Source of the DNA: a virus | UHGV virus genome: UHGV-0070025 | Reading direction: 5' to 3' (one strand) | Length of the DNA: 20,565 nucleotides | Shown here: positions 1 through 20,565 of the stretch, one piece after another | Layout of the letters: each line of letters begins with the position of its first letter | Position numbering within the stretch: the stretch's first letter is position 1 | The notes under the pieces: generated by a model | The model's database searches: none | Told to the model about the DNA's origin: nothing | Seen by the model: the letters and a program-made list of their open reading frames with translations, nothing else | Program-made: the position numbers and the translations under genes

Positions 1-23
1 CGGTATTACGTCGTTCGCTGGGG

Positions 24-503
24 TTGCGTGCGGAAAAAATCCGCTCAATGTACCGTGAAAGCGACATCGTACCGGGAGAGCAGACCGCCACCAGCATACT
101 GAAGCAGCGCACAAAAAATCTTGCGCCGCTGCCTCACGCCCACCAGCAAAACCCGCCACAGGAAGAGACGGTGGTCAGCATTGCCGTTGATCCTGAGTCT
201 CCGGAATCTTTCATGAAACGACCTAAACGTCGCCGCTGGGTTAACGAGAAATACACACGCTGGGTGAAGACACAGCCGTGTGCGTGTTGTGGTAAGCCAG
301 CCGACGATCCCCATCACCTGATTGGTCATGGTCAGGGCGGAATGGGGACAAAATCTCACGATATTTTCACGCTACCGCTGTGTCGGGAGCATCACAACGA
401 GCTTCATGCGGATCCTCTGGCGTTCGAAGAAAAGCATGGTTCTCAGGTTGATTTAATTTTTCGTTTTCTTGATCACGCCTTTGCAACTGGCGTGCTTGGG
501 TAA
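24..503 (+). CDS. nin-region phage protein with Cys/His zinc-binding (HNH-like) motif; probably 5'-truncated by the window edge
   Basis: Reading frame is open from the window start (no stop upstream of the TTG at 24). C-terminus carries CACCGKP..DPHHL..LCREHHNELH. Sits directly upstream of rusA, as nin-region genes do in lambdoid phages. Family name (DUF968-like) is recalled, not verified. Confidence 0.6.
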   Translation: MRAEKIRSMYRESDIVPGEQTATSILKQRTKNLAPLPHAHQQNPPQEETVVSIAVDPESPESFMKRPKRRRWVNEKYTRWVKTQPCACCGKPADDPHHLIGHGQGGMGTKSHDIFTLPLCREHHNELHADPLAFEEKHGSQVDLIFRFLDHAFATGVLG

Positions 504-515
504 AAGAGGTGACTG

Positions 516-890
516 ATGCTCATAGATTTGGTTTTACCTTACCCGCCGACGGTGAACACTTACTGGCGACGCCGTGGCAGCACATATTTTATCTCGGAGG
601 AGGGAAAGCGTTATCGCCGGGCTGTGGCGCTTATTGTTCGCCAGCAGCGGCTGAAATTAAGCCTGTCCGGAAGGCTGGCGATAAAGGTGATTGCAGAGCC
701 ACCGGATAAGCGTCGTCGCGACCTGGACAATATCCTGAAAGCACCGCTGGATGCGCTGACGCATGCGGGAGTGTTAATGGACGATGAGCAGTTTGATGAA
801 ATCAATATCGTTCGTGGTCAGCCAGTATCTGGTGGACGTATGGGGGTGAAGATTTACCCCATAATGCATGAAGAGCAGGTCAAAAAATGA
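516..890 (+). CDS. rusA: crossover junction endodeoxyribonuclease RusA (Holliday junction resolvase)
   Basis: 124 aa; translation has RusA-typical N-terminus (LPYPPTVNTYWRRRG) and the RRRDLDN(I)LKA..DALT catalytic acidic motif; AAGAGG Shine-Dalgarno upstream; position just before Q. Confidence 0.9.
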   Translation: MLIDLVLPYPPTVNTYWRRRGSTYFISEEGKRYRRAVALIVRQQRLKLSLSGRLAIKVIAEPPDKRRRDLDNILKAPLDALTHAGVLMDDEQFDEINIVRGQPVSGGRMGVKIYPIMHEEQVKK

Positions 891-1708
891 AACTGGAAGA
901 TTTACCGAAATACTACTCCCCAAAATCCCCTGGCCTGACCGATGCATCGGCCTCAACGTCAAAAGATGCGCTGAGTATCACTGATGTGATGGCCGCGCAG
1001 GGCATGACACAGAATCGGGCTGAGATGGGGTTTTCTGCGTTCCTGGGGAAAATGGGCATCAGTATGAATGACAGGGCGCGGGCAACAGAATTACTGGCAG
1101 ATTATGCACTCAGTCGGTGCGATCGTGTGGCGGCGTTGAGAAAACTTCCGGCAGAAATAAAACCGGTAGTGATGCGCATTATGGCTTCGTATGCGTTTGA
1201 AGATTATGCCCGTAGCGCGGCGAGCAAAAAACAGTGCCCTTGCTGTCACGGAAAAAAATTTATTGAAAGCGAGGTTTTTACAAACAAGATCCAGTATCCG
1301 GATGGTAAGCCACCAGTGTGGGCAAAGTGCACAAAAGGCGTGTATCCGTCTTACTGGGAAGAATGGAAAAAAGTCAGGGAGGTGGTAAAAGTTGCCTGTC
1401 CGGAGTGTGGCGGAAAGGGTGAGGTTTCCACCGCCTGTAAGGATTGCCGTGGGCGTGGTGTCGCCATTCATCGTGAAGAGTCGGTAAAACGTGGTATGCC
1501 TGTTATCAGAGATTGCCAGCGTTGTGGTGGTCGTGGCTGTGAAAGGCTGCCATCAACGGAGGCATTTAATGCCATATGCAAAGTGACGAGTGCTATCACG
1601 CTTGATACGTGGAAAAAATCAGTGAAACGCTTTTACGATACGTTGGTGGTTCGGTTTGACATTGAAGAGGCATGGGCGGAGCGGCAGTTAAAGAGGGTAA
1701 CGCGATAG
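887..1708 (+). CDS. late-gene antitermination protein Q homologue with Cys-rich zinc-finger region
   Basis: 273 aa; ATGA start/stop overlap with rusA; four CxxCxGxG-like repeats (CPCCHGKK, CPECGGKG, CKDCRGRG, CQRCGGRG); lies immediately upstream of a pR'-like promoter and short terminator, the canonical Q position. Confidence 0.65.
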   Translation: MKLEDLPKYYSPKSPGLTDASASTSKDALSITDVMAAQGMTQNRAEMGFSAFLGKMGISMNDRARATELLADYALSRCDRVAALRKLPAEIKPVVMRIMASYAFEDYARSAASKKQCPCCHGKKFIESEVFTNKIQYPDGKPPVWAKCTKGVYPSYWEEWKKVREVVKVACPECGGKGEVSTACKDCRGRGVAIHREESVKRGMPVIRDCQRCGGRGCERLPSTEAFNAICKVTSAITLDTWKKSVKRFYDTLVVRFDIEEAWAERQLKRVTR

Positions 1709-1710
1709 TG

Positions 1711-1760
1711 TTGTTGATTTTTCCCGAATCTGTGGTAAATTTGCTCTAACGATGGGCGTT
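1711..1760 (+). promoter_or_regulatory. late promoter pR'-like with putative Q-utilisation/pause region
   Basis: GGTAAATTTGCTCTAACGATGGG (1733-1756) closely resembles the lambda pR' -10 and initial transcribed region as I recall it (GGGTAAATTTGACTCAACGATGGG); candidate -35 TTGATT at 1714-1719. Confidence 0.55.
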
Positions 1761-1787
1761 TTATGCCTGACGTTAGAAGATTTTTTA

Positions 1788-1812
1788 CACCCCGCCGCCT
1801 GGCGGGTTTTTT
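1788..1812 (+). terminator. intrinsic terminator (tR'-like) about 40-60 nt downstream of the pR' start
   Basis: CCCGCC-GCCT-GGCGGG hairpin followed by TTTTTT. Confidence 0.75.
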
Positions 1813-1932
1813 ATGACTGAAATCGCGTCAGTACAGTAAACGCGCTGGTGGCGGTGAATACCTGTCTTTCAGCTTGCTGGCTTTTTCGACAAGAGTTATT
1901 GGTGTGTCACGTTAACCGGAAAAGGAAAAGAC

Positions 1933-2130
1933 ATGCTAAAACAGCAGGATATGACAGAAACCGCCAGAGTGGTGTTTAATGAATTAAGCGTTACCGACCC
2001 GGCGACAGTCGGGGAGATAGCGCAGAATACTTACCTTTCACGCGAACGCTGCCAGTTAATACTGACTCAGCTGGTTATGGCGGGTCTGGCAGACTATCAG
2101 TTCGGTTGTTACAGACGCCTTCCGCAGTGA
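1933..2130 (+). CDS. small hypothetical protein, possible helix-turn-helix
   Basis: 65 aa; AAGGAAAAG RBS 6 nt upstream of ATG; segment TVGEIAQNTYLSRERCQLIL looks HTH-like; stop codon sits inside a terminator hairpin. Confidence 0.5.
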   Translation: MLKQQDMTETARVVFNELSVTDPATVGEIAQNTYLSRERCQLILTQLVMAGLADYQFGCYRRLPQ

Positions 2131-2144
2131 AGGCTTTTTTATTT
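2117..2144 (+). terminator. intrinsic terminator
   Basis: GCCTTC-cgcagt-GAAGGC hairpin followed by TTTTTTATTT. Confidence 0.7.
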
Positions 2145-2158
2145 GTGGTAAATGGGCG

Positions 2159-2187
2159 GCTGGTGGGTGTTAGGGGCACCCACCAGC
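2159..2187 (+). promoter_or_regulatory. 11-bp perfect stem hairpin following a second TGTGGTAAAT motif
   Basis: GCTGGTGGGTG-ttagggg-CACCCACCAGC; no U-tract; directly preceded by TGTGGTAAAT (2144-2153), identical to the pR' -10 region at 1731-1740. Confidence 0.35.
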
Positions 2188-2280
2188 CATCTGCTCATGC
2201 GTCCGGATCACAAGCAAACCTCAGGCCCACTGCTTTGCGCAAAAGCAGAATGAGCCTATCAGAGACAGGCTTAATGATCC

Positions 2281-3365
2281 ATGCTTAATACTGTAAAAAT
2301 ATCCAGTTGTGAGTTAATCAACGCCGACTGCCTGGAATTTATCCGGTCGTTACCCGAAAATTCTGTTGACCTGATAGTCACGGACCCGCCGTACTTTAAA
2401 GTGAAGCCTGAGGGCTGGGATAACCAGTGGAAGGGCGACGATGATTACCTGAAGTGGCTGGACCAGTGTCTGGCGCAGTTCTGGCGGGTGCTGAAACCTG
2501 CCGGAAGTCTTTACCTGTTCTGTGGTCATCGCCTGGCATCTGATATCGAAATCATGATGCGTGAACGCTTCAGTGTGCTGAACCATATTATCTGGGCGAA
2601 GCCGTCCGGACGCTGGAACGGATGCAACAAGGAAAGGCTGCGGGCGTATTTCCGTGACTAAACAAGGAAGGGCGGGGGGCTTTTTCCCCCGCCACAGAGC
2701 GCATTCTGTTCGCGGAACATTATCAGGGGCCGTATCGTCCGAAAGATGCCGGGTATGCGGCGAAGGGCAGTGCACTGAAACAGCATGTGATGGCCCCGCT
2801 GATTTCTTACTTTCGTGATGCGCGCGCGGCCCTGGGGATAACGGCAAAACAGATTGCAGATGCCACAGGAAAGAAAAACATGGTGTCGCACTGGTTCAGT
2901 GCCAGTCAGTGGCAGCTACCGAATGAAAGCGATTATCTGAAATTACAGGCGCTGTTTGCCCGGGTGGCAGAAGAGAAGCATCGGCGTGGTGAACTGGAAA
3001 AGCTCCACCACCAGCTGGTGGATACGTATACCTCACTGAACCGGCAGTATGCGGAGCTGCTGAGTGAATATAAACATCTGCGGCGGTATTTTGGCGTGAC
3101 GGTGCAGGTGCCGTATACCGATGTGTGGACGCATAAACCGGTGCAGTTCTATCCCGGGAAACATCCGTGCGAAAAACCGGCAGAAATGCTGCAGCAGATA
3201 ATCAGCGCAAGTAGCCGTCCTGGTGATCTGGTTGCGGATTTTTTCATGGGGTCGGGTTCAACGGTAAAAGCGGCGATGGCACTGGGGCGTCGTGCGATTG
3301 GTGTTGAGCTGGAGACCGGACGTTTTGAGCAGACAGTCAGGGAAGTTCAGGATTTAATCGTTTGA
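2281..3365 (+). pseudogene. beta-class (DPPY...FxGxG) DNA N6-adenine/N4-cytosine methyltransferase, interrupted between the two halves
   Basis: N-terminal part (2281-2661, frame 1) carries motif IV LIVTDPPY. C-terminal part (frame 3, open from 2658, ORF-track start 2787, to 3365) carries motif I DFFMGSGST. Frame 1 stops at TAA 2659-2661; frame 3 has TGA at 2655-2657. The halves cannot be joined without a frame change. Confidence 0.75.
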
Positions 3366-3414
3366 AACGGATGAGATTGCAGAATTAATTACGCACCATT
3401 ATTATTCTGCTCCC

Positions 3415-3490
3415 GGCCCTTTAGCTCAGTGGTGAGAGCGAGCGACTCATAATCGCCAGGTCGCTGGTTCAAATCCAGCAAGGGCCACCA
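3415..3490 (+). tRNA. tRNA with anticodon CAT (Ile2-lysidine or Met type)
   Basis: 76 nt cloverleaf: acceptor GGCCCTT/AAGGGCC, D-arm GCTCAGTGGTGAGAGC, anticodon loop CTCATAA, T-loop TTCAAAT, 3' CCA encoded. Matches the ileZ position of Stx-type phages. Confidence 0.9.
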
Positions 3491-3497
3491 TCACATA

Positions 3498-3574
3498 CCG
3501 CCATTAGCTCATCAGGATAGAGCACCAGCCTTCGAAGCTGGTTGCGCGGGGTTCGAGTCCTCGATGGCGGTCCA
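3498..3574 (+). tRNA. tRNA-Arg (anticodon TCG)
   Basis: 77 nt: acceptor CCGCCAT/ATGGCGG, anticodon stem CCAGC/GCTGG with loop CTTCGAA, T-loop TTCGAGT, CCA encoded. Confidence 0.85.
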
Positions 3575-3587
3575 TTATCTGTACCCT

Positions 3588-3664
3588 GCGTTGTTAGCTC
3601 AACCGGACAGAGCAATTGCCTTCTAAGCAATCGGTCACTGGTTCGAATCCAGTACAACGCGCCA
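3588..3664 (+). tRNA. tRNA-Arg (anticodon TCT)
   Basis: 77 nt: acceptor GCGTTGT/ACAACGC, anticodon stem ATTGC/GCAAT with loop CTTCTAA, T-loop TTCGAAT, CCA encoded. Confidence 0.9.
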
Positions 3665-3678
3665 GACTTATTTTTCCC

Positions 3679-3704
3679 GGCTCGCTTTTGCGGGCCTTTT
3701 TTTT
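3679..3704 (+). terminator. intrinsic terminator after the tRNA cluster
   Basis: GGCTCGC-tttt-GCGGGCC stem (one G.U pair) followed by T8. Confidence 0.7.
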
Positions 3705-3710
3705 AAATGT

Positions 3711-3925
3711 CTCACAATTCAGACGGTTGACAGTTGTCTGTTTTGCGGGGAGTTTGTTAAAAGAAACTGGCATGGTGAATCCCCCTGTGCGGATGGGCAA
3801 TCAGCGAGTAGGTATATGGGATAATCGCGGATTCAGGTGCTGGTACTGAATTCACCGGGAGGCACCCGGCACCATGCAATGGCACATAGCGCCACTCTCC
3901 AGCCCCTCTCCGGAGGGGCTTTTCT
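3711..3925 (+). ncRNA. candidate structured small RNA, tandem unit A
   Basis: Begins with CTCACAATTCAG then TTGACA; shares conserved blocks with unit B (TTTGTTAAAA, GCATGGTGAATCCCCCTG, CACCGGGAGGCACCCGGCACCATG); ends in terminator GCCCCTC-tccg-GAGGGGC + TTTTCT (3902-3925). No convincing ORF. Confidence 0.35.
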
Positions 3926-4114
3926 GTGCCGGATACATCACAGTTTCTGGAACCTTAGGTACTACAGTATCAGTCAGGGTGCTATATTTTCAGATGTGAT
4001 GAAAGCCTGTCAGCAGGCAGGGCGTATCGGAAATGACCCAGTAGAGAAAACGTTGACTCAGATACCGGTGCTGAGTTACCGGGAAACCGGCATCACATGA
4101 CCGCTATCCTTCCA

Positions 4115-4141
4115 GGCCCATCCGCTCCGGTGGGCCTTTTT
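4115..4141 (+). terminator. intrinsic terminator
   Basis: GGCCCA...TGGGCC stem followed by TTTTT. Confidence 0.55.
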
Positions 4142-4178
4142 ACTGCAGAAAACAGGTTCCCCGTTAAATGCTATGTTG

Positions 4179-4412
4179 CTCACAATTCAGTAAGTTGACA
4201 GTTGCCTGTCAGACTGGGCATTTGTTAAAAAAATTTCGCATGGTGAATCCCCCTGAGCGGAGGGGCGACTGGTGACGGTATAATCTCTGATTATCAAAAC
4301 GAGAATGACGCGGGTTTAGTGGCACCGGGCTGAACTCACCGGGAGGCACCCGGCACCATGTGCATGATGATACAGATACGCGGCTTTAGCCCCTCTCCGG
4401 AGGGGTTTTCTT
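4179..4412 (+). ncRNA. candidate structured small RNA, tandem unit B (paralogue of unit A)
   Basis: Same block order as unit A, 468 bp downstream; contains a perfect TATAAT at 4279-4284; ends in terminator GCCCCTC-tccg-GAGGGG(T) + TTTTCTT (4389-4412). Confidence 0.35.
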
Positions 4413-4417
4413 GTGGG

Positions 4418-4447
4418 CAAAAAAAGCCCGCGCTGGGAGACGCGGGC
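4418..4447 (-). terminator. minus-strand intrinsic terminator, back-to-back with the unit B terminator
   Basis: On the minus strand: GCCCGCG-tctcccag-CGCGGGC followed by TTTTTTT (the plus-strand A-run at 4418-4425). Confidence 0.45.
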
Positions 4448-4640
4448 GGCAAGGAATAAACAATAAAACGTGAAGTAATATTTCAGCTGGCGAATAATAC
4501 CCCATAGTAATCACTCTGCGCAACTGCGCGGTCTTTTTCGAATTGCGGGCTGTCGTCTCTCTTCTGCCATTGTCCTGTAACTTCCGGACTTCAGCCCGCT
4601 CCTTATTTTACTCACAATATTATCCCGGCCGGGAGGATTC

Positions 4641-4868
4641 ATGGCATTTAAACACTATGACGTGGTCAGGGCGGTATCGCCGTCAGACCTTGCGAAACGA
4701 CTGACACAAAAACTGAAGGAGGGCTGGCAGCCGTTTGGTAGTCCGGTGGCCATAACCCCTTATACCCTGATGCAGGCGATTGCAGCAGAAGGTGATGTGG
4801 TGGTCAGTGGTGCAACTGAGCCGGATTGGTACTACGTCATCGTACTGGCCCGGCATTCCAGGCCATAA
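4641..4868 (+). CDS. small phage protein, DUF1737-like
   Basis: 75 aa; GGGAGG RBS 5-6 nt upstream of ATG; pattern YDVV..S.SDLAKRL..KL.EGWQPFG resembles DUF1737 as I recall it (unverified). Confidence 0.6.
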   Translation: MAFKHYDVVRAVSPSDLAKRLTQKLKEGWQPFGSPVAITPYTLMQAIAAEGDVVVSGATEPDWYYVIVLARHSRP

Positions 4869-5072
4869 AAGACAGTCTGGCAGTGGGACTAAATGCACTG
4901 ACGCTGATGGATATTACCAAAAATGTAACGTATGGCGTTGAGATAGAAAGTCTGGCGCTGGAGATAAATGCACCGGCATCATCATAAAAAGTGAGCCAGT
5001 CAAATGGAAGGTATCGTTAAACTCACCGGTAGTGTCAGTGGGTCGTCTGAGACGCTTGCATGAGTTATCAGA

Positions 5073-5102
5073 GCCATCAGTAGTTAACTGGTGGCTTTTT
5101 TA
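5073..5102 (+). terminator. intrinsic terminator just upstream of the lysis cassette
   Basis: GCCATCAG-tagttaa-CTGGTGGC (one G.U pair) followed by TTTTTTATTGTTTT. Confidence 0.65.
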
Positions 5103-5136
5103 TTGTTTTCAGCTTCCGGATAACGGGAGACGGGGT

Positions 5137-5352
5137 ATGGACCAGATGGAAAAAATCACAACAGGTGTGTCATACACCACGTCAGCGGTGGGAACGGGCT
5201 ACTGGTTCCTGCAGTTGCTGGACAGGGTTTCCCCGTCTCAGTGGGCGGCAATAGGCGTGCTGGGGAGTCTGCTGTTTGGGCTGCTGACATATCTGACTAA
5301 CCTGTATTTCAAAATCAGAGAGGACCGTCGTAAGGCGGCACGGGGAGAGTAA
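5137..5352 (+). CDS. S: class II holin / pinholin (phage 21 S-like) with dual-start motif
   Basis: 71 aa from ATG 5137; GGGAGA RBS; begins MDQMEK (Met1 and Met4, as in S21 antiholin/holin pair); C-terminus [22 protein letters not shown] matches S21 as recalled. The ORF-track start at 5032 is an upstream in-frame extension. Confidence 0.85.
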
Positions 5353-5356
5353 TTCA

Positions 5357-5701
5357 ATGACTCAAAACTATGAACTGATTGTGAAAGGGATCCGCAATTT
5401 TGAGAATAAAGTTACGGTAACTTTAGCGTTACGGGACAAAAAACGCTTTGACGGTGAAATTTTTGACCTGGACATCTCGCTGGACCGTGTTGAAGGTGCT
5501 GCGCTGGAGTTTTATGAGGCAGCGGCCAGAAGGAGCATCAGACAGGTCTTCCTGGATGTCGCTGCCGGGTTATGTGAAGGGGATGAGCAGTCGCCGGAAA
5601 AGCGCCCCGTAATTTTAGAGGCGCAGAATGTGTGGATAACCTACAAAGGAAAGCTACCGGGAAGGATTACTGGTTCCCTGAAGACTCCGCCGAAATGGTA
5701 G
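5357..5701 (+). CDS. hypothetical protein (accessory gene inserted between holin and endolysin)
   Basis: 114 aa; GGGGAGAG RBS overlapping the holin stop (translational coupling); no transmembrane segment evident; no family recognised. Confidence 0.6.
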   Translation: MTQNYELIVKGIRNFENKVTVTLALRDKKRFDGEIFDLDISLDRVEGAALEFYEAAARRSIRQVFLDVAAGLCEGDEQSPEKRPVILEAQNVWITYKGKLPGRITGSLKTPPKW

Positions 5702-5939
5702 TTTTGCCAGCATAATTTTCTTCCAGCAATGCCGCCAGCCACTTGAAAGAATTTTGTTGTTCCTGGGACCATTTGGGGTTGCGTGATTCAAAATGAATGG
5801 ATGCCAGCGTTGGCAGCATTTGCTCCCTGGGAATTGATAAGGCCAGATGTGAAAATGCAACAGTGAGGGCATTTACATCATCCCGAAGCCTGGAAATGCA
5901 GTCGAGCAACTCCTGTAGAGAAATGGTGCTATTGTCCAT
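5667..5939 (-). CDS. hypothetical protein, convergent with and 3'-overlapping the preceding gene
   Basis: 90 aa on the minus strand; strong GAGGA RBS 6-7 nt upstream of ATG; 35-nt 3' overlap with the + strand ORF; no family recognised. Confidence 0.55.
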   Translation of the reverse strand: MDNSTISLQELLDCISRLRDDVNALTVAFSHLALSIPREQMLPTLASIHFESRNPKWSQEQQNSFKWLAALLEENYAGKTTISAESSGNQ

Positions 5940-6044
5940 AAATAATCCTCTTGATTGTCTTTACCTTTTCCCCGCCTGATTCAACAGGCCGGGACAGATA
6001 AACATATCCAGGGTTCAGAAACCGATAAATCCTGATAAATATCC

Positions 6045-6578
6045 ATGAACGCAAAAATCAAATACGGCCTGTCAGCTGCAGTTCTGGCGCTGATTGGAGC
6101 AGGCGCATCAGCTCCTCAGATACTTGACCAGTTTCTGGATGAAAAAGAAGGTAACCACACAACGGCATACCGCGATGGTTCCGGCATCTGGACCATCTGT
6201 CGGGGTGCCACGATGGTGGATGGAAAACCCGTTTTTCCCGGTATGAAACTGTCGAAGGAAAAATGCGACCAGGTCAACGCCATTGAGCGTGATAAGGCGC
6301 TGGCATGGGTGGAGCGCAATATTAAAGTACCACTGACCGAACCACAAAAAGCGGGTATCGCGTCATTTTGTCCCTATAACATTGGCCCCGGTAAGTGTTT
6401 TCCATCGACGTTTTATAAGCGGCTGAATGCTGGTGATCGTAAGGGCGCATGCGAGGCGATTCGCTGGTGGATAAAAGATGGTGGGCGCGATTGCCGCATA
6501 CGTTCAAATAACTGCTATGGACAGGTTATTCGTCGTGACCAAGAAAGCGCATTAGCCTGTTGGGGAATAGATCAGTGA
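6045..6578 (+). CDS. R: SAR endolysin (lysozyme, phage 21 R / RrrD-like)
   Basis: 177 aa; N-terminal Gly/Ala-rich weakly hydrophobic segment ([16 protein letters not shown]) typical of signal-anchor-release domains; catalytic-region motifs (EG..TAYRD..G.WTICRG) resemble T4-lysozyme-type phage lysozymes. Confidence 0.9.
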
Positions 6579-7042
6579 GCAGAGTCGCCGCGATTATTTA
6601 TGCTCTGGTTATCTGCATCATCGTCTGCCTGTCGTGGGCGGTCAATCATTACCGTGATAACGCCATCACCTACAAAGAACAGCGTGATAAAAAAGTCAGT
6701 GAGCTGAAGCAGCTGACCGCCACCATCGCTGACATGCAGCAGCGTCAGCGTGATGTTGCTGCGCTCGATGCAAAGTACTCGAGAGAATTAGCCAATGCGA
6801 AAGCTGAAAATGAAACTCTGCGCGCTGATGTTGCCGCTGGTCGTAAGCGCCTGCGGGTCAATGCCAGTTGCTCCGCAGCCGTGCGTGAAGCCACCGGACC
6901 CACCAGCGTGGATAATGCAACCAGCCCCAGACTGGCAGACACCGCTGAACGGGATTATTTCACCCTCAGAGAACGGTTGATGACGATGCAGAAGCAACTG
7001 GAAGGGGCACAGCTATACATTCGTGAGCAATGTCTCAGATAA
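6575..7042 (+). CDS. Rz: Rz inner-membrane spanin
   Basis: GTG start overlapping the endolysin stop; N-terminal transmembrane helix ([17 protein letters not shown]) then coiled-coil periplasmic domain; contains the embedded Rz1 frame. Confidence 0.85.
6795..6980 (+). CDS. Rz1: Rz1 outer-membrane lipoprotein spanin, embedded in the +1 frame of Rz
   Basis: 61 aa; lipobox LVVSAC; proline-rich mature part ([30 protein letters not shown]) nearly identical in pattern to lambda Rz1. Confidence 0.85.
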
Positions 7043-7197
7043 AAACCGGCCAAGGATAATCCGCTAAAGATTCGCCGGTGGCGAAAGAGAGCCAAGGTGT
7101 CAACCTACGCTATTACTTATGATAATGCAACAGACGAAGCGGGACATATTGGCGCATAACAAATCAGTGCAGGCTAACTGCAGGAAGAACTTAGGGC

Positions 7198-7464
7198 GTG
7201 AACGTAGAAAACCTAAGTAACGCACATTACATCTATAACGAGATGAAAGAGCTACAGCGACAGAAAGGTATACTGGAAAGTGGTGCAGGGCTTGGTGTGA
7301 CAATCCAGTCTGCCTATCAATATAGTGCTTTTCTTGAGGCCATACGCCCGCATGCAGTTGCTGAACTTAACAGCCGTATTGAGGAAAAGAAATCCGCGCT
7401 GGTTAATTTGGGTGCTTCCTTCTCTATATACGAGCATAATAAGGCGGGTTGGAAACCCGCCTAA
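7198..7464 (+). CDS. hypothetical small protein (uncertain)
   Basis: 88 aa from GTG (alternative ATG at 7243); weak RBS; the 3' end runs through the hairpin that serves as terminator for the convergent minus-strand gene. Confidence 0.3.
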   Translation: MNVENLSNAHYIYNEMKELQRQKGILESGAGLGVTIQSAYQYSAFLEAIRPHAVAELNSRIEEKKSALVNLGASFSIYEHNKAGWKPA

Positions 7465-7469
7465 AGCAC

Positions 7470-8009
7470 TTAGAAACTGCGTGGAGCTGTGGAAAGAATG
7501 GATGCCAGTTCTTCCTTCGATAAATCCCAGCTTCGATTTACAGCGTCAATTTTCTTAAACTCATCAAGCATTGCGTTATAGAGATGTTCTGTACGTGAAT
7601 GAGTATTGGCAATGGGCTGTTTCTGTTCGGGGAAGCGATCAATTTTCTGATATGCCTCAATGATACTGAAGTAATCGCATTCATTATTACCGTCGAAACC
7701 TGGGAGCTGAATTGCCCCATCATGTATTTTTAGATGATGGTCACGGACTAATTCTTTTTGCTCGTCATCACTAAGTTTCCTGAAAGCATTGGAAAGTCCG
7801 CGATACATATTCAAGACAGCAGTAACAAAATCACGATCTTCTTTACTTGGTTCGTCAACATCCAAATGTGAATATTCGGCCTTGATAACCCAATCATTAC
7901 CAGATGACACAGCATATTTAACAAGCTGTGGATCAATATCAGTTTCGATACCTAGGTGGATGGCAATGTCACATAACAAAATGGTATTGATTTTATCTTT
8001 AATATCCAT
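7470..8009 (-). CDS. hypothetical accessory protein, possibly YfbU-family (UPF0304)-like
   Basis: 179 aa; GAGGG RBS on minus strand; AT-richer than flanking phage genes; followed on the minus strand by hairpin GGCGGGTT/AACCCGCC (about 7444-7462) and a U-rich tail; YfbU resemblance is from memory of the E. coli protein and is unverified. Confidence 0.6.
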   Translation of the reverse strand: MDIKDKINTILLCDIAIHLGIETDIDPQLVKYAVSSGNDWVIKAEYSHLDVDEPSKEDRDFVTAVLNMYRGLSNAFRKLSDDEQKELVRDHHLKIHDGAIQLPGFDGNNECDYFSIIEAYQKIDRFPEQKQPIANTHSRTEHLYNAMLDEFKKIDAVNRSWDLSKEELASILSTAPRSF

Positions 8010-8147
8010 GAGTTAACCCTCTGAAGTAAAAAGTAATATCTACACCCGTTGGCTCATGAAGTCTATTGATCTGTCTCATATCAGCAGCAAATCTATTCCA
8101 TGGAGATACTCAATGCAGGTCACCTTTGATTTATATAAGGGCGAAAC

Positions 8148-8498
8148 ATGCCAGCACTAATCCCACGCGCCTGCCGTAAGCGTGGATGTGCAGGTACAAC
8201 CACAGACAGTTCTGGTTACTGCGATAAACATCGTGGCGAAGGATGGGTACAGCATCAACGCGGACTGAGCCGCCACCAGCGTGGCTATGGCTCGAAATGG
8301 GATGCCATACGTGCGCGCATACTGAAGCGTGATAATCATCTGTGTCAGAACTGCCTGCGCAATGGGAGAGCCGTTGAAGCCAGAACTGTGGACCACATCA
8401 TTCCGAAAGCTCATGGTGGCACGGATGCAGACAGTAACCTGCAGAGTCTGTGCTGGCCCTGTCATAAAGCAAAAACAGCGCGCGAACGCATCAATTGA
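8148..8498 (+). CDS. HNH homing-type endonuclease associated with the terminase
   Basis: 116 aa; N-terminal Cys cluster (CRKRGC...CDKH) and HNH core (CQNCLRNGR...VDHIIPKAHGG...NLQSLCWPCHKAK); sits directly upstream of the small terminase, as in HK97-like cos phages. Confidence 0.85.
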   Translation: MPALIPRACRKRGCAGTTTDSSGYCDKHRGEGWVQHQRGLSRHQRGYGSKWDAIRARILKRDNHLCQNCLRNGRAVEARTVDHIIPKAHGGTDADSNLQSLCWPCHKAKTARERIN

Positions 8499-8645
8499 TA
8501 ACAGCTCCCATCTGCAGGGGAGGGGCGGGTCAAATCTCTGCAACCCTGGCTGTTCAGTACCGCCGCCTGACCTTTCCTCGCATCGCCGCAGGTTCGAAAA
8601 CTTTTTTTTGGAATGTGATTAAATGATTGATAGGTAAAACCGATT

Positions 8646-9128
8646 ATGTCTGGACCCCCGAAAACCCCGCCACGCCTGCATTTGATACGAGGCAACCCCT
8701 CAAAGCGGCCAGTTAAAGACCTCAAAAAAACCGCTAAAAAGGATGAAAAAGGTCTCCCTAAAATTCCGCAACATTTAGGGGCGCAGGGGAAGTACTGGTT
8801 CAGGCGAATGGCGGAAGAGCTGAATGCGGAAGGGATCATTTCTCAGCTTGATGCGCGTGCGCTTGAGCTACTGGTGGAAGCCTATACCGAATACCGGCAT
8901 CACTGCGAAACACTCGATGTTGAGGGGTACACCTACCGCTCGGAAACGCAGAACGGTGATGTGCTGATTAAGGCACACCCAGCTGCTGCGATGAAAGCGG
9001 ATGCCTGGAAGCGGATCCGGGCGATGCTTGCAGAATTTGGTATGTCACCGGCAAGCCGGGCAAAAGTAAATACCGCCGGACCGGATAATGTTGATCCGCT
9101 GGCAGAGCTTTTAAAAGCGAGAGACTGA
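8646..9128 (+). CDS. terminase small subunit (P27-family-like)
   Basis: 160 aa; position between HNH and large terminase; stop overlaps the large-terminase ATG (ATGA). Confidence 0.8.
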   Translation: MSGPPKTPPRLHLIRGNPSKRPVKDLKKTAKKDEKGLPKIPQHLGAQGKYWFRRMAEELNAEGIISQLDARALELLVEAYTEYRHHCETLDVEGYTYRSETQNGDVLIKAHPAAAMKADAWKRIRAMLAEFGMSPASRAKVNTAGPDNVDPLAELLKARD

Positions 9129-10885
9129 TGGCAAAAGTGGCTGACGGGATCCGCTACGCCGAACGTGTTGTTGCAGGAGAAATTGTTGCTGGCGAATTTG
9201 TCCGCCTGGCCTGCCAGCGTTTTCTTGATGATCTGAAGTACGGCGAAAAGCGGGGGATTTATTTCAGTGAACCCCGTGCGCAGCACATCCTGAATTTCTA
9301 CAAATTTGTGCCTCATGTAAAAGGGGCACTGGCAGGCCAGCCCATTGAGTTGATGGACTGGCATGTATTTATCCTCATTAATATTTTTGGTTTTGTCATT
9401 CCGCTGGTCAATGAAGAAACCGGGGAAGTTGTCATGCGCAGCGATGGCAGCGGACGTCCGGTGATGGTGCGCCGGTTCCGGACGGCGTACAACGAAGTCG
9501 CCCGTAAAAACGCAAAATCAACCCTGTCATCGGGTATCGGCCTGTATATGACGGGGGCAGATAGTGAAGGCGGAGCTGAGGTGTATTCAGCCGCAACCAC
9601 GCGTGACCAGGCCAGAATCGTGTTTGAAGACGCCAAAAATATGGTCAGAAAAGCCCGGTCGACACTCGGGCGGTTGTTTGATTTCAACAAGCTGGCGATT
9701 TACCAGGAGCAGAGCGCATCAAAATTTGAACCGCTTTCCTCGGATGCAAACAACCTGGACGGTCTGAACATCCACTGCGCCATTATTGATGAGCTGCATG
9801 CACATAAAACCCGCGACGTGTGGGACGTTCTGGAGACGGCAACCGGTGCCCGTCTGCAGTCTCTGTTATTTGGCATCACCACGGCTGGCTTTAACAAGGA
9901 AGGGATTTGTTACGAGCAGCGTGATTACGCCATCAAGGTATTGCGAGGCTATAACAGCGACGTGGAGGGCGCGGTAAAAGACGACTCCTACTTTGCGATC
10001 ATTTACACGCTCGATGAGGGAGATGATCCGTTTGATGAAACGGTCTGGCAGAAAGCGAATCCTGGCCTGGGCATCTGTAAACGCTGGGATGATCTGCGTC
10101 GTCTGGCGAAAAAAGCGAAGGAGCAGGTCTCTGCGCGGGTGAATTTTTTTACCAAACACATGAATGTGTGGGTCACTGCCGAATCTGCCTGGATGGATAT
10201 GATTAAGTGGGAGAAGTGCGAATACATTGCTCCACAACATGAGCTGAAAACATATCCCATGTGGGTCGGCGTCGACCTTGCTCATAAGATTGATATCTGT
10301 GCGGCGGCAAAACTCTGGCGAACCGATAACGGACATGTTCATGCTGATTTTAAATTCTGGCTTCCGGAAGGACGGCTGGAACGATGCTCGCGGCAGCAGG
10401 CAGAACTTTACCGGAAGTGGGCGGAGATGGATAAGCTCATCCTGACGGATGGTGATGTTATCGATCATGCTCAGATAAAAAGTGACTTACTGGAATGGAT
10501 TGGCGGTGAAAACCTCAGGGAACTGGGATTTGACCCGTGGAGCGCAATGCAGTTCAGCCTGGCACTGGCTGAAGAAGGGATACCGCTGGTGGAGGTTCCG
10601 CAGACGGTCCGCAATCTGTCAGAGGCCATGAAGGAAACGGAATCACTGGTTTATGCCGGGCGTTTCCATCACAGCAATCATCCGGTCATGAACTGGATGA
10701 TGTCTAACGTTACTGTAAAACCGGACAAAAACGACAACATCTTCCCGAATAAATCCACGCCGGAAGCCAAAATCGACGGCCCTGTTGCGCTTTTTACAGC
10801 CATGAGCCGCTTTCTGGTAAATGGCGGGGGCGTGAATGACTTTCTGTCCACGCTTGATCCTGATGAGGACTTGTTAATTCTGTGA
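9128..10885 (+). CDS. terminase large subunit
   Basis: 585 aa; N-terminal ATPase region and C-terminal nuclease region typical of HK97/Terminase_1-type large terminases; gene order terS-terL-portal. Confidence 0.95.
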   Translation: MAKVADGIRYAERVVAGEIVAGEFVRLACQRFLDDLKYGEKRGIYFSEPRAQHILNFYKFVPHVKGALAGQPIELMDWHVFILINIFGFVIPLVNEETGEVVMRSDGSGRPVMVRRFRTAYNEVARKNAKSTLSSGIGLYMTGADSEGGAEVYSAATTRDQARIVFEDAKNMVRKARSTLGRLFDFNKLAIYQEQSASKFEPLSSDANNLDGLNIHCAIIDELHAHKTRDVWDVLETATGARLQSLLFGITTAGFNKEGICYEQRDYAIKVLRGYNSDVEGAVKDDSYFAIIYTLDEGDDPFDETVWQKANPGLGICKRWDDLRRLAKKAKEQVSARVNFFTKHMNVWVTAESAWMDMIKWEKCEYIAPQHELKTYPMWVGVDLAHKIDICAAAKLWRTDNGHVHADFKFWLPEGRLERCSRQQAELYRKWAEMDKLILTDGDVIDHAQIKSDLLEWIGGENLRELGFDPWSAMQFSLALAEEGIPLVEVPQTVRNLSEAMKETESLVYAGRFHHSNHPVMNWMMSNVTVKPDKNDNIFPNKSTPEAKIDGPVALFTAMSRFLVNGGGVNDFLSTLDPDEDLLIL

Positions 10886-11043
10886 AACAGCTTATTACTG
10901 ATATGACCGGGCTGATCGGTTTCGGTTTGCTCACTGCTGGCGTTTATCTGTATGCAGGTCTGCCAGCGTCTCTGATGCTGTCGGGCTGTTTGTTGCTGCT
11001 TTATGCACTGGTGGTGTCCATGAGGAGAAAACATGCTTCTTGA
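10882..11043 (+). CDS. possible small membrane protein between terminase and portal (uncertain)
   Basis: 53 codons from GTG overlapping the terL stop (alternative ATG at 10903); two hydrophobic stretches (GLIGFGLLTAGVYLYAGL, LMLSGCLLLLYALVV); weak RBS; overlaps the portal start. Confidence 0.3.
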   Translation: MKQLITDMTGLIGFGLLTAGVYLYAGLPASLMLSGCLLLLYALVVSMRRKHAS

Positions 11044-12259
11044 TGCTCTGTTTCGCAGTGAGCCTCTGGAAAATCCCTCGGTTCCGGTAACCGGAGAGGC
11101 CGCTGAGACGGATAATATTTTTGCCCGGGATGTGTATGTCAGTCCGGAAACATCCATGAAGCTGGCTGCTGTCTATGCCTGTATTTATGTTATTTCATCC
11201 AGTGTGGCTCAGATGCCCCTGCATGTGATGCGAAAAACGAATGAGCATGTTCAGCCGGCACGCGATCACCCGTTGTTCTGGCTCGTTCATGATGAACCTA
11301 ATGCCTGGCAGACCAGCTATAAGTGGCGGGAACTGAAGCAGCGTCATGTGCTGGGGTGGGGCAATGGTTATACGTGGGTAAAACGTAATCGTCGTGGCGA
11401 GGTTACCAGTCTTGAATGCTGTATGCCATGGGAAACCACGTTACTTAACACCGGAGGGCGTCATACCTACGGTGTGTATAACGAAGAGGGTGCATTTGCG
11501 GTAAGTCCGGACGACATGATCCATATCAGGGCGCTGGGAAACAATCAGAAAATGGGACTGAGTCCGATCATGCAGCATGCTGAAACCATTGGTATGGGAA
11601 TGAGTGGTCAGCAGTATACCAGTGCTTTTTTTAACGGTAATGCCCGTCCTGCCGGGATTATTTCTGTGAAAAATGAACTGAACGAACAGAGTTGGAGCAG
11701 GCTCAAGAATATGTGGCAGCGGGCGGTGACAGCGCTTCGCAGTCAGGAAAATAAAACCATGCTGCTGCCTGCGCAACTGGATTACCGCGCTCTGACAGTT
11801 TCTCCGGTGGATGCTCAGATCATTGATATGACCAAGCTGAACCGGTCGATGATTGCCGGGATTTTTAATGTCCCGGCGCACATGATTAATGACCTGGAAA
11901 AAGCCACATTTTCGAATATTACGCAGCAGGCGATTCAGTTTGTTCGCTACACGATGATGCCCTGGGTTGCGAACTGGGAGCAGGAGCTTAACCGTCGCCT
12001 GTTTACCCGTACAGAACGGGCTGCCGGGTATTACGTTCGTTTCAACCTCACGGGGTTGCTCCGTGGGACCCCACAGGAGCGTGCGCAGTTCTATCACTTT
12101 GCCATTACAGATGGCTGGATGAGCCGGAATGAAGCCAGGGCATTTGAGGATATGAACCCGGTTGACGGTCTGGATGAAATGCTGGTCAGCGTAAATGCAG
12201 CAAATCCGTTGAATAACTTTAAAGATACGAAAGGCAAAGAGGAAAAGAACGATGAATGA
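11033..12259 (+). CDS. portal protein (HK97 family)
   Basis: 408 aa; GAGGAG RBS; size and position after terL; sequence resembles HK97-type portals. Confidence 0.9.
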   Translation: MLLDALFRSEPLENPSVPVTGEAAETDNIFARDVYVSPETSMKLAAVYACIYVISSSVAQMPLHVMRKTNEHVQPARDHPLFWLVHDEPNAWQTSYKWRELKQRHVLGWGNGYTWVKRNRRGEVTSLECCMPWETTLLNTGGRHTYGVYNEEGAFAVSPDDMIHIRALGNNQKMGLSPIMQHAETIGMGMSGQQYTSAFFNGNARPAGIISVKNELNEQSWSRLKNMWQRAVTALRSQENKTMLLPAQLDYRALTVSPVDAQIIDMTKLNRSMIAGIFNVPAHMINDLEKATFSNITQQAIQFVRYTMMPWVANWEQELNRRLFTRTERAAGYYVRFNLTGLLRGTPQERAQFYHFAITDGWMSRNEARAFEDMNPVDGLDEMLVSVNAANPLNNFKDTKGKEEKNDE

Positions 12260-12851
12260 CCGTGAAACGCGCTGTTACAGCGGGGAGGTGCGGGCGGAAC
12301 AATATGATAATGCCCCGACCCACATTCTGGGCTATGGCTCGGTATTTAACAGTCGTTCAGAACCTCTGTGGGGATTTCGTGAAATCATCAAGCCGGGGGC
12401 TTTTGATGATGTACTGAATGATGATGTACGTGGCTTGTTTAATCATGATCCTAATTTCATTCTCGGACGAAGTTCTGCCGGCACGTTGTCATTGTCGGTG
12501 GATGAACGCGGTTTACGTTATGACATTGTTGCACCGGATACTCCGACTATTTGTGACCTGGTGCTGTCTCCAATGTTGCGTGGTGACATTAATCAGTCCT
12601 CGTTCGCGTTTCGTGTCGCCCGTGACGGAGAGAGCTGGTATGAAGACGACGAGGGGATTGTTATCCGGGAAATCACGCGCATTTCTCGTCTGTATGACGT
12701 CAGCCCGGTGACATATCCGGCCTATCAGGACGCAGACTCTGGTGTCCGCTCAATGAAAGCCTGGCAGGAAGCGCGGGCGAGTGGTGCGCTGAAGAAAGCT
12801 GTTAACGAACGAATGGCGCGTGAGCGTCTTTTGACCCTTCTTAATGCATAA
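12252..12851 (+). CDS. prohead maturation protease (HK97 family, S78-like)
   Basis: 199 aa; start overlaps the portal stop; position between portal and capsid. Confidence 0.9.
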   Translation: MNDRETRCYSGEVRAEQYDNAPTHILGYGSVFNSRSEPLWGFREIIKPGAFDDVLNDDVRGLFNHDPNFILGRSSAGTLSLSVDERGLRYDIVAPDTPTICDLVLSPMLRGDINQSSFAFRVARDGESWYEDDEGIVIREITRISRLYDVSPVTYPAYQDADSGVRSMKAWQEARASGALKKAVNERMARERLLTLLNA

Positions 12852-12865
12852 GGATACTACTGACG

Positions 12866-14083
12866 ATGAAACTTCATGAGATGAAGCAAAAACGAAACAC
12901 CATTGCAAAGGATATGCGTGCACTGCATGAAAAAATTGGTGATAACGCATGGACTGATGAGCAACGGGCAGAGTGGAACAGGGCGAAAGCTGAGCTGGAT
13001 GCGCTGGATGAGCAAATCGCCCGTGAAGAAGAGTTGCGCCGTCAGGATCAGGCATATGTGGATGAGTCCGGGCCGGAAGAGCGCCAGAATAATGAGGCGG
13101 AGAACGGGAAAAAGGCGGTGGAAGAGAAGCGCGCTGCGGCATTTAACCGTTTTCTGCGTGCCGGATTTGCAGAACTGAATGCTGAAGAGCGTAATCTGAT
13201 GCGTGAACTGCGGGCTCAGAGTGTAACAACGGATTCTCAGGGCGGATATACGGTGCCCACGCAGATGCGTAACAAAATCATTGACACCATGAAGGCTTAT
13301 GGCGGGATTGCCAGTGTGGCGCAACTTCTGACCACATCAACCGGGCAGGATATCACCTGGTCAACGTCTGATGGCACGACTGAAGAGGGCGAACTGCTGG
13401 CGGAAAATACAGCCGCAACGGAACAGGATGTGACGTTCGGGACCGCTATTCTGGGGGCTAAAAAGCTGTCATCAAAAATAATTCGTGTGTCCAATGAGCT
13501 GCTCCAGGACAGTGGGGTGGATATTGAATCTTATCTGGCAAACCGTATTGCCCAGCGTATTGGTCGTGGAGAGGCAAAATATCTGGTTCAGGGGACCGGA
13601 ACGGGATCACCGTTACAGCCAAAAGGGCTGGCAGCGTCGGTGACGGGAACCATCCAGACTGCAGCCTCTGCCGCTTTCACCTGGAAAGAAATGAATGCCC
13701 TGAAACATGCCATTGATCCGGCATATCGTGGTGGGCCGAAATACCGCTGGGCATTCAATGATGCCACATTGCAGACTATTGAAGAGATGGAGGATGGACA
13801 GAAACGCCCGTTATGGCTGCCGGATATTGCAGGCGGTACGCCGGCTACTGTGCTGGGGATCCCTTATGTTATTGATCAGGCTATTGACGGGATTGGTACC
13901 GGAAAAAAATTCATTTTCCTGGGGGATTTCAACCGCTTTATCATTCGCCGCGTTACTTATATGGAACTGAAACGTCTGGTTGAGCGTTATGCTGAGTTTG
14001 ATCAGGTGGCATTTCTGGCTTTCCATCGTTTTGACTGTGTGCTGGAAGATGTGGCAGCCATCAAGGCGCTCACTGGCAAATAA
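12866..14083 (+). CDS. major capsid protein (HK97 fold) with N-terminal coiled-coil delta/scaffold domain
   Basis: 405 aa; AAGGA RBS; N-terminal charged coiled-coil about 100 aa followed by a capsid domain; followed by a terminator. Confidence 0.9.
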   Translation: MKLHEMKQKRNTIAKDMRALHEKIGDNAWTDEQRAEWNRAKAELDALDEQIAREEELRRQDQAYVDESGPEERQNNEAENGKKAVEEKRAAAFNRFLRAGFAELNAEERNLMRELRAQSVTTDSQGGYTVPTQMRNKIIDTMKAYGGIASVAQLLTTSTGQDITWSTSDGTTEEGELLAENTAATEQDVTFGTAILGAKKLSSKIIRVSNELLQDSGVDIESYLANRIAQRIGRGEAKYLVQGTGTGSPLQPKGLAASVTGTIQTAASAAFTWKEMNALKHAIDPAYRGGPKYRWAFNDATLQTIEEMEDGQKRPLWLPDIAGGTPATVLGIPYVIDQAIDGIGTGKKFIFLGDFNRFIIRRVTYMELKRLVERYAEFDQVAFLAFHRFDCVLEDVAAIKALTGK

Positions 14084-14104
14084 CCACTCGTTGTTCAGTT
14101 ACAG

Positions 14105-14127
14105 ACCGCGCCGACGCGGTTTTTTTA
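14105..14127 (+). terminator. intrinsic terminator after the major capsid gene
   Basis: ACCGCG-ccga-CGCGGT followed by a T-run; a second hairpin GCCCGCA-cagtgt-TGCGGGC follows at 14129-14148. Confidence 0.7.
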
Positions 14128-14159
14128 TGCCCGCACAGTGTTGCGGGCAGGAGTTTCTG

Positions 14160-14477
14160 ATGGCAGCAATAGTGGAAAAACTCAGGGCGCAGTGCCGTAT
14201 TGATACAGATGATGCAACTGATGATGAGTTACTGATGCTGTATTTCCGGGCTGCCTGCCGCAAGGCAGAAAATTTTATCAACCGTAAGCTTTATGAGGAG
14301 ACGGTGCCAGAAGGTGATCCTGAAGGGGTGCTTATAGCTGATGATGTTTTGCTGGCGCTCATGTTGCTGGTCGGGCACTGGTACGAAAACCGGGAAAATT
14401 CCTCAGATGTCAGCAAGGCACCAGTCCCGTTTGGTTTTTCTTCTCTTCTGGAGCCTTATCGTTTTATTCCTTTGTAG
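14160..14477 (+). CDS. head-tail connector / DNA-packaging protein (gp6-like)
   Basis: 105 aa from ATG 14160 with AGGAG RBS (the ORF-track start at 13980 is an in-frame upstream extension across the terminator); position after the capsid gene. Confidence 0.8.
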   Translation: MAAIVEKLRAQCRIDTDDATDDELLMLYFRAACRKAENFINRKLYEETVPEGDPEGVLIADDVLLALMLLVGHWYENRENSSDVSKAPVPFGFSSLLEPYRFIPL

Positions 14478-14485
14478 GAGGAGAC

Positions 14486-14824
14486 ATGCAGGCGGGCAGA
14501 TTACGTGATCGCGTAATTATTCTGAATGTCACCACCGCCCGCTCTCCGTCAGGGCATCCGGTGGAGACGGTGACGGAGGGAGCTACCGTATGGGCAGAAG
14601 TTAAGGGTATCAGCGGGAGGGAGATAATCTCAGGCGGAGCAGAAACCGCTCAGGCTACGGTCAGAGTCTGGATGAGATTCCGGCGCGATGTGACAGCGAC
14701 TTCACGTCTGAAAGTGCTGACCGGTGCATTCAAAGGCGCGATTCTGGGTATAGAAGGTCCACCAATACCGGATGCACGCGCTACCCGGCTTGAAATGCTC
14801 TGCAGCCTGAAGGGAAATGTGTGA
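14486..14824 (+). CDS. head closure / head-tail joining protein
   Basis: 112 aa; AGGAGG RBS; position and size. Confidence 0.8.
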   Translation: MQAGRLRDRVIILNVTTARSPSGHPVETVTEGATVWAEVKGISGREIISGGAETAQATVRVWMRFRRDVTATSRLKVLTGAFKGAILGIEGPPIPDARATRLEMLCSLKGNV

Positions 14825-15270
14825 TGGATTTCAGTCTTGATTTTTCCGGCCTGGCGGATATTGCACGGGATTTGGAGGCGCTCAGCAGGGCAGAAAACAA
14901 TAAGGTTCTGCGCGATGCCACCCGTGCCGGTGCTGAAGTTATGCGGGATGCAGTTGTTGAACGTGCGCCGGAGCGAACCGGGAAACTGAAGAAAAATGTG
15001 GTTGTTCTCACTCAGCGTTCAAAGCGTCGGGGGGAAATTATCTCGGGTGTCCACATTCGCGGACGGAACCTGCGAACCGGAAACAGTGATAACAGCATGA
15101 AAGCCAGCGATCCCCGAAATGCATTTTACTGGCGCTTTGTGGAGCTGGGAACGATAAACATGCCCGCGCATCCATTCATTCGTCCGGCTTTCGATACGAC
15201 AGAGGAGCTGGCGGCGCAGGTTGCCATACAGCGAATGAATCAGGCTATTGATGAGGTCTTAAGTAAATGA
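14821..15270 (+). CDS. HK97 gp10-family tail component
   Basis: 149 aa; start overlaps the previous stop; position in the HK97-like head-tail joining module. Confidence 0.75.
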   Translation: MMDFSLDFSGLADIARDLEALSRAENNKVLRDATRAGAEVMRDAVVERAPERTGKLKKNVVVLTQRSKRRGEIISGVHIRGRNLRTGNSDNSMKASDPRNAFYWRFVELGTINMPAHPFIRPAFDTTEELAAQVAIQRMNQAIDEVLSK

Positions 15271-15611
15271 GGGAGGGCACACTGTATTCCCTGTTGTCTC
15301 AGCTGGCCGGAGGACAGGTTTATCCTTATGTGGTCCCGCTGACGGAGGGAAAGCCTGCGGTATCTCCGCCGTGGCTGGTGTTTTCTGTGGTGTCTGACAC
15401 GGCATCTGATGTGCTTGATGGGCAGGCTGAATCCAGAATTACCGTGCAGATCGATGTCTGGGCGACAGTACCTGATGACGCAGATAATATTCGTGAGCAG
15501 GCGCTTGATGCGGTAAGAAAACTGGCACCCTCCGTTATTTCTAAAACGCAGGGGTATGATCCTGACTCCCGTCTGAGCAGAGCCACGCTTGAATTTCAGG
15601 TAATAGCCTGA
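15267..15611 (+). CDS. tail completion / tail terminator protein (DUF3168-like)
   Basis: 114 aa; ATGA overlap with the previous gene; followed by a terminator. Confidence 0.7.
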   Translation: MREGTLYSLLSQLAGGQVYPYVVPLTEGKPAVSPPWLVFSVVSDTASDVLDGQAESRITVQIDVWATVPDDADNIREQALDAVRKLAPSVISKTQGYDPDSRLSRATLEFQVIA

Positions 15612-15631
15612 GGTCGTTAATGATTTACCCA

Positions 15632-15657
15632 CCCGCCGCTGGCGGGTTTTTTTATTT
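15632..15657 (+). terminator. intrinsic terminator
   Basis: ACCCGCC-gct-GGCGGGT followed by TTTTTTTATTTT; nearly identical stem to the tR'-like terminator at 1788-1812. Confidence 0.7.
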
Positions 15658-15670
15658 TCAGGAGACGAGT

Positions 15671-16375
15671 ATGTCCTCTAATTTTGAGCGTTCGCAACTG
15701 ACGAAAATTATGATTTCGTCTGCACCGGTAACAGCAGAAACCCTGGATTCTGCCAGCTATCTTGGCCTGAGCTGTACAATCAAAGAGGTGCAGTTTACCG
15801 CAGGACAAAAGCAGGATATTGATGTCACCACGCTGTGTTCTGTTGAGCAGGAAAATATTAACGGCCTTGGGGCTGCTTCAGAGATTTCCATGTCAGGCAA
15901 CTTTTATCTGAATGCTGCCCAGAACGCGTTGCGCAGTGCCTATGACAATGACACCACGTATGGCTTTAAAGTTATTTTTCCGTCAGGCAACGGATTTACC
16001 TTTATGGCAGAGGTGCGTCAGCATACCTGGTCTGCAGGAACCAATGGTGTTGTGGCTGCAACGTTTTCCCTGCGTCTGAAAGGTAAACCTGTGCTGACGA
16101 CAGAGCCGCTGAAAGTGAAGGTCGATTTAAAAAGCACGCTGCGGGTTTCTTCCGGAGCGAAACTTGAAATGGCGGTTGAGGCTGCGGGTGGTGTGCCGCC
16201 TTATTCTTATGCCTGGAAAAAAGGTGGTTCTCCTGTTTCCGGACAGACGGCGGCAACGTTCAGTAAGGCATCAGCAGCATCCGGTGATGCCGGTGCGTAT
16301 ACCTGCGAGATTTCTGATTCAGCAAGCCCTGTTAACAAGGTGACCTCCACTTCCTGCACTGTAACCGTCAGTTAA
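15671..16375 (+). CDS. major tail (tube) protein with C-terminal Ig-like domain
   Basis: 234 aa from ATG 15671 with AGGAGA RBS; C-terminal about 80 aa (PPYSYAWKKGGSPVSGQTAATFSKASAASGDAGAYTCEISD) looks like a bacterial Ig-like (Big_2-type) domain, as on lambda gpV. Confidence 0.85.
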   Translation: MSSNFERSQLTKIMISSAPVTAETLDSASYLGLSCTIKEVQFTAGQKQDIDVTTLCSVEQENINGLGAASEISMSGNFYLNAAQNALRSAYDNDTTYGFKVIFPSGNGFTFMAEVRQHTWSAGTNGVVAATFSLRLKGKPVLTTEPLKVKVDLKSTLRVSSGAKLEMAVEAAGGVPPYSYAWKKGGSPVSGQTAATFSKASAASGDAGAYTCEISDSASPVNKVTSTSCTVTVS

Positions 16376-16761
16376 TGAGGATGGATGTGATGACTAAAAA
16401 TATCCGTAATCTGGCACTGGCAACGATGTCGGGGTTTCGCCATAAAACCGTTGATGTGCCTGAATGGGAGGGAGCAACGGTTGTGTTACGGGAACCTTCT
16501 GCAGAAGCCTGGTTGCGCTGGCAGGAGATCGTTAAAGCAAAAGATGATGAGACACCGTTATCCGTTGCGGAGCGCGCCCGCCGAAATCTGGAGGCAGATG
16601 TTGAACTGTTCATTGATGTTCTGTGTGATACCGGACTGCAACCCGTATTTTCAGAGGATGATCGTGAACAGGTGATTGCCGTGTATGGCCCGGTGCATGC
16701 GCGGCTTCTTCGGCAGTCTCTGGAACTGATCAGTGATGCCGGCGAGGTTAAAAAAAAGTAG
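16375..16761 (+). CDS. tail assembly chaperone (gpG-like)
   Basis: Likely true start is ATG 16390 (MTKNIRNL); ends KKK-stop on an A-run slippery site; position before the tape measure gene. Confidence 0.8.
   Translation: MRMDVMTKNIRNLALATMSGFRHKTVDVPEWEGATVVLREPSAEAWLRWQEIVKAKDDETPLSVAERARRNLEADVELFIDVLCDTGLQPVFSEDDREQVIAVYGPVHARLLRQSLELISDAGEVKKK
16752..16758 (+). promoter_or_regulatory. programmed -1 ribosomal frameshift slippery heptamer A_AAA_AAG
   Basis: A AAA AAG in the G frame, 3 nt before the G stop codon; the -1 frame is open from here through 17063. Confidence 0.75.
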
Positions 16762-17063
16762 CGCTTCCGGGGATGCGTTTTCTGATGATGCTGGCGCTCA
16801 GGATGGGGCGCACATTGTCAGAGTTACGCCGGGAAATGTCCGCATCAGAAATCATGATGTGGGCAGAATTTGACAGGTTCAGCCCGCTGGGTGACGAGCG
16901 GGCTGATATCCGGGCTGCCCAGATTGTTTCAGCTGTTTACGGTGCGCAGGGGGTCAAAGTGCCACTGAATGATGCGCTTCTTCAGTGGGAGCAGGAGCAG
17001 ACAGAAGGCGTCTCAGATCCATTTGCCGGACTGGAAAACGCGCTTTTAATAGTGTCTCAGTGA
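16755..17063 (+). CDS. frameshift extension (gpT-like) giving the G-T fusion tail assembly chaperone
   Basis: -1 frame open from the slippery site through the ORF annotated at 16773-17063; conserved G/GT arrangement upstream of the tape measure gene. Confidence 0.75.
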   Translation, partial: KVALPGMRFLMMLALRMGRTLSELRREMSASEIMMWAEFDRFSPLGDERADIRAAQIVSAVYGAQGVKVPLNDALLQWEQEQTEGVSDPFAGLENALLIVSQ

Positions 17064-17072
17064 GTCAACATA

Positions 17073-17094
17073 ACCGCTTCGGCGGTTTTTTTTC
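17073..17094 (+). terminator. intrinsic terminator
   Basis: ACCGC-ttcg-GCGGT followed by T8. Confidence 0.6.
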
Positions 17095-17103
17095 GTCCGG
17101 AGA

Positions 17104-20100
17104 ATGAGTGTGGCGACATTACGTGAACTGATTATTAAAATCTCGGCAAATTCCCGGTCATTCCAGTCAGAGATCTCCCGGGCTTCGCGTATGGGGCAGG
17201 ATTACTACCGTACCATGCAGAACGGAGGCCGACAGTCCGCTGCTGCATCCCGTGAAATGCGGCGTGCACTGGCAGAAGTGACGGATCAGATAAATACAGC
17301 TAAATCTTCGGCACTGAACATGGCGGGGGCATTTGCCGGGGCTTTTGCTACCGGTCATCTTATTTCTCTCGCCGATGAGTGGAATTCAGTAAATGCCCGT
17401 CTGAAGCAGGCCTCACAGTCCAGTGATGATTTTCAGTCATCACAGCGTGAATTAATGGCGATCAGCCAGAGAACGGGGACGGCTTTTTCTGATAACGCCA
17501 GCCTTTTTGCCCGCTCTGCAGCTTCCATGCGGGAGTATGGTTACAGTTCTGAGGAGGTACTGAAAGTCACCGAGGCGATCTCCACGGGCCTGAAATTATC
17601 CGGTGCCAGTACAGCAGAAGCCAGTTCGGTGATCACGCAGTTCAGTCAGGCTCTGGCGCAGGGAGTGCTGCGCGGTGAAGAGTTTAACTCGGTGAATGAG
17701 AACGGCGATCGTGTTATTCGTGCTCTGGCTGCGGGAATGGGAGTTGCCCGTAAGGATCTGAAGGCCATGGCGGATAACGGAAAGTTGACCGCCGATAAGG
17801 TTGTTCCTGCACTGATTAGTCAGCTTGGGGCATTACGTGATGAATATGCGGCAATGCCTGATACGGTTTCATCCTCTGCAACCAAAGTTGAAAACGCCTT
17901 TATGGCCTGGGTTGGTGGTGCGAACGAGGCAAGCGGAGTGACGAAGACGCTCTCCGGTGTGCTGAATGGTATTGCAGGCAATATTGACACCGTGGCAACC
18001 GCTGCCGGTGCTCTGGTTGCCGTCGGGGTAGCCCGATATTTTGGCAATATGGCGTCGTCTGCTGGATCTGCAACTGCCGGATTAATTACTGCAGCCAGAA
18101 ACGAAGTGGCTCTTGCTGAAGTGCAACTTCGGGGGACACAGATAGCAACCGCCAGGGCGCGTGCGGCGGTTTATCGTGCGCAACAGGCGGTTGTTGCTGC
18201 TCGCGGTACCGAAAGGCAGGCCGCAGCAGAAGCGAAGCTGACAGCTGCCCAGGTGTCACTTACCCGTAATATTGCGGCCAGAACAGCGGCACAGACAACG
18301 CTGAATAATGTTACGTCAGTGGGGAGTCGTTTATTAAGTGGCGCGCTGGGGCTGGTTGGTGGTGTGCCGGGACTCGTCATGCTGGGGGCTGCGGCCTGGT
18401 ACACGATGTATCAGAATCAGGAGCAGGCCAGAGAATCTGCACGCCAGTATGCCGCAACAATCGACGAAATTCGCCAGAAAACGTCGGCAATGTCGCTTCC
18501 TGAAGCGTCAGATAATGAGGAAAAGACGCGACAGGCACTGAAGGAGCAAAACAGGTTAATTGACGAGCAGAAAAGTAAGATTAAATCCTTACAGGAAAAA
18601 ATTGCTGGCTATCAGTATGTGCTGGCAAACCCGGGCTGGACAACCGATAACGGTTTTATGATTAACCACATGACGTCGGTAAAAACTGTCACAGAAGGGC
18701 TTGCAGAAGCAACAAATCAACTGGCAGTTGAACAGTCTCGCCTCACTCAAATGCAGGGCAAAGCGCAATCCATTCAGGATGTGCTTGCCGGGCTGGAGGA
18801 GCGACGGGTGGCGTTGATCCGTCAACAGGCAGCGGAACAAAACAAAGCGTATCAGTCCCTGTTGATCATGAATGGGCAGCATACCGAGTTTAATCGCCTT
18901 CTCGGGCTCGGTAATGAATTACTTCAGCAGCGACAGGGGCTGGTGAATGTACCGTTACGGCTACCACAGGCAACCCTGGATGATAAACAGCAGACCGCAC
19001 TGAATAACAGCGAGCGCGAACTGGCTCTGTCCCGCCTGAAGGGGGAAGCTCGTGAGCGTGCCCGCCTGGGTTATGCTGCGGATGATCTCGGCTTTGTGGG
19101 AGAGGCGTATCAGACAGCAAGACTGAATTATATAAATAACTCACTGGATGCATGGCGAAATAACCAGGCAAATAAACCCAAAGCGCATAAAAAGACCGAA
19201 GCGGAAAAAACAGAGGATATTTATAAACGGCTGATTAAACAGCAAAAAGAACAGATAGCACTGGCAGGGCAGAATACTGAACTGGCTAAGATGAAATATC
19301 AGGTCAGTCAGGGCGAATTATCAACCCTGTCAGAAGCGCAGAAAAAAACGCTTTTGCAGAATGCAGCACTTATCGACCAGAAAAAGATTCGTGAGCAGCT
19401 TGCTGCGTATGAGAGCAGTCTGGCGGACAGTAATGCCAGTGTCAGAGCATCAAATGAGGCTCAGTTACTGGGATATGGTGAAGGCTCACGGATGCGTGAA
19501 CGACTTCAGGAAATGTGGAGCATCCGGCAGGAGTTTGAGCAGAAAAATAACGAGCTACTGAGACAGTATCAGGCCGGAGAAATTGAAGAAGCCCTGTGGA
19601 AACAGGAGAAAGAGCTGAATAAAAAATATCTGGAAGAGCGTCTCAGCGATCAGCAGGATTATTATGCAAAGGCTGATGCTTTACGCAGTAACTGGAATGC
19701 CGGGCTCAAAGAGGGGCTGACGAACTGGGCAGACAGTGCCACCGATTATGCTTCGCAGGCGGCAGATGCTGTCGTTTCCACGATGGACGGGCTGGTATCA
19801 AATATTTCCGATGCACTGGCCGGGAATGTTGTGGACTGGAGGAACTGGGGGAGTTCAGTTCTCCGGGAAGTTTCAAAAATTCTGATGAATGCAGCCATTG
19901 TTAACGGACTGAAATCACTCTCCGGTGCCGGAGGGTGGCTTGGTACGGTCGGCGGATGGATTTCGGGGGCAGTGGCAAACGCAAAAGGTGGTGTTTACAC
20001 ATCGGCAAATCTGAGTGCGTACAGCAACAGCATTGTGGACACGCCCACGTACTTTGCGTTTGCAAAAGGGGCCGGGCTGATGGGGGAAGCCGGACCTGAA

Positions 20101-20337
20101 GCCATTATGCCCCTGACCCGGGCGGCGGATGGCTCGCTGGGCGTACGCGCGGTGGGCAGTATGAACGGCAGTGCCGGTCTGGTGCATTCCCCGGTCTACC
20201 ACATCGCCATTCAGAATGACGGGGCTAACGGACAGATAGGGCCGGAGGCGGCAGGCAGTCTTGTGCAGCTGATTGACCAGCGGGTGCAGGCGGTGATGCT
20301 GTCCATGCGACGTGACGGAGGAATGCTGAGTGGCTGA
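17104..20337 (+). CDS. tail tape measure protein
   Basis: 1077 aa; Ala/Gln-rich, long predicted helical stretches; position after G/GT. Confidence 0.92.
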   Translation: MSVATLRELIIKISANSRSFQSEISRASRMGQDYYRTMQNGGRQSAAASREMRRALAEVTDQINTAKSSALNMAGAFAGAFATGHLISLADEWNSVNARLKQASQSSDDFQSSQRELMAISQRTGTAFSDNASLFARSAASMREYGYSSEEVLKVTEAISTGLKLSGASTAEASSVITQFSQALAQGVLRGEEFNSVNENGDRVIRALAAGMGVARKDLKAMADNGKLTADKVVPALISQLGALRDEYAAMPDTVSSSATKVENAFMAWVGGANEASGVTKTLSGVLNGIAGNIDTVATAAGALVAVGVARYFGNMASSAGSATAGLITAARNEVALAEVQLRGTQIATARARAAVYRAQQAVVAARGTERQAAAEAKLTAAQVSLTRNIAARTAAQTTLNNVTSVGSRLLSGALGLVGGVPGLVMLGAAAWYTMYQNQEQARESARQYAATIDEIRQKTSAMSLPEASDNEEKTRQALKEQNRLIDEQKSKIKSLQEKIAGYQYVLANPGWTTDNGFMINHMTSVKTVTEGLAEATNQLAVEQSRLTQMQGKAQSIQDVLAGLEERRVALIRQQAAEQNKAYQSLLIMNGQHTEFNRLLGLGNELLQQRQGLVNVPLRLPQATLDDKQQTALNNSERELALSRLKGEARERARLGYAADDLGFVGEAYQTARLNYINNSLDAWRNNQANKPKAHKKTEAEKTEDIYKRLIKQQKEQIALAGQNTELAKMKYQVSQGELSTLSEAQKKTLLQNAALIDQKKIREQLAAYESSLADSNASVRASNEAQLLGYGEGSRMRERLQEMWSIRQEFEQKNNELLRQYQAGEIEEALWKQEKELNKKYLEERLSDQQDYYAKADALRSNWNAGLKEGLTNWADSATDYASQAADAVVSTMDGLVSNISDALAGNVVDWRNWGSSVLREVSKILMNAAIVNGLKSLSGAGGWLGTVGGWISGAVANAKGGVYTSANLSAYSNSIVDTPTYFAFAKGAGLMGEAGPEAIMPLTRAADGSLGVRAVGSMNGSAGLVHSPVYHIAIQNDGANGQIGPEAAGSLVQLIDQRVQAVMLSMRRDGGMLSG

Positions 20338-20565
20338 GATAAAAACGCTGCATCTGGTCCCGCGTGAAGGGATGCAGGTGAGTGAGAAACCGTCGGTGGT
20401 GAGGGTTCGGTTTGGTGACGGTTATGAACAGCGCCGCCCCACAGGACTGAATCCTCAACTGAAGACGTTTCAGGCGGTGTTCCGGGTGACGGATGAGTCA
20501 ACCCGGCGCTGGCTGGATGAATTTTTATCCTGGCATGGTGGTTACCGTGCCTTTTTGTGGCGACC
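20330..20565 (+). CDS. M: minor tail protein M (lambda gpM-like), 3'-truncated by the window end
   Basis: GTG start overlapping the tape-measure stop; translation KTLHLVPREGMQVSEKPSVVRVRFGDGYEQRRPTGLNPQLKTF...FLSWHGGYRAFLW parallels lambda M (KVKPGMDVASVPSVRKVRFGDGYSQRAP...KTY...HGGWKSFLW) as recalled. Confidence 0.8.
   Translation, partial: MAEIKTLHLVPREGMQVSEKPSVVRVRFGDGYEQRRPTGLNPQLKTFQAVFRVTDESTRRWLDEFLSWHGGYRAFLWR

Follow-up and report, generated by a model that had tools for sequence, protein, structure and literature searches.

A lambda-type late promoter and a conserved leader RNA with two proposed folds upstream of an M.EcoGII-family methylase gene in a lambdoid prophage

Does the region behind the Q gene of the virus genome UHGV-0070025 hold a late promoter whose -10 sequence has been duplicated a few hundred nucleotides downstream, or is the second copy part of something else? 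A sequence-only reading of this DNA had noticed a promoter like lambda pR', a short terminated leader, a small open reading frame (ORF) bracketed by terminators and, beyond these, a second TGTGGTAAAT box followed by a hairpin. For the box and the hairpin, it offered three readings: a duplicated late promoter, a Q-engagement site or an RNA element. We followed up these observations computationally in what we call the window, i.e., the whole stretch of 20,565 nucleotides that was analyzed. All features described below lie on its + strand. The promoter part of this region is ordinary, and what appears to be new is a leader RNA.

The gene at positions 887-1708 is a Q antiterminator gene, as originally assumed. 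Its 273-aa product belongs to the lambda Q family, matching both Pfam PF03589 (E = 2e-49) and the lambda Q structure in PDB entry 7ubm (E = 2e-38). The lambda Q structures 7ubm and 4mo1 cover residues 1-113 and 182-273, and an insert of approximately 68 aa that resembles a zinc finger is extra in this Q relative to lambda Q. A pR'-type late promoter (1714-1741) begins 6 nt past the Q stop codon. Its best -35 hexamer is TTGATT (1714-1719), which is followed by a 16-bp spacer and the -10 hexamer TAAATT (1736-1741), and a TG at 1733-1734 (-15/-14) fits an extended -10. In an alignment with lambda (NC_001416), GGTAAATTTG (1734-1743) equals pR' base for base and AACGATGGG (1748-1756) agrees at 9 of 9 bases; the 4 bases between these segments are the sole difference from lambda across that stretch. 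We take A1748, the lambda-equivalent position, to be the transcription start and the sigma70-dependent pause element to be AACGAT followed by GGG (1748-1756), both on the basis of identity with lambda. By the same homology, pausing would presumably occur near +16/+17 (1763-1764). The AACGAT element lies 6-7 nt past the -10 in most of the related leader types compared. Moreover, the order of -10, 6-7 nt, AACGATGGG, 5' hairpin and terminator is repeated behind related Q genes in many loci. A simple consensus promoter scan made no call at 1714-1741, because the promoter scores 8 of 12 and the threshold is 9. Nevertheless, a -10 and a pause element identical to those of lambda, directly after a lambda-family Q gene, support the pR'-like promoter that had been recognized from the sequence.

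The terminator scan and folding agree that a strong terminator follows close behind this promoter, which had also been predicted. It consists of a stem (tR', 1791-1806, -12.6 kcal/mol) and T6 (1807-1812), and its end at 1812 is 65 nt from A1748. The terminated leader RNA of 65 nt (1748-1812) is thus predicted to comprise a 5' hairpin (1748-1774), a U/A-rich linker, the tR' stem and U6. Its fold has an energy of -21.9 kcal/mol (z = -2.45), and homologous short leaders in other loci are 56-66 nt long. Judged from its sequence, 1711-1812 is an ordinary lambda-type late promoter with a short terminated leader. Like the pR'-qut-tR' region of lambda, it lies directly behind a lambda-family Q gene, has the -10 TAAATT, AACGATGGG and their 6-nt spacing, and places further terminators downstream of an intrinsic terminator. 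However, the lambda leader (6S RNA) is 194 nt long rather than 65 nt, and the lambda Q-binding element sits in the -35/spacer region, where the sequence differs here. In addition, lambda lacks the extra gene and second terminator that separate tR' from the next late gene in this locus. The likeness to lambda 6S and StxS that had been pointed out holds to the extent that both involve a short terminated pR' leader, but the lengths differ and the comparison with StxS is loose. StxS and HnrS, too, are short RNAs that end at a terminator, come from the late region of a lambdoid prophage and are made in lysogens (PMC7547250, PMC13502914). StxS, however, is a 258-nt pR'-tR' transcript that is processed to 74 nt (PMC7547250), as against 65 nt as transcribed here, a comparison made by description only.

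The extra gene (1933-2130) encodes a standalone winged-helix protein of 65 aa. What had been seen as a small ORF resembling a helix-turn-helix protein is a real, conserved gene: it has 333 homologues, with identities of 53-97% across genera. AlphaFold predicts its product with a pLDDT of 91 and the topology H-H-H-beta-beta, and Foldseek relates this model to the winged helices of MarR, OhrR and IclR with a TM of 0.8. A Pfam match to TrmB is weak (E = 0.004), a search of NCBIfam with the ORF found no family, and the protein has only two Cys residues. Upstream of the gene, the block CTTGCTG-N12-(C)AGAGTTAT..TGTCAC (1873-1910) is conserved across genera and is a candidate weak promoter or operator; the consensus scan called no promoter at this block. 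A Chi site (1844-1851) is located just upstream of the block. The 5' UTR of the ORF has no significant RNA structure (z = -0.26). At its other end, the gene runs into a second intrinsic terminator (2117-2140), on which the terminator scan and folding again agree. Its hairpin (2117-2134, -8.9 kcal/mol) contains the stop codon of the ORF (2128-2130) and is followed by T6 (2135-2140), in the arrangement that the sequence-only reading had described. Other genera retain a hairpin at the stop codon by means of different sequences, with a weaker U-tract.

Beyond the second terminator lies a conserved structured leader RNA of approximately 130 nt (2149-2283), which we recognized by conservation, minimum free energy (MFE) and covariation. 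It abuts the start codon of a methylase gene, and its position next to this AUG is fixed across loci. Mean column identity of the element is 81-85% across at least nine genera (Escherichia, Salmonella, Kluyvera, Klebsiella, Citrobacter, Buttiauxella, Mixta, Mangrovibacter and Scandinavium), and the element is better conserved than the flanking genes. Our alignment sample consists of 83 distinct versions of the leader, in which E. coli-type sequences were placed in hairpins P1 and P3 (see below) by covariance-model realignment instead of MAFFT. The MFE of the element is -65.3 kcal/mol (z = -5.06), and its many G-U pairs indicate that the structure is on the + strand. We examined 80 close methylase loci, and in each of them the sequence directly upstream of the gene matches the model. 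The match is complete in 78 loci, partial in one (L169, 88.5 bits) and cut by a contig end in another (L176). The underlying search for relatives of the methylase returned only close homologues, with at least 75% identity. A search of 2140-2290 against the 4227 families of Rfam 15 gave no match at the gathering threshold; the best sub-threshold match, to P26, scored 21 bits against a gathering score of 36 bits and was on the opposite strand. The leader RNA appears to be undescribed.

Two global folds, which we call State I and State II, are predicted for this RNA. The hairpin at its 5' end had been reported as a perfect 11-bp stem at 2159-2187. This hairpin (P1) is real, but it has 12 bp, with arms at 2158-2169 and 2177-2188 and a 7-nt loop. 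It is supported by compensatory changes (L023, L236, L293, L283), and it is stacked on helix A, in which AUGGGC (2152-2157) pairs with GCUCAU (2193-2198). The extended hairpin (2152-2198) has an energy of -32.6 kcal/mol and z = -5.65; it is far beyond chance and is conserved. In the MFE fold, helix A and P1 are combined with helix C (2205-2280), which pairs GGAUCA (2205-2210) with UGAUCC (2275-2280) and AAGC (2212-2215) with GCUU (2269-2272), and which shows compensatory changes in L136 and L282. Helix C encloses hairpin P3 (2224-2256). The outer stem of P3 pairs GGCCCA (2224-2229) with UGAGCC (2251-2256) and contains a C-A mismatch, its inner stem pairs 2230-2236 with 2242-2248, and compensatory changes occur in L017, L029, L071 and L283. 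This fold, State I, sequesters UGAUC, which a single spacer base separates from the methylase AUG (2281-2283). The stretch from UGAUC through the AUG (2275-2283) is part of a motif, CTGATCYATG, that is conserved in nearly all loci. UGAUC is the complement of GAUCA in 16S rRNA and is a candidate non-canonical Shine-Dalgarno sequence, from which we infer a role in ribosome binding. The masking segment, GGAUCAC, is identical to the 3' end sequence of 16S rRNA. State II, as obtained from constrained folds, comprises helix E (UGGGC 2153-2157 with GCCCA 2225-2229), helix F (2251-2256 with 2268-2273), which with helix E spans 2153-2274, and helix B (2192-2195 with 2213-2216), which is supported by covariation and excludes helix A and inner helix C. 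These helices leave 2275-2283 unpaired. In the predicted folds, the methylase start region is thus paired in State I and free in State II.

The pattern of covariation suggests that these folds are alternatives that exclude each other, with State I hiding the start of the methylase gene. In alignments that were fitted to the State I structure, 96.0% of cells are paired in State I, versus 28-42% in slid controls, and 11 pairs are changed on both sides. Shuffled alignments give 3.1 such pairs, and none of 500 attains 11. For the State II helices, 97.1% of cells are paired, versus 20-44% in slid controls. The outer pair of helix B covaries strongly in an alignment that was not fitted to helix B, being CG in 36 cases, AU in 23, UA in 18 and UG in 5, with none unpaired. 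The outermost column pair of helix F (2250:2274) varies between GC (59) and AU (8); in this window it is A-A, and so unpaired. Not every helix is backed to the same degree. Helices A and E hardly vary, and are therefore compatible with the data rather than proven. Inner helix C is backed by two related divergent sequences (L136 and L282) and is lost in L283. As to predicted energies, the folds are close in several species (e.g., L032, L010 and L015), and whether State I or State II dominates depends on the species. In this window, the folds are approximately 9 kcal/mol apart and State I is predicted at approximately 100%, as it is in E. coli-type sequences. In such sequences, State II may form only with the help of a factor, if it forms at all.

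It is important to consider whether the conserved stretch could be explained without an RNA structure. The second TGTGGTAAAT box does exist, as an exact 10-mer at 2144-2153 in the 5' flank of the leader RNA. Allowing at most one mismatch, TGTGGTAAAT has 5 matches in 20 kb versus 1.24 expected, a number that 2 of 100 shuffles reach, and an exact 10-mer that occurs twice in 20 kb is unremarkable. If the box were a duplicated late promoter or a second Q-engagement site, the hairpin would be incidental. The exact 10-nt match to the pR' -10 region, the TGGGCG that follows both copies and the resemblance of TGgTAAATg to an extended -10 could be explained in this way. However, the match is limited to E. 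coli-type sequences; the box in other genera is TGTGAAAAT or TGTGGAAAT, which is not kept as a -10 element. TAAATG also lacks the -7 T, the AACGAT pause element is absent, the consensus scan calls no promoter at the box, and one repeat of a 10-mer in 20 kb is expected by chance. Moreover, a start approximately 7 nt downstream would cut AUGGGC out of the RNA. The box ends with the A and U of AUGGGC. The bases of this segment are paired in 99.8-100% of cells, and one of its positions is changed on both sides in one sequence (L029). These conserved pairings, with their covarying position, place the segment inside the transcript and not upstream of a start site. We thus regard a duplicated promoter or Q site as very improbable; the reading as an RNA element was the right one of the three, and the apparent duplicated pR' box, a misreading now corrected, is the edge of an RNA structure. 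The box may serve as a weak GUGG/GUGA Shine-Dalgarno sequence, with a spacer and the AU of AUG 2152. It might then be supposed that a small protein starting at this AUG (MGGWWVL...) accounts for the conservation, given that the AUG is invariant, that GUGA or GUGG lies 3-6 nt upstream and that the first 7 codons are nearly invariant. Yet the frame is predicted to be anywhere from 3 to 46 codons long, its stop lies at different positions, single-base indels change the frame between lineages, and substitutions track pairing rather than codon positions. The indels and variable stops rule out coding, and a conserved small peptide, which we consider the most improbable of these explanations, was rejected. 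A short regulatory upstream ORF at AUG 2152 is still possible, as part of our main model. An element that acts as DNA is a further candidate, since the Chi sequence GCTGGTGG (2159-2166) lies inside the left arm of P1 and, in this window, the right arm has Chi on the other strand. The hairpin would then have no function as RNA, and would act as an inverted Chi pair or as a hotspot of recombination at the junction between modules. The window has 11 Chi sites, versus 0.96 expected from shuffles. L003 and L004 have a mosaic junction at the hairpin, which arose via recombination with a Chi-containing repeat in a DUF3927 gene, and in L005-type phages the junction is just past the hairpin. However, only the + strand Chi is general, and variants of the right arm keep G-U or Watson-Crick pairs or are bulges. 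The conserved, covarying structure also runs 100 nt past the hairpin. In L283, which lacks Chi, several compensatory changes preserve the P1 helix, and this rules out Chi as the sole cause of the conservation of the hairpin arm. A purely DNA-level role is improbable, though Chi may still account for the clustering of junctions at the hairpin.

Two other explanations accept a functional RNA but assign the function differently. Helix B and outer helix C could form at the same time, as a pseudoknot, in which case P1, helix B, the pseudoknotted outer helix C and P3 would form one static fold without a switch, acting as a constitutive translational brake or as a stability or processing element. In favor of this, the topology allows both helices in one molecule, there is hardly any variation in helices A and E, the prediction for E. 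coli-type sequences is approximately 100% State I, and no ligand or factor has been identified. Nonetheless, compensatory changes in L136 and L282 affect helix B as well as inner helix C and involve the same strand, the column of position 2250 covaries with two partners, one per state, and the predicted energies of the folds are close, with a different one dominating in different species. We therefore consider a static fold unlikely. We also rejected an RNA thermometer, since the pairing predicted at 30 C is almost the same as that at 42 C. The other explanation looks upstream, and gives the main function to the 65-nt pR'-tR' transcript, as a trans-acting small RNA of the Hfq type like StxS or HnrS. 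Its layout of 5' hairpin, U/A-rich linker and terminator with U6 suits such a role. There is precedent in that terminated pR' leaders can act as regulatory small RNAs (PMC7547250), and HnrS is a 66-nt prophage small RNA from late regions (PMC13502914), similar enough in length for us to consider whether the leader is HnrS itself. However, the leader in the window has no complement to the hha ribosome-binding site, and its duplex energy is no better than that of shuffles. The leader type is also present in many non-EHEC strains, unlike HnrS; a related 'type 2' leader, which could pair with hha, was found in 834 mostly non-EHEC genomes and thus does not fit the reported distribution of HnrS. We find this small-RNA function doubtful, if somewhat less so than the static fold, and it could in any case hold alongside our main explanation without competing with it.

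The gene downstream of the leader (2281-3365) encodes an N6-adenine DNA methylase and is broken in this window by a 35-nt insertion at approximately 2652-2686, which is unique to the window; Pfam PF01555 matches both halves. The intact homologue has 349 aa and is 95% identical to the methylase of phage 1720a-02, which is described as very similar to M.EcoGII (PMC5778455). By way of this similarity, we assign the methylase to the M.EcoGII family, whose members in enterobacterial prophages are beta-class N6_N4 enzymes of 349 aa. Methylases of the M.EcoGII type modify nearly every adenine and are widely used as tools. Their silencing in prophages has so far been put down simply to lysogenic repression. 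Among 5426 complete E. coli genomes, 1629 have a match to a 161-nt segment of the methylase gene, and 2387 have matches to parts of the module as a whole. The family is reported to lack expression in lysogens and to be deleterious when constitutive (PMC5778455).

We therefore propose, as probable though far from certain, that the region is a lambdoid prophage late-operon leader with two layers of control, one transcriptional and one translational. In the first layer, transcription would start from pR' at about A1748, and Q would load at the AACGATGGG pause element. Without Q, a 65-nt RNA would be terminated at tR' (1791-1812), while polymerase modified by Q would pass both tR' and the second terminator (2117-2140) that closes the winged-helix gene. 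In the second layer, the leader RNA of approximately 130 nt (2149-2283) would control translation of the presumably non-specific adenine methylase of the M.EcoGII type. State I, with helix A and P1 and with helix C around P3, would pair GGAUCAC with UGAUC and bury the AUG, and would thus be the off state. The State II helices (E, B and F) would leave UGAUC-N-AUG single-stranded, and translation would be on. We infer this direction of regulation from the folds. As State I is thermodynamically dominant in this window, the default would be off. The switch to State II might be triggered by ribosomes that start at AUG 2152 after the upstream ORF, by the winged-helix protein or by a small ligand. 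Most likely, the leader RNA keeps a toxic methylase untranslated until it is needed. A more specific version, which we put forward only tentatively, is that the leader represents a new family of effector-responsive, bistable riboregulators. Such an RNA would be flipped by the winged-helix protein, by translation of an upstream ORF that is coupled to the gene of this protein or by a metabolite such as SAM or SAH. It would gate the translation of a promiscuous m6A methylase of DNA and RNA and thereby restrict methylation of the phage genome to lytic growth.

Several known systems resemble this arrangement in part. In the com-mom operon of phage Mu, the start region of mom is locked in an mRNA hairpin, and Com is a zinc-finger RNA-binding protein. 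In both loci, a gene for a DNA modification that may be harmful is directly preceded by a gene for a small protein, and mRNA structure holds the start region of the modification gene in Mu, as proposed for the methylase here. However, the protein here is a winged helix and not a zinc finger, so that its resemblance to Com-like activators is functional only, and the RNA here is larger than the Mu hairpin, with two proposed alternative global folds. Controller (C) proteins of restriction-modification systems are also encoded by a small helix-turn-helix gene upstream of a methylase gene. They are of the Xre type, in contrast to the MarR/IclR/TrmB-type winged helix found here, and restriction-modification systems have a restriction gene, whereas this locus is without one and no C-box was identified. 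Finally, riboswitches, translational attenuators and RNA thermometers that sequester a ribosome-binding site are 5' leaders with mutually exclusive helices, one of which masks the start region with a sequence like an anti-Shine-Dalgarno, as proposed here; the element here differs from the known ones in matching none of the 4227 Rfam families.

A conserved two-state leader, of a kind not represented in Rfam, would mean that a classic operon under Q antitermination has a second safety lock, which acts after transcription. Together, the RNA, the small winged-helix protein and the methylase would make a directly testable system.

From approximately 2149 to the AUG of the N6_N4 DNA methylase gene (2281-3365), mean column identity across genera is ~85% in loci that were found via the upstream 65-aa ORF alone, and this leader element is better conserved than the flanking coding sequence. 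A second, exact copy of TGTGGTAAAT, the 10-mer of the late promoter's -10 region, lies here (2144-2153) beside a hairpin, P1 (2158-2169:2177-2188). The sequence-only reading had noticed both; its stem length is revised from 11 to 12 bp. The repeated 10-mer is statistically unremarkable; the hairpin stands out (z = -5.65). The suggestion that the box duplicates the late promoter is rejected: outside E. coli the box reads TGTGAAAAT or TGTGGAAAT, and the AUGGGC that starts within the box and runs past it is paired in every case. The box is therefore inside a transcript, and is not a promoter. The other suggestion, an RNA element, is borne out by the conservation and by covarying pairs. We also rejected a small protein, because single-base indels and variable stop positions between versions rule out coding. 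No Rfam family matched the element, and our limited literature search found no described family, though an earlier description may exist.

Pattern scans of viral contigs enlarged the leader set to 83 distinct versions, and the leader model matches directly upstream of the methylase in each of the 80 close loci that we examined; 78 of these matches are complete, one is partial and one runs into a contig end. In Stx2k-type phages (L005 2866-2980, L047 and L086), helix A (see below) and P1 are all that is retained of the leader; these are followed by an A/T-rich segment, in which a perfect TATAAT occurs, and then by another HTH gene, which replaces the methylase.

The minimum-energy fold of 2140-2290 (-65.3 kcal/mol, z = -5.06), which we call State I, contains helix A (2152-2157:2193-2198), stacked on P1, and helix C (2205-2210:2275-2280 and 2212-2215:2269-2272), which encloses hairpin P3 (2224-2256). 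The methylase AUG is also paired. In a model-based alignment of the 83 sequences, 96.0% of cells pair, versus 28-42% with slid partners, and 11 pairs are changed on both sides, versus 3.1 in shuffles. The structure is assigned to the + strand, the sense strand of the methylase, because many of its pairs are G-U.

A further helix, B (2192-2195:2213-2216), was first suggested by reading the variation by eye, and was then checked on alignments not fitted to it. In these, its outer pair is C-G in 36 cases, A-U in 23, U-A in 18 and U-G in 5, and is never unpaired. Helix B is mutually exclusive with helix A and with the inner part of helix C. Folding with helix B forced gives a complete alternative fold, State II, which consists of helix E (2153-2157:2225-2229), P1, helix B, the inner part of P3 and helix F (2251-2256:2268-2273), and leaves UGAUC-N-AUG (2275-2283) unpaired. 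The helices specific to State II pair in 97.1% of cells, versus 20-44% in slid controls. The outermost column of helix F (2250, an unpaired A-A in the window) covaries with a different partner in each state, and the divergent versions L136 and L282 carry compensatory changes in helix B and also in inner helix C. In L283, P1 and helix B are rebuilt through many compensatory changes. The predicted energies of the two states are close in several species and ~9 kcal/mol apart in the window. The predicted dominant fold varies by species: ~100% State I in the window, ~90% State II in Buttiauxella (L015) and a mixture in L032.

The strongest rival to a switch is a single static fold, which we rank so because a pseudoknot of helix B and outer helix C is conceivable, and because helices A and E hardly vary. 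An explanation of the hairpin at the level of DNA has real support too: P1 has a Chi site as its left arm, and mosaic junctions are located at the hairpin. The window holds 11 Chi sites (GCTGGTGG) on both strands (88, 140, 1844, 2159, 2180, 3008, 3014, 6463, 6900, 8273 and 10585), versus 0.96 expected from shuffles, whose largest value is 4; three of the 11 are inside the interval under study. However, this explanation accounts neither for the covariation nor for L283, which lacks Chi. Some prophages (L003 2864-2900, L004 2862-2900) retain the ORF but, of the hairpin, only the left arm. In these, recombination of the Chi-containing arm GGCTGGTGGGTG with the similar GCTGGTGGCGGGTGTGGTGG within a DUF3927 gene (cf. 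L001 6540-6600) accounts for the loss, as a deletion that takes out both the methylase and the tRNAs.

The window is a lambdoid prophage of E. coli, identical (100%) to strains 300709 and AH20K059 over 1650-2300. A DUF968 gene (24-503) and a RusA gene (516-890) precede the Q gene (887-1708, 273 aa). The methylase gene is followed by three phage tRNA genes (3415-3664; CAT anticodon, Ile in the annotation of related records, Arg-TCG and Arg-TCT), two tandem copies of the STnc100 small RNA family (3741-3931 and 4209-4418; 130 and 161 bits) and the lysis genes. Only two tRNAs are annotated at this site in the otherwise identical strain 300709. Each STnc100 copy has a TTGACA-containing repeat upstream (3711-3798 and 4179-4266).

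The Q protein is a genuine member of the lambda Q family (Pfam PF03589). Its residues 1-113 and 182-273 align with lambda Q structures, and between them is a Cys-rich insert of ~68 residues (~114-181) not present in lambda Q, whose CxxC motifs recall the zinc-finger domain of DnaJ (sub-threshold match to Pfam PF00684, 28 bits). In lambda, the first A of AACGAT is the transcription start; the -10-like AACGAT and GGG hold sigma70, and the polymerase pauses at +16/+17, where Q engages. As the sequence-only reading had proposed, the -10 region and the first transcribed bases agree with lambda pR', with full identity over GGTAAATTTG and AACGATGGG (alignment with NC_001416). As a caveat, a consensus promoter scan did not call the pR' site; this reflects its weak -35, which is expected for pR'-type promoters. 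By homology, transcription is predicted to start at A1748 and to end at 1807-1812, giving a 65-nt RNA; leaders in related loci that we fetched are 56-66 nt. The terminator anticipated there, tR' (1791-1812), is strong, with a 6-bp all-G/C stem (-12.6 kcal/mol) and then U6 in the terminator scan and folding. It is also a mosaic joint, since homology to phages of other Q types starts at 1791, and homology to phages sharing this Q stops at ~1812. Many fetched loci behind related Q genes have a common layout: -10, 6-7 nt, AACGATGGG, a 5' hairpin AACG...CGUU, a U/A-rich linker and a terminator. Together, promoter and short leader are an unexceptional example of the lambda pR' class. Within the short-leader family (L005, L025, L027, L032, L048, L054 and others), AACGATGGG and the 5' hairpin are common and the middle segments differ; one type contains GUAUGUCUACC, the complement of the ribosome-binding region of hha.

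The 65-aa ORF is a real gene: 333 homologues are found in the database, most of them under the name TrmB-family regulator, and relatives in >9 genera are 53-97% identical. Its HTH-like assignment is upheld: AlphaFold gives a confident winged helix of three helices and two strands (pLDDT 91), and Foldseek matches it to winged-helix domains of OhrR, MarR, IclR and O-methyltransferases (TM ~0.8). The stop codon is, as had been noticed, within the second terminator hairpin; in other genera, different sequences maintain a hairpin over it, with a weaker U-tract. Upstream of the gene, a block CTTGCTG-N12-CCAGAGTTATCTGTATGTCAC is conserved in most genera (1873-1910 in the window; ~25-65 nt upstream of the ORF in L009-L029). 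In this block, a consensus scan found no good -10 element and folding no significant RNA structure. The block may serve as an operator, or as a weak or activator-dependent promoter.

For the switch, we propose the following mechanism. GGAUCAC (2205-2211) is identical to the 3' end of 16S rRNA (GGAUCACCUCCUUA), its partner UGAUC is one base 5' of the methylase AUG, and the methylase gene has no canonical Shine-Dalgarno sequence. We therefore read UGAUC as a putative ribosome contact, and helix C as a candidate anti-Shine-Dalgarno mimic that would mask it. State I would then be off and State II on, and the leader would work like known switches that sequester ribosome-binding sites. As a candidate trigger, ribosomes finishing the winged-helix ORF might restart 22 nt downstream at AUG 2152, which has a weak GUGG or GUGA in front of it. 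They would melt helix A and P1, freeing the strand needed for helix B. The winged-helix protein or a ligand are other candidate triggers.

The intact methylase has 349 aa and is 95% identical to the enzyme of phage 1720a-02. The M.EcoGII paper names the phage enzyme as closely related to M.EcoGII, and reports that the lysogen does not express the enzyme and that its unregulated expression is deleterious (PMC5778455). In the window, a 35-nt insertion, CCGTGACTAAACAAGGAAGGGCGGGGGGCTTTTTC (~2652-2686), brings a stop codon into the gene; it is in part a duplication of AACAAGGAAAGG, which precedes it, pairs with CCCCCGCC, which follows it, in a strong G/C hairpin, and was found in none of 5426 complete E. 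coli genomes searched. The leader here therefore sits 5' of a pseudogene; the leader itself is undamaged, and the same in sequence as in strains whose methylase gene is intact. The arrangement at this locus recalls com-mom of phage Mu. Together, the two terminators and a leader that is off by default would silence the methylase tightly in lysogens.

Follow-up and report, generated by a model that had tools for sequence, protein, structure and literature searches.

Genes and cassettes between Q and the lysis genes

The analysed window is a stretch of 20,565 nucleotides from the virus genome UHGV-0070025, in which a Q antiterminator gene is followed by holin, endolysin and structural genes. This gene context, already given in an earlier note on the same DNA, agrees with the Pfam assignments, which place terminase, portal, capsid, tail tube and tape measure genes downstream of the lysis cassette. 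The region between Q and the holin is filled with small cassettes, and the features from Q to Rz are the following:

887-1708, + strand: Q antiterminator gene (273 aa, lambda family, expanded CxxC zinc-finger insert)
1714-1741, + strand: late promoter pR' (-35 TTGATT at 1714-1719, 16-nt spacer, extended -10 TGgTAAATT at 1733-1741)
1748-1756, + strand: predicted transcription start (around 1748) and sigma-70-dependent pause element AACGATGGG
1791-1812, + strand: T1 (tR'), predicted end of a ~64-nt pR' RNA (1748 to ~1812)
1933-2130, + strand: 65-aa ORF, a conserved cargo gene with weak winged-helix similarity
2117-2140, + strand: T2, which overlaps the 65-aa ORF at its stop codon
2281-3365, + strand: N6/N4 DNA methylase pseudogene, interrupted at 2652-2686 by an insertion of 35 bp
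3377-3405, + strand: candidate tRNA promoter pT (TTGCAG, 17-nt spacer, TATTAT)
3415-3664, + strand: three tRNA genes (CAU, Arg-UCG and Arg-UCU; ARAGORN and Rfam)
3679-3704, + strand: T3, terminator of the tRNA cluster
3741-3931, + strand: STnc100 sRNA copy 1, including T4 (3901-3925); probable -10 GACAGT at 3729-3734
3970-4143, + strand: degenerate STnc100-family unit, the middle one of three, including T5 (4114-4141); possible extended -10 TGcTATATT at 3980-3988
4209-4418, + strand: STnc100 sRNA copy 2, including T6 (4388-4412); probable -10 GACAGT at 4197-4202
4420-4523, - strand: convergent sRNA-like gene (TTGCGC at 4523-4518, 18-nt spacer, TATTAT at 4499-4494; RNA from ~4487 to 4420)
4630-4990, + strand: nanS-p/SASA esterase remnant (DUF1737 ORF at 4641-4868 and a 3'-end fragment)
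5070-5102, + strand: T7, the terminator next to the holin, 35 nt ahead of the start codon of S
5137-7042, + strand: lysis cassette (Pfam)
5137-5352, + strand: class II holin
5357-5701, + strand: DUF1327
5667-5939, - strand: 90-aa ORF
6045-6578, + strand: lysozyme
6560-7042, + strand: Rz

The 65-aa ORF has 588 relatives among viral contigs; its best Pfam match is TrmB with an E value of 0.004, which is below the cutoff. Both halves of the methylase gene match PF01555, and the split is seen by alignment with the intact UTI89 gene. The CAU tRNA is annotated as tRNA-Ile in the homologous UTI89 locus and as ileZ in 933W, and the candidate pT, which was picked up by a relaxed promoter scan, is homologous to the 933W region annotated as pT. 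The esterase remnant was recognized by Pfam (DUF1737) and by BLAST matches to both ends (5' and 3') of the esterase gene of E2348/69, and is annotated as a pseudogene in UTI89.

Copies 1 and 2 of STnc100 are full-length matches to Rfam RF02076 (130.4 and 161 bits at a gathering score of 47), and their terminator stems, T4 and T6, are part of the Rfam consensus structure. The middle unit stays below the gathering threshold (30.1 bits against 47, E value 4e-5 in a local search); despite its changed sequence, it folds on its own into a closed multi-stem structure plus terminator like STnc100. The upstream motif of copy 1 is conserved in six of seven copies, and the possible extended -10 of the middle unit comes from the relaxed promoter scan. 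The unit promoters are weakly sigma-70-like, and their probable start sites were placed using the Rfam model boundary. Uninduced EDL933 transcribes its STnc100 copies, which are abundant there as discrete sRNAs (PMC5331693). The location beside Q and holin matches the synteny described for STnc100 and the related PasD (bioRxiv 10.64898/2026.05.13.724894); in the window, however, three units stand in tandem.

It is extremely improbable that the STnc100-family units, standing in tandem, have a role in cis for the late transcript, e.g., as put-like antiterminator RNAs that modify polymerase, so that readthrough of the downstream terminators would not be achieved by Q alone. The elements are always co-oriented in late operons, lie between Q and holin and share a highly conserved multi-stem core; however, every unit has a terminator at its end, and the abundance of the units as discrete sRNAs in uninduced cells also speaks against a role in cis. 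As counterparts of the HK022 put RNA the units were rejected, with neither conserved core motif matching HK022 at up to three mismatches, and the STnc100 covariance model gave no match in the HK022 immunity/put region 27600-30100 at E <= 10.

Terminators at the ends of the cassettes

A consensus scan independently recovered all seven + strand hairpin-plus-U sites at the positions which the earlier note had assigned to them, with free energies between -8.9 and -19.3 kcal/mol. There is also an eighth, weaker terminator-like hairpin. A minus-strand terminator and three further strong sites within the structural genes, the latter from the same scan, are absent from the earlier note:

1791-1806, + strand: T1 hairpin, CCCGCCGCCTGGCGGG followed by six T, dG -12.6 kcal/mol
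2117-2134, + strand: T2 hairpin, GCCTTCCGCAGTGAAGGC followed by six T, dG -8.9 kcal/mol
3679-3696, + strand: T3 hairpin, tail of eight T, dG -14.0 kcal/mol
3901-3920, + strand: T4 hairpin, tail TTTTCTGTG, dG -19.3 kcal/mol
4114-4137, + strand: T5 hairpin, tail TTTTTAC, dG -16.3 kcal/mol
4388-4407, + strand: T6 hairpin, tail TTTTCTTGTG, dG -15.9 kcal/mol
4516-4536, + strand: T6b, weaker terminator-like site (hairpin 4516-4531), dG -9.3
5070-5098, + strand: T7 hairpin, tail TTTTTTATTG, dG -17.0 kcal/mol
4448-4427, - strand: terminator hairpin of the minus-strand sRNA-like gene, followed by U7, dG -16.9
14103-14129, + strand: site after the major capsid gene, dG -11.2
15631-15654, + strand: site at the 5' edge of the tail-tube ORF, dG -12.6, z -2.8
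17072-17095, + strand: site before the tape-measure gene, dG -8.5

In each of T1-T7, a GC-rich hairpin is directly followed by a U tract on the transcribed strand. T4 and T6, whose U tracts are interrupted, are only near-canonical, and both may be leaky as terminators. T6b is doubtful, since its stem is broken in PhiR5_2 and it overlaps the -35 of the minus-strand promoter, which itself is kept there. The seven sites do lie upstream of the holin, endolysin and structural genes, as stated in the earlier note, but terminators do not end there: the strong sites at 14103, 15631 and 17072 are located within the structural operon. The 3.4 kb from 1709 to 5137 contain 16 terminator-like matches, compared to 3.9 +/- 2.1 in dinucleotide shuffles; without nested duplicates 13 remain, ten of which are on the + strand. 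This roughly fourfold enrichment is confined to 1709-5137: the full window has 35 matches against 18.7 +/- 4.0 expected, so that the remainder is roughly at chance.

Stem structure is kept beyond sequence identity for T1, T2 and T7, and for T4 and T6 via the Rfam consensus; the relatives seen for T3 and T5 are all near-identical. About 30 of the 32 sequence variants have a hairpin with a T tract where T1 lies, and the Q/pR' sequences upstream of it fall into at least eight unrelated classes. The T2 stem is invariant or changed to G-U across 11 variants, and in phage Stx2_95 it is intact with the loop changed at five of six positions. For T7, 15 distinct variants were found upstream of P21-type holins, in which 91.7% of cells are paired (slid controls: 14-64%) and three of eight pairs show compensatory changes; E2348/69 PP2 has an analogous terminator ahead of its holin. 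T3 and the 933W site with the annotation 'possible rho-independent terminator upstream of the stx genes' are 88% identical.

The sites had been interpreted as one chain of terminators. This interpretation is not retained, as each site closes a cassette of its own (tR', ORF65, the tRNA operon, the three STnc100-family units and the holin-proximal element): T1-T7 are ordinary 3' ends of separately acquired small cassettes and not a purpose-built chain. Lambdoid prophages are known, from the work of the Hendrix and Hatfull groups, for morons, i.e., promoter-gene-terminator cassettes within late operons. The same architecture is seen in the window, where each cargo unit has its own terminator, some have a promoter, and the units are co-directional within the late operon; with seven to eight terminators in 3.4 kb, however, it is unusually dense.

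Two of the cargo genes, those for the methylase and the esterase, are pseudogenes, so the prophage may be in decay, which speaks against the reading favored below. In another reading, the prophage is defective and the terminator series is a non-functional relic of mosaic recombination, with hairpins that mark module boundaries instead of acting as regulators. The insertion in the methylase gene, the reduction of the esterase to a remnant, the degenerate STnc100 unit and the homology with Stx2 phages, which breaks exactly at T1, would fit this explanation. It is nevertheless quite unlikely: Q, pR', holin, lysozyme, Rz and every head and tail ORF are intact, stems are kept while loops vary and compensatory changes occur, which argues for selection on structure, and 690 of the 5426 complete E. 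coli genomes have a place that covers at least 80% of positions 1-7100 (Q to the lysis genes).

The Q/pR' module and transcription of the late genes

Q belongs to the Pfam family PF03589 (Antiterm, E value 2e-49) and is 31% identical to lambda Q over its full length (BLASTP, E value 1e-37). In the alignment with lambda pR', there is no difference in the -10 TAAATT and the bases flanking it, and the promoter was also recovered, with its extended TG, by the relaxed scan. All nine bases of the pause element are those of lambda +1 to +9, and the arrangement TAAATT-N6-AACGATGGG is the same; by analogy with established lambda biology, this element would be the site of Q loading. A Q-binding element was not identified in the pR' promoter region by alignment with lambda pR', because the spacer, which holds this element in lambda, is unrelated. 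Given the lambda-family Q and the lambda-identical -10 and pause element, T1 is therefore tR'. As in the lambda Q/pR'/6S RNA/tR' switch, a terminator follows soon downstream, which would give a short constitutive RNA, and co-oriented lysis and morphogenesis genes lie beyond. The two systems differ in a 66-aa extra zinc-finger insert in Q, in the length of the short RNA (~64 nt compared to 194 nt in lambda) and in the cargo between tR' and holin, which spans ~3.3 kb with six more terminators compared to ~0.4 kb in lambda.

These features support the view that a lambda-type Q/pR'/tR' module precedes the late genes. In Stx lysogens, transcription from pR' is constitutive and stops at tR', and the late genes require Q (PMC7547250); the antitermination concept for such late leaders is established (Sy et al. 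2020, PMC7547250). Internal late promoters had been named in the earlier note as the finding that would make readthrough unnecessary. No sigma-70-like + strand promoter was found in the 640 nt upstream of the holin at a relaxed threshold of 8/12, but a 10/12 promoter-like site is located at 7297-7326 between the Rz and terminase genes, from which the head and tail genes could be transcribed independently of Q. With the module in place and no promoter-like site before the holin, readthrough by Q-modified polymerase is the expected route; the 'must' in the earlier note's statement on this dependence is an inference rather than an outcome of the analysis. Likewise, a short RNA had been proposed for every terminator; this is to be expected only with a promoter upstream, as for pR' to T1, pT via the tRNAs to T3, and the STnc100 units. 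No promoter was found that precedes T2 or T7.

An unlikely alternative is that the hairpins are mainly 3' ends and Hfq-binding or stability modules that form leaky barriers, and that the late genes receive substantial Q-independent transcription from pT, the STnc100 promoters and the site at 7297-7326. STnc100 and PasD are bona fide Hfq-associated sRNAs with their own expression (PMC5331693, PMC8550237), and the interrupted U tracts of T4 and T6 and the 10/12 site also speak for this alternative. On the other hand, T3 with its U8 tract and T7 with a 12-bp stem and U6 are strong, T7 lies 35 nt ahead of the holin and is followed by nothing promoter-like, holin and endolysin would kill the lysogen if unregulated, and the lambda-type Q/pR' module has been kept intact.

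Our favored reading, with a probability of roughly 0.8, sees in 1709-5136 an expanded late-operon leader (a 'moron region') in a lambda-like prophage of E. coli, which uses lambda-type Q antitermination to express its late genes. The late transcript would start at around 1748 from the lambda-type pR' directly after Q and, without Q, would stop at tR' (T1), thereby producing the ~64-nt RNA. The cargo up to the holin comprises ORF65 (T2), the broken methylase, the tRNA operon with its own promoter (T3), the three tandem STnc100-family units (T4, T5, T6), the convergent minus-strand sRNA-like gene, the esterase remnant and T7. In the lysogen, the terminators would end the constitutive pR', tRNA and sRNA transcripts and shield the lethal lysis genes; a further, more doubtful idea is that T7 is a conserved 'safety catch' that would insulate these genes from the constitutive cargo promoters. 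Upon induction, Q would load onto polymerase paused at AACGATGGG, thereby making it terminator-resistant, and a single transcript would then pass all seven or eight sites and the three in the structural genes.

Stx phages and the candidate small RNAs

The terminator architecture itself is already known, since it is annotated in 933W, whose record contains pR', qut, three terminators and pT, and has been described for Stx phages, where the tR'-terminated RNA (StxS) is regarded as an antitermination by-product (PMC7547250). The Stx phages 933W, Stx2_95 and Sp5 share with the window the cargo order ORF65, methylase, ileZ-argN-argO tRNAs, terminator, [stx], STnc100, minus-strand sRNA in the AsxR/AgvB slot, esterase and holin, and have 92% DNA identity to the Q-to-S region of the window over much of its length. 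In contrast, the window has no stx, three tandem STnc100-family units instead of the one of Stx2 phages, with the extra units occupying the position of stx, a lambda-type Q/pR' cassette that is neither of the 933W nor of the 126-aa type, a deleted esterase and a pR' RNA that has no sequence relation to StxS.

The pR'-tR' RNA folds into two hairpins with a U-rich AGAAGAUUUUUU linker (z -2.8), and the minus-strand RNA has a fold z of -2.9. The slot directly 3' of STnc100 is taken by AsxR in 933W and AgvB in PPyecE_EH1910 (RF02703 and RF02702), and the minus-strand gene occupies the same place. It is likewise convergent and has the common upstream GCGCAGTTGCGCAG -35 block and a strong terminator, but its RNA body is unrelated in sequence, and no AsxR/AgvB or other Rfam match for it was obtained at E <= 1 within 1700-5200. 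It is a tentative suggestion, which we consider doubtful, that the ~64-nt pR'-tR' RNA (1748-1812) and the ~68-nt minus-strand RNA (4487 to 4420) are Hfq-type regulatory sRNAs of ExPEC-associated prophages. If this were true, both would be previously uncharacterised sRNAs that are analogous to StxS and AsxR/AgvB.

Terminators between Q and the holin gene

The window, 20.6 kb in length, represents the late region of a lambdoid prophage of E. coli, with the following genes:

887-1708, + strand: Q, preceded by a DUF968 gene and rusA
5137-5352, + strand: class II (P21-type) holin gene
6045-6578, + strand: lysozyme gene, followed by Rz
downstream of Rz: HNH, terminase, portal, protease, HK97-type capsid, tail tube, chaperone and tape-measure genes

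Prophages of ST95-type ExPEC, e.g., of strain UTI89 (97.7% over 7.1 kb), give the best matches in databases, and 690 of 5426 complete E. coli genomes contain a place that covers window positions 1-7100 to at least 80%. Several Stx2 phages are about 92% identical to the window DNA from position 1792 onward. In these phages, stx2AB and then one unit of the sRNA family STnc100 follow the same tRNA cluster, whereas the window lacks stx and carries three tandem units.

An earlier note had described a chain of intrinsic terminators upstream of the lysis genes and concluded that late genes depend on Q readthrough. A consensus scan recovered each of its seven sites on the + strand:

Hairpin-plus-T-run terminators between Q and the holin gene
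1791-1806, + strand: T1, -12.6 kcal/mol, followed by a T run
2117-2134, + strand: T2, -8.9 kcal/mol, followed by a T run
3679-3696, + strand: T3, -14.0 kcal/mol, followed by a T run
3901-3920, + strand: T4, -19.3 kcal/mol, followed by a T run
4114-4137, + strand: T5, -16.3 kcal/mol, followed by a T run
4388-4407, + strand: T6, -15.9 kcal/mol, followed by a T run
5070-5098, + strand: T7, -17.0 kcal/mol, followed by a T run

The T runs of T4 and T6 are interrupted (TTTTCTGTG and TTTTCTTGTG, respectively). The interval 1709-5137 contains 16 terminator-like matches versus 3.9 +/- 2.1 in shuffles, and the entire window contains 35 versus 18.7 +/- 4.0; thus, the excess is local to the interval. These statistics derive from the consensus scan with shuffles and leave out a separate permissive scan that admits long weak hairpins. 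The sequence features and their conservation are directly observed. An eighth + strand site, T6b (4516-4531), was not counted as a firm terminator: it is weak, the stem is disrupted in PhiR5_2, and part of the site is shared with a conserved -35 element of the minus strand. Between T2 and the start of the methylase gene lies a highly stable, near-perfect hairpin without a U tract (2158-2188; GGCTGGTGGGTG...CACCCACCAGCC), which is kept in relatives; the fold of 2150-2200 has a dG of -33.7 and a z-score of -6.2. Further strong terminators are found among the structural genes:

14103-14129, + strand: after the capsid gene
15631-15654, + strand: at the 5' edge of the tail-tube ORF
17072-17095, + strand: before the tape-measure gene

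The tail-tube ORF is annotated with an ATG at 15620; the true start probably lies elsewhere.

The Q, pR' and tR' module

Q belongs to PF03589 and can be aligned end to end with lambda Q (31% identity, E 1e-37), relative to which it has an extra CxxC-rich insert. The 40 bases past the Q stop codon are alignable with the lambda late promoter pR'. A -35 element, TTGATT, is located at 1714-1719, an extended -10 TG is also found, and the -10 hexamer TAAATT and the ensuing AACGATGGG are identical to lambda pR'. In lambda, AACGATGGG is established as the sigma-70-dependent pause element and the loading site of Q. Transcription is predicted from these elements to start at about 1748, in which case T1 would be the end of an RNA of about 64 nt and hence tR', the first terminator after pR'. 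This RNA folds into two hairpins with a U-rich linker between them (z -2.8), and it corresponds to lambda 6S RNA and to StxS of Stx phages (PMC7547250). Sy et al. described a constitutive pR'-tR' RNA, with readthrough dependent on Q (PMC7547250).

The conservation of T1 and T2 was assessed in 80 viral contigs encoding the 65-aa ORF downstream of T1. Upstream of T1, these contigs fall into at least eight unrelated sequence classes, which represent different Q/pR' cassettes; a hairpin with an immediate T run is found at the T1 position in about 30 of 32 distinct variants, and its stem is diverse in sequence. Furthermore, the homology to Stx2 phages with a 126-aa Q breaks exactly at the T1 hairpin. 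Given the retention of this hairpin behind unrelated Q/pR' classes and the position of the break, tR' constitutes a mosaic joint, with exchangeable Q cassettes on one side and shared cargo on the other. The T2 stem is invariant or changed to G-U in 11 variants, and in Stx2_95 five of six loop positions differ while the stem is untouched.

The tRNA cluster, the STnc100 units and the cargo genes

T3 closes a cluster of three tRNAs and is 88% identical to a site of phage 933W annotated as a possible terminator upstream of stx. A candidate promoter of the tRNAs, TTGCAG-17-TATTAT (3377-3405), matches the 933W region annotated as pT. Two full-length STnc100 copies, which score 130 and 161 bits (gathering score 47), have T4 and T6, respectively, as their terminator stems, and T5 lies within a third, degenerate STnc100-family unit between these copies (3970-4143; 30 bits, below the Rfam threshold). 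Despite its changed sequence, the latter folds alone into the same closed multi-stem core plus terminator; it also contains an extended -10, TGcTATATT, at 3980-3988. A weak -10 (GACAGT/GATGAT/GATTAT) is conserved 6 nt before the Rfam 5' end of the units and is accompanied by a poor -35, which points to a probable, weakly defined sigma-70 promoter; a sigma-54 promoter does not fit, as judged by eye. In uninduced E. coli EDL933, STnc100 copies are transcribed, with Northern blot confirmation for one of them (PMC5331693). Stx2 phages carry a copy just 3' of stx2B (PMC12370729), which was also seen here in 933W, and STnc100 has been related to PasD, with a typical location next to Q and holin (bioRxiv 10.64898/2026.05.13.724894).

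Two other roles of the STnc100 units were considered. The proposal that they are put-like cis-antiterminators was not supported by searches of HK022: allowing up to 3 mismatches, neither of two conserved core motifs is found in the HK022 genome, and an Rfam scan of its immunity/put region gave no STnc100 match at E <= 10. The units could also have been orphan pR'-qut-tR' modules of a 933W-type Q; this was rejected, as pR' and qut of 933W directly follow Q and STnc100 lies 3' of stx2B. Three + strand copies of the octamer CTCACAAT (3711-3718, 4179-4186 and 4611-4618) lie at the starts of cassettes, namely of STnc100 copy 1, STnc100 copy 2 and an esterase remnant, respectively; the octamer may act as a promoter element or mark a recombination boundary.

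STnc100 copy 2 is directly followed by a convergent sRNA-like gene that lacks annotation:

4420-4523, - strand: sRNA-like gene; predicted RNA of ~68 nt, from about 4487 to 4420

It possesses a promoter (TTGCGC-18-TATTAT) and a strong terminator, has no match in Rfam, and is also present in UTI89, PhiR5_2 and Stx2_95. Its slot and -35 block are shared with AsxR of 933W and AgvB of PPyecE_EH1910, but its body differs. The segment 4630-4990, a DUF1737 ORF plus the next 120 nt, is what is left of a nanS-p/SASA sialate esterase gene after an internal deletion, namely its 5' and 3' ends, and matches both ends of the gene of strain E2348/69. The DNA methylase ORF is split at 2652-2686 by a 35-bp insertion (CCGTGACTAAACAAGGAAGGGCGGGGGGCTTTTTC) compared with the intact UTI89 gene. 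The insertion partly repeats the AACAAGGAAAGGC before it, and a GGCGGGGG/CCCCCGCC hairpin results, which scores as terminator-like on the minus strand. Two cargo genes are pseudogenes, so that the prophage may be decaying. In the lysis cassette, a 90-aa minus-strand ORF (5667-5939) lies antisense between the DUF1327 and lysozyme genes; it has no match in Pfam, and its UTI89 counterpart is annotated as hypothetical.

The holin-proximal terminator and late transcription

T7 is located 35 nt before the holin gene. Among 80 contigs encoding the holin, with 15 distinct variants of the 50 nt upstream, 91.7% of the cells of the 8-pair core stem are paired (14-64% in slid-register controls), and three pairs show changes on both sides. 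Prophage PP2 of E2348/69 differs in its holin allele, is unrelated in the DNA upstream of it, and has these features:

5415-5475 and 5632-5668 (PP2): PasA, minus strand, between the esterase and holin genes; separate + strand terminator just before holin

As this terminator is separate from PasA, a holin-proximal terminator recurs in unrelated sequence. The possibility that T7 is the terminator of the sRNA PasA was rejected: PasA of E2348/69 lies on the opposite strand, in a segment without homology to the window.

A relaxed scan of the 640 nt before holin found no promoter-like sequence. In the whole window, the highest-scoring sigma-70-like site (GTGACA-18-TATAGT, 10/12) is at 7297-7326, between Rz and the HNH/terminase genes, and is a candidate for Q-independent transcription of the structural genes. 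A YfbU-domain gene (7470-8009), encoded on the opposite strand and ended by a hairpin at 7444-7462, adjoins this site. By analogy with lambda and Stx phages (PMC7547250), we infer termination at the late-leader sites, Q-dependent readthrough and an insulating role. In the most likely scheme, pR' and the promoters of the tRNAs and sRNAs would be active in the lysogen, with transcripts ending at T1, T3 and T4/T5/T6, and T7 would stop whatever transcription leaks past the upstream terminators before it reaches holin. Upon induction, Q would load at the pR' pause and render the polymerase terminator-resistant, so that a single transcript could run through T1-T7 and the structural-gene terminators at 14103, 15631 and 17072. 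The observation of the earlier note is confirmed; its interpretation is supported in part and is conventional.

The terminator series is a new example of a known arrangement, since the annotation of 933W already includes pR', qut, three terminators, pT and tRNAs ahead of stx2, the pR'-tR' RNA was described by Sy et al. (PMC7547250), and STnc100 is already an Rfam family. Modestly new are the lambda-identical pause element on a divergent, enlarged Q, tR' as the mosaic joint, the three tandem STnc100-family units compared with stx plus one unit in related Stx2 phages, an allele without annotation in the AsxR/AgvB slot, and a holin-proximal terminator that recurs. The understanding of late-gene control is unchanged by this analysis; its value lies mainly in annotation, as a guide to the Q-to-holin interval in many E. 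coli prophages of the same type. pR' and tR' are placed for a lambda-family Q variant, each terminator is assigned to a cassette, the tandem STnc100-family units and the minus-strand sRNA candidate are flagged, and a terminator directly before holin is seen to recur, with compensatory changes in its stem.

Follow-up and report, generated by a model that had tools for sequence, protein, structure and literature searches.

The window analysed here is a whole metagenome contig of 20,565 nt (ENA ERZ1741866, NODE_1276_length_20565_cov_4.04), assembled at a k-mer coverage of ~4x. The locus belongs to a lambdoid prophage, of which it is the late-regulatory region, with genes in the order DUF968, RusA, Q antiterminator, a 65-aa ORF, methyltransferase, three tRNA genes, lysis genes, and HK97/P27-type structural genes. 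The Q antiterminator gene (887–1708) and the 65-aa ORF (1933–2130) lie upstream of the methyltransferase, whereas the three phage tRNA genes (3415–3664, plus strand; anticodons CAT, TCG, and TCT) follow directly downstream of it. This conserved context allowed the locus to be identified, and a matching gene order was found in phage 1720a-02, Stx2 phages, phiP27, MS8345, and O104:H4.

Once its frame was repaired, the methyltransferase gene was seen to encode a protein of 349 aa, of which 340 residues (97%) are identical to the O104:H4 prophage methyltransferase WP_000935536.1. O104:H4 carries two such enzymes, M.EcoGI and M.EcoGII, each of 349 aa and mutually identical at 333 of 349 positions (PMC5778455); WP_000935536.1 is one of these two copies. 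Both have been characterized as prophage-encoded, beta-class, non-specific N6-adenine methyltransferases of DNA and RNA, silent in the lysogen and harmful when expressed (PMC5778455). The methyltransferase gene of phage 1720a-02, the enzyme of which was named as a very similar relative in the M.EcoGII paper (PMC5778455), was 94% identical in DNA to the gene in the window. Solved structures were of distant relatives only, and NCBIfam matches scored under their cut-offs. On the strength of these alignments, the gene is assigned to the M.EcoGI/M.EcoGII family of beta-class PF01555 methyltransferases, and sequence-independent adenine methylation is predicted for its product. An earlier reading of this DNA, made from its letters and open reading frames (hereafter the sequence-only reading), had described an orphan phage methyltransferase, correctly, given that no restriction gene adjoins it, and had put it forward as an anti-restriction candidate, which is right but already established for the M.EcoGI/M.EcoGII family. 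Both the family and its presumed anti-restriction role are therefore already known.

A single uninterrupted methyltransferase frame was absent from the contig, with frame 1 stopping at 2659–2661 and frame 3 closed until 2657. The N-terminal part (2281–2661, plus strand, frame 1, 126 aa) contains TDPPY, with catalytic motif IV (DPPY), near its N terminus (encoded at 2380–2394), matched positions 1–94 of the Pfam profile PF01555 (N6_N4_Mtase; E = 6e-17), and ends at TAA 2659–2661; its last two codons, CGT GAC, fall within an aberrant stretch of 35 nt. The C-terminal part (2658–3365, plus strand, frame 3) holds the target-recognition region and, C-terminal to it, the AdoMet-binding motif I (FxGxG) as FMGSG at 3243–3257, and matched positions 119–219 of the same profile (E = 6e-24). 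The order of motifs in the methyltransferase is thus IV, then target-recognition region, then I. Frame 3 carries TGA at 2655–2657 and is afterwards open as far as the stop at 3363–3365. The earliest start codons in the C-terminal part are GTG 2787 and ATG 2790, and the start chosen by the gene caller for the C-terminal ORF was ATG 2880. When checked against the sequence and the list of open reading frames, the two stops, the frame change, and the 8-bp all-GC hairpin were all at the positions given in the sequence-only reading. The full frame was regained only by removal of 35 nt; excision of 2652–2686, as also proposed there, joins the two halves as ...LRAYF-PATERILFAEHY..., and the product is base-for-base an intact allele.

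That allele is the intact gene of E. coli MS8345 (WP_001513760.1), to which the gene without 2652–2686 is identical at 1050 of 1050 nt, the segments 2281–2653 and 2689–3365 each being 100% identical to it. Over window positions 1–2653 and 2687–3517, zero differences from the MS8345 prophage were seen; all differences fall in the extra copy, and the 35 nt are therefore the only lesion in ~3.5 kb. Alignment to homologues also disposed of a 1-nt deletion, which had been one of the explanations suggested, because the intact alleles differ from the contig by exactly 35 nt. The gene is widespread: 38 phage records carry it, among them Stx2 phages, phiP27, and 1720a-02, and so do 1,978 of the 5,426 complete E. 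coli genomes; the insert was absent from all of these records and genomes. The 35 nt were missing from all full-length phage matches and from every E. coli match listed (aligned lengths, homologue versus window, of 1041 versus 1076 nt and of 186 versus 221 nt). An allele at least 99% identical occurred in 121 E. coli records and, among the matches listed, consisted of the gene without the 35 nt. No E. coli record covered at least 80% of window positions 2640–2705. Searches for a hairpin 24-mer and a left-junction 22-mer returned 0 exact matches in 185,579 GTDB species genomes and in JGI metagenomes, and a 28-mer across the hairpin returned 0 matches in IMG/VR. Within the window there was no second copy of the insert when up to 3 mismatches were allowed. 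By exact protein look-up, this contig is alone among those on record in encoding the 126-aa truncated protein.

The extra 35 nt (2654–2688, equivalently 2652–2686, plus strand) proved on offset-35 self-comparison to be a corrupted tandem copy of the genuine gene sequence at 2619–2653 (plus strand), with which it is identical at 24 of 35 positions. Agreement is concentrated in the core of the copy (2661–2688; 22 of 28 positions), and the GTGACTA at 2654–2660 matches at 2 of 7 positions. In a blastn alignment to the E-1246 prophage, reference bases 3339–3366 (28 bases) were used twice. By this likeness to its neighbor, the insert is identified as locally derived and not as foreign DNA. It supplies TGA 2655–2657, TAA 2659–2661, the left arm of the hairpin, and part of the right arm, and CC dinucleotides lie on either side of it (2652–2653 and 2687–2688). 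Part of a natural, weak quasi-palindrome, GGCTGCGGG-CGTATT-TCCCCGCC, is contained in the source copy, namely its left arm and its loop; its right arm is situated just past the insertion point.

A mismatch of 31% (11 of 35) in the copy, beside ~3.5 kb of perfect identity, excludes gradual or ordinary divergence; the copy was made, errors included, in one event. The errors have a direction. All 6 core mismatches, and 8 of the 11 overall, equal the next source base on the plus strand, which is the preceding base on the minus strand (P = 0.0014 for the core and P = 0.004 overall), and 9 of 11 match at a lag of 1–2. In the opposite direction, a previous-base match was seen in 3 of 11 mismatches (P = 0.62). 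On the minus strand, ...CTCTGTGGCGGGGAAATACGCCCGCAGCCTTTCCTTGTT... is the true sequence and ...CTCTGTGGCGGGGGAAAAAGCCCCCCGCCCTTCCTTGTT... that of the contig, and the first miscall comes directly after GTGGCGGGG.

The hairpin (2671–2693, plus strand) is formed by GGCGGGGG (2671–2678), which is perfectly complementary to CCCCCGCC (2686–2693), giving 8 bp of all-GC stem and a 7-nt loop with an optional ninth G-U pair. RNA folding of 2660–2700 (41 nt) gave −19.7 kcal/mol and added the ninth pair, G2679-U2685. The hairpin had been placed eight nucleotides downstream of the TAA in the sequence-only reading; it is present, but its stem begins after 9 nt (2662–2670), not 8. It exceeds chance expectation: no other perfect, all-GC hairpin of 8 bp occurs in the 20.5-kb window, and one was seen in just 0.3% of Markov-simulated windows. 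Its minus-strand sequence scores as terminator-like. Among the six core miscopies, three (T>G 2674, C>G 2676, and T>C 2686) lie where the natural quasi-palindrome is imperfect, and it is because of these three that the weak repeat (GGCTGCGG / TCCCCGCC) has become a perfect GC hairpin. The hairpin is accordingly a by-product of the base changes, not a designed signal.

From the contig sequence, the split is probably an artefact of sequencing and assembly. Having read through GTGGCGGGG, a GGC motif that lies in an inverted repeat, minus-strand reads would, starting with the base that follows, call the previous base again and again, so that AAATACGCCCGCAGCCTTT would become GAAAAAGCCCCCCGCCCTT. 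At ~4x k-mer coverage, the assembler may then have held a correct end from the left and an error-laden end, made of minus-strand reads, from the right; the two, too unlike to merge, would have been placed end to end, with an imperfect duplication of 35 nt as the result. The frameshift, the two stops, and the perfect GC hairpin would be by-products of this dephasing and join. Sequence-specific errors of this kind are documented for Illumina reads, in which consecutive miscalls start directly behind GGC or an inverted repeat and affect one direction of reading (PMC3141275). The SPAdes-style name of the contig is the sole basis on which the platform was taken to be Illumina. Most likely, the real phage carries an intact 349-aa enzyme, with the intact junction reading TATTTCCCCGCC. 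Two points speak against an artefact: assemblers normally throw out minority paths, and the lag model accounts for GTGACTA (2654–2660) in part only, with 3 of the 5 mismatches there equal to one of the two preceding bases. The contig is listed under 2 samples, which would argue for a real variant if these were independent assemblies.

Draft short-read assemblies do break contigs within this conserved gene block, which may lend the artefact a little support. The 857 N-terminal fragments gathered in one cluster are clean contig-end truncations and not the lesion described here.

A genuine and very recent inactivating mutation, which would make the gene a private pseudogene, is the strongest competitor to an artefact, although we consider it unlikely. 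It would have arisen in one step at the GGC-rich quasi-palindrome, through an accident of replication or repair in which 35 nt were duplicated by low-fidelity synthesis with transient misalignment ("dislocation" mutagenesis), a process that also gives substitutions by the next template base. The gene would then be dead, leaving a 126-aa N-terminal fragment with DPPY and a C-terminal fragment without a nearby start codon. Any real event must be recent, the gene being otherwise identical to a live allele, and an assembler would usually keep the majority path. In addition, a quasi-palindrome that was already there is made perfect by three of the six core changes, as would happen in templated quasi-palindrome mutation, but such correction covers only these three and predicts neither changes in the loop nor a duplication. 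Eleven substitutions in 35 new nt (31%) are far beyond the known error rates of cellular polymerases, and we know of none that would make a duplication with 31% errors. The strict directional previous-base pattern right after GGC is an exact match to the sequencing artefact, and the variant is a singleton at ~4x coverage.

The methyltransferase gene is, nonetheless, recurrently broken elsewhere by unrelated lesions. Contigs in 106 blocks of the collection likewise had the 161-aa C-terminal ORF called on them, and in those contigs that were read the gene was broken by differing lesions (coordinates in gene nt). Isolate genomes contained an additional A at nt 531 (L011), loss of one C at nt 323 (L014), and an IS3-family insertion near nt 431–433 (L010). 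In metagenome scaffolds there were deletions of 4 nt at 302–305 (L015), of 7 nt at 355–361, inside the same GGC-rich quasi-palindrome (L016), of 14 nt at 520–533 (L017), and of 32 nt at 401–432 (L013), and in a Logan assembly the 5' part of the gene was replaced upstream of nt 436 (L012). Such recurrent disruption fits the reported toxicity of expressed M.EcoGII and, as the gene is truly broken by other lesions in many assemblies, a real lesion in the window is not improbable a priori. The lesions seen elsewhere in the gene are, however, clean, being indels or an IS insertion, and none resembles a duplication with 31% errors. It is an observation in its own right that, across other E. coli assemblies, the gene for a toxic enzyme has been disrupted independently and in many different ways.

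Programmed recoding, whereby a hairpin-stimulated −1 shift or a hop between matched codons would carry ribosomes from frame 1 to frame 3, is very improbable. It would allow the full-length enzyme to be made and could throttle a toxic methyltransferase, and at first sight the site is suggestive: a stable hairpin (−19.7 kcal/mol) stands just 3' of the stops, and the duplication yields pairs of matched codons, for take-off and landing, that are separated by gaps of 29–32 nt (TTC 2650 / TTT 2682, CGG 2641 / CGG 2673, and AAC-AAG-GAA 2626–2634 / 2661–2669). Were ribosomes to hop from GAA 2632 to GAA 2667, the protein would have its normal length, and GAA 2632 is followed by AGG, a rare codon in E. 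coli. Matched codons are, however, the automatic outcome of any duplication; no stop adjoins a matched take-off codon, and the hairpin lies over the landing region. For a −1 shift, no X XXY YYZ slippery heptamer was found between 2599 and 2661, and a shift is workable only in the stretch from the frame-3 stop to the frame-1 stop (2658–2661), and would require tRNA-Asp to re-pair from GAC to UGA. A stimulating structure would be expected 5–9 nt beyond the slip site; the hairpin begins 9 nt past the TAA, and there is no slip site from which to measure a spacing. Neither site nor structure is conserved: the 35 nt were missing in every homologue with a readable junction, the insert occurred in no other sequence searched, and programmed recoding is consequently left without support. 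Intact homologues without a conserved hairpin, which the sequence-only reading had itself named as refuting recoding, were thus found. Of the four explanations listed in that reading, a small insertion carrying the hairpin and a sequencing error stand, and apparently describe the same thing, but a 1-nt deletion and recoding do not.

Equally improbable is the insertion of a small mobile or foreign element, such as a MITE- or REP-like hairpin, a terminator cassette, or a mini-intron. The strong GC hairpin of the insert, terminator-like on the minus strand, and the flanking CC dinucleotides (2652–2653 and 2687–2688) would suit such an element. A MITE- or REP-like sequence should, however, be present in multiple copies, and there is one in the window and none in the collections scanned. 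The identity of the insert with adjacent gene sequence at 24 of 35 positions marks it as local, not foreign, and 35 nt is far under the size of any self-splicing intron; this reading is effectively refuted. Least credible of all is that the 35-nt duplication is real and that part of the ribosomes hop across it (GAA 2632 to GAA 2667, or TTC 2650 to TTT 2682), which would yield a small amount of full-length M.EcoGII-like enzyme and make the site a newly born bypass element throttling a toxic, non-specific adenine methyltransferase.

Several further candidates were tried and rejected. An old, diverged tandem duplication is at odds with the 100% identity of the rest of the gene and of 3.5 kb of flanks to an intact allele. 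A donor allele or gene conversion with NKEGRGAFSP was rejected on the absence of the hairpin 24-mer from GTDB and JGI and of the 28-mer from IMG/VR, and a DGR-type mutagenic copy on substitutions that are not adenine-specific. Transcriptional slippage cannot rescue the frame, as the G6, T5, and C5 runs are all 3' of the frame-1 stop. Termination-reinitiation was rejected because frame 3 offers no start before 2787 and the one start close by, GTG 2654, belongs to frame 2. An adapter was considered as the source of the 7-nt filler; TAGTCAC shares just 6 nt (AGTCAC) with the TruSeq adapter sequence, which is not significant.

The split is not a biological device and in all likelihood not a real feature of the phage, and it has no function whether it is an artefact or a mutation; at best, the feature is a private pseudogene lesion in a known gene. 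The case is a caution that a convincing "recoding site" can come from short-read dephasing errors combined with a bad join at low coverage, and gene calls split at GGC-rich quasi-palindromes in low-coverage metagenome contigs merit a read-level check first.

Among known systems, the nearest precedent for bypass is gene 60 of phage T4, in which the take-off codon GGA stands directly before a stop and inside a hairpin, a nascent-peptide signal is needed, and the gap of 50 nt is a fixed feature of the gene. The window shares with it a short untranslated gap in a phage gene (29–35 nt here, 50 nt in T4), a hairpin, nearby stops, and matched codons flanking the gap. It differs in that the TAA lies two codons beyond the best take-off codon (TTC 2650), the hairpin (2671–2693) is on the landing side, where it overlaps the landing codons, and the gap is seen in a single contig only.

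Templated mutation at quasi-palindromes is matched insofar as an imperfect repeat (GGCTGCGG / TCCCCGCC) was made perfect by three changes falling exactly on its mismatches. In contrast to that mechanism, the changes here hit both arms, the other three core changes are outside the stem (one just 5' of it and two in the loop), and neither the 35-nt duplication nor the 7 poorly matching bases are predicted.

A further likeness is to the sequence-specific errors of Illumina reads reported by Nakamura et al. 2011 (Nucleic Acids Res 39:e90). As there, the miscalls begin right after a GGC in an inverted repeat, and they repeat the reference base before them in 6 of 6 cases in the core and in 8 of 11 overall. 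The published effect consists of mismatches in reads, not of a duplication in a contig; since dephasing leaves the duplication unexplained, an extra assembly step would be needed.

At the level of the gene, the comparison is with M.EcoGI and M.EcoGII, from which this contig differs by the 35 extra bases that break the frame. The O104:H4 locus likewise has a Q antiterminator, a 65-aa ORF, the methyltransferase, and tRNA Ile/Arg/Arg, and the N-terminal DPPY, central target-recognition region, and C-terminal FxGxG of M.EcoGII are also found here.

In the loci read from the collection, the methyltransferase gene of the M.EcoGI/M.EcoGII family was disrupted by differing, independent lesions. The 161-aa C-terminal ORF (window positions 2880-3365) was called in identical form on contigs from 106 of the collection's blocks. 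Among the loci read (from loci L010-L018), the lesions comprised a single-base insertion (+1 A at gene nt 531), a single-base loss (-1 C at gene nt 323), four deletions (4, 7, 14 and 32 nt), replacement of the 5' part of the gene at nt 436 and, near gene nt 431-433, insertion of an IS3-family element. Toxicity on expression has been reported for an enzyme of this family (PMC5778455); taken together with the variety of lesions in the loci read, this suggests that the gene is recurrently inactivated.

For the present contig, the seven bases that open the extra 35-nt copy (GTGACTA, 2654-2660) match the source copy at only two positions, and only three of the five mismatches are accounted for by the dephasing model of Illumina sequence-specific errors. 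The 90% protein cluster of the N-terminal fragment (2281-2661) holds 857 'partial' N-terminal methyltransferase pieces that come from draft assemblies of E. coli and Salmonella, with lengths of 84-148 aa that are limited by cluster membership itself. All 12 of the pieces inspected were clean contig-end truncations, and short-read assemblies therefore do break within the conserved methyltransferase block.

The make-up of the contig was also compared with two prophages. Its left end (1-3517) is 100% identical to the prophage of E. coli MS8345, the structural genes of which are lambda-like, and its right 14.6 kb (5989-20565) matches the E-1246 prophage at 99.6% identity; the head and tail module of that prophage is of the P27/HK97 type. 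Between both parts, at 3518-6583, identity to MS8345 is only ~98%. The contig is a mosaic, perhaps through the natural mosaicism of lambdoid phages, perhaps because a low-coverage assembly produced a chimera.

Upstream of the methyltransferase, a perfect 12-bp inverted repeat with a 7-nt loop, GGCTGGTGGGTG / CACCCACCAGCC, was located at 2157-2187 (+ strand), in the intergenic region between a 65-aa ORF and the methyltransferase start. The same sequence is present in MS8345, and no T-run was found at the repeat. Two terminator-like hairpins with T-runs, at 1791-1806 (just after the antiterminator gene Q) and 2117-2134, both lie upstream of it.

Three phage tRNA genes follow the methyltransferase on the + strand, with anticodons CAT (3415-3490), TCG (3498-3574) and TCT (3588-3664). 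ARAGORN called the first of these as Met, based solely on the anticodon; among the related records examined, most label this CAT tRNA tRNA-Ile (ileZ), and the Stx2_95 record gives tRNA-Met. After the tRNA genes and before the lysis genes, the Rfam sRNA family STnc100 (RF02076) is matched twice over its full length, at 3741-3931 and 4209-4418 (+ strand; 130 and 161 bits, respectively). The two matches occupy the position of stx in Stx phages, where the window has no toxin gene.

A gene for a tail assembly chaperone and, after it, one for tail assembly protein T were placed at about 16389-17062 (+ strand) by offset from positions 15764-16437 of the related E-1246 prophage (L004). In lambda-like phages this pair is joined by a conserved programmed -1 frameshift, and it would be the place in the window to look for genuine recoding.

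Follow-up and report, generated by a model that had tools for sequence, protein, structure and literature searches.

The region described here is the ileZ-argN-argO tRNA cassette of lambda-like Escherichia coli prophages, which lies at the site of the toxin genes in Shiga-toxin (Stx) phages but is followed in this case by small-RNA genes. It lies in a viral genome (UHGV-0070025) of 20,565 nt, the whole of which is referred to as the window. The tRNA cassette is placed between the late control elements Q, pR' and tR' (Q at 887-1708, tR' from 1791) and the lysis cassette (holin from 5138), and the features of this interval, with the evidence on which each was assigned, are as follows.

887-1708, plus strand: Q late-gene antiterminator, 273 aa (Pfam PF03589 Antiterm, E 2e-49)
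1713-1754, plus strand: pR'-like late promoter, TTGATT-N16-TGgTAAATT and then AACGAT (read from the sequence)
1791-1812, plus strand: tR' intrinsic terminator, CCCGCCGCCTGGCGGG and then TTTTTT (terminator scan)
1933-2130, plus strand: conserved 65-aa ORF (phrog_331, E 3e-37)
2281-3365, plus strand: disrupted DNA N6/N4 methyltransferase gene (two ORF fragments, both PF01555)
3378-3406, plus strand: predicted sigma-70 promoter for the tRNA genes, TTGCAG-N17-TATTAT, separated from ileZ by 8 nt (conserved architecture)
3415-3490, plus strand: ileZ, tRNA-Ile2 type, CAU anticodon (ARAGORN, Rfam)
3498-3574, plus strand: argN, tRNA-Arg, UCG anticodon (ARAGORN, Rfam 56.2 bits)
3588-3664, plus strand: argO, tRNA-Arg, UCU anticodon, reading AGA/AGG (ARAGORN)
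3679-3704, plus strand: intrinsic terminator closing the tRNA cassette (terminator scan)
3708-3931, plus strand: STnc100-family sRNA unit, type A (Rfam RF02076 match at 3741-3931, 130.4 bits)
3932-4178, plus strand: middle unit, degenerate and STnc100-like (alignment; RF02076 match at 3970-4143, 30.1 bits)
4178-4418, plus strand: STnc100-family sRNA unit, type B (RF02076 match at 4209-4418, 161 bits)
4426-4447, minus strand: intrinsic terminator convergent with the STnc100 terminator (terminator scan)
4641-4868, plus strand: DUF1737 ORF, 75 aa (PF08410, E 2e-16)
5138-5352, plus strand: class II holin, opening the lysis cassette, which delimits the region (PF04971, E 4e-32; UTI89 annotation)

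Late control elements and the boundaries of the tRNA cassette

The initial annotation described an order of Q, pR' and tR' followed by the tRNA genes. All three elements are present (pR' with its core at 1713-1740, tR' with its hairpin at 1791-1806), but they lie outside the interval it described, and the 65-aa ORF and the disrupted methyltransferase gene intervene before the tRNAs. The Q protein is a homologue of lambda Q (31 % identity, E 1e-37, BLASTP) but carries an insertion of approximately 66 aa that is rich in CxxC motifs. In an alignment of the post-Q regions, GGTAAATTTG and AACGATGGG are identical between the window and lambda, so that the extended -10 element (TAAATT) and the AACGATGGG motif of lambda pR' are shared, and an intrinsic terminator comes next in both. 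The distance between promoter and terminator differs, the leader being ~190 nt in lambda versus ~60 nt in the window. In lambda, AACGAT is the pause-inducing element. The pR'-like promoter scores below the threshold of a generic promoter scan. A Q homologue, a promoter whose initial transcribed region includes a -10-like element, and a terminator together point to a lambda-type Q antitermination module.

The tR' terminator is also a mosaic joint. Alignments begin at 1791/1792 both with Stx2 phages and with the E. coli genomes that match best, and 1791-20565 is covered at 99.0 % by the best-matching complete E. coli genomes. The Q/pR' module before this point is a different allele from that of the Stx2 records, in which Q is 126 or 113 aa in length, whereas the window encodes the 273-aa lambda-Q-like protein. 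Downstream of the joint, the 65-aa ORF ends in a terminator-like hairpin (2117-2134, terminator scan), and a 198-nt ORF is annotated at the equivalent position in UTI89 and in Stx2 phages. The methyltransferase gene is broken by a 35-nt imperfect tandem duplication (2652-2686); its UTI89 counterpart is an intact 349-aa ORF.

The architecture of the cassette promoter (TTGnnn-N16-18-TATTAT-N8-11-tRNA) is kept in all 82 loci and in all 23 distinct upstream variants among the matches listed, unrelated upstream contexts included. The hairpin and T-run of the cassette terminator are kept in most of the 31 downstream variants among the matches listed, again in differing contexts, and this terminator is the last segment common to Stx2 phages before stx2A, the left homology block ending at 3705. 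A primary transcription start for the tRNAs has been reported in the Sakai Stx2 phage (Sy et al.; PMC7547250). Some loci carry the tRNA cassette directly after tR', without the methyltransferase gene. Juhala et al., in 2000, are said to have used the term moron for an accessory unit that lies within a phage operon yet carries a separate promoter and terminator. The tRNA cassette, with a predicted promoter and a predicted terminator of its own and present or absent between conserved neighbours, appears to be such a unit.

Identity of the three tRNA genes

Across the 20.5-kb window, ARAGORN predicts three tRNA genes and no more, each of them on the plus strand (cat at 3415-3490, tcg at 3498-3574 and tct at 3588-3664), in agreement with the trio of CAT, TCG and TCT anticodons initially read from the sequence, and all three pass the Rfam tRNA model (72.5, 56.2 and 70.1 bits for ileZ, argN and argO, respectively; gathering score 29). 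The proposed parallel with the ileZ-argN-argO block is borne out by identities of 100, 92 and 98.7 % to the annotated genes of the Stx2a phage AP012536.

The ileZ gene, which is identical to its annotated counterpart in AP012536, is labelled Met by ARAGORN, although its body is of the ileX type, as the name ileZ had implied. It shares 89.5 % identity with K-12 ileX versus 70 % with metT/metU, and like ileX it carries the C4-G69 and C5-G68 pairs, which we take to be TilS determinants. The PGAP label for the identical gene in UTI89 is tRNA-Ile. As judged from its sequence, the CAT tRNA is thus probably an ileX-type tRNA-Ile and not a tRNA-Met, and it is predicted to carry lysidine and to decode AUA. 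The argO gene is 98.7 % identical to argO of Stx2 phages and 71 % identical to K-12 argU.

The UCG anticodon of argN had been considered unexpected for an E. coli tRNA-Arg. It is absent from the K-12 Arg tRNA genes fetched (ACG, CCG, UCU and CCU anticodons) but proves to be the normal argN anticodon, being found in 80 of 82 argN-like genes among the matches listed. The window argN is 92.2 % identical to that of AP012536 and 92 % identical to that of Stx2a_1447, which is also tcg. The pattern CAU, UCG, UCU is repeated in loci L001 and L002, and L003 has tct/tct for the two Arg tRNAs. The argN gene is highly polymorphic, with 30 variants in 79 argN-type copies among the matches listed (31 sequences and 80 copies were collected, one of which, in L046, is an unrelated tRNA that shares only the anticodon arm and was set aside); ileZ has 8 variants in 82 copies, likewise among the matches listed. 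Double compensatory changes were not found among the argN variants, whose collecting pattern fixes the anticodon arm. Because of its lower score (56 bits), its high polymorphism and its unusual U73 discriminator, the contribution of argN is uncertain. Unusually fast evolution of argN relative to UTI89 was considered and rejected: the six differences fall in a wider 277-bp patch (3518-3794) that holds 16 differences from UTI89 and has identical flanks, which indicates a recombination patch rather than a tRNA-specific process.

Sequences of tRNAs near such loci have been taken as integration or transduction markers (PMC7366253; Zhu et al. 2026 preprint), and the three genes might accordingly be passive relics, left behind by integration at host tRNA genes or taken from the host by aberrant excision. 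The state of some argN copies would agree with this, since those of the UTI89 type, for example, reach 43 bits and contain two mismatched stem pairs as well as G58. Nevertheless, all three genes in the window are full-length cloverleaves located in the middle of the late region and not at a prophage end. Nor are they host copies, given the distance of ileZ from ileX and of argO from argU and the lack of a UCG gene among the K-12 genes fetched. Furthermore, ileZ is identical in 72 of 82 loci among the matches listed despite a divergence of 8-9 % in the flanking DNA, the promoter and terminator are conserved around the trio, and the transcription start has been mapped in Sakai. A relic origin is therefore very improbable. 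A literature search combining ileZ with Shiga found no paper in the collection searched.

Relation to Stx2 phages and toxin-free prophages

A q-tRNA-stx-nanS-p-S layout has been described in PMC7366253. The Stx2a/c/d phages (933W, Sp5 and Stx2a_1447; the 'stx region' of PMC7366253) carry the same three tRNA genes in the same order and with the same spacing, the anticodons in Stx2a_1447 being the same as in the window. They also share with the window the 65-aa ORF and the methyltransferase gene upstream, as well as a like promoter and terminator around the trio. In Stx2 phages the trio is followed by stxAB, whereas the window has no stxAB and its methyltransferase gene is disrupted. The presumed synteny is evident from collinear flanks on both sides of stx2AB, since 1791-3705 aligns to the DNA left of stx2A (~92 %) and 4180-4799 to the DNA right of stx2B (85 %). 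The interval taken by stx2AB measures 1336 bp in the Stx2 phage versus 474 bp in the window, where it contains one STnc100 sRNA gene and the degenerate, terminator-bearing unit. The absence of toxin genes noted at the outset was confirmed by tblastn with Stx2A and Stx2B, which gave chance matches only in the whole window (E of at least 0.5 throughout), zero of them in 3665-4640, and hence no stx remnant; in the locus survey, Stx2A was relied on to detect Stx1A.

The right flank extends into the DUF1737-like ORF, the initial assignment of which agrees with the Pfam match. In L001, a 1938-nt CDS follows stx2B, and its first 158 nt share 92 % identity with 4641-4798 of the window; the homologue of this CDS in L003 bears the label yjhS, 9-O-acetyl-N-acetylneuraminic acid deacetylase. 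The ORF covers positions 1-82 of the 634 of the phrog_143 profile, and its UTI89 copy is marked incomplete by PGAP. By these alignments, it matches the N-terminal end of the large predicted esterase gene downstream of stx2B.

The closest relatives are free of toxin genes. Positions 3300-5400 share 99.2 % identity with toxin-free prophages of the ExPEC strains UTI89, S88, IHE3034 and NU14 and of ATCC 11775, and 260 complete E. coli genomes carry this arrangement. The gene order of the UTI89-type prophage is identical to that of the window (Q, the ORF, the methyltransferase gene, three tRNAs, two STnc100 copies, the DUF1737 fragment and the holin); it differs in its intact methyltransferase gene and degraded argN, and its lysis and head genes diverge from ~6150 on. 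The survey loci came from IMG/VR and were chosen by the argN anticodon-arm pattern. Among the matches listed, 43 of 54 loci are in the toxin-free state, a count that is neither independent nor unbiased because of the selection by the argN pattern and because many loci are near-identical E. coli prophages. The arrangement is an ordinary one in non-toxigenic E. coli. The description of the prophage as a non-toxigenic relative stands in so far as stx is absent and the flanks are shared, but it is not a special derivative, the toxin-free state being that of the majority.

Both stx2AB flanks are present at 85-92 % identity, and the right flank holds a type-B STnc100 gene, as do 10 of 11 Stx loci among the matches listed, and then the esterase-start sequence; a recent deletion in an Stx2 phage, with loss of stxAB, could have left such a structure. 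However, stx-derived sequence is absent from the window in the tblastn search, and the interval is not empty, its 474 bp having no counterpart in the Stx2 phages examined. These 474 bp include the type-A unit, a characteristic of stx-free phages (30 of 43 among the matches listed), and stx-free loci number 43 versus 11 Stx loci in the same set. Moreover, flanks that are only 85-92 % identical to Stx2 phages argue against a recent derivative. Recent deletion therefore seems improbable, and the locus is explained no less well by recombination of an stx-free type-A phage with a type-B phage. With a probability of roughly 90 %, the region is a standard accessory segment in the late leader of a lambda-like E. 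coli prophage, shares its lineage with the DNA that flanks stx in Stx2a/c/d phages and is in the toxin-free state.

The small RNA units and the proposed function

The tandem RNA-like units of the initial annotation correspond to two STnc100 matches above the Rfam gathering score (47 bits for RF02076) and one below it, and its several terminators are reflected in 12 terminator-like sites in 2700-6100 versus 3.1 ± 2.1 in shuffles. The type-A unit has its own terminator (3901-3920) and lies directly 3' of argO in 30 of 43 stx-free loci among the matches listed. The middle unit, with a terminator at 4114-4137, is not counted as STnc100 because its 30.1 bits fall below the gathering score. The type-B unit is 87 % identical to positions 5310-5544 of the Stx2-phage locus L001, and STnc100 matches lie just after stx2B in L001 (5339-5554) and L003 (5334-5548). 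This second copy (4209-4418) is therefore backbone, and the toxin slot, which the RNA units had been proposed to fill, is taken up by the first STnc100 copy and the middle unit alone. Two tandem full-length copies and a degenerate third distinguish the window from most stx-free loci, which carry one copy in 31 of 43 cases and two in 8 of 43 among the matches listed. STnc100 (RF02076), related to PasD (Zhu et al. 2026), probably corresponds to EcOnc27, a 235/247-nt Hfq-bound RNA 3' of stx2B, an equivalence based on position.

Convergent sRNA genes have been described at this 'moron' site (Tree et al. 2014; PMC4104026), and the minus-strand terminator at 4426-4447 is possibly the 3' end of an antisense sRNA. 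An anti-sRNA of the AgvB/AsxR type, defined by a ~42-nt conserved 3' region with a GCCCGAACCCAYTCGGGC terminator (Tree et al. supplement) or by RF02702/RF02703, was considered and rejected. The position is alike, with a minus-strand terminator convergent with STnc100, but the conserved 3' module (GTATCTCATGC..TTGCCCGAACCCA.TCGGGC) is absent from the window with up to 3 mismatches allowed, and the Rfam AgvB and AsxR models give no match at E <= 10 in 4380-4660, so that only the terminator can be asserted. An OmrA-B-like match near it is weak (25 bits versus a gathering score of 40), and folding of the candidate minus-strand RNA is not better than that of shuffled sequences (z = -1.6).

The middle unit could alternatively be a small protein gene of 55 or 33 aa and not RNA cargo, as its ORF has a match to phrog_23557 (E 7e-30) and the counterpart in phage ON470612 is annotated as an ATG-initiated CDS of 55 aa. 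Against a coding function, the window has ATA at the start position of the 55-aa ORF, and the 27 substitutions relative to ON470612 are spread 8:10:9 across codon positions, without enrichment at the third. They are concentrated in the 5' half, with conservation of the 3' half and of the terminator, a pattern typical of sRNAs, and the unit has a weak Rfam STnc100 match. Such PHROG families also cover obviously spurious ORFs overlapping argO. A protein gene is consequently unlikely here. In general, the small ORFs in 3594-4704 have no Pfam matches and their PHROG matches are unknown-function families overlapping RNA genes; small ORFs called on top of the tRNA and sRNA genes are probably artefacts.

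If the region acts as the accessory segment proposed above, the tRNAs would be made constitutively in the lysogen from their own promoter and, after induction, also from Q-antiterminated read-through starting at pR'. They would supply additional tRNAs for the codons AUA, AGA/AGG and CGA/CGG, and the genes of the phage over-use several of these codons. Codon usage, which the initial annotation had linked to these tRNAs, is in partial agreement. AGG (5.4 per 1000 codons in the window genes versus 0.6 in a 12-gene K-12 sample), AGA (5.6 versus 2.5) and CGG (14.1 versus 5.0) are raised, but the excess is modest for CGA (4.9 versus 3.1, 1.6-fold) and ATA (6.7 versus 5.7, 1.2-fold). In Stx phages, the stxAB pair is an insert that separates the terminator of the tRNA cassette from the type-B STnc100 gene; in the window this position is held by the type-A STnc100 gene and the degenerate unit.

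A more far-reaching and rather doubtful proposal is that the array of type-A, middle and type-B units is a distinct regulatory cargo of ExPEC-type prophages. The middle unit and the minus-strand transcript ending at 4426-4447 would be uncharacterised Hfq-type sRNAs that act with the constitutive rare-codon tRNAs to retune host translation and sRNA networks in lysogeny, and the argN UCG/UCU polymorphism would reflect an ongoing anticodon shift. The rare-codon tRNAs of that proposal include a UCG tRNA-Arg missing from the host.

As a standard accessory segment in the toxin-free state, the locus has little significance of its own, but it illustrates that the Shiga-toxin genes are an insertion in a widely shared phage backbone. 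Non-toxigenic E. coli, uropathogenic strains included, commonly carry this backbone together with its cassette of rare-codon tRNAs and its sRNA genes. For prophage annotation, the CAT tRNA is to be called tRNA-Ile and not tRNA-Met, and the presence of the tRNA trio is no marker for a toxin phage.

Synteny with Stx phages and the control region

The region belongs to the known ileZ-argN-argO cassette and to the 'stx region' backbone of lambdoid phages, for which a q-tRNA-stx-nanS-p-S layout has been described (PMC7366253). The arrangement is not new, being present in the annotation of reference genomes such as that of E. coli UTI89. A megablast search of the phage collection with 2200-5400 returned 391 records, mostly Stx2a-, Stx1a- and Stx2c-converting phages, with the query aligning piecewise on both sides of stx2A and stx2B. 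In pairwise alignments with the locus of the Stx2a phage LC567838, 1791-3705 matches locus positions 2086-3968 (91.8 % identity) and 4180-4799 matches 5305-5937 (85 %), so that the synteny comparison proposed in the initial annotation shows collinearity with Stx2 phage DNA on both sides of stx2AB. The left block stops 50 nt short of stx2A (locus 4019-4978), while the right block begins 46 nt past stx2B (locus 4990-5259); thus, the 1336-bp interval bearing stx2AB corresponds to 474 bp here (3706-4179), occupied by the first STnc100 copy and a degenerate middle unit.

When Stx2A and Stx2B from an Stx2a phage were searched against the whole window by tblastn, only chance-level matches were obtained (E at least 0.5), none of them in the stretch from the tRNAs to the holin gene, which bears out the earlier statement that no toxin genes follow the tRNA trio. 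Because stxAB, which defines an Stx phage, is absent, the region is not that of an Stx phage.

The upstream control elements are as follows:
887-1708, + strand: Q gene (PF03589, E 2e-49)
1791-1806, + strand: tR' intrinsic terminator (terminator scan)

Q shares 31 % identity with lambda Q (E 1e-37) and has about 66 additional residues in a CxxC-rich insertion containing several such motifs; Q also gave a weak DnaJ_CXXCXGXG match below the Pfam cut-off. Directly after the Q stop codon lies TTGATT-N16-TGgTAAATT, followed by AACGATGGG (pR'). Aligned with the lambda post-Q region, the -10 element and AACGATGGG show no differences; in lambda, the latter motif induces the sigma-dependent pause at pR'. 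A generic promoter scan did not pick up pR', because only 8 of 12 consensus positions match. Homology to the Stx2 phages starts exactly at 1791, where the tR' hairpin begins, which marks a mosaic joint, and the alignments with the best-matching E. coli genomes have the same starting point. The Q genes of the Stx2 phages are different and shorter, the Q/pR' module of the window being another allele. A conserved 65-aa ORF with a terminator-like hairpin and, behind it, a DNA methyltransferase gene (2281-3365) occupy the stretch from tR' to the tRNAs; thus, the proposed succession of Q, pR', tR' and three tRNAs has the right order but passes over 1.6 kb that Stx2 phages contain as well. In UTI89 (349 aa) and Stx2 phages, the methyltransferase gene is uninterrupted, whereas the window copy is broken into two ORFs by an imperfect tandem duplication of 35 nt (2652-2686) that introduces a stop at 2659-2661.

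The tRNA cassette

Across the whole window, ARAGORN predicts only three tRNA genes, all scoring against the Rfam tRNA model (gathering score 29):
3415-3490, + strand: tRNA 1 (ileZ), anticodon cat, 72.5 bits
3498-3574, + strand: tRNA 2 (argN), anticodon tcg, 56.2 bits
3588-3664, + strand: tRNA 3 (argO), anticodon tct, 70.1 bits

Since the ARAGORN and Rfam calls match them, the coordinates and anticodons read initially are exact, and the parallel with ileZ, argN and argO of Stx phages holds at 100, 92 and 98.7 % identity to the annotated genes. The CAT tRNA matches ileZ of the Stx2a phage AP012536 at 100 % identity, as it does the first tRNA in both LC567838 and UTI89, and PGAP annotates the UTI89 copy as tRNA-Ile. 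It shares 89.5 % identity with K-12 ileX (tRNA-Ile CAU), compared with only 70 % for the elongator tRNA-Met genes metT and metU, and keeps the ileX acceptor pairs C4-G69 and C5-G68, which act as TilS determinants. The 'Met' label given by ARAGORN merely reflects the unmodified anticodon. An A27-C43 mismatch is conserved in ileZ of the sampled loci. The TCT tRNA is argO, with 71 % identity to K-12 argU, and the TCG tRNA is argN, the AP012536 counterpart likewise reading tcg.

The remark that TCG is unexpected for Arg in E. coli is correct insofar as the K-12 Arg tRNA genes compared carry ACG, CCG, UCU and CCU; for argN, however, TCG is normal, being found in 80 of 82 argN-like genes of IMG/VR viral contigs (TCT in the other 2) among the matches listed. 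A switch from TCG to TCT is seen in the argN of a few phages, and LC567838 has TCT. Among the matches listed, argN is far more polymorphic (30 variants in 79 argN-type copies) than ileZ (8 variants in 82 copies, 72 of which are identical); one extra sequence (L046, in a raw list of 31 sequences and 80 copies) is an unrelated tRNA sharing the anticodon arm only and was left out. The variation lies mainly in the D- and T-loops, with stem mismatches and G58 in some copies. The cloverleaf of the window argN is intact with a single G-U pair, and the UTI89-type argN has two stem mismatches and G58, scoring only 43 bits. As read from its sequence, argN carries U as its discriminator (U73) and C1-G72 as its first pair, which is unusual for tRNA-Arg. 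Given this polymorphism, the stem mismatches of the UTI89-type copy and U73/C1-G72, argN is less certain to be functional than ileZ or argO.

Sixteen differences from UTI89 cluster within the 277 bp of 3518-3794, spread over argN, argO, the terminator and the first part of STnc100 copy 1. Leftward of this interval, the two sequences differ only in the 35-nt insertion and in a single substitution (2637), and rightward no difference occurs up to 5427; the interval looks like a recombination patch.

The sequence TTGCAG-N17-TATTAT is found at 3378-3406, 8 nt before ileZ. Among the matches listed, TTGnnn-N16-18-TATTAT-N8-11-tRNA is present in 82/82 ileZ-carrying loci and in 23/23 distinct upstream sequences; this architecture is kept despite unrelated upstream DNA, also where the promoter directly adjoins a terminator, while spacer positions vary. 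Downstream of argO, most of 31 variants retain a GC-rich hairpin with a T-run (3679-3704) regardless of the sequence that follows. The transcription start reported for the tRNAs in the Sakai Stx2 phage (Sy et al., PMC7547250) is consistent with this promoter. With a conserved predicted promoter and terminator of its own, and this agreement, the cassette fits the definition of a moron as judged from sequence. In a lysogen, it would be transcribed from its own promoter, and after induction Q-dependent read-through would add to tRNA expression.

RNA units between the tRNAs and the holin gene

The following features were identified downstream of the cassette (RF02076 gathering score 47):
3741-3931: STnc100 (RF02076) copy 1, full-length Rfam match, 130 bits
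3970-4143: third, STnc100-like match, 30 bits, sub-threshold
4209-4418: STnc100 (RF02076) copy 2, full-length Rfam match, 161 bits
4447-4426, - strand: strong terminator, back-to-back with that of the second STnc100 copy
4641-4868, + strand: DUF1737 ORF (DUF1737 match, E 2e-16)

The tandem RNA-like units of the initial annotation are thereby identified as two STnc100 matches above threshold and one below; its several terminators and DUF1737-like ORF are also recovered, 12 terminator-like hairpins being found in 2700-6100 against 3.1 ± 2.1 in shuffles. Its suggestion that the toxin slot carries RNA cargo applies to the first STnc100 copy and the middle unit, but the second copy is backbone rather than cargo in the toxin position. 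An STnc100 match directly follows stx2B in both Stx2 phage records (L001, 5339-5554; L003, 5334-5548). Tree et al. 2014 (PMC4104026) described EcOnc27, a 235/247-nt Hfq-bound RNA 3' of stx2B and convergent with AsxR, and the STnc100 unit after stx2B is probably EcOnc27 by its position. The STnc100-family sRNA genes of the region, like the moron site at which they lie, are known (PMC4104026; Zhu et al. 2026 preprint).

The middle unit (3932-4178) has its own terminator (4114-4137) and homologues in only five phage records. An ORF lying over it has a match to phrog_23557, and phage ON470612 has this ORF annotated as encoding a protein of 55 aa. Compared with ON470612, the start position is ATA here, and the 27 substitutions are distributed 8:10:9 by codon position and concentrated in the 5' half, the terminator-proximal half being conserved. 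A 55-aa protein gene is disfavoured by the ATA and the non-protein-like substitution pattern, which, together with the conserved terminator-proximal half, favour a non-coding unit.

The minus-strand terminator at 4447-4426 matches the layout of the convergent sRNA pair of Tree et al. 2014; on the same strand, a promoter-like site is present (4647-4619). A 90-190-nt antisense sRNA, of a type other than AgvB/AsxR, may be encoded on the minus strand of 4419-4612; the conserved 3' module of AgvB/AsxR (Tree et al. 2014 supplement) is absent from the window, and Rfam gave only a weak OmrA-B-like match for this candidate (25 bits against a gathering score of 40). Minus-strand ORFs at 3594-3800 and 4209-4349 overlap argO and the STnc100 genes and match phrog_27294 and phrog_24488, families without assigned function that probably consist of false gene predictions over conserved RNA genes. 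The motif CTCACAAT occurs at 3711-3740, 4179-4208 and 4611-4618; twice it precedes TCAG..GTTGACAGTTG, heading an STnc100 unit, and the third copy stands just before the DUF1737 start codon. The motif may be a promoter element, a processing site or a recombination joint.

Positions 4641-4798 share 92 % identity with the opening 158 nt of a 1938-nt CDS downstream of stx2B (L001). Its homologue in L003 bears the label yjhS, 9-O-acetyl-N-acetylneuraminic acid deacetylase, and nanS-p is the name used in PMC7366253 for the gene in this place. The DUF1737 ORF covers positions 1-82 of 634 of phrog_143, and the UTI89 copy is flagged incomplete by PGAP. A terminator with a 12-bp stem (5070-5098) follows the ORF just before the holin gene, within 4990-5105, a position equivalent to that of the PasA/PasC sRNAs (Zhu et al. 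2026).

Toxin-free loci and codon use

The segment 3300-5400 is found at full length and 99.2 % identity in UTI89, S88, IHE3034, NU14, PMV-1, ATCC 11775 and others; at least 80 % of it is present in 260 of 5426 complete E. coli genomes, and part of it in 3626. UTI89 has the same order of antiterminator, 65-aa ORF, methyltransferase, tRNA-Ile, tRNA-Arg, tRNA-Arg, two STnc100, DUF1737 pseudogene and holin. Loci with argO and at least 1.5 kb downstream were counted in the window, three database records and IMG/VR contigs, the latter found by the argN anticodon-arm pattern and including many near-identical prophages, so that the counts are indicative only.

STnc100 cores in 54 loci, among the matches listed
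stx present, 11/54: one core each, after stxB
stx absent, 43/54: one core in 31, two in 8, none in 4

Among the same matches, the single core of stx-free loci usually lies about 190 nt past argO. By similarity, the unit adjoining the tRNAs in stx-free loci is of type A (3708-3931 here) in 30, and the unit after stxB is of type B (4178-4418) in 10 of 11. The A-middle-B array occurs in at least seven loci, including the window and UTI89. The earlier view of a non-toxigenic relative is supported by synteny and the lack of stxAB, with the correction that, on these indicative counts, the toxin-free state is the common one.

Codon use per 1000: 25 window ORFs (5539 codons) and 12 K-12 genes (3184 codons)
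AGG: window 5.4; K-12 sample 0.6
AGA: window 5.6; K-12 sample 2.5
CGG: window 14.1; K-12 sample 5.0
CGA: window 4.9; K-12 sample 3.1
ATA: window 6.7; K-12 sample 5.7

The 12-gene sample is close to genome-wide K-12 values. The stx2A gene is far richer in ATA (46.9) and AGA (18.8) than the window genes, and the codon case for ileZ from the window alone is weak. The codon excess of the window thus makes it plausible that argO and argN are of use for the phage's own genes even without a toxin.

Follow-up and report, generated by a model that had tools for sequence, protein, structure and literature searches.

The question raised by this locus is what kind of genes follow the tRNA cluster of a virus genome (UHGV-0070025; the window denotes the whole stretch of 20,565 nucleotides that was analysed), where an earlier note had described two paralogous units as duplicated small-RNA genes of an unnamed family rather than protein genes. 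The two units are real, and every motif listed for them was recovered: CTCACAATTCAG at 3711-3722 and 4179-4190, from which the 468-bp offset of the units follows, TTGACA at 3727 and 4195, TTTGTTAAAA at 3753 and 4221, GCATGGTGAATCCCCCTG at 3770 and 4238, GGTATA at 3811 and 4277 with TATAAT at 4279, CACCGGGAGGCACCCGGCACC at 3853 and 4337, and GCCCCTCTCCGGAGGGG at 3902 and 4389, with a T-run after each. Units 1 and 2 share 81% column identity over 270 alignment columns, and the covariance-model E values of 7.5e-29 (unit 1) and 1.1e-36 (unit 2) indicate a resemblance far beyond chance. Conservation between them proceeds in blocks, as had been claimed, with identities of 27/29 in P1-P2, 24/25 in the terminator and 19/47 in the variable region; outside the latter, the linker is the least conserved segment (15/29). 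The strong terminator ascribed to each unit was called by a terminator scan at 3901-3920 and 4388-4407, and in both units its hairpin is a near-copy of P2.

The 253 bp between the two confirmed units, previously regarded as a spacer, are not empty. They contain a third, diverged copy (unit M), so that the locus comprises three tandem units (Table 1). Unit M gives a sub-threshold match to Rfam STnc100 (3970-4143, 30.1 bits, E 6e-4) and scores 40.3 bits on our own core model, for which its sequence was, however, part of the seed alignment. It keeps all helices via compensatory changes, its MFE fold has the same architecture (z -2.63), and about 10 of 100 viral loci have a unit of this type between canonical ones. 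The units have a common layout: a promoter-like element precedes a structured core of some 110 nt, and the core is joined to an intrinsic terminator by a short linker, which varies from unit to unit. Our main reading, to which we assign a probability of roughly 70%, is that the locus consists of three tandem STnc100-family sRNA genes (units 1, M and 2; about 156, 150 and 175 nt) plus a fourth, convergent gene, and that the RNAs are Hfq-associated and linker-seeded.

Table 1. Features of the tandem sRNA locus, with positions in the window
Feature	Position	Strand	Details
tRNA cluster (CAT, TCG, TCT anticodons) and terminator (3679-3696)	3415-3696	+	directly 5' of unit 1
Unit 1, conserved upstream block (CTCACAATTCAG-N4-TTGACA)	3711-3732	+	identical in unit 2 (4179-4200) and the Sp5 copy; upstream of the likely promoter
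Unit 1, putative promoter	3734-3763	+	-35-like TTGTCT 3734-3739; TG-extended -10-like TGTTAAAAG 3755-3763
Unit 1, predicted sRNA, ~156 nt	3770-3925	+	Rfam STnc100 130.4 bits; own core model 94.4 bits
Unit 1, helices		+	P1 3770-3777/3870-3877; P2 3782-3797; P5 3855-3869
Unit 1, pseudoknot		+	segment A 3800-3806; A' 3838-3844 in loop of helix B 3829-3836/3846-3853
Unit 1, 3' part		+	linker 3878-3900; terminator 3901-3920 and U-tract
Unit M, -10-like hexamer TATATT	3983-3988	+	5 nt 5' of unit M P1; position relative to P1 as elsewhere in the family
Unit M, predicted sRNA, third diverged copy, ~150 nt	3994-4143	+	core 3993-4102; terminator 4114-4137 and U-tract
Unit M, P1		+	AUGUGAUG 3994-4001 / CAUCACAU 4091-4098
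Unit M, P2 and P5		+	P2 CCUG/CAGG; P5 CCGG-GAAA-CCGG
Unit M, pseudoknot		+	A UAUCGG 4025-4030; B 4054-4061/4071-4078; A' CCGGUG 4065-4070 in B loop
Unit 2, upstream block and putative promoter	4179-4231	+	CTCACAATTCAG 4179-4190; TTGACA 4195-4200; -35-like TTGCCT 4202-4207; TGTTAAAAA 4223-4231
Unit 2, predicted sRNA, ~175 nt	4238-4412	+	Rfam STnc100 161 bits; own core model 95.3 bits
Unit 2, helices		+	P1 4238-4245/4354-4361; P2 4250-4265; P5 4339-4353
Unit 2, pseudoknot		+	A CUGGUG 4269-4274; B 4312-4319/4330-4337; A' CACCGG 4323-4328 in B loop
Unit 2, variable hairpin		+	contains TATAAT
Unit 2, 3' part		+	linker 4362-4387; terminator 4388-4407 and U-tract
Convergent partner sRNA gene, predicted	4420-4523	-	-35 TTGCGC 4523-4518; -10 TATTAT 4499-4494; RNA ~4487 to 4420
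Partner sRNA terminator	4447-4426	-	followed by 7 U; terminator scan

In a structure search against Rfam, which had been proposed as a check, units 1 and 2 are full-length matches to RF02076 (STnc100; model positions 1-206 of 206), with 130.4 bits (3741-3931) and 161 bits (4209-4418), respectively, against a gathering score of 47 bits. These matches, the covarying helices and the lack of a coding signal all support the earlier reading of the units as small-RNA genes. The locus is of an already catalogued kind of prophage sRNA, the relatives of EcOnc27/sRNA103 and PasD, and Bakta and similar Infernal-based annotators label such copies STnc100. Nothing essential separates units 1 and 2 from RF02076, with which they share helices, prophage context and terminator; the structure line of the Rfam match, however, contains neither the pseudoknot nor a transcription start at P1. 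Unit M differs from the family in falling below the gathering score and in its altered conserved loops (GAUGAAAGCC; P5 loop GAAA).

The STnc100 core folds into a four-way junction, and covariation supports a pseudoknot in which the segment that follows P2 (A) pairs with the loop of helix B (A'). Across 44 diverse cores, with slid partners and 500 shuffles as controls, 86.9% of the cells are paired, compared with 40-48% for slid partners, and 22 of 32 pairs change on both sides, a level reached by none of the 500 shuffles (compensatory pairs: 7/8 in P1 and 6/8 in B). Covariation supports the closing helix and the P2, B and P5 hairpins, and all helices can be formed in all three window units. 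P1, B, P5 and the terminator are all present in the MFE fold of unit 1 (z -2.39), and in that of unit 2 the 3' strand of P2 is paired to the 5' strand of the terminator. The mean energy of a core's own A/A' duplex is -9.44 kcal/mol, versus -5.52 kcal/mol with mismatched partners (0/5000 permutations), and 71 of 80 representatives have a pseudoknot of 6-9 bp, usually 6-7, with 67 different sequences of A. This duplex-energy permutation test was used in place of a column-wise count on the MAFFT alignment, in which only 60.6% of the pseudoknot cells are paired because the loop register shifts between sequences. The unpaired nucleotides of the core are very highly conserved (GGUGAAUC, P2 loop GCGG, P5 loop AGGCA). 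The core is widespread in many Enterobacterales genera. Three contexts were seen for it: followed by a terminator, immediately 5' of ORFs that have a Shine-Dalgarno sequence, and in back-to-back arrays (Pantoea plasmid L201); terminator-less arrays and ORF-preceding cores occur in other genera, including non-phage contexts. Most phage loci have one unit only. Of 65 phage units, 58 have a terminator; the median distance from core to terminator is 28 nt. With a core that contains a covariation-supported pseudoknot and extends far beyond prophages, the function of the family is open to experiment.

The boxes listed in the earlier note, TTGACA together with GGTATA/TATAAT, were rejected as promoter elements on account of their spacing and their position within the RNA. 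TTGACA is separated from the conserved -10-like block by 24 nt, too great a distance for its -35, and GGTATA/TATAAT lies inside the RNA, in the variable hairpin, without conservation in the family as a whole. The position of the promoter-like element in each unit would instead put the transcription start at the first P1 base. Relative to the P1 start, the -10-like hexamers of 78 non-redundant homologues are concentrated between -15 and -7, and the putative promoter of unit 1 is at the same distance from P1 as the PasD1 promoter; in PasD1, the RNA-seq 5' end coincides with the first G of GCAUGGUG, and the 3' end is in the U-tract. The candidate promoters are non-canonical (TAAAAG/TAAAAA, without T at position 6), and a consensus promoter scan of the window gave no call for unit promoters. 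The PasD target motif CUCACA is present at the start of each unit, upstream of the presumed start site and as a 6-mer only.

The locus corresponds to the 'moron' slot of lambdoid prophages, with the order Q, pR'/tR', methylase, three tRNAs, sRNAs, convergent minus-strand sRNA and lysis genes. The Q gene (PF03589) at 887-1708 is directly followed by a pR'-like promoter, a promoter-proximal -10-like pause element (TAAATT...TAACGAT) and tR' at 1713-1806, indicating that the late operon is Q-dependent. A DUF1737 region (4641-4868) and, further downstream, holin and lysozyme genes complete the prophage context of STnc100, with Q/pR' on its 5' side and the lysis genes on its 3' side. ARAGORN and Rfam identified three genuine tRNAs at 3415-3664, the same cluster as ileZ-argN-argO of Stx phages, and neither called a tRNA-like cloverleaf at the units; a tRNA-like nature of the units was not supported. 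In the Stx2 phage VT2-Sakai/Sp5, the slot order is tRNAs, stx2AB, STnc100 (EcOnc27) and AsxR, whereas in the window stx2AB is absent and units 1 and M are in its place. This synteny bears out the earlier claim that the units occupy the stxAB locus; it had been overlooked that Stx2 phages have an STnc100 copy in addition to stx. On the one hand, STnc100 is already catalogued and Hfq-CRAC, RIL-seq and Northern blots have detected homologues, so that the locus as found adds little. On the other hand, non-Stx lambdoid prophages of extraintestinal E. coli have up to three STnc100-type genes and a convergent sRNA at the toxin-gene position, and the regulatory-RNA cargo of the slot therefore exceeds the RefSeq annotation, which has only 'hypothetical protein' there. 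The strains UTI89, S88 and IHE3034 have a sequence nearly identical to this prophage, at about 99%.

Unit 2 is the positional counterpart of EcOnc27/sRNA103 of Sp5/933W (Tree et al. 2014; Gruber & Sperandio 2015). The upstream block, the core type (A = CUGGUG), the convergent sRNA and the downstream DUF1737 region are common to both, and the unit 2 upstream sequence is nearly identical to that 5' of EcOnc27/STnc100 in VT2-Sakai. The linker and terminator sequences differ, however, so the targets probably differ as well. EcOnc27/sRNA103, a copy 3' of stx2B, was detected by Hfq-CRAC and Northern blot (PMC4104026, PMC7873438, PMC12711010); the STnc100 copies of EDL933 are transcribed according to RNA-seq, with STnc100_4 visible on a Northern blot (PMC5331693); and the only functional report for a homologue is that sRNA103 raises fimZ and espA transcripts (PMC7873438). 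PasD1 and PasD2 of EPEC E2348/69 (Pearl Mizrahi et al. 2021; Zhu, Shabalina & Storz 2026 preprint) resemble the window units in promoter, P1, P2, pseudoknot domain, seed linker and terminator, and are likewise located between Q and the holin gene. They are structural homologues with RIL-seq targets (PMC8550237; bioRxiv 10.64898/2026.05.13.724894), and a PasD Northern blot has been reported (PMC8550237). PasD differs in its score on the STnc100 model (37.7 bits, compared with 130-161 for window units 1 and 2), its shortened P5 and its longer linker with the seed UGUGAG. This seed is absent from the linkers of units 1, M and 2, which by this mark do not belong to the PasD subfamily.

By analogy with these homologues, the units would be trans-acting, Hfq-associated base-pairing sRNAs with the seed in the variable linker. 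In the lysogen, each unit would be transcribed from its own sigma-70 promoter and end at its own terminator, as extrapolated from PasD1/2 and EcOnc27/sRNA103; the stable structured core could protect the RNA, and the single-stranded linker between core and terminator would supply the seed that base-pairs, on Hfq, with mRNAs of the host or the prophage. The linkers differ between the three units, which suggests that the copies target different sets of mRNAs. In lytic growth, all the terminators would probably be passed by Q-modified polymerase that starts at pR' (about 1713). The U-tracts of the window units are short, with 4-5 U (UUUUCU, UUUUCUU and UUUUUA), and a short U-tract is weak for classical Hfq proximal-face binding. 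In PasD, the seed sits in the linker between core and terminator (PMC8550237; bioRxiv 10.64898/2026.05.13.724894). PasD1 and PasD2 changed little in an hfq mutant versus wild type (log2FC -0.18 and +0.55), while PasA-C dropped (PMC8550237 RNA-seq table), and Hfq may therefore not be essential.

Other explanations of the units were weighed against this reading. Small proteins could be sought in an 87-aa ORF at 3837-4100, a 33-aa spacer ORF or antisense 'hypothetical proteins', since mechanical ORFs exist at 3616-3849 and 3837-4100, the RefSeq annotation of UTI89 has, on the strand opposite to unit 1, a 'hypothetical protein' marked as partial and pseudo, a 399-nt antisense ORF is annotated over PasD1, and the EDL933 copy STnc100_10 has appreciable ribosome footprints (RCV 3.21; PMC5331693). 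Ribosome coverage is, however, low for most EDL933 copies (PMC5331693), and neither strand is open across a unit in any frame, which agrees with the earlier statement that no convincing ORF is present. Stops occur in all six frames of each unit, indels are frequent among homologues, the substitutions reveal no three-base periodicity (variable sites by codon phase 35/41/37, 10/9/13 and 39/41/36), and conservation tracks base-paired columns. A protein-coding nature was rejected and has next to no probability in our judgement. The same holds for the view that the units are late leader RNAs of the pR'-tR' type (lambda 6S RNA, StxS), that is, Q-utilisation modules duplicated downstream. Those leaders are likewise short terminated late-region transcripts of lambdoid phages, each unit combines a promoter with a short terminated transcript in the late region, and StxS shows that such leaders can be sRNAs (PMC7873438). 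They arise at pR' after Q, however, and the real pR'-like module of the window immediately follows Q, at 1713-1806 and thus 2 kb 5' of the units at 3711-4412, which are without a pause element and have relatives in non-phage contexts; this view was also rejected.

The units might also matter in cis, as a terminator stack that insulates the lysis cassette from tRNA/early-region read-through in the lysogen and that only Q-modified polymerase would pass, with the RNAs as by-products. The terminator scan called four plus-strand terminators between the tRNAs and the lysis genes (3679, 3901, 4114 and 4388) and one more at 4516, and the pR'-like promoter, pause element and tR' upstream fit such a role. 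A terminator requires neither a conserved 110-nt pseudoknotted core nor a promoter of its own, however; homologues are found as discrete RNAs in high abundance and in chimeras with targets (PMC5331693, PMC8550237), and most phage loci have a single unit. This explanation is quite improbable. Somewhat more credit, though still as an unlikely alternative, goes to the core itself being the functional part: a pseudoknotted four-way junction that would serve as sensor, decoy or scaffold by binding a protein or a small ligand, with linker and terminator as the output platform and tandem copies comparable to tandem riboswitches or multiple decoy sites. The core is more conserved and pseudoknotted than a base-pairing sRNA needs and also stands before ORFs and in arrays, which hints at another activity; its unpaired nucleotides are very highly conserved while the helices covary, the pseudoknot reaches 6-9 bp, the distribution covers many Enterobacterales genera and three contexts, and the P2-like terminator of units 1 and 2, with the P2-terminator pairing of unit 2, might form a switch. 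Yet the core has no Rfam match to a known riboswitch or protein-binding RNA family (riboswitch models gave none in the window at gathering score and none in 1650-5100 at E up to 5), the genes 3' of the cis-type copies (KdgM porin, lipoprotein-like, unknowns) are mutually unrelated, as would not be expected of a typical riboswitch regulon, other genera do not generally share the P2-like terminator, and the homologue PasD acts as a seed-pairing sRNA in RIL-seq. If the core were such an uncharacterised domain, specific for a protein or metabolite and re-used as a module before seeds, before ORFs and in arrays, these prophage sRNAs would be signal-responsive or protein-guiding regulators, not simple base-pairing RNAs.

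For the preferred reading, the fourth gene completes the locus: a minus-strand gene follows unit 2, so that the pair forms the 'sRNA dyad' described for EHEC prophages. AgvB and AsxR (Tree et al. 2014) belong to the same moron slot, and the minus-strand sRNA is in the AsxR position, with an upstream region common to both; the plus-strand units, in contrast, are three times longer and structurally unrelated. Membership in the AgvB/AsxR families (RF02702, RF02703), which are defined by RNAs of about 51-60 nt whose 3' region is conserved over about 42 nt, was rejected, as no match to them was obtained in 1650-5100 at E up to 5, and AsxR was found in Sp5 at 88.1 bits. PasB was considered as the identity of the minus-strand sRNA and rejected, since the PasB probe sequence does not match; another EPEC candidate matches instead, with the 3' part of the minus-strand sRNA nearly matching the RIL-seq sRNA candidate E2348C_1409.E2348C_1408.IGR.

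Every motif that the earlier note had described at 3711-4412 was found by direct reading in both of its units, at their coordinates and 468 bp apart, behind a three-tRNA cluster and terminator as it had reported. Searched against Rfam 15 at gathering thresholds, the whole window yielded five matches, namely the three tRNAs and two full-length matches to RF02076 (STnc100; gathering score 47), which supports the reading as duplicated small-RNA genes. Units 1 and 2 share 81% identity over 270 alignment columns, and the blockwise conservation claimed for them is evident: identity is 27/29 from the closing helix P1 through hairpin P2, 42/54 from hairpin B to the P1 3′ strand and 24/26 in the terminator, versus 15/29 in the linker between core and terminator and 19/47 in the variable region. 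Both units are thus real, but their count has to be raised, because the supposed spacer is occupied by an STnc100-like match (unit M) found when 1650-5100 was scanned permissively. Judged by eye and with a purpose-built core model, unit M has P1 (AUGUGAUG/CAUCACAU), P2 (CCUG/CAGG), helix B (UGACUCAG/CUGAGUUA), hairpin P5 (CCGG-GAAA-CCGG) and a loop-to-upstream pairing (UAUCGG/CCGGUG); every helix is retained via compensatory changes, and folding the single sequence by MFE leads to the same architecture. Its score on the core model, 40.3 bits, is not independent since unit M is among the 44 seed-alignment sequences. Since unit M fills the spacer with all helices kept, there are three tandem units rather than two. 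A protein-coding reading was ruled out, in agreement with the non-coding claim: variable sites among homologues are spread evenly over the codon phases (35/41/37, 10/9/13 and 39/41/36), indels are frequent, and stops occur in every frame on both strands.

Features of the locus and its neighbourhood, in gene order
Feature	Position	Details
RusA		first in the gene order
Q antiterminator	887-1708	PF03589
pR′-like promoter and terminator	~1713-1806	directly after Q; TTGATT, then TAAATT; terminator 1791-1806
Small ORF		between pR′-like module and methyltransferase
DNA methyltransferase	2316-3365	broken by a 35-bp deletion relative to UTI89 at ~2654-2660
Three tRNAs	3415-3664	ARAGORN; followed by the three STnc100 units
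Terminator (scan)	3679-3696	after tRNAs
Unit 1, STnc100 match	3741-3931	130.4 bits, E 7.5e-29
Unit 1, putative promoter	3755-3763	TGTTAAAAG; TTGTCT 17-18 nt upstream
Terminator (scan)	3901-3920	
Unit M, STnc100-like match	3970-4143	30.1 bits, E 6e-4
Unit M, -10-like element	3983-3988	TATATT
Terminator (scan)	4114-4137	in supposed spacer; end of unit M match
Unit 2, STnc100 match	4209-4418	161 bits, E 1.1e-36
Unit 2, putative promoter	4223-4231	TGTTAAAAA; with TTGCCT
Terminator (scan)	4388-4407	
Candidate convergent sRNA gene	4420-4523	minus strand; tail-to-tail with unit 2; RNA ~4487 to 4420, about 67 nt
DUF1737, holin, lysozyme		downstream of convergent RNA

The earlier observation is therefore correct, and the analysis supports its interpretation. 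The elements belong to a family that had already been curated and sampled by experiment, and their genomic arrangement has been described before as the "convergent sRNA pair in the moron site 3′ of PR′" (Tree et al. 2014, PMC4104026; review PMC7873438). In the Stx2 phage VT2-Sakai (Sp5), the slot contains tRNAs, stx2A, stx2B, an STnc100 copy (207.7 bits), the anti-sRNA AsxR on the opposite strand and then the same DUF1737-type region as in the window. Units 1 and M sit at the place held there by stx2AB, as the stxAB-slot claim had it, and unit 2, with the same upstream block and core type as the Sp5 copy, is therefore the positional counterpart of EcOnc27. The Sp5 copy, which follows stx2B, overlaps EcOnc27 (sRNA103), an Hfq-bound sRNA whose over-expression raised fimZ and espA transcripts (PMC12711010; PMC7873438), and it was also detected in STEC outer-membrane vesicles (PMC12370729). 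Of the 11 STnc100 copies in EDL933, most are transcribed but show little ribosome coverage, and STnc100_4 was confirmed by Northern blot (PMC5331693). PasD1 and PasD2 of EPEC, discovered by RIL-seq and Northern blot (PMC8550237), are structural homologues of STnc100 according to a 2026 preprint (10.64898/2026.05.13.724894); we confirmed the relationship, with PasD1 scoring 37.7 bits on the Rfam model and having the same architecture. Our analysis adds the family name and the third copy, corrects the boundaries of promoters and transcripts, matches the positions in the slot with those of stx2AB, EcOnc27 and AsxR, and describes the pseudoknotted core and how widely it occurs in Enterobacterales.

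A reading of the TTGACA and TATAAT boxes as promoter elements was rejected, as TTGACA lies 24 nt from the -10-like block and TATAAT falls inside the RNA, within a variable hairpin. According to its RNA-seq-derived coordinates (1060260-1060432), PasD1 begins at the first G of GCAUGGUG and runs to the end of the U-tract. Among 78 non-redundant homologues, -10-like hexamers cluster in the interval -15 to -7 relative to the first base of P1 (55 occurrences versus a background of 1-3 per position), and canonical -35/-10 pairs can be read directly at the corresponding position in other genera. The promoter-like elements of units 1, M and 2 are weak by consensus and received no call in the promoter scan, and for this reason the start sites at ~3770, ~3994 and ~4238 are only inferred. 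The block conserved upstream of units 1 and 2 opens with CUCACA (3711-3716 and 4179-4184), the target-site motif enriched among RIL-seq targets of PasD1/2 (seed UGUGAG); lying upstream of the presumed start, it would be present in RNA only through read-through or late transcription and may be a chance match.

For the core fold, 134 unique cores were extracted and reduced to representatives below 85% identity, of which 44 were aligned. Standard pairs occupy 86.9% of cells versus 40-48% with partners slid by 1-3 columns, both sides change in 22 of the 32 pairs, and none of 500 shuffles reached any observed pairing measure. Compensatory pairs account for 7/8 in P1 and 6/8 in helix B; P5 is invariant, partly because it was required by one collecting scan. 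In almost all sequences the stretch that directly follows P2 (A) can pair with one in the helix B loop (A′). The complementarity extends over 6-9 bp in 71 of 80 representatives, and A takes 67 different sequences (AUCAGCG/UGCUGGU in unit 1 and CUGGUG/CACCGG in unit 2; UAAUGAC/GUCAUUG, CUGGCU/AGCCAG and AGGCUAC/GUAGCCU outside the window). The mean duplex energy is -9.44 kcal/mol for own pairs versus -5.52 for mismatched partners; the own-pair value was reached by 0/5000 permutations, which ignore relatedness. Given the order A, B, A′, B′, this pairing is a pseudoknot. About 1 nt links A′ with B′ and 1-3 nt link it with B, and by our own steric argument the geometry would be like that of a kissing loop. 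The pairing is absent from the structure line of the Rfam STnc100 match, and no mention of a pseudoknot was found in the cited literature on the family. In units 1 and 2 the terminator hairpin (GCCCCUCUCCGGAGGGGC; 3902-3918, 4389-4405) nearly duplicates P2 (CCCCCUGUGCGGAGGGGC; 3782-3797, 4250-4265), a likeness not shown by terminators of other genera. When unit 2 is folded by MFE, the terminator 5′ strand pairs instead with the P2 3′ strand, a possible alternative conformation.

Of 5426 complete E. coli genomes, 2853 were matched by Megablast with 3665-4450 as the query, and 352 of these have a near-complete three-unit arrangement; the 352 are mainly extraintestinal strains such as UTI89, S88 and IHE3034, and RefSeq annotates only "hypothetical protein" at the locus. 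Exact-pattern scans located the core in 120 IMG/VR contigs and in representative genomes of species from many Enterobacterales genera, among them Salmonella, Klebsiella, Enterobacter, Citrobacter, Kosakonia, Pantoea and Erwinia, and an Rfam scan confirmed STnc100 in most of 18 loci tested. Among 100 viral loci most have one unit, ~10 have the U1-UM-U2 triple and one has four; an IMG/VR contig carries four STnc100-type units within 1 kb (L006, 2322-3351). Plasmid pAPP145_2 of Pantoea sp. App145 has a tandem array with five exact P5 motifs within ~800 bp (L201 ~890-2010, L181), several of its cores without terminators between them. A variant of the core (GGUGAAUGCGGCU...GCGCACGCG), whose closing helix is extended, falls below the STnc100 gathering score (L123, L126, L147, L148, L160, L199 and L228) and often lies 30-50 nt before a Shine-Dalgarno sequence and a small ORF, these ORFs being unrelated. 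L213 has a canonical core ~80 nt ahead of a KdgM-family porin gene; the downstream sequence is similar in L139 and its relatives.

Three independent sRNA genes are the best-supported reading. Each unit would start with a stable, structured core at its 5′ end, continue with a short single-stranded linker of variable sequence and finish with an intrinsic terminator; the linker would serve as the seed, as in PasD, whose seed lies in its linker, and the units would act in trans with Hfq. Against an Hfq-dependent role count the short U-tracts of the window units and the abundance of PasD, little changed in an hfq comparison (PMC8550237, table S2), while the conservation and complexity of the core, far more than base pairing by an sRNA would need, count against a simple sRNA. 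As the core is also found immediately before ORFs with Shine-Dalgarno sequences, upstream of a KdgM-family porin gene and in terminator-less arrays on the Pantoea plasmid, it may instead, though less probably, be a protein- or ligand-binding module. Insulation of the lysis genes in the lysogen must be a further effect of the stacked terminators, but alone it explains neither the conserved core nor the promoters of the units.

The minus-strand candidate, putatively an Hfq-type small RNA, has a -35 (TTGCGC), a -10 (TATTAT) and a strong terminator followed by 7 U. It occupies the position of AsxR in Sp5 and shares with it the upstream CGCGCAGTTGCGCAG, but the RNA body differs, and no AgvB or AsxR match was found within 1650-5100. 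Its 3′ part is a near-match to the EPEC RIL-seq candidate E2348C_1409.E2348C_1408.IGR (seed CUUGCG).

Upstream, the pR′-like module, which also has a -10-like, promoter-proximal pause element (TAACGAT), closely resembles lambda pR′/tR′; it would yield a ~75-nt leader RNA analogous to lambda 6S RNA or StxS. The deletion in the methyltransferase divides it into ORFs 2281-2661 and 2787-3365, and identity to UTI89 drops from 99.96% upstream to 97.8% downstream of it, which suggests a mosaic junction. The tRNA at 3415-3490 was called Met (anticodon CAT) by ARAGORN, and its orthologue is annotated as tRNA-Ile (ileZ) in RefSeq and phage records, which makes it a lysidine-modified tRNA-Ile2 type.

Follow-up and report, generated by a model that had tools for sequence, protein, structure and literature searches.

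Organization of the lysis region

The window (the whole stretch of 20,565 nucleotides analysed here) represents the Q-to-tape-measure half of an E. coli lambdoid prophage, with the gene order DUF968, RusA, Q, methylase, three tRNAs, lysis genes, HNH, terminase and onward. A preliminary description of this DNA had drawn attention to two convergent open reading frames lying inside the lysis cassette, a plus-strand one of 114 aa and a minus-strand one of 90 aa, and had placed them between a pinholin and a SAR endolysin. We found both frames at the positions given there, and the flanking genes are as claimed, with a P21-type class II holin on one side and a SAR-like lysozyme and Rz with an embedded Rz1 on the other (Table 1). 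The ATG of the plus-strand gene lies 4 nt past the holin TAA and is preceded by GGAGAG, the minus-strand gene has the ribosome binding site AAGAGGA 6 nt before its ATG, and the two genes overlap tail to tail by 35 nt; the coupling to the holin stop, the strong RBS and the overlap can all be seen in the sequence.

It needs to be added how some of the gene boundaries were set. The mechanically delimited holin frame spans 5032-5352, and we placed the start of S, which carries the dual-start motif MDQM, according to the 216-nt annotation of the UTI89 homologue; its stop codon TAA occupies 5350-5352. For Rz we took the start that yields a 4-nt overlap with R, as is annotated in a related locus (L002). 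Lysozyme R has a Gly/Ala-rich, SAR-like N-terminus and the motif E-X8-D-X5-T, as read from the ORF translation.

Table 1. Coordinates of the features discussed; positions refer to the window unless another locus is named
Feature	Position	Strand	Remarks
N6/N4 DNA methylase, N-terminal domain half	2281-2661	+	PF01555
N6/N4 DNA methylase, C-terminal domain half	2787-3365	+	PF01555
STnc100 sRNA, first copy	3741-3931	+	RF02076; 130 bits
STnc100 sRNA, second copy	4209-4418	+	RF02076; 161 bits
P21-type class II holin (pinholin) S	5137..5352	+	71 aa; PF04971 (E 3.7e-32); phrog_9876 'holin'
ydfR	5357..5701	+	114 aa; ATG start; PF07041; phrog_406
90-aa gene	5667..5939	-	ATG start; phrog_2411 ('Ybl58'); convergent with ydfR
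Overlap of ydfR and 90-aa gene	5667-5701		tail to tail
Presence/absence module with 90-aa gene	~5697..5987		~290 bp; from alignment with phage vB_EcoS-640R1
RBS AAGAGGA	5946-5952	-	upstream of 90-aa gene
-10-like hexamer GACAAT	5954-5959	-	upstream of 90-aa gene
Lysozyme R (SAR-type endolysin)	6045..6578	+	177 aa; PF00959 (E 1.4e-24); phrog_7 'endolysin'
Rz i-spanin	6575..7042	+	PF03245 (E 1.6e-49); phrog_13
Rz1 o-spanin	6795-6980	+	embedded in Rz; ORF with lipobox ...VVSAC
Small gene behind Rz	7198-7464	+	88 aa; phrog_5415
YfbU-domain gene	7470-8009	-	179 aa; PF03887; phrog_6084
90-aa homologue, Serratia/Chimaeribacter loci	L009 5001-5282; L014 4001-4285; L016 4001-4270		between dinI and bssS
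63-aa ORF, Citrobacter freundii prophage	L010 5239-5430	-	overlaps 90-aa homologue tail to tail
S-ydfR-90-aa gene and following module, phiSTEC1575-Stx2k	L022 2165-3803		
Cassette with ISEc52, strain 2547	L006 1840-3009		

The plus-strand gene is a regular resident of the lysis cassette

The preliminary description recognised no family for either product. We found, however, that profile searches clearly assign the plus-strand gene to ydfR, a catalogued E. coli prophage family: its product scores 145.3 bits against PF07041 (DUF1327/YdfR; E 6.6e-43, profile positions 1-92 of 93), where the cut-off, the Pfam gathering score, is 25 bits, it matches phrog_406 end to end (E 1.3e-68), and homologous genes carry the RefSeq label 'YdfR family protein'. 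The 90-aa protein, in turn, is a full-length member of phrog_2411, named 'Ybl58' (E 5.5e-55, residues 1-90 on profile positions 1-90 of 90). Remote homology search thus supplied a Pfam family for the larger protein and nothing beyond phrog_2411 for the smaller one. The suggestion that neither is a lysis protein still stands, as both lack a transmembrane segment and a signal peptide (highest Kyte-Doolittle 19-residue means of 0.69 for YdfR, which is soluble, and 0.83 for the 90-aa protein), and neither matches a lysis-category PHROG or Pfam family.

It had also been assumed that S and R are normally contiguous. Nevertheless, the order holin-YdfR-lysozyme occurs in the Qin prophage of K-12 (holin-ydfR-rrrQ-rzpQ, with essD as the label of the holin in that record), in an EDL933 prophage, in UTI89, BL21 and other strains, and in phage vB_EcoS-640R1, while YdfR occurs in 101 of the 50,697 phage records, mainly those of Stx1a and Stx2c converting phages. 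DNA resembling ydfR is present in 4349 of 5426 complete E. coli genomes, at 8617 places and in up to 10 copies per genome, and the exact 114-aa sequence was found on 327 contigs in public data. S-YdfR-R is the usual order in E. coli lambdoid prophages and no exception, and ydfR is a regular resident of this type of cassette. It is the kind of ordinary conserved lysis-gene companion that, according to the preliminary description itself, would speak against a special cargo. At the same time YdfR, being present in ~80% of complete genomes, is among the most widespread uncharacterised E. coli prophage proteins.

The closest known counterpart is YdfR of K-12 Qin (UniProt P76160, DUF1327), which belongs to the same family and occupies the same position between a class II holin and the lysozyme rrrQ. 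The N-terminal domain of the window protein (approximately residues 1-69) is ~84% identical to it. The C-terminal 40 residues, which have a low-confidence fold, are highly conserved in sequence and unlike K-12 YdfR: the K-12 protein has 103 aa and lacks the ...RPVILEAQNVWITYKGKLPGRITGSLKTPP module, whereas window YdfR has this widely conserved C-terminal module. Among YdfR proteins we noted length variants of 103, 114, 116, 176 and 183 aa, all of which diverge directly past ...SLKTPP. The 176- and 183-aa forms have an additional helical module of ~60 aa (…DEQFAAFYDYCIEVTRRNFVKIFEEGKSLQ); its possible relationship to the 90-aa gene found in the same slot was considered, and the comparison revealed none.

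YdfR may act on RNase E rather than on lysis

A recent biochemical lead connects YdfR with RNase E. A 2026 study reported that residues 1-72 of K-12 YdfR are enough to produce two-hybrid signals with RNase E 1-597 as well as with RNase G, that Strep-YdfR co-purifies Rne 1-598 together with DNase-resistant nucleic acid, and that YdfR overproduction altered few transcripts in K-12 (PMC13232886). RNase E binding has been shown for the K-12 protein only, and in window YdfR the sequence of the domain is conserved. Because the interacting domain is so similar in the two proteins, we tentatively consider it most likely that window YdfR is a late protein which binds RNase E or RNA, ahead of a role in lysis timing, even if the assignment is far from secure. 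As an ordinary cytoplasmic passenger of class II holin/SAR-endolysin cassettes in E. coli lambdoid prophages, ydfR is probably co-transcribed and co-translated with S and R in the late operon. Judging from its K-12 homologue, its N-terminal three-strand-plus-helix domain would attach to the catalytic half of RNase E, and perhaps to RNA, and this binding may adjust RNA decay late in infection. Several small phage proteins bind RNase E, namely T4 Srd, phiKZ Dip and T7 gp0.7, and the reported target of Srd is the N-terminal half of the enzyme, as with K-12 YdfR.

On the other hand, YdfR might be a regulator of lysis, which influences its timing or phage release through the pinholin, the SAR endolysin or the envelope instead of through RNase E. 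Its position is fixed between S and R, with the 4-nt gap to S in the window and a 4-nt overlap of ydfR with rrrQ in K-12, and a genome-wide screen tied ydfR to envelope integrity (Paradis-Bleau 2014, as cited in PMC13232886). Accounts of the Mu and P1 lysis cassettes indicate, moreover, that such cassettes can hold extra regulators. However, YdfR has neither a membrane segment nor a signal peptide, whereas known antiholins and releasins are, to our knowledge, membrane proteins. Furthermore, many functional phages have the same S and R and do without ydfR (366 matches to the cassette versus 101 to YdfR), and the sole direct biochemical data implicate RNase E and RNA (PMC13232886). We thus consider direct involvement of YdfR in lysis control unlikely.

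The minus-strand gene alone is the insert

In phage vB_EcoS-640R1 the S-ydfR-R segment is more than 96% identical to that of the window, yet it is devoid of ~290 bp carrying the 90-aa gene. Homology stops directly past the YdfR codons ...SLKTPP and restarts at CCGG(G/A)ACAGATAAAC, ~55 nt before the start of R; the indel holds the entire 90-aa gene together with its RBS, and substitutes the last ydfR codons. The same module is missing from many other phages that are otherwise collinear, and G+C content is 45% in 5702-5985 versus 51% in the whole window. The preliminary description had regarded both genes as an insert. This holds for the minus-strand gene, which the indel identifies as a horizontally mobile accessory module, and not for ydfR, the regular resident.

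The arrangement seen in the window is already catalogued, being identical to annotated loci in more than 1000 sequenced genomes. Proteins of the phrog_2411/'Ybl58' type from UTI89 (WP_001351274.1) and BL21 (WP_000370546.1) are encoded by the same gene at the same location, between ydfR and R; the window protein is identical to the UTI89 copy and 80-97% identical to most other cassette copies, and its exact sequence was found on at least 1000 contigs. Altogether, the gene is present in 1221 of the 5426 complete E. coli genomes, at 1354 places. It is rare in isolated phages, with 3 of the 50,697 phage records, as compared to the 101 for YdfR.

The region just upstream of the start of the 90-aa gene is a site of recombination and insertion. 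In strain 2547 an ISEc52 element lies between this gene and R, and in phiSTEC1575-Stx2k the S-ydfR-90-aa gene segment is followed by a holin/holin/M15-peptidase module instead of the lysozyme gene.

The 90-aa gene has relatives away from ydfR

Homologues of the 90-aa gene were found in several settings. A copy of 72% nucleotide identity lies divergently from iha (an adhesin/siderophore receptor gene), amid IS remnants, in ~60 genomes. In the alignment it seems to retain decayed pieces of the beginning of R and of the end of ydfR, which suggests a relic of a lysis cassette whose sole intact ORF is the 90-aa homologue. Another copy, of 67% nucleotide identity, is located behind an autotransporter gene, mostly on plasmids, in ~30 genomes. 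Profile searches extended the family to Citrobacter, where a homologue of 55% identity lies antisense directly upstream of the holin gene of another lambdoid prophage, and to Serratia and Chimaeribacter. In the three loci examined from the latter (two of Serratia and one of Chimaeribacter) the homologue occupies the conserved chromosomal slot pyrC-dinI-X-bssS-solA, where X denotes the homologue. It stands alone in Sodalis and one further lineage. The Citrobacter, Serratia and Sodalis proteins match phrog_2411 as well. No conserved partner gene was found across the cassette, island, plasmid and chromosomal contexts of the family. Inspection by eye revealed a sigma-S-like extended -10 (CTGTATTTAA or CTGTAATTAA) upstream of the homologue in the two Serratia loci, and no LexA box upstream of the Serratia orthologues adjoining dinI.

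The Citrobacter freundii prophage offers one further detail. There, the 90-aa homologue is overlapped tail to tail by a 63-aa ORF that ends in ...KITGSLRAPIKL, similarly to the C-terminus of YdfR, RITGSLKTPPKW (a dodecapeptide, BLASTP E 0.01), while the remainder of this ORF is unrelated to YdfR and has no PHROG match. The dodecapeptide may reflect a residual tie of the 90-aa gene to the 3' end of ydfR, and the simplest reading may be common ancestry of the junction DNA.

ydfR and the 90-aa gene are very probably independent

The question arises whether ydfR and the 90-aa gene are passed on jointly as a single accessory system, for instance a toxin/antitoxin or defence/anti-defence pair or a lysis-timing switch; the preliminary description had seen in them a candidate for an undescribed two-component system and proposed a survey of whether the pair is always inherited together. 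At first glance, such a possibility seems attractive, as more than 1000 E. coli genomes have the genes side by side with the 35-nt overlap, S, ydfR and the 90-aa gene travel as a single block in phiSTEC1575-Stx2k with a different endolysin module behind them, and the ORF adjoining the 90-aa homologue in Citrobacter has the YdfR-like ending mentioned above. However, the distribution of the genes largely refutes it. The 8617 places with ydfR contrast with 1354 for the 90-aa gene, which means that ~85% of ydfR places are without it, and where ydfR is missing, in island, plasmid and Serratia chromosome contexts, members of the 90-aa family are still intact and evolve under purifying selection. In addition, convergent orientation precludes co-transcription as one operon, neither window protein has a PADLOC match at E<0.1, and the sole Pfam or NCBIfam match of either of them is DUF1327.

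The proposed system therefore fails on co-inheritance, operon structure and likeness to known systems: the genes are not inherited together, and homologues of the 90-aa gene stand alone elsewhere. We regard a joint system as very improbable, and there is no ground for following the pair up as such. The region very probably consists of two genes that are independent both functionally and evolutionarily, and we see no hint of a novel type of mechanism.

The 90-aa ORF is a real coding gene

We compared seven copies of the 90-aa gene, whose mutual nucleotide identity goes down to 65%. The annotated frame is the sole one that is free of stop codons in all seven, and the length remains steady at 89-90 aa at 65-72% nucleotide identity. 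Differences cluster at the third codon position (19/18/50 at positions 1, 2 and 3 between the window and locus L008, chi-square p = 1e-5), and pairwise dN/dS values (Nei-Gojobori) are 0.17-0.49. On the basis of these codon statistics we reject a shadow ORF, which the preliminary description had considered as a possible objection; the minus-strand ORF is a real coding gene under purifying selection.

A reading in which the ORF has no function, as a mere shadow or a relic, and the module works solely at the RNA level, if it works in any way, through antisense transcription that dampens read-through into R, is hardly credible. In its favour, the consensus scan described below found no promoter or terminator for the gene, the family has no Pfam domain, the gene is scarce in isolated phages, and several frameshifted or truncated copies exist in databases, but dN/dS, the third-position excess (p down to 1e-5), the single open frame and stable length in diverged copies, and the conservation of homologues at 30-35% identity in other genera all speak against such a reading.

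The 90-aa protein may be the product of a moron-like gene

The 90-aa protein is acidic (pI 4.95), and its AF2 model is all-helical, with four helices and a pLDDT of 70. The tail past residue 78 is variable among copies and has low pLDDT. Homology searches were of little help: no match to the family was found in Pfam even at E<10 (15 members searched), searches of NCBIfam, PADLOC and PDB sequences with the protein were all negative, and no informative fold emerged. An exhaustive HMMER search of 1.84 billion representatives yielded only 19 matches to the family, all of them small proteins or fragments of 36-97 aa, apart from a protein of 971 aa that was matched weakly and in multiple stretches. 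A literature search by protein accessions and by 'ybl58' retrieved no publication on this protein.

As to expression, a consensus scan of 4900-6300 reported no promoter, and no terminator for the 90-aa gene. A -10-like hexamer is nonetheless present upstream of the gene at a conserved position, reading GACAAT in the window, TACAAT in ET761, BL21 and ETEC-2265, and TATAAT in the iha-linked copy. Since the scan reported no promoter there, we can propose this hexamer only as a putative one.

One possible explanation, though a doubtful one, is that the gene is of the moron type, expressed from the prophage independently of the late operon, and that its product acts by protein binding. We infer this from the antisense orientation, the presence/absence polymorphism, purifying selection and the position-conserved hexamer, and also from retention of the gene in defective prophages and islands. 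The ~290-bp module is inserted antisense to the late operon, directly past the ...SLKTPP codons of ydfR, and the gene is kept by selection on its own. Its small, acidic, four-helix cytoplasmic product, which the prophage probably expresses from a weak, putative promoter belonging to the gene itself, would then probably bind a host protein and serve a lysogenic-conversion or regulatory function. The tail-to-tail overlap is best regarded as a mere by-product of the insertion junction, with a disordered C-terminal tail that reads into antisense ydfR until a stop is met; such ORF run-on is suggested by the variability and low model confidence of the tail.

The lambda morons bor and lom adjoin the lysis genes as well, and encode envelope proteins with roles in serum resistance or adhesion. 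Similarly to these, the 90-aa gene is small, lies beside the lysis cassette, antisense to or independent of the late operon, is variably present in collinear phages and is retained in defective prophages. Unlike Bor and Lom, its product is predicted to be cytoplasmic, and its promoter, at the -10-like hexamer, is a putative one, the consensus scan having reported neither a promoter nor a terminator.

A broader reading, which we consider rather improbable, joins two separate propositions: that phrog_2411/Ybl58 is an unrecognised class of stand-alone cytoplasmic regulators and that, independently, YdfR is a widespread late-phage modulator of RNase E. According to it, the 90-aa family could be chromosomal, at dinI-bssS, in Serratia and its relatives, and could have been captured repeatedly in E. 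coli by lambdoid prophages, the iha-adjacent pathogenicity island and autotransporter-bearing plasmids; the protein could be expressed in the lysogen and alter host physiology or phage susceptibility. What makes the family worth attention is that it is a small protein under purifying selection which travels with lysis cassettes, virulence islands and plasmids.

Other features of the window

A second convergent pair of small genes is located directly behind Rz, at the slot of lambda's bor. It comprises a plus-strand gene for an 88-aa protein (phrog_5415) with no Pfam match and a minus-strand gene for a 179-aa YfbU-domain protein; PADLOC gave no match for either. Upstream of the lysis genes, the N6/N4 DNA methylase is split into two ORFs corresponding to its N- and C-terminal domain halves, and it is probably a frameshifted pseudogene, because the UTI89 homologue is a single intact gene of 349 aa. 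Finally, two copies of the STnc100 sRNA, both scoring well above the gathering score of 47 bits, are located in an ORF-poor stretch of ~1 kb which extends from the tRNA cluster to the DUF1737 gene and corresponds to the stx slot of Stx phages.

Follow-up and report, generated by a model that had tools for sequence, protein, structure and literature searches.

A solo YfbU-family gene in a variable cargo slot of a lambdoid Escherichia coli prophage and its possible role in phage defence

A prophage gene that reads against the late operon encodes a 179-aa protein of the YfbU family, and it occupies, without a partner gene, a slot between the lysis and packaging modules in which related phages carry different cargo. 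By analogy with Kamadhenu, a YfbU-fold protein of Lactococcus plasmids, a role in phage defence is plausible. We give a probability of roughly 0.45 to the reading that the gene would be expressed in the lysogen and would encode a prophage-borne, single-gene anti-phage protein of the Kamadhenu type. What is new in this study is a specific, testable link of a prophage gene to an experimentally validated YfbU-fold defence gene. The YfbU-fold gene described here stands alone, is under purifying selection and lies in a slot that is classic for lysogenic conversion in prophages of E. coli and Klebsiella, so that the family can be tested in the best-equipped phage-host system. If the defence role is true, it would add a family that is missed by PADLOC and DefenseFinder in clinically important strains; if it is false, the gene is an ordinary and already annotated cargo gene.

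The cargo block between lysis and packaging

The window, by which we mean the whole stretch of 20,565 nucleotides that was analysed, comes from a lambdoid prophage of E. coli whose head is of the HK97 type. The locus is 100% identical to prophages of many E. coli chromosomes, for example that of the O7:K1 strain CE10, and also to the induced phage vB_EcoS-611R1; the YfbU-like gene is carried by induced phage particles (ON470586 and ON470583). On the left, the conserved flank of the cargo is the Rz spanin gene (6560..7042, plus strand; Pfam Phage_lysis, E 1.6e-49), in which the ORF list places an embedded Rz1-like ORF (6795-6980). On the right, it is an HNH endonuclease gene (8148..8498, plus strand; Pfam HNH, E 1.9e-16), which is the first gene of the packaging module. 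The order of the flanks by Pfam is Phage_lysozyme, Rz, HNH and then Terminase_4, the small terminase subunit of the P27 type. From the Rz stop codon to the HNH start codon extends a variable block (7043..8147) with a GC content of 0.42, compared to 0.51 for the whole window.

Cargo at the junction of Rz and the packaging module is already known and belongs to the textbooks. The sequence-only reading of this DNA had recognized such a site here and likened it to that of Bor in lambda, and comparison with relatives bore this out. In BLASTN alignments with three of them (L003, L004 and L006), homology was lost at about 7012-7042, at the Rz stop, and came back exactly at 8148, the ATG of the HNH gene. 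Relatives with an empty site have a spacer of 42 bp at the Rz-HNH junction. Other relatives have in this junction the Bor homologue iss, which lies on the minus strand, together with some 500 bp, or else they have unrelated DNA. A moron, as defined by Hendrix and colleagues, is a cargo gene that lies between conserved genes of a phage and is transcribed independently. The YfbU-like gene is present or absent among close relatives with the junctions at gene boundaries, and its base composition differs from that of its neighbours. The block at 7043-8147 fills a swappable cargo (moron) slot where the lysis and packaging modules meet.

The region had also been described as AT-richer than its flanks and as a probable independent acquisition, and we found both views supported. 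The GC content was 0.39-0.42 over 7400-8200 and about 0.50-0.55 on either side. Gene by gene, the GC and GC3 values were 0.391 and 0.339 for the YfbU-like gene and 0.453 and 0.438 for orf88, the other gene of the block, compared to 0.530 and 0.559 for Rz, 0.544 and 0.479 for HNH, and 0.514 and 0.575 for TerL in the flanks. Because both GC and GC3 of the YfbU-like gene are deviant, an independent acquisition is supported.

A 15-nt direct repeat, CCACCAGCGTGG(A/C)TA, was found in Rz (6900-6914) and in HNH (8273-8287) with 14 of the 15 positions identical. Each copy lies some 140 bp beyond the nearer end of the cargo block, off the mosaic junctions, and no other flanking repeat was found; the pair is probably a matter of chance. 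A search of Rfam with E values up to 1 gave no RNA match.

The YfbU-family protein, its neighbour gene and its transcription

The YfbU-family gene lies on the minus strand at 7470..8009, starts with ATG and has a ribosome binding site of its own, as the sequence-only reading had proposed. That reading had suggested a resemblance to YfbU (UPF0304) and had named a profile search as the check. The search agreed: PF03887, the YfbU domain of the UPF0304 superfamily, matched residues 46-172 with 46.3 bits (E 6.5e-12; gathering threshold 25 bits), and it was the only Pfam family above threshold in the protein. Precomputed annotation places PF03887 in all close homologues as well. An AlphaFold model of the protein (35 homologues) had a mean pLDDT of 90.3 and displayed the two-domain, all-helical fold of 1WPB. 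The 179-aa protein belongs to the YfbU family and has the YfbU fold. The family assignment is not new, since the gene carries the label "YfbU family protein" in RefSeq. The protein is probably cytoplasmic because it is without a signal peptide or a hydrophobic stretch; its N-terminus is acidic (MDIKDKINTILLCDIAIHLGIETD).

Two other assignments were considered and rejected. A Pfam match to the PD-(D/E)xK restriction endonucleases (Cfr10I/Bse634I, PF07832) was below threshold, and it was rejected because an all-helical fold contradicts an alpha/beta nuclease. The Bor/Iss family was the other. Bor and Iss are small outer-membrane lipoproteins, and iss is known for serum resistance. Their genes share with the YfbU-like gene the same slot, the antisense orientation and the presence/absence polymorphism. 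However, the proteins are unrelated: only YfbU passed the Pfam threshold, the acidic N-terminus is not a signal peptide, and the fold is that of YfbU without a signal sequence.

The prophage protein is not an orthologue of the chromosomal YfbU. It scored 34.8 bits with the equivalog model NF003936 of NCBIfam, for which the cutoff is 90 bits and to which the genuine YfbU of E. coli scores 274.2 bits. Both proteins have the same two-domain helical fold (UPF0304, PDB 1WPB, for the chromosomal one) and share the motifs GFDxxxExxY and Y..ML in the C-terminal domain. The identity of about 21% is restricted to this domain (hhalign probability 95.8%, BLASTP E 0.044), whereas the N-terminal 55 residues gave no sequence alignment. 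The contexts differ too, in that the chromosomal gene belongs to the conserved ackA-yfbV-yfbU-hxpA locus (L117) and the prophage gene to a variable slot between Rz and the HNH-terminase genes. The structure of YfbU (UPF0304) has been solved since 2004. To our knowledge, no biochemical function has been assigned to it, and the cell-death phenotype in E. coli and Kamadhenu are its sole functional handles.

The convergent gene of the block, orf88 (7198..7464, plus strand), is a small gene on the late strand with a GTG start. It matched PHROG 5415 over residues 1-76 (E 2e-38), a family of 276 homologues that are mostly 76 aa long. The TAA stop codon of the Klebsiella relatives (L113-L116, 4001-4231) reads ATA in the window, and orf88 runs 12 codons further, through a hairpin, to a stop codon (7462-7464) at the 3' edge of that hairpin. 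An 88-aa plus-strand ORF ending in the hairpin had been noticed before; the ORF stands, and its length of 88 aa is secondary in a family that normally has 76 aa. Judged from its homologues, orf88 is a real and independent phage gene. AlphaFold gave a generic two-helix hairpin with a pLDDT of 79.5 and low confidence in the 12-codon extension, and a comparison of this fold with the PDB gave no significant match, the best being T4 UvsY (E 0.32). In E. coli and Klebsiella, orf88 and the YfbU-like gene co-occur. However, Citrobacter phage Chris1, E. coli loci with Nu1-type terminases (L109-L112) and several virulent phages have orf88 but lack the YfbU-like gene, and ten loci (L007-L016) have the YfbU-like gene but lack orf88. 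We therefore rejected the idea that the two form an obligate convergent module, because each occurs without the other.

The hairpin between the convergent genes (7442..7462) has a 9-bp GC-rich stem, AGGCGGGUU-GGA-AACCCGCCU, and a fold energy of -15.5 kcal/mol on the plus strand and -17.4 kcal/mol on the minus strand. The minus strand offers a weak U-tail, UUAUUAUG, and the plus strand has no U-tract. The terminator scan did not call the hairpin at 7442-7462, because of this weak U-tail. The Klebsiella relatives keep the hairpin with altered stem bases, and in two homologous loci (L007 and L011) there are terminator-like hairpins directly 3' of the YfbU-like gene. A terminator hairpin at about 7444-7462 had been proposed for the minus-strand gene; the hairpin itself is confirmed, and it is likely to be a weak intrinsic terminator of that gene.

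Upstream of the YfbU-like gene, 8010..8147 is divergent from the HNH gene and has on the minus strand a Shine-Dalgarno sequence, GAGGG, at 8017-8021, 7 nt before the ATG. In an alignment of the E. coli and Klebsiella blocks, which are 88% identical as a whole, the approximately 70 nt before the ATG (8010-8080) were almost invariant. A consensus scan of the minus strand upstream of the gene found no sigma-70 promoter, and by eye only weak candidates were seen. The conserved stretch of about 70 nt may act as a promoter of an unusual kind or as a regulatory leader, and we infer that the gene has a promoter and is transcribed independently in the lysogen. As an AT-rich gene, it could be silenced by H-NS.

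Distribution, selection and the wider family

The HNH-small-terminase module was detected in 1015 of the 5426 complete E. coli genomes (in 928 with at least 80% query coverage) and the YfbU-like gene in 225, always in the same arrangement. All but one of these copies (224 of 225) covered at least 80% of the gene. The gene is accessory, being carried by about a quarter of the prophages with the packaging module and by about 4% of E. coli genomes. A conserved core gene at this position, which the sequence-only reading had named among the findings that would overturn its proposal, is not what 225 genomes against 1015 with the packaging module describe.

Homologues with 50-63% identity were found in prophages of Enterobacter, Providencia and Superficieibacter, in all cases antisense to the late genes, with the lysis cassette on one side and the gene for the small terminase subunit on the other. 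The holins, the endolysins and the terminases (of the lambda Nu1/GpA type or the P27 type) of these loci are unrelated. In Klebsiella prophages, the succession of orf76, hairpin, YfbU-like gene and HNH, with 88% DNA identity, stands behind different lysis cassettes. The position of the YfbU-like gene between lysis and terminase genes is thus conserved. The gene is also under purifying selection, with a dN/dS of 0.12 at a dS of 0.23 between E. coli and Klebsiella, and its length and motifs are kept across genera down to 50% identity. W40, D106, E110, H137 and Y144 of the protein are invariant.

A profile built from the close relatives gave 2082 representatives at 50% identity, and members of the family were found on small plasmids, in prophages and in variable islands. 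In 29 of 80 loci (L029-L108), the YfbU-family gene has before it, at a distance of about 15 bp and in the same orientation, a conserved companion gene that encodes about 167 aa (for example L044 9468-9968 and L040 9465-9968; another example is L021 6482-6988). The product of this companion matched nothing in Pfam and has a single membrane helix at its N-terminus, and the two genes look like an operon. This membrane partner was not found in the window or in the enterobacterial prophage loci. Because it is absent and orf88 does not co-vary, the prophage YfbU-like gene is solo. Other members of the family (P0224, P0112, P0186, P0062 and P0071) are longer, about 230-240 aa, with an N-terminal extension of about 55 aa. 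One of these extended forms had a sub-threshold match to a ribbon-helix-helix domain (RHH_1, 18.7 bits, cutoff 20.5), and the extended forms may be fusions to a DNA-binding domain. The subfamily of enterobacterial prophages is without the extension.

Several neighbours of the family are known or proposed to act in defence. In 6 of 80 loci (L047 10545-11228, L095 9144-9860 and four others), a family gene has as its direct neighbour a gene for an FRG-domain protein that matches PDC-S15, a candidate system of PADLOC (E down to 6e-82), and AbiD adjoins a family member on an 8-kb plasmid of Acinetobacter. In Alcanivorax sp. IL3 (L021 6482-9446), a row of four genes starts with the membrane partner and the YfbU-family gene and goes on with a homologue of PD-Lambda-4_B (E 5e-62) and a TIR effector (E 1e-45), an arrangement like that of a defence island. 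In a Superficieibacter prophage (L015 8990-10488), a Ser/Thr kinase like PD-T4-6/Stk2 and a PP2C phosphatase lie beside the YfbU-like gene in the same slot, and the lysis genes are closely preceded by a HicAB pair. The variety of partners in the wider family, namely the membrane protein and the N-terminal extension, is typical of defence modules, without being proof of defence.

We also scanned the neighbours in 80 genomes with PADLOC, comparing 150 ORFs within 2.5 kb of family genes with 150 ORFs at 6.5-10 kb. The models matched numbered 135 near and 62 far, a result that is suggestive only, as it counts models and not proteins and has no genome-wide background. A homologue in a Yersinia P2-like phage was left out of the defence-hotspot cases, its neighbours being baseplate-like. 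In PADLOC v2, no model matched the 179-aa ORF or orf88.

Possible roles of the gene, and other candidate cargo

Kamadhenu (pUCCL624_130; Grafakou et al. 2024, PMC11381338) is a 180-aa YfbU-fold protein encoded by a single gene on Lactococcus plasmids, with an experimentally demonstrated abortive-infection phenotype (PMC11381338). Phages escaped from it when their Sak-like single-strand annealing protein carried a point mutation at G22 (PMC12184496), and the replication, transcription and translation of phage DNA were not blocked (PMC13064643). The 179-aa prophage protein fits this pattern in having the YfbU fold, about 180 aa and no partner gene, and by analogy it may likewise suffice for function. 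The likeness is one of Pfam family, fold, size and single-gene architecture. There are also differences: Kamadhenu works in a Gram-positive host and is carried by plasmids, whereas the gene studied here is in an enterobacterial prophage, and anti-phage activity and escape mutants in an annealing protein are results for Kamadhenu only. A tblastn search of PLSDB with the 179-aa protein and with the family consensus gave no Lactococcus match. Kamadhenu was not among the matches listed in a profile search of a set of 5.8 billion proteins, and the cluster names of ten AT-rich representatives included no lactococcal sequence. Kamadhenu is absent from PADLOC and DefenseFinder (PMC13335696), and the lack of a PADLOC match for the YfbU-like gene is consistent with this absence.

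Of the roles considered, we regard protection of the lysogen from other phages as the most likely one, and we suggest the following course. The gene would be transcribed as its own unit against the late operon, with its own ribosome binding site, the downstream hairpin and presumably its own promoter, and its product would be a single-gene protein of abortive infection or of exclusion. By the Kamadhenu analogy, the YfbU-fold protein might stay idle until the recombination machinery of an infecting phage activates it; the trigger could be the single-strand annealing protein of that phage or the product of this protein. Once activated, it would stop the infection at a late step or kill the cell. 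When the prophage itself grows lytically, antisense late transcription through the gene would tend to silence it. Expression in the lysogen, anti-phage activity, trigger and effector step are all inferred, and occupancy of the cargo slot does not itself imply defence, because the same slot holds iss.

A broader proposal, that the solo prophage protein represents an enterobacterial abortive-infection or superinfection-exclusion system triggered by the recombination proteins of incoming phages and that the YfbU fold is a widespread immune module, is more doubtful, and we put it forward tentatively. If it is true, such a system would be present in about 4% of the complete E. coli genomes and in many Klebsiella prophages and would have been missed by current defence-finding tools. 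The module would then exist as a lone protein, as a fusion to a possible ribbon-helix-helix domain, and as one half of an operon whose other gene encodes a small single-pass membrane protein. It would also offer a rationale for the long-unexplained role of the chromosomal YfbU as a "death protein".

That chromosomal role is at the same time a point against defence, because YfbU is tied there to cell death upon DNA damage and not to phages: deletion of yfbU in E. coli abolishes the mazEF-mediated death that follows DNA damage (PMC2646832). The prophage gene might accordingly be a lysogenic-conversion gene that acts on host physiology in the manner of the chromosomal YfbU, modulating the response to DNA damage or stress, for example in the death pathway downstream of MazF. 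Survival of the lysogen or the timing of induction would then be altered. Besides the deletion phenotype, this explanation can draw on the fold and the GFD...E...Y motif common to the two proteins and on the host-fitness gene iss that relatives have in the same slot. We consider it unlikely, however. The identity to the chromosomal protein is about 21% in the C-terminal domain alone, with 34.8 bits against the 90 of the equivalog; members of the family sit on plasmids, in prophages and on islands with defence genes for neighbours and not among housekeeping genes; and the sole mobile member that has been tested is anti-phage.

The gene could instead serve the phage, in counter-defence or as an accessory protein of the lytic cycle. 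It might be a mimic that poisons the YfbU assemblies of the host or another abortive pathway, or a helper near DNA packaging. The chromosomal YfbU does form higher-order assemblies (PMC3210124, PMC11381338), which a paralogue could in principle disturb, but the identity of the two proteins is too low for mixed oligomers to be likely. The gene always adjoins the packaging module and is carried by the induced particles (ON470586, ON470583); yet it is antisense to the late operon at every locus examined, and late transcription would therefore oppose its expression in lytic growth. Moreover, it is dispensable, as empty-site relatives exist, and members of the family also occur on small plasmids that are not phages and on chromosomal islands. 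A service to the phage thus seems quite improbable to us. It is very unlikely that the gene has no current function and was carried along by mosaic recombination as a neutral passenger or as a remnant in decay. The lack of a consensus promoter upstream and the lost stop codon of orf88, which is a sign of some local sequence drift, would fit such a passenger. However, the signal of purifying selection disfavours it: the dN/dS is 0.12 at a dS of 0.23, at least 80% of the gene is covered in 224 of the 225 copies from E. coli, length and motifs are kept to 50% identity, and the 70 nt upstream hardly differ between E. coli and Klebsiella.

The window has other places of interest for cargo. Genes for tRNAs (Met-CAT, Arg-TCG and Arg-TCT) were found at 3415-3664, and the following 1.3 kb or so up to the holin region (3665-5030) has no ORF of at least 100 aa; Shiga-toxin phages carry cargo at this position. 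In the lysis cassette, a minus-strand ORF of 90 aa (5667-5939) overlaps the 3' end of the YdfR/DUF1327 gene. It matched PHROG 2411 (E 5.5e-55) and is annotated as hypothetical in a relative (L004), and its match to the anti-silencing protein Mip was far below threshold. This ORF may be a second antisense cargo gene.
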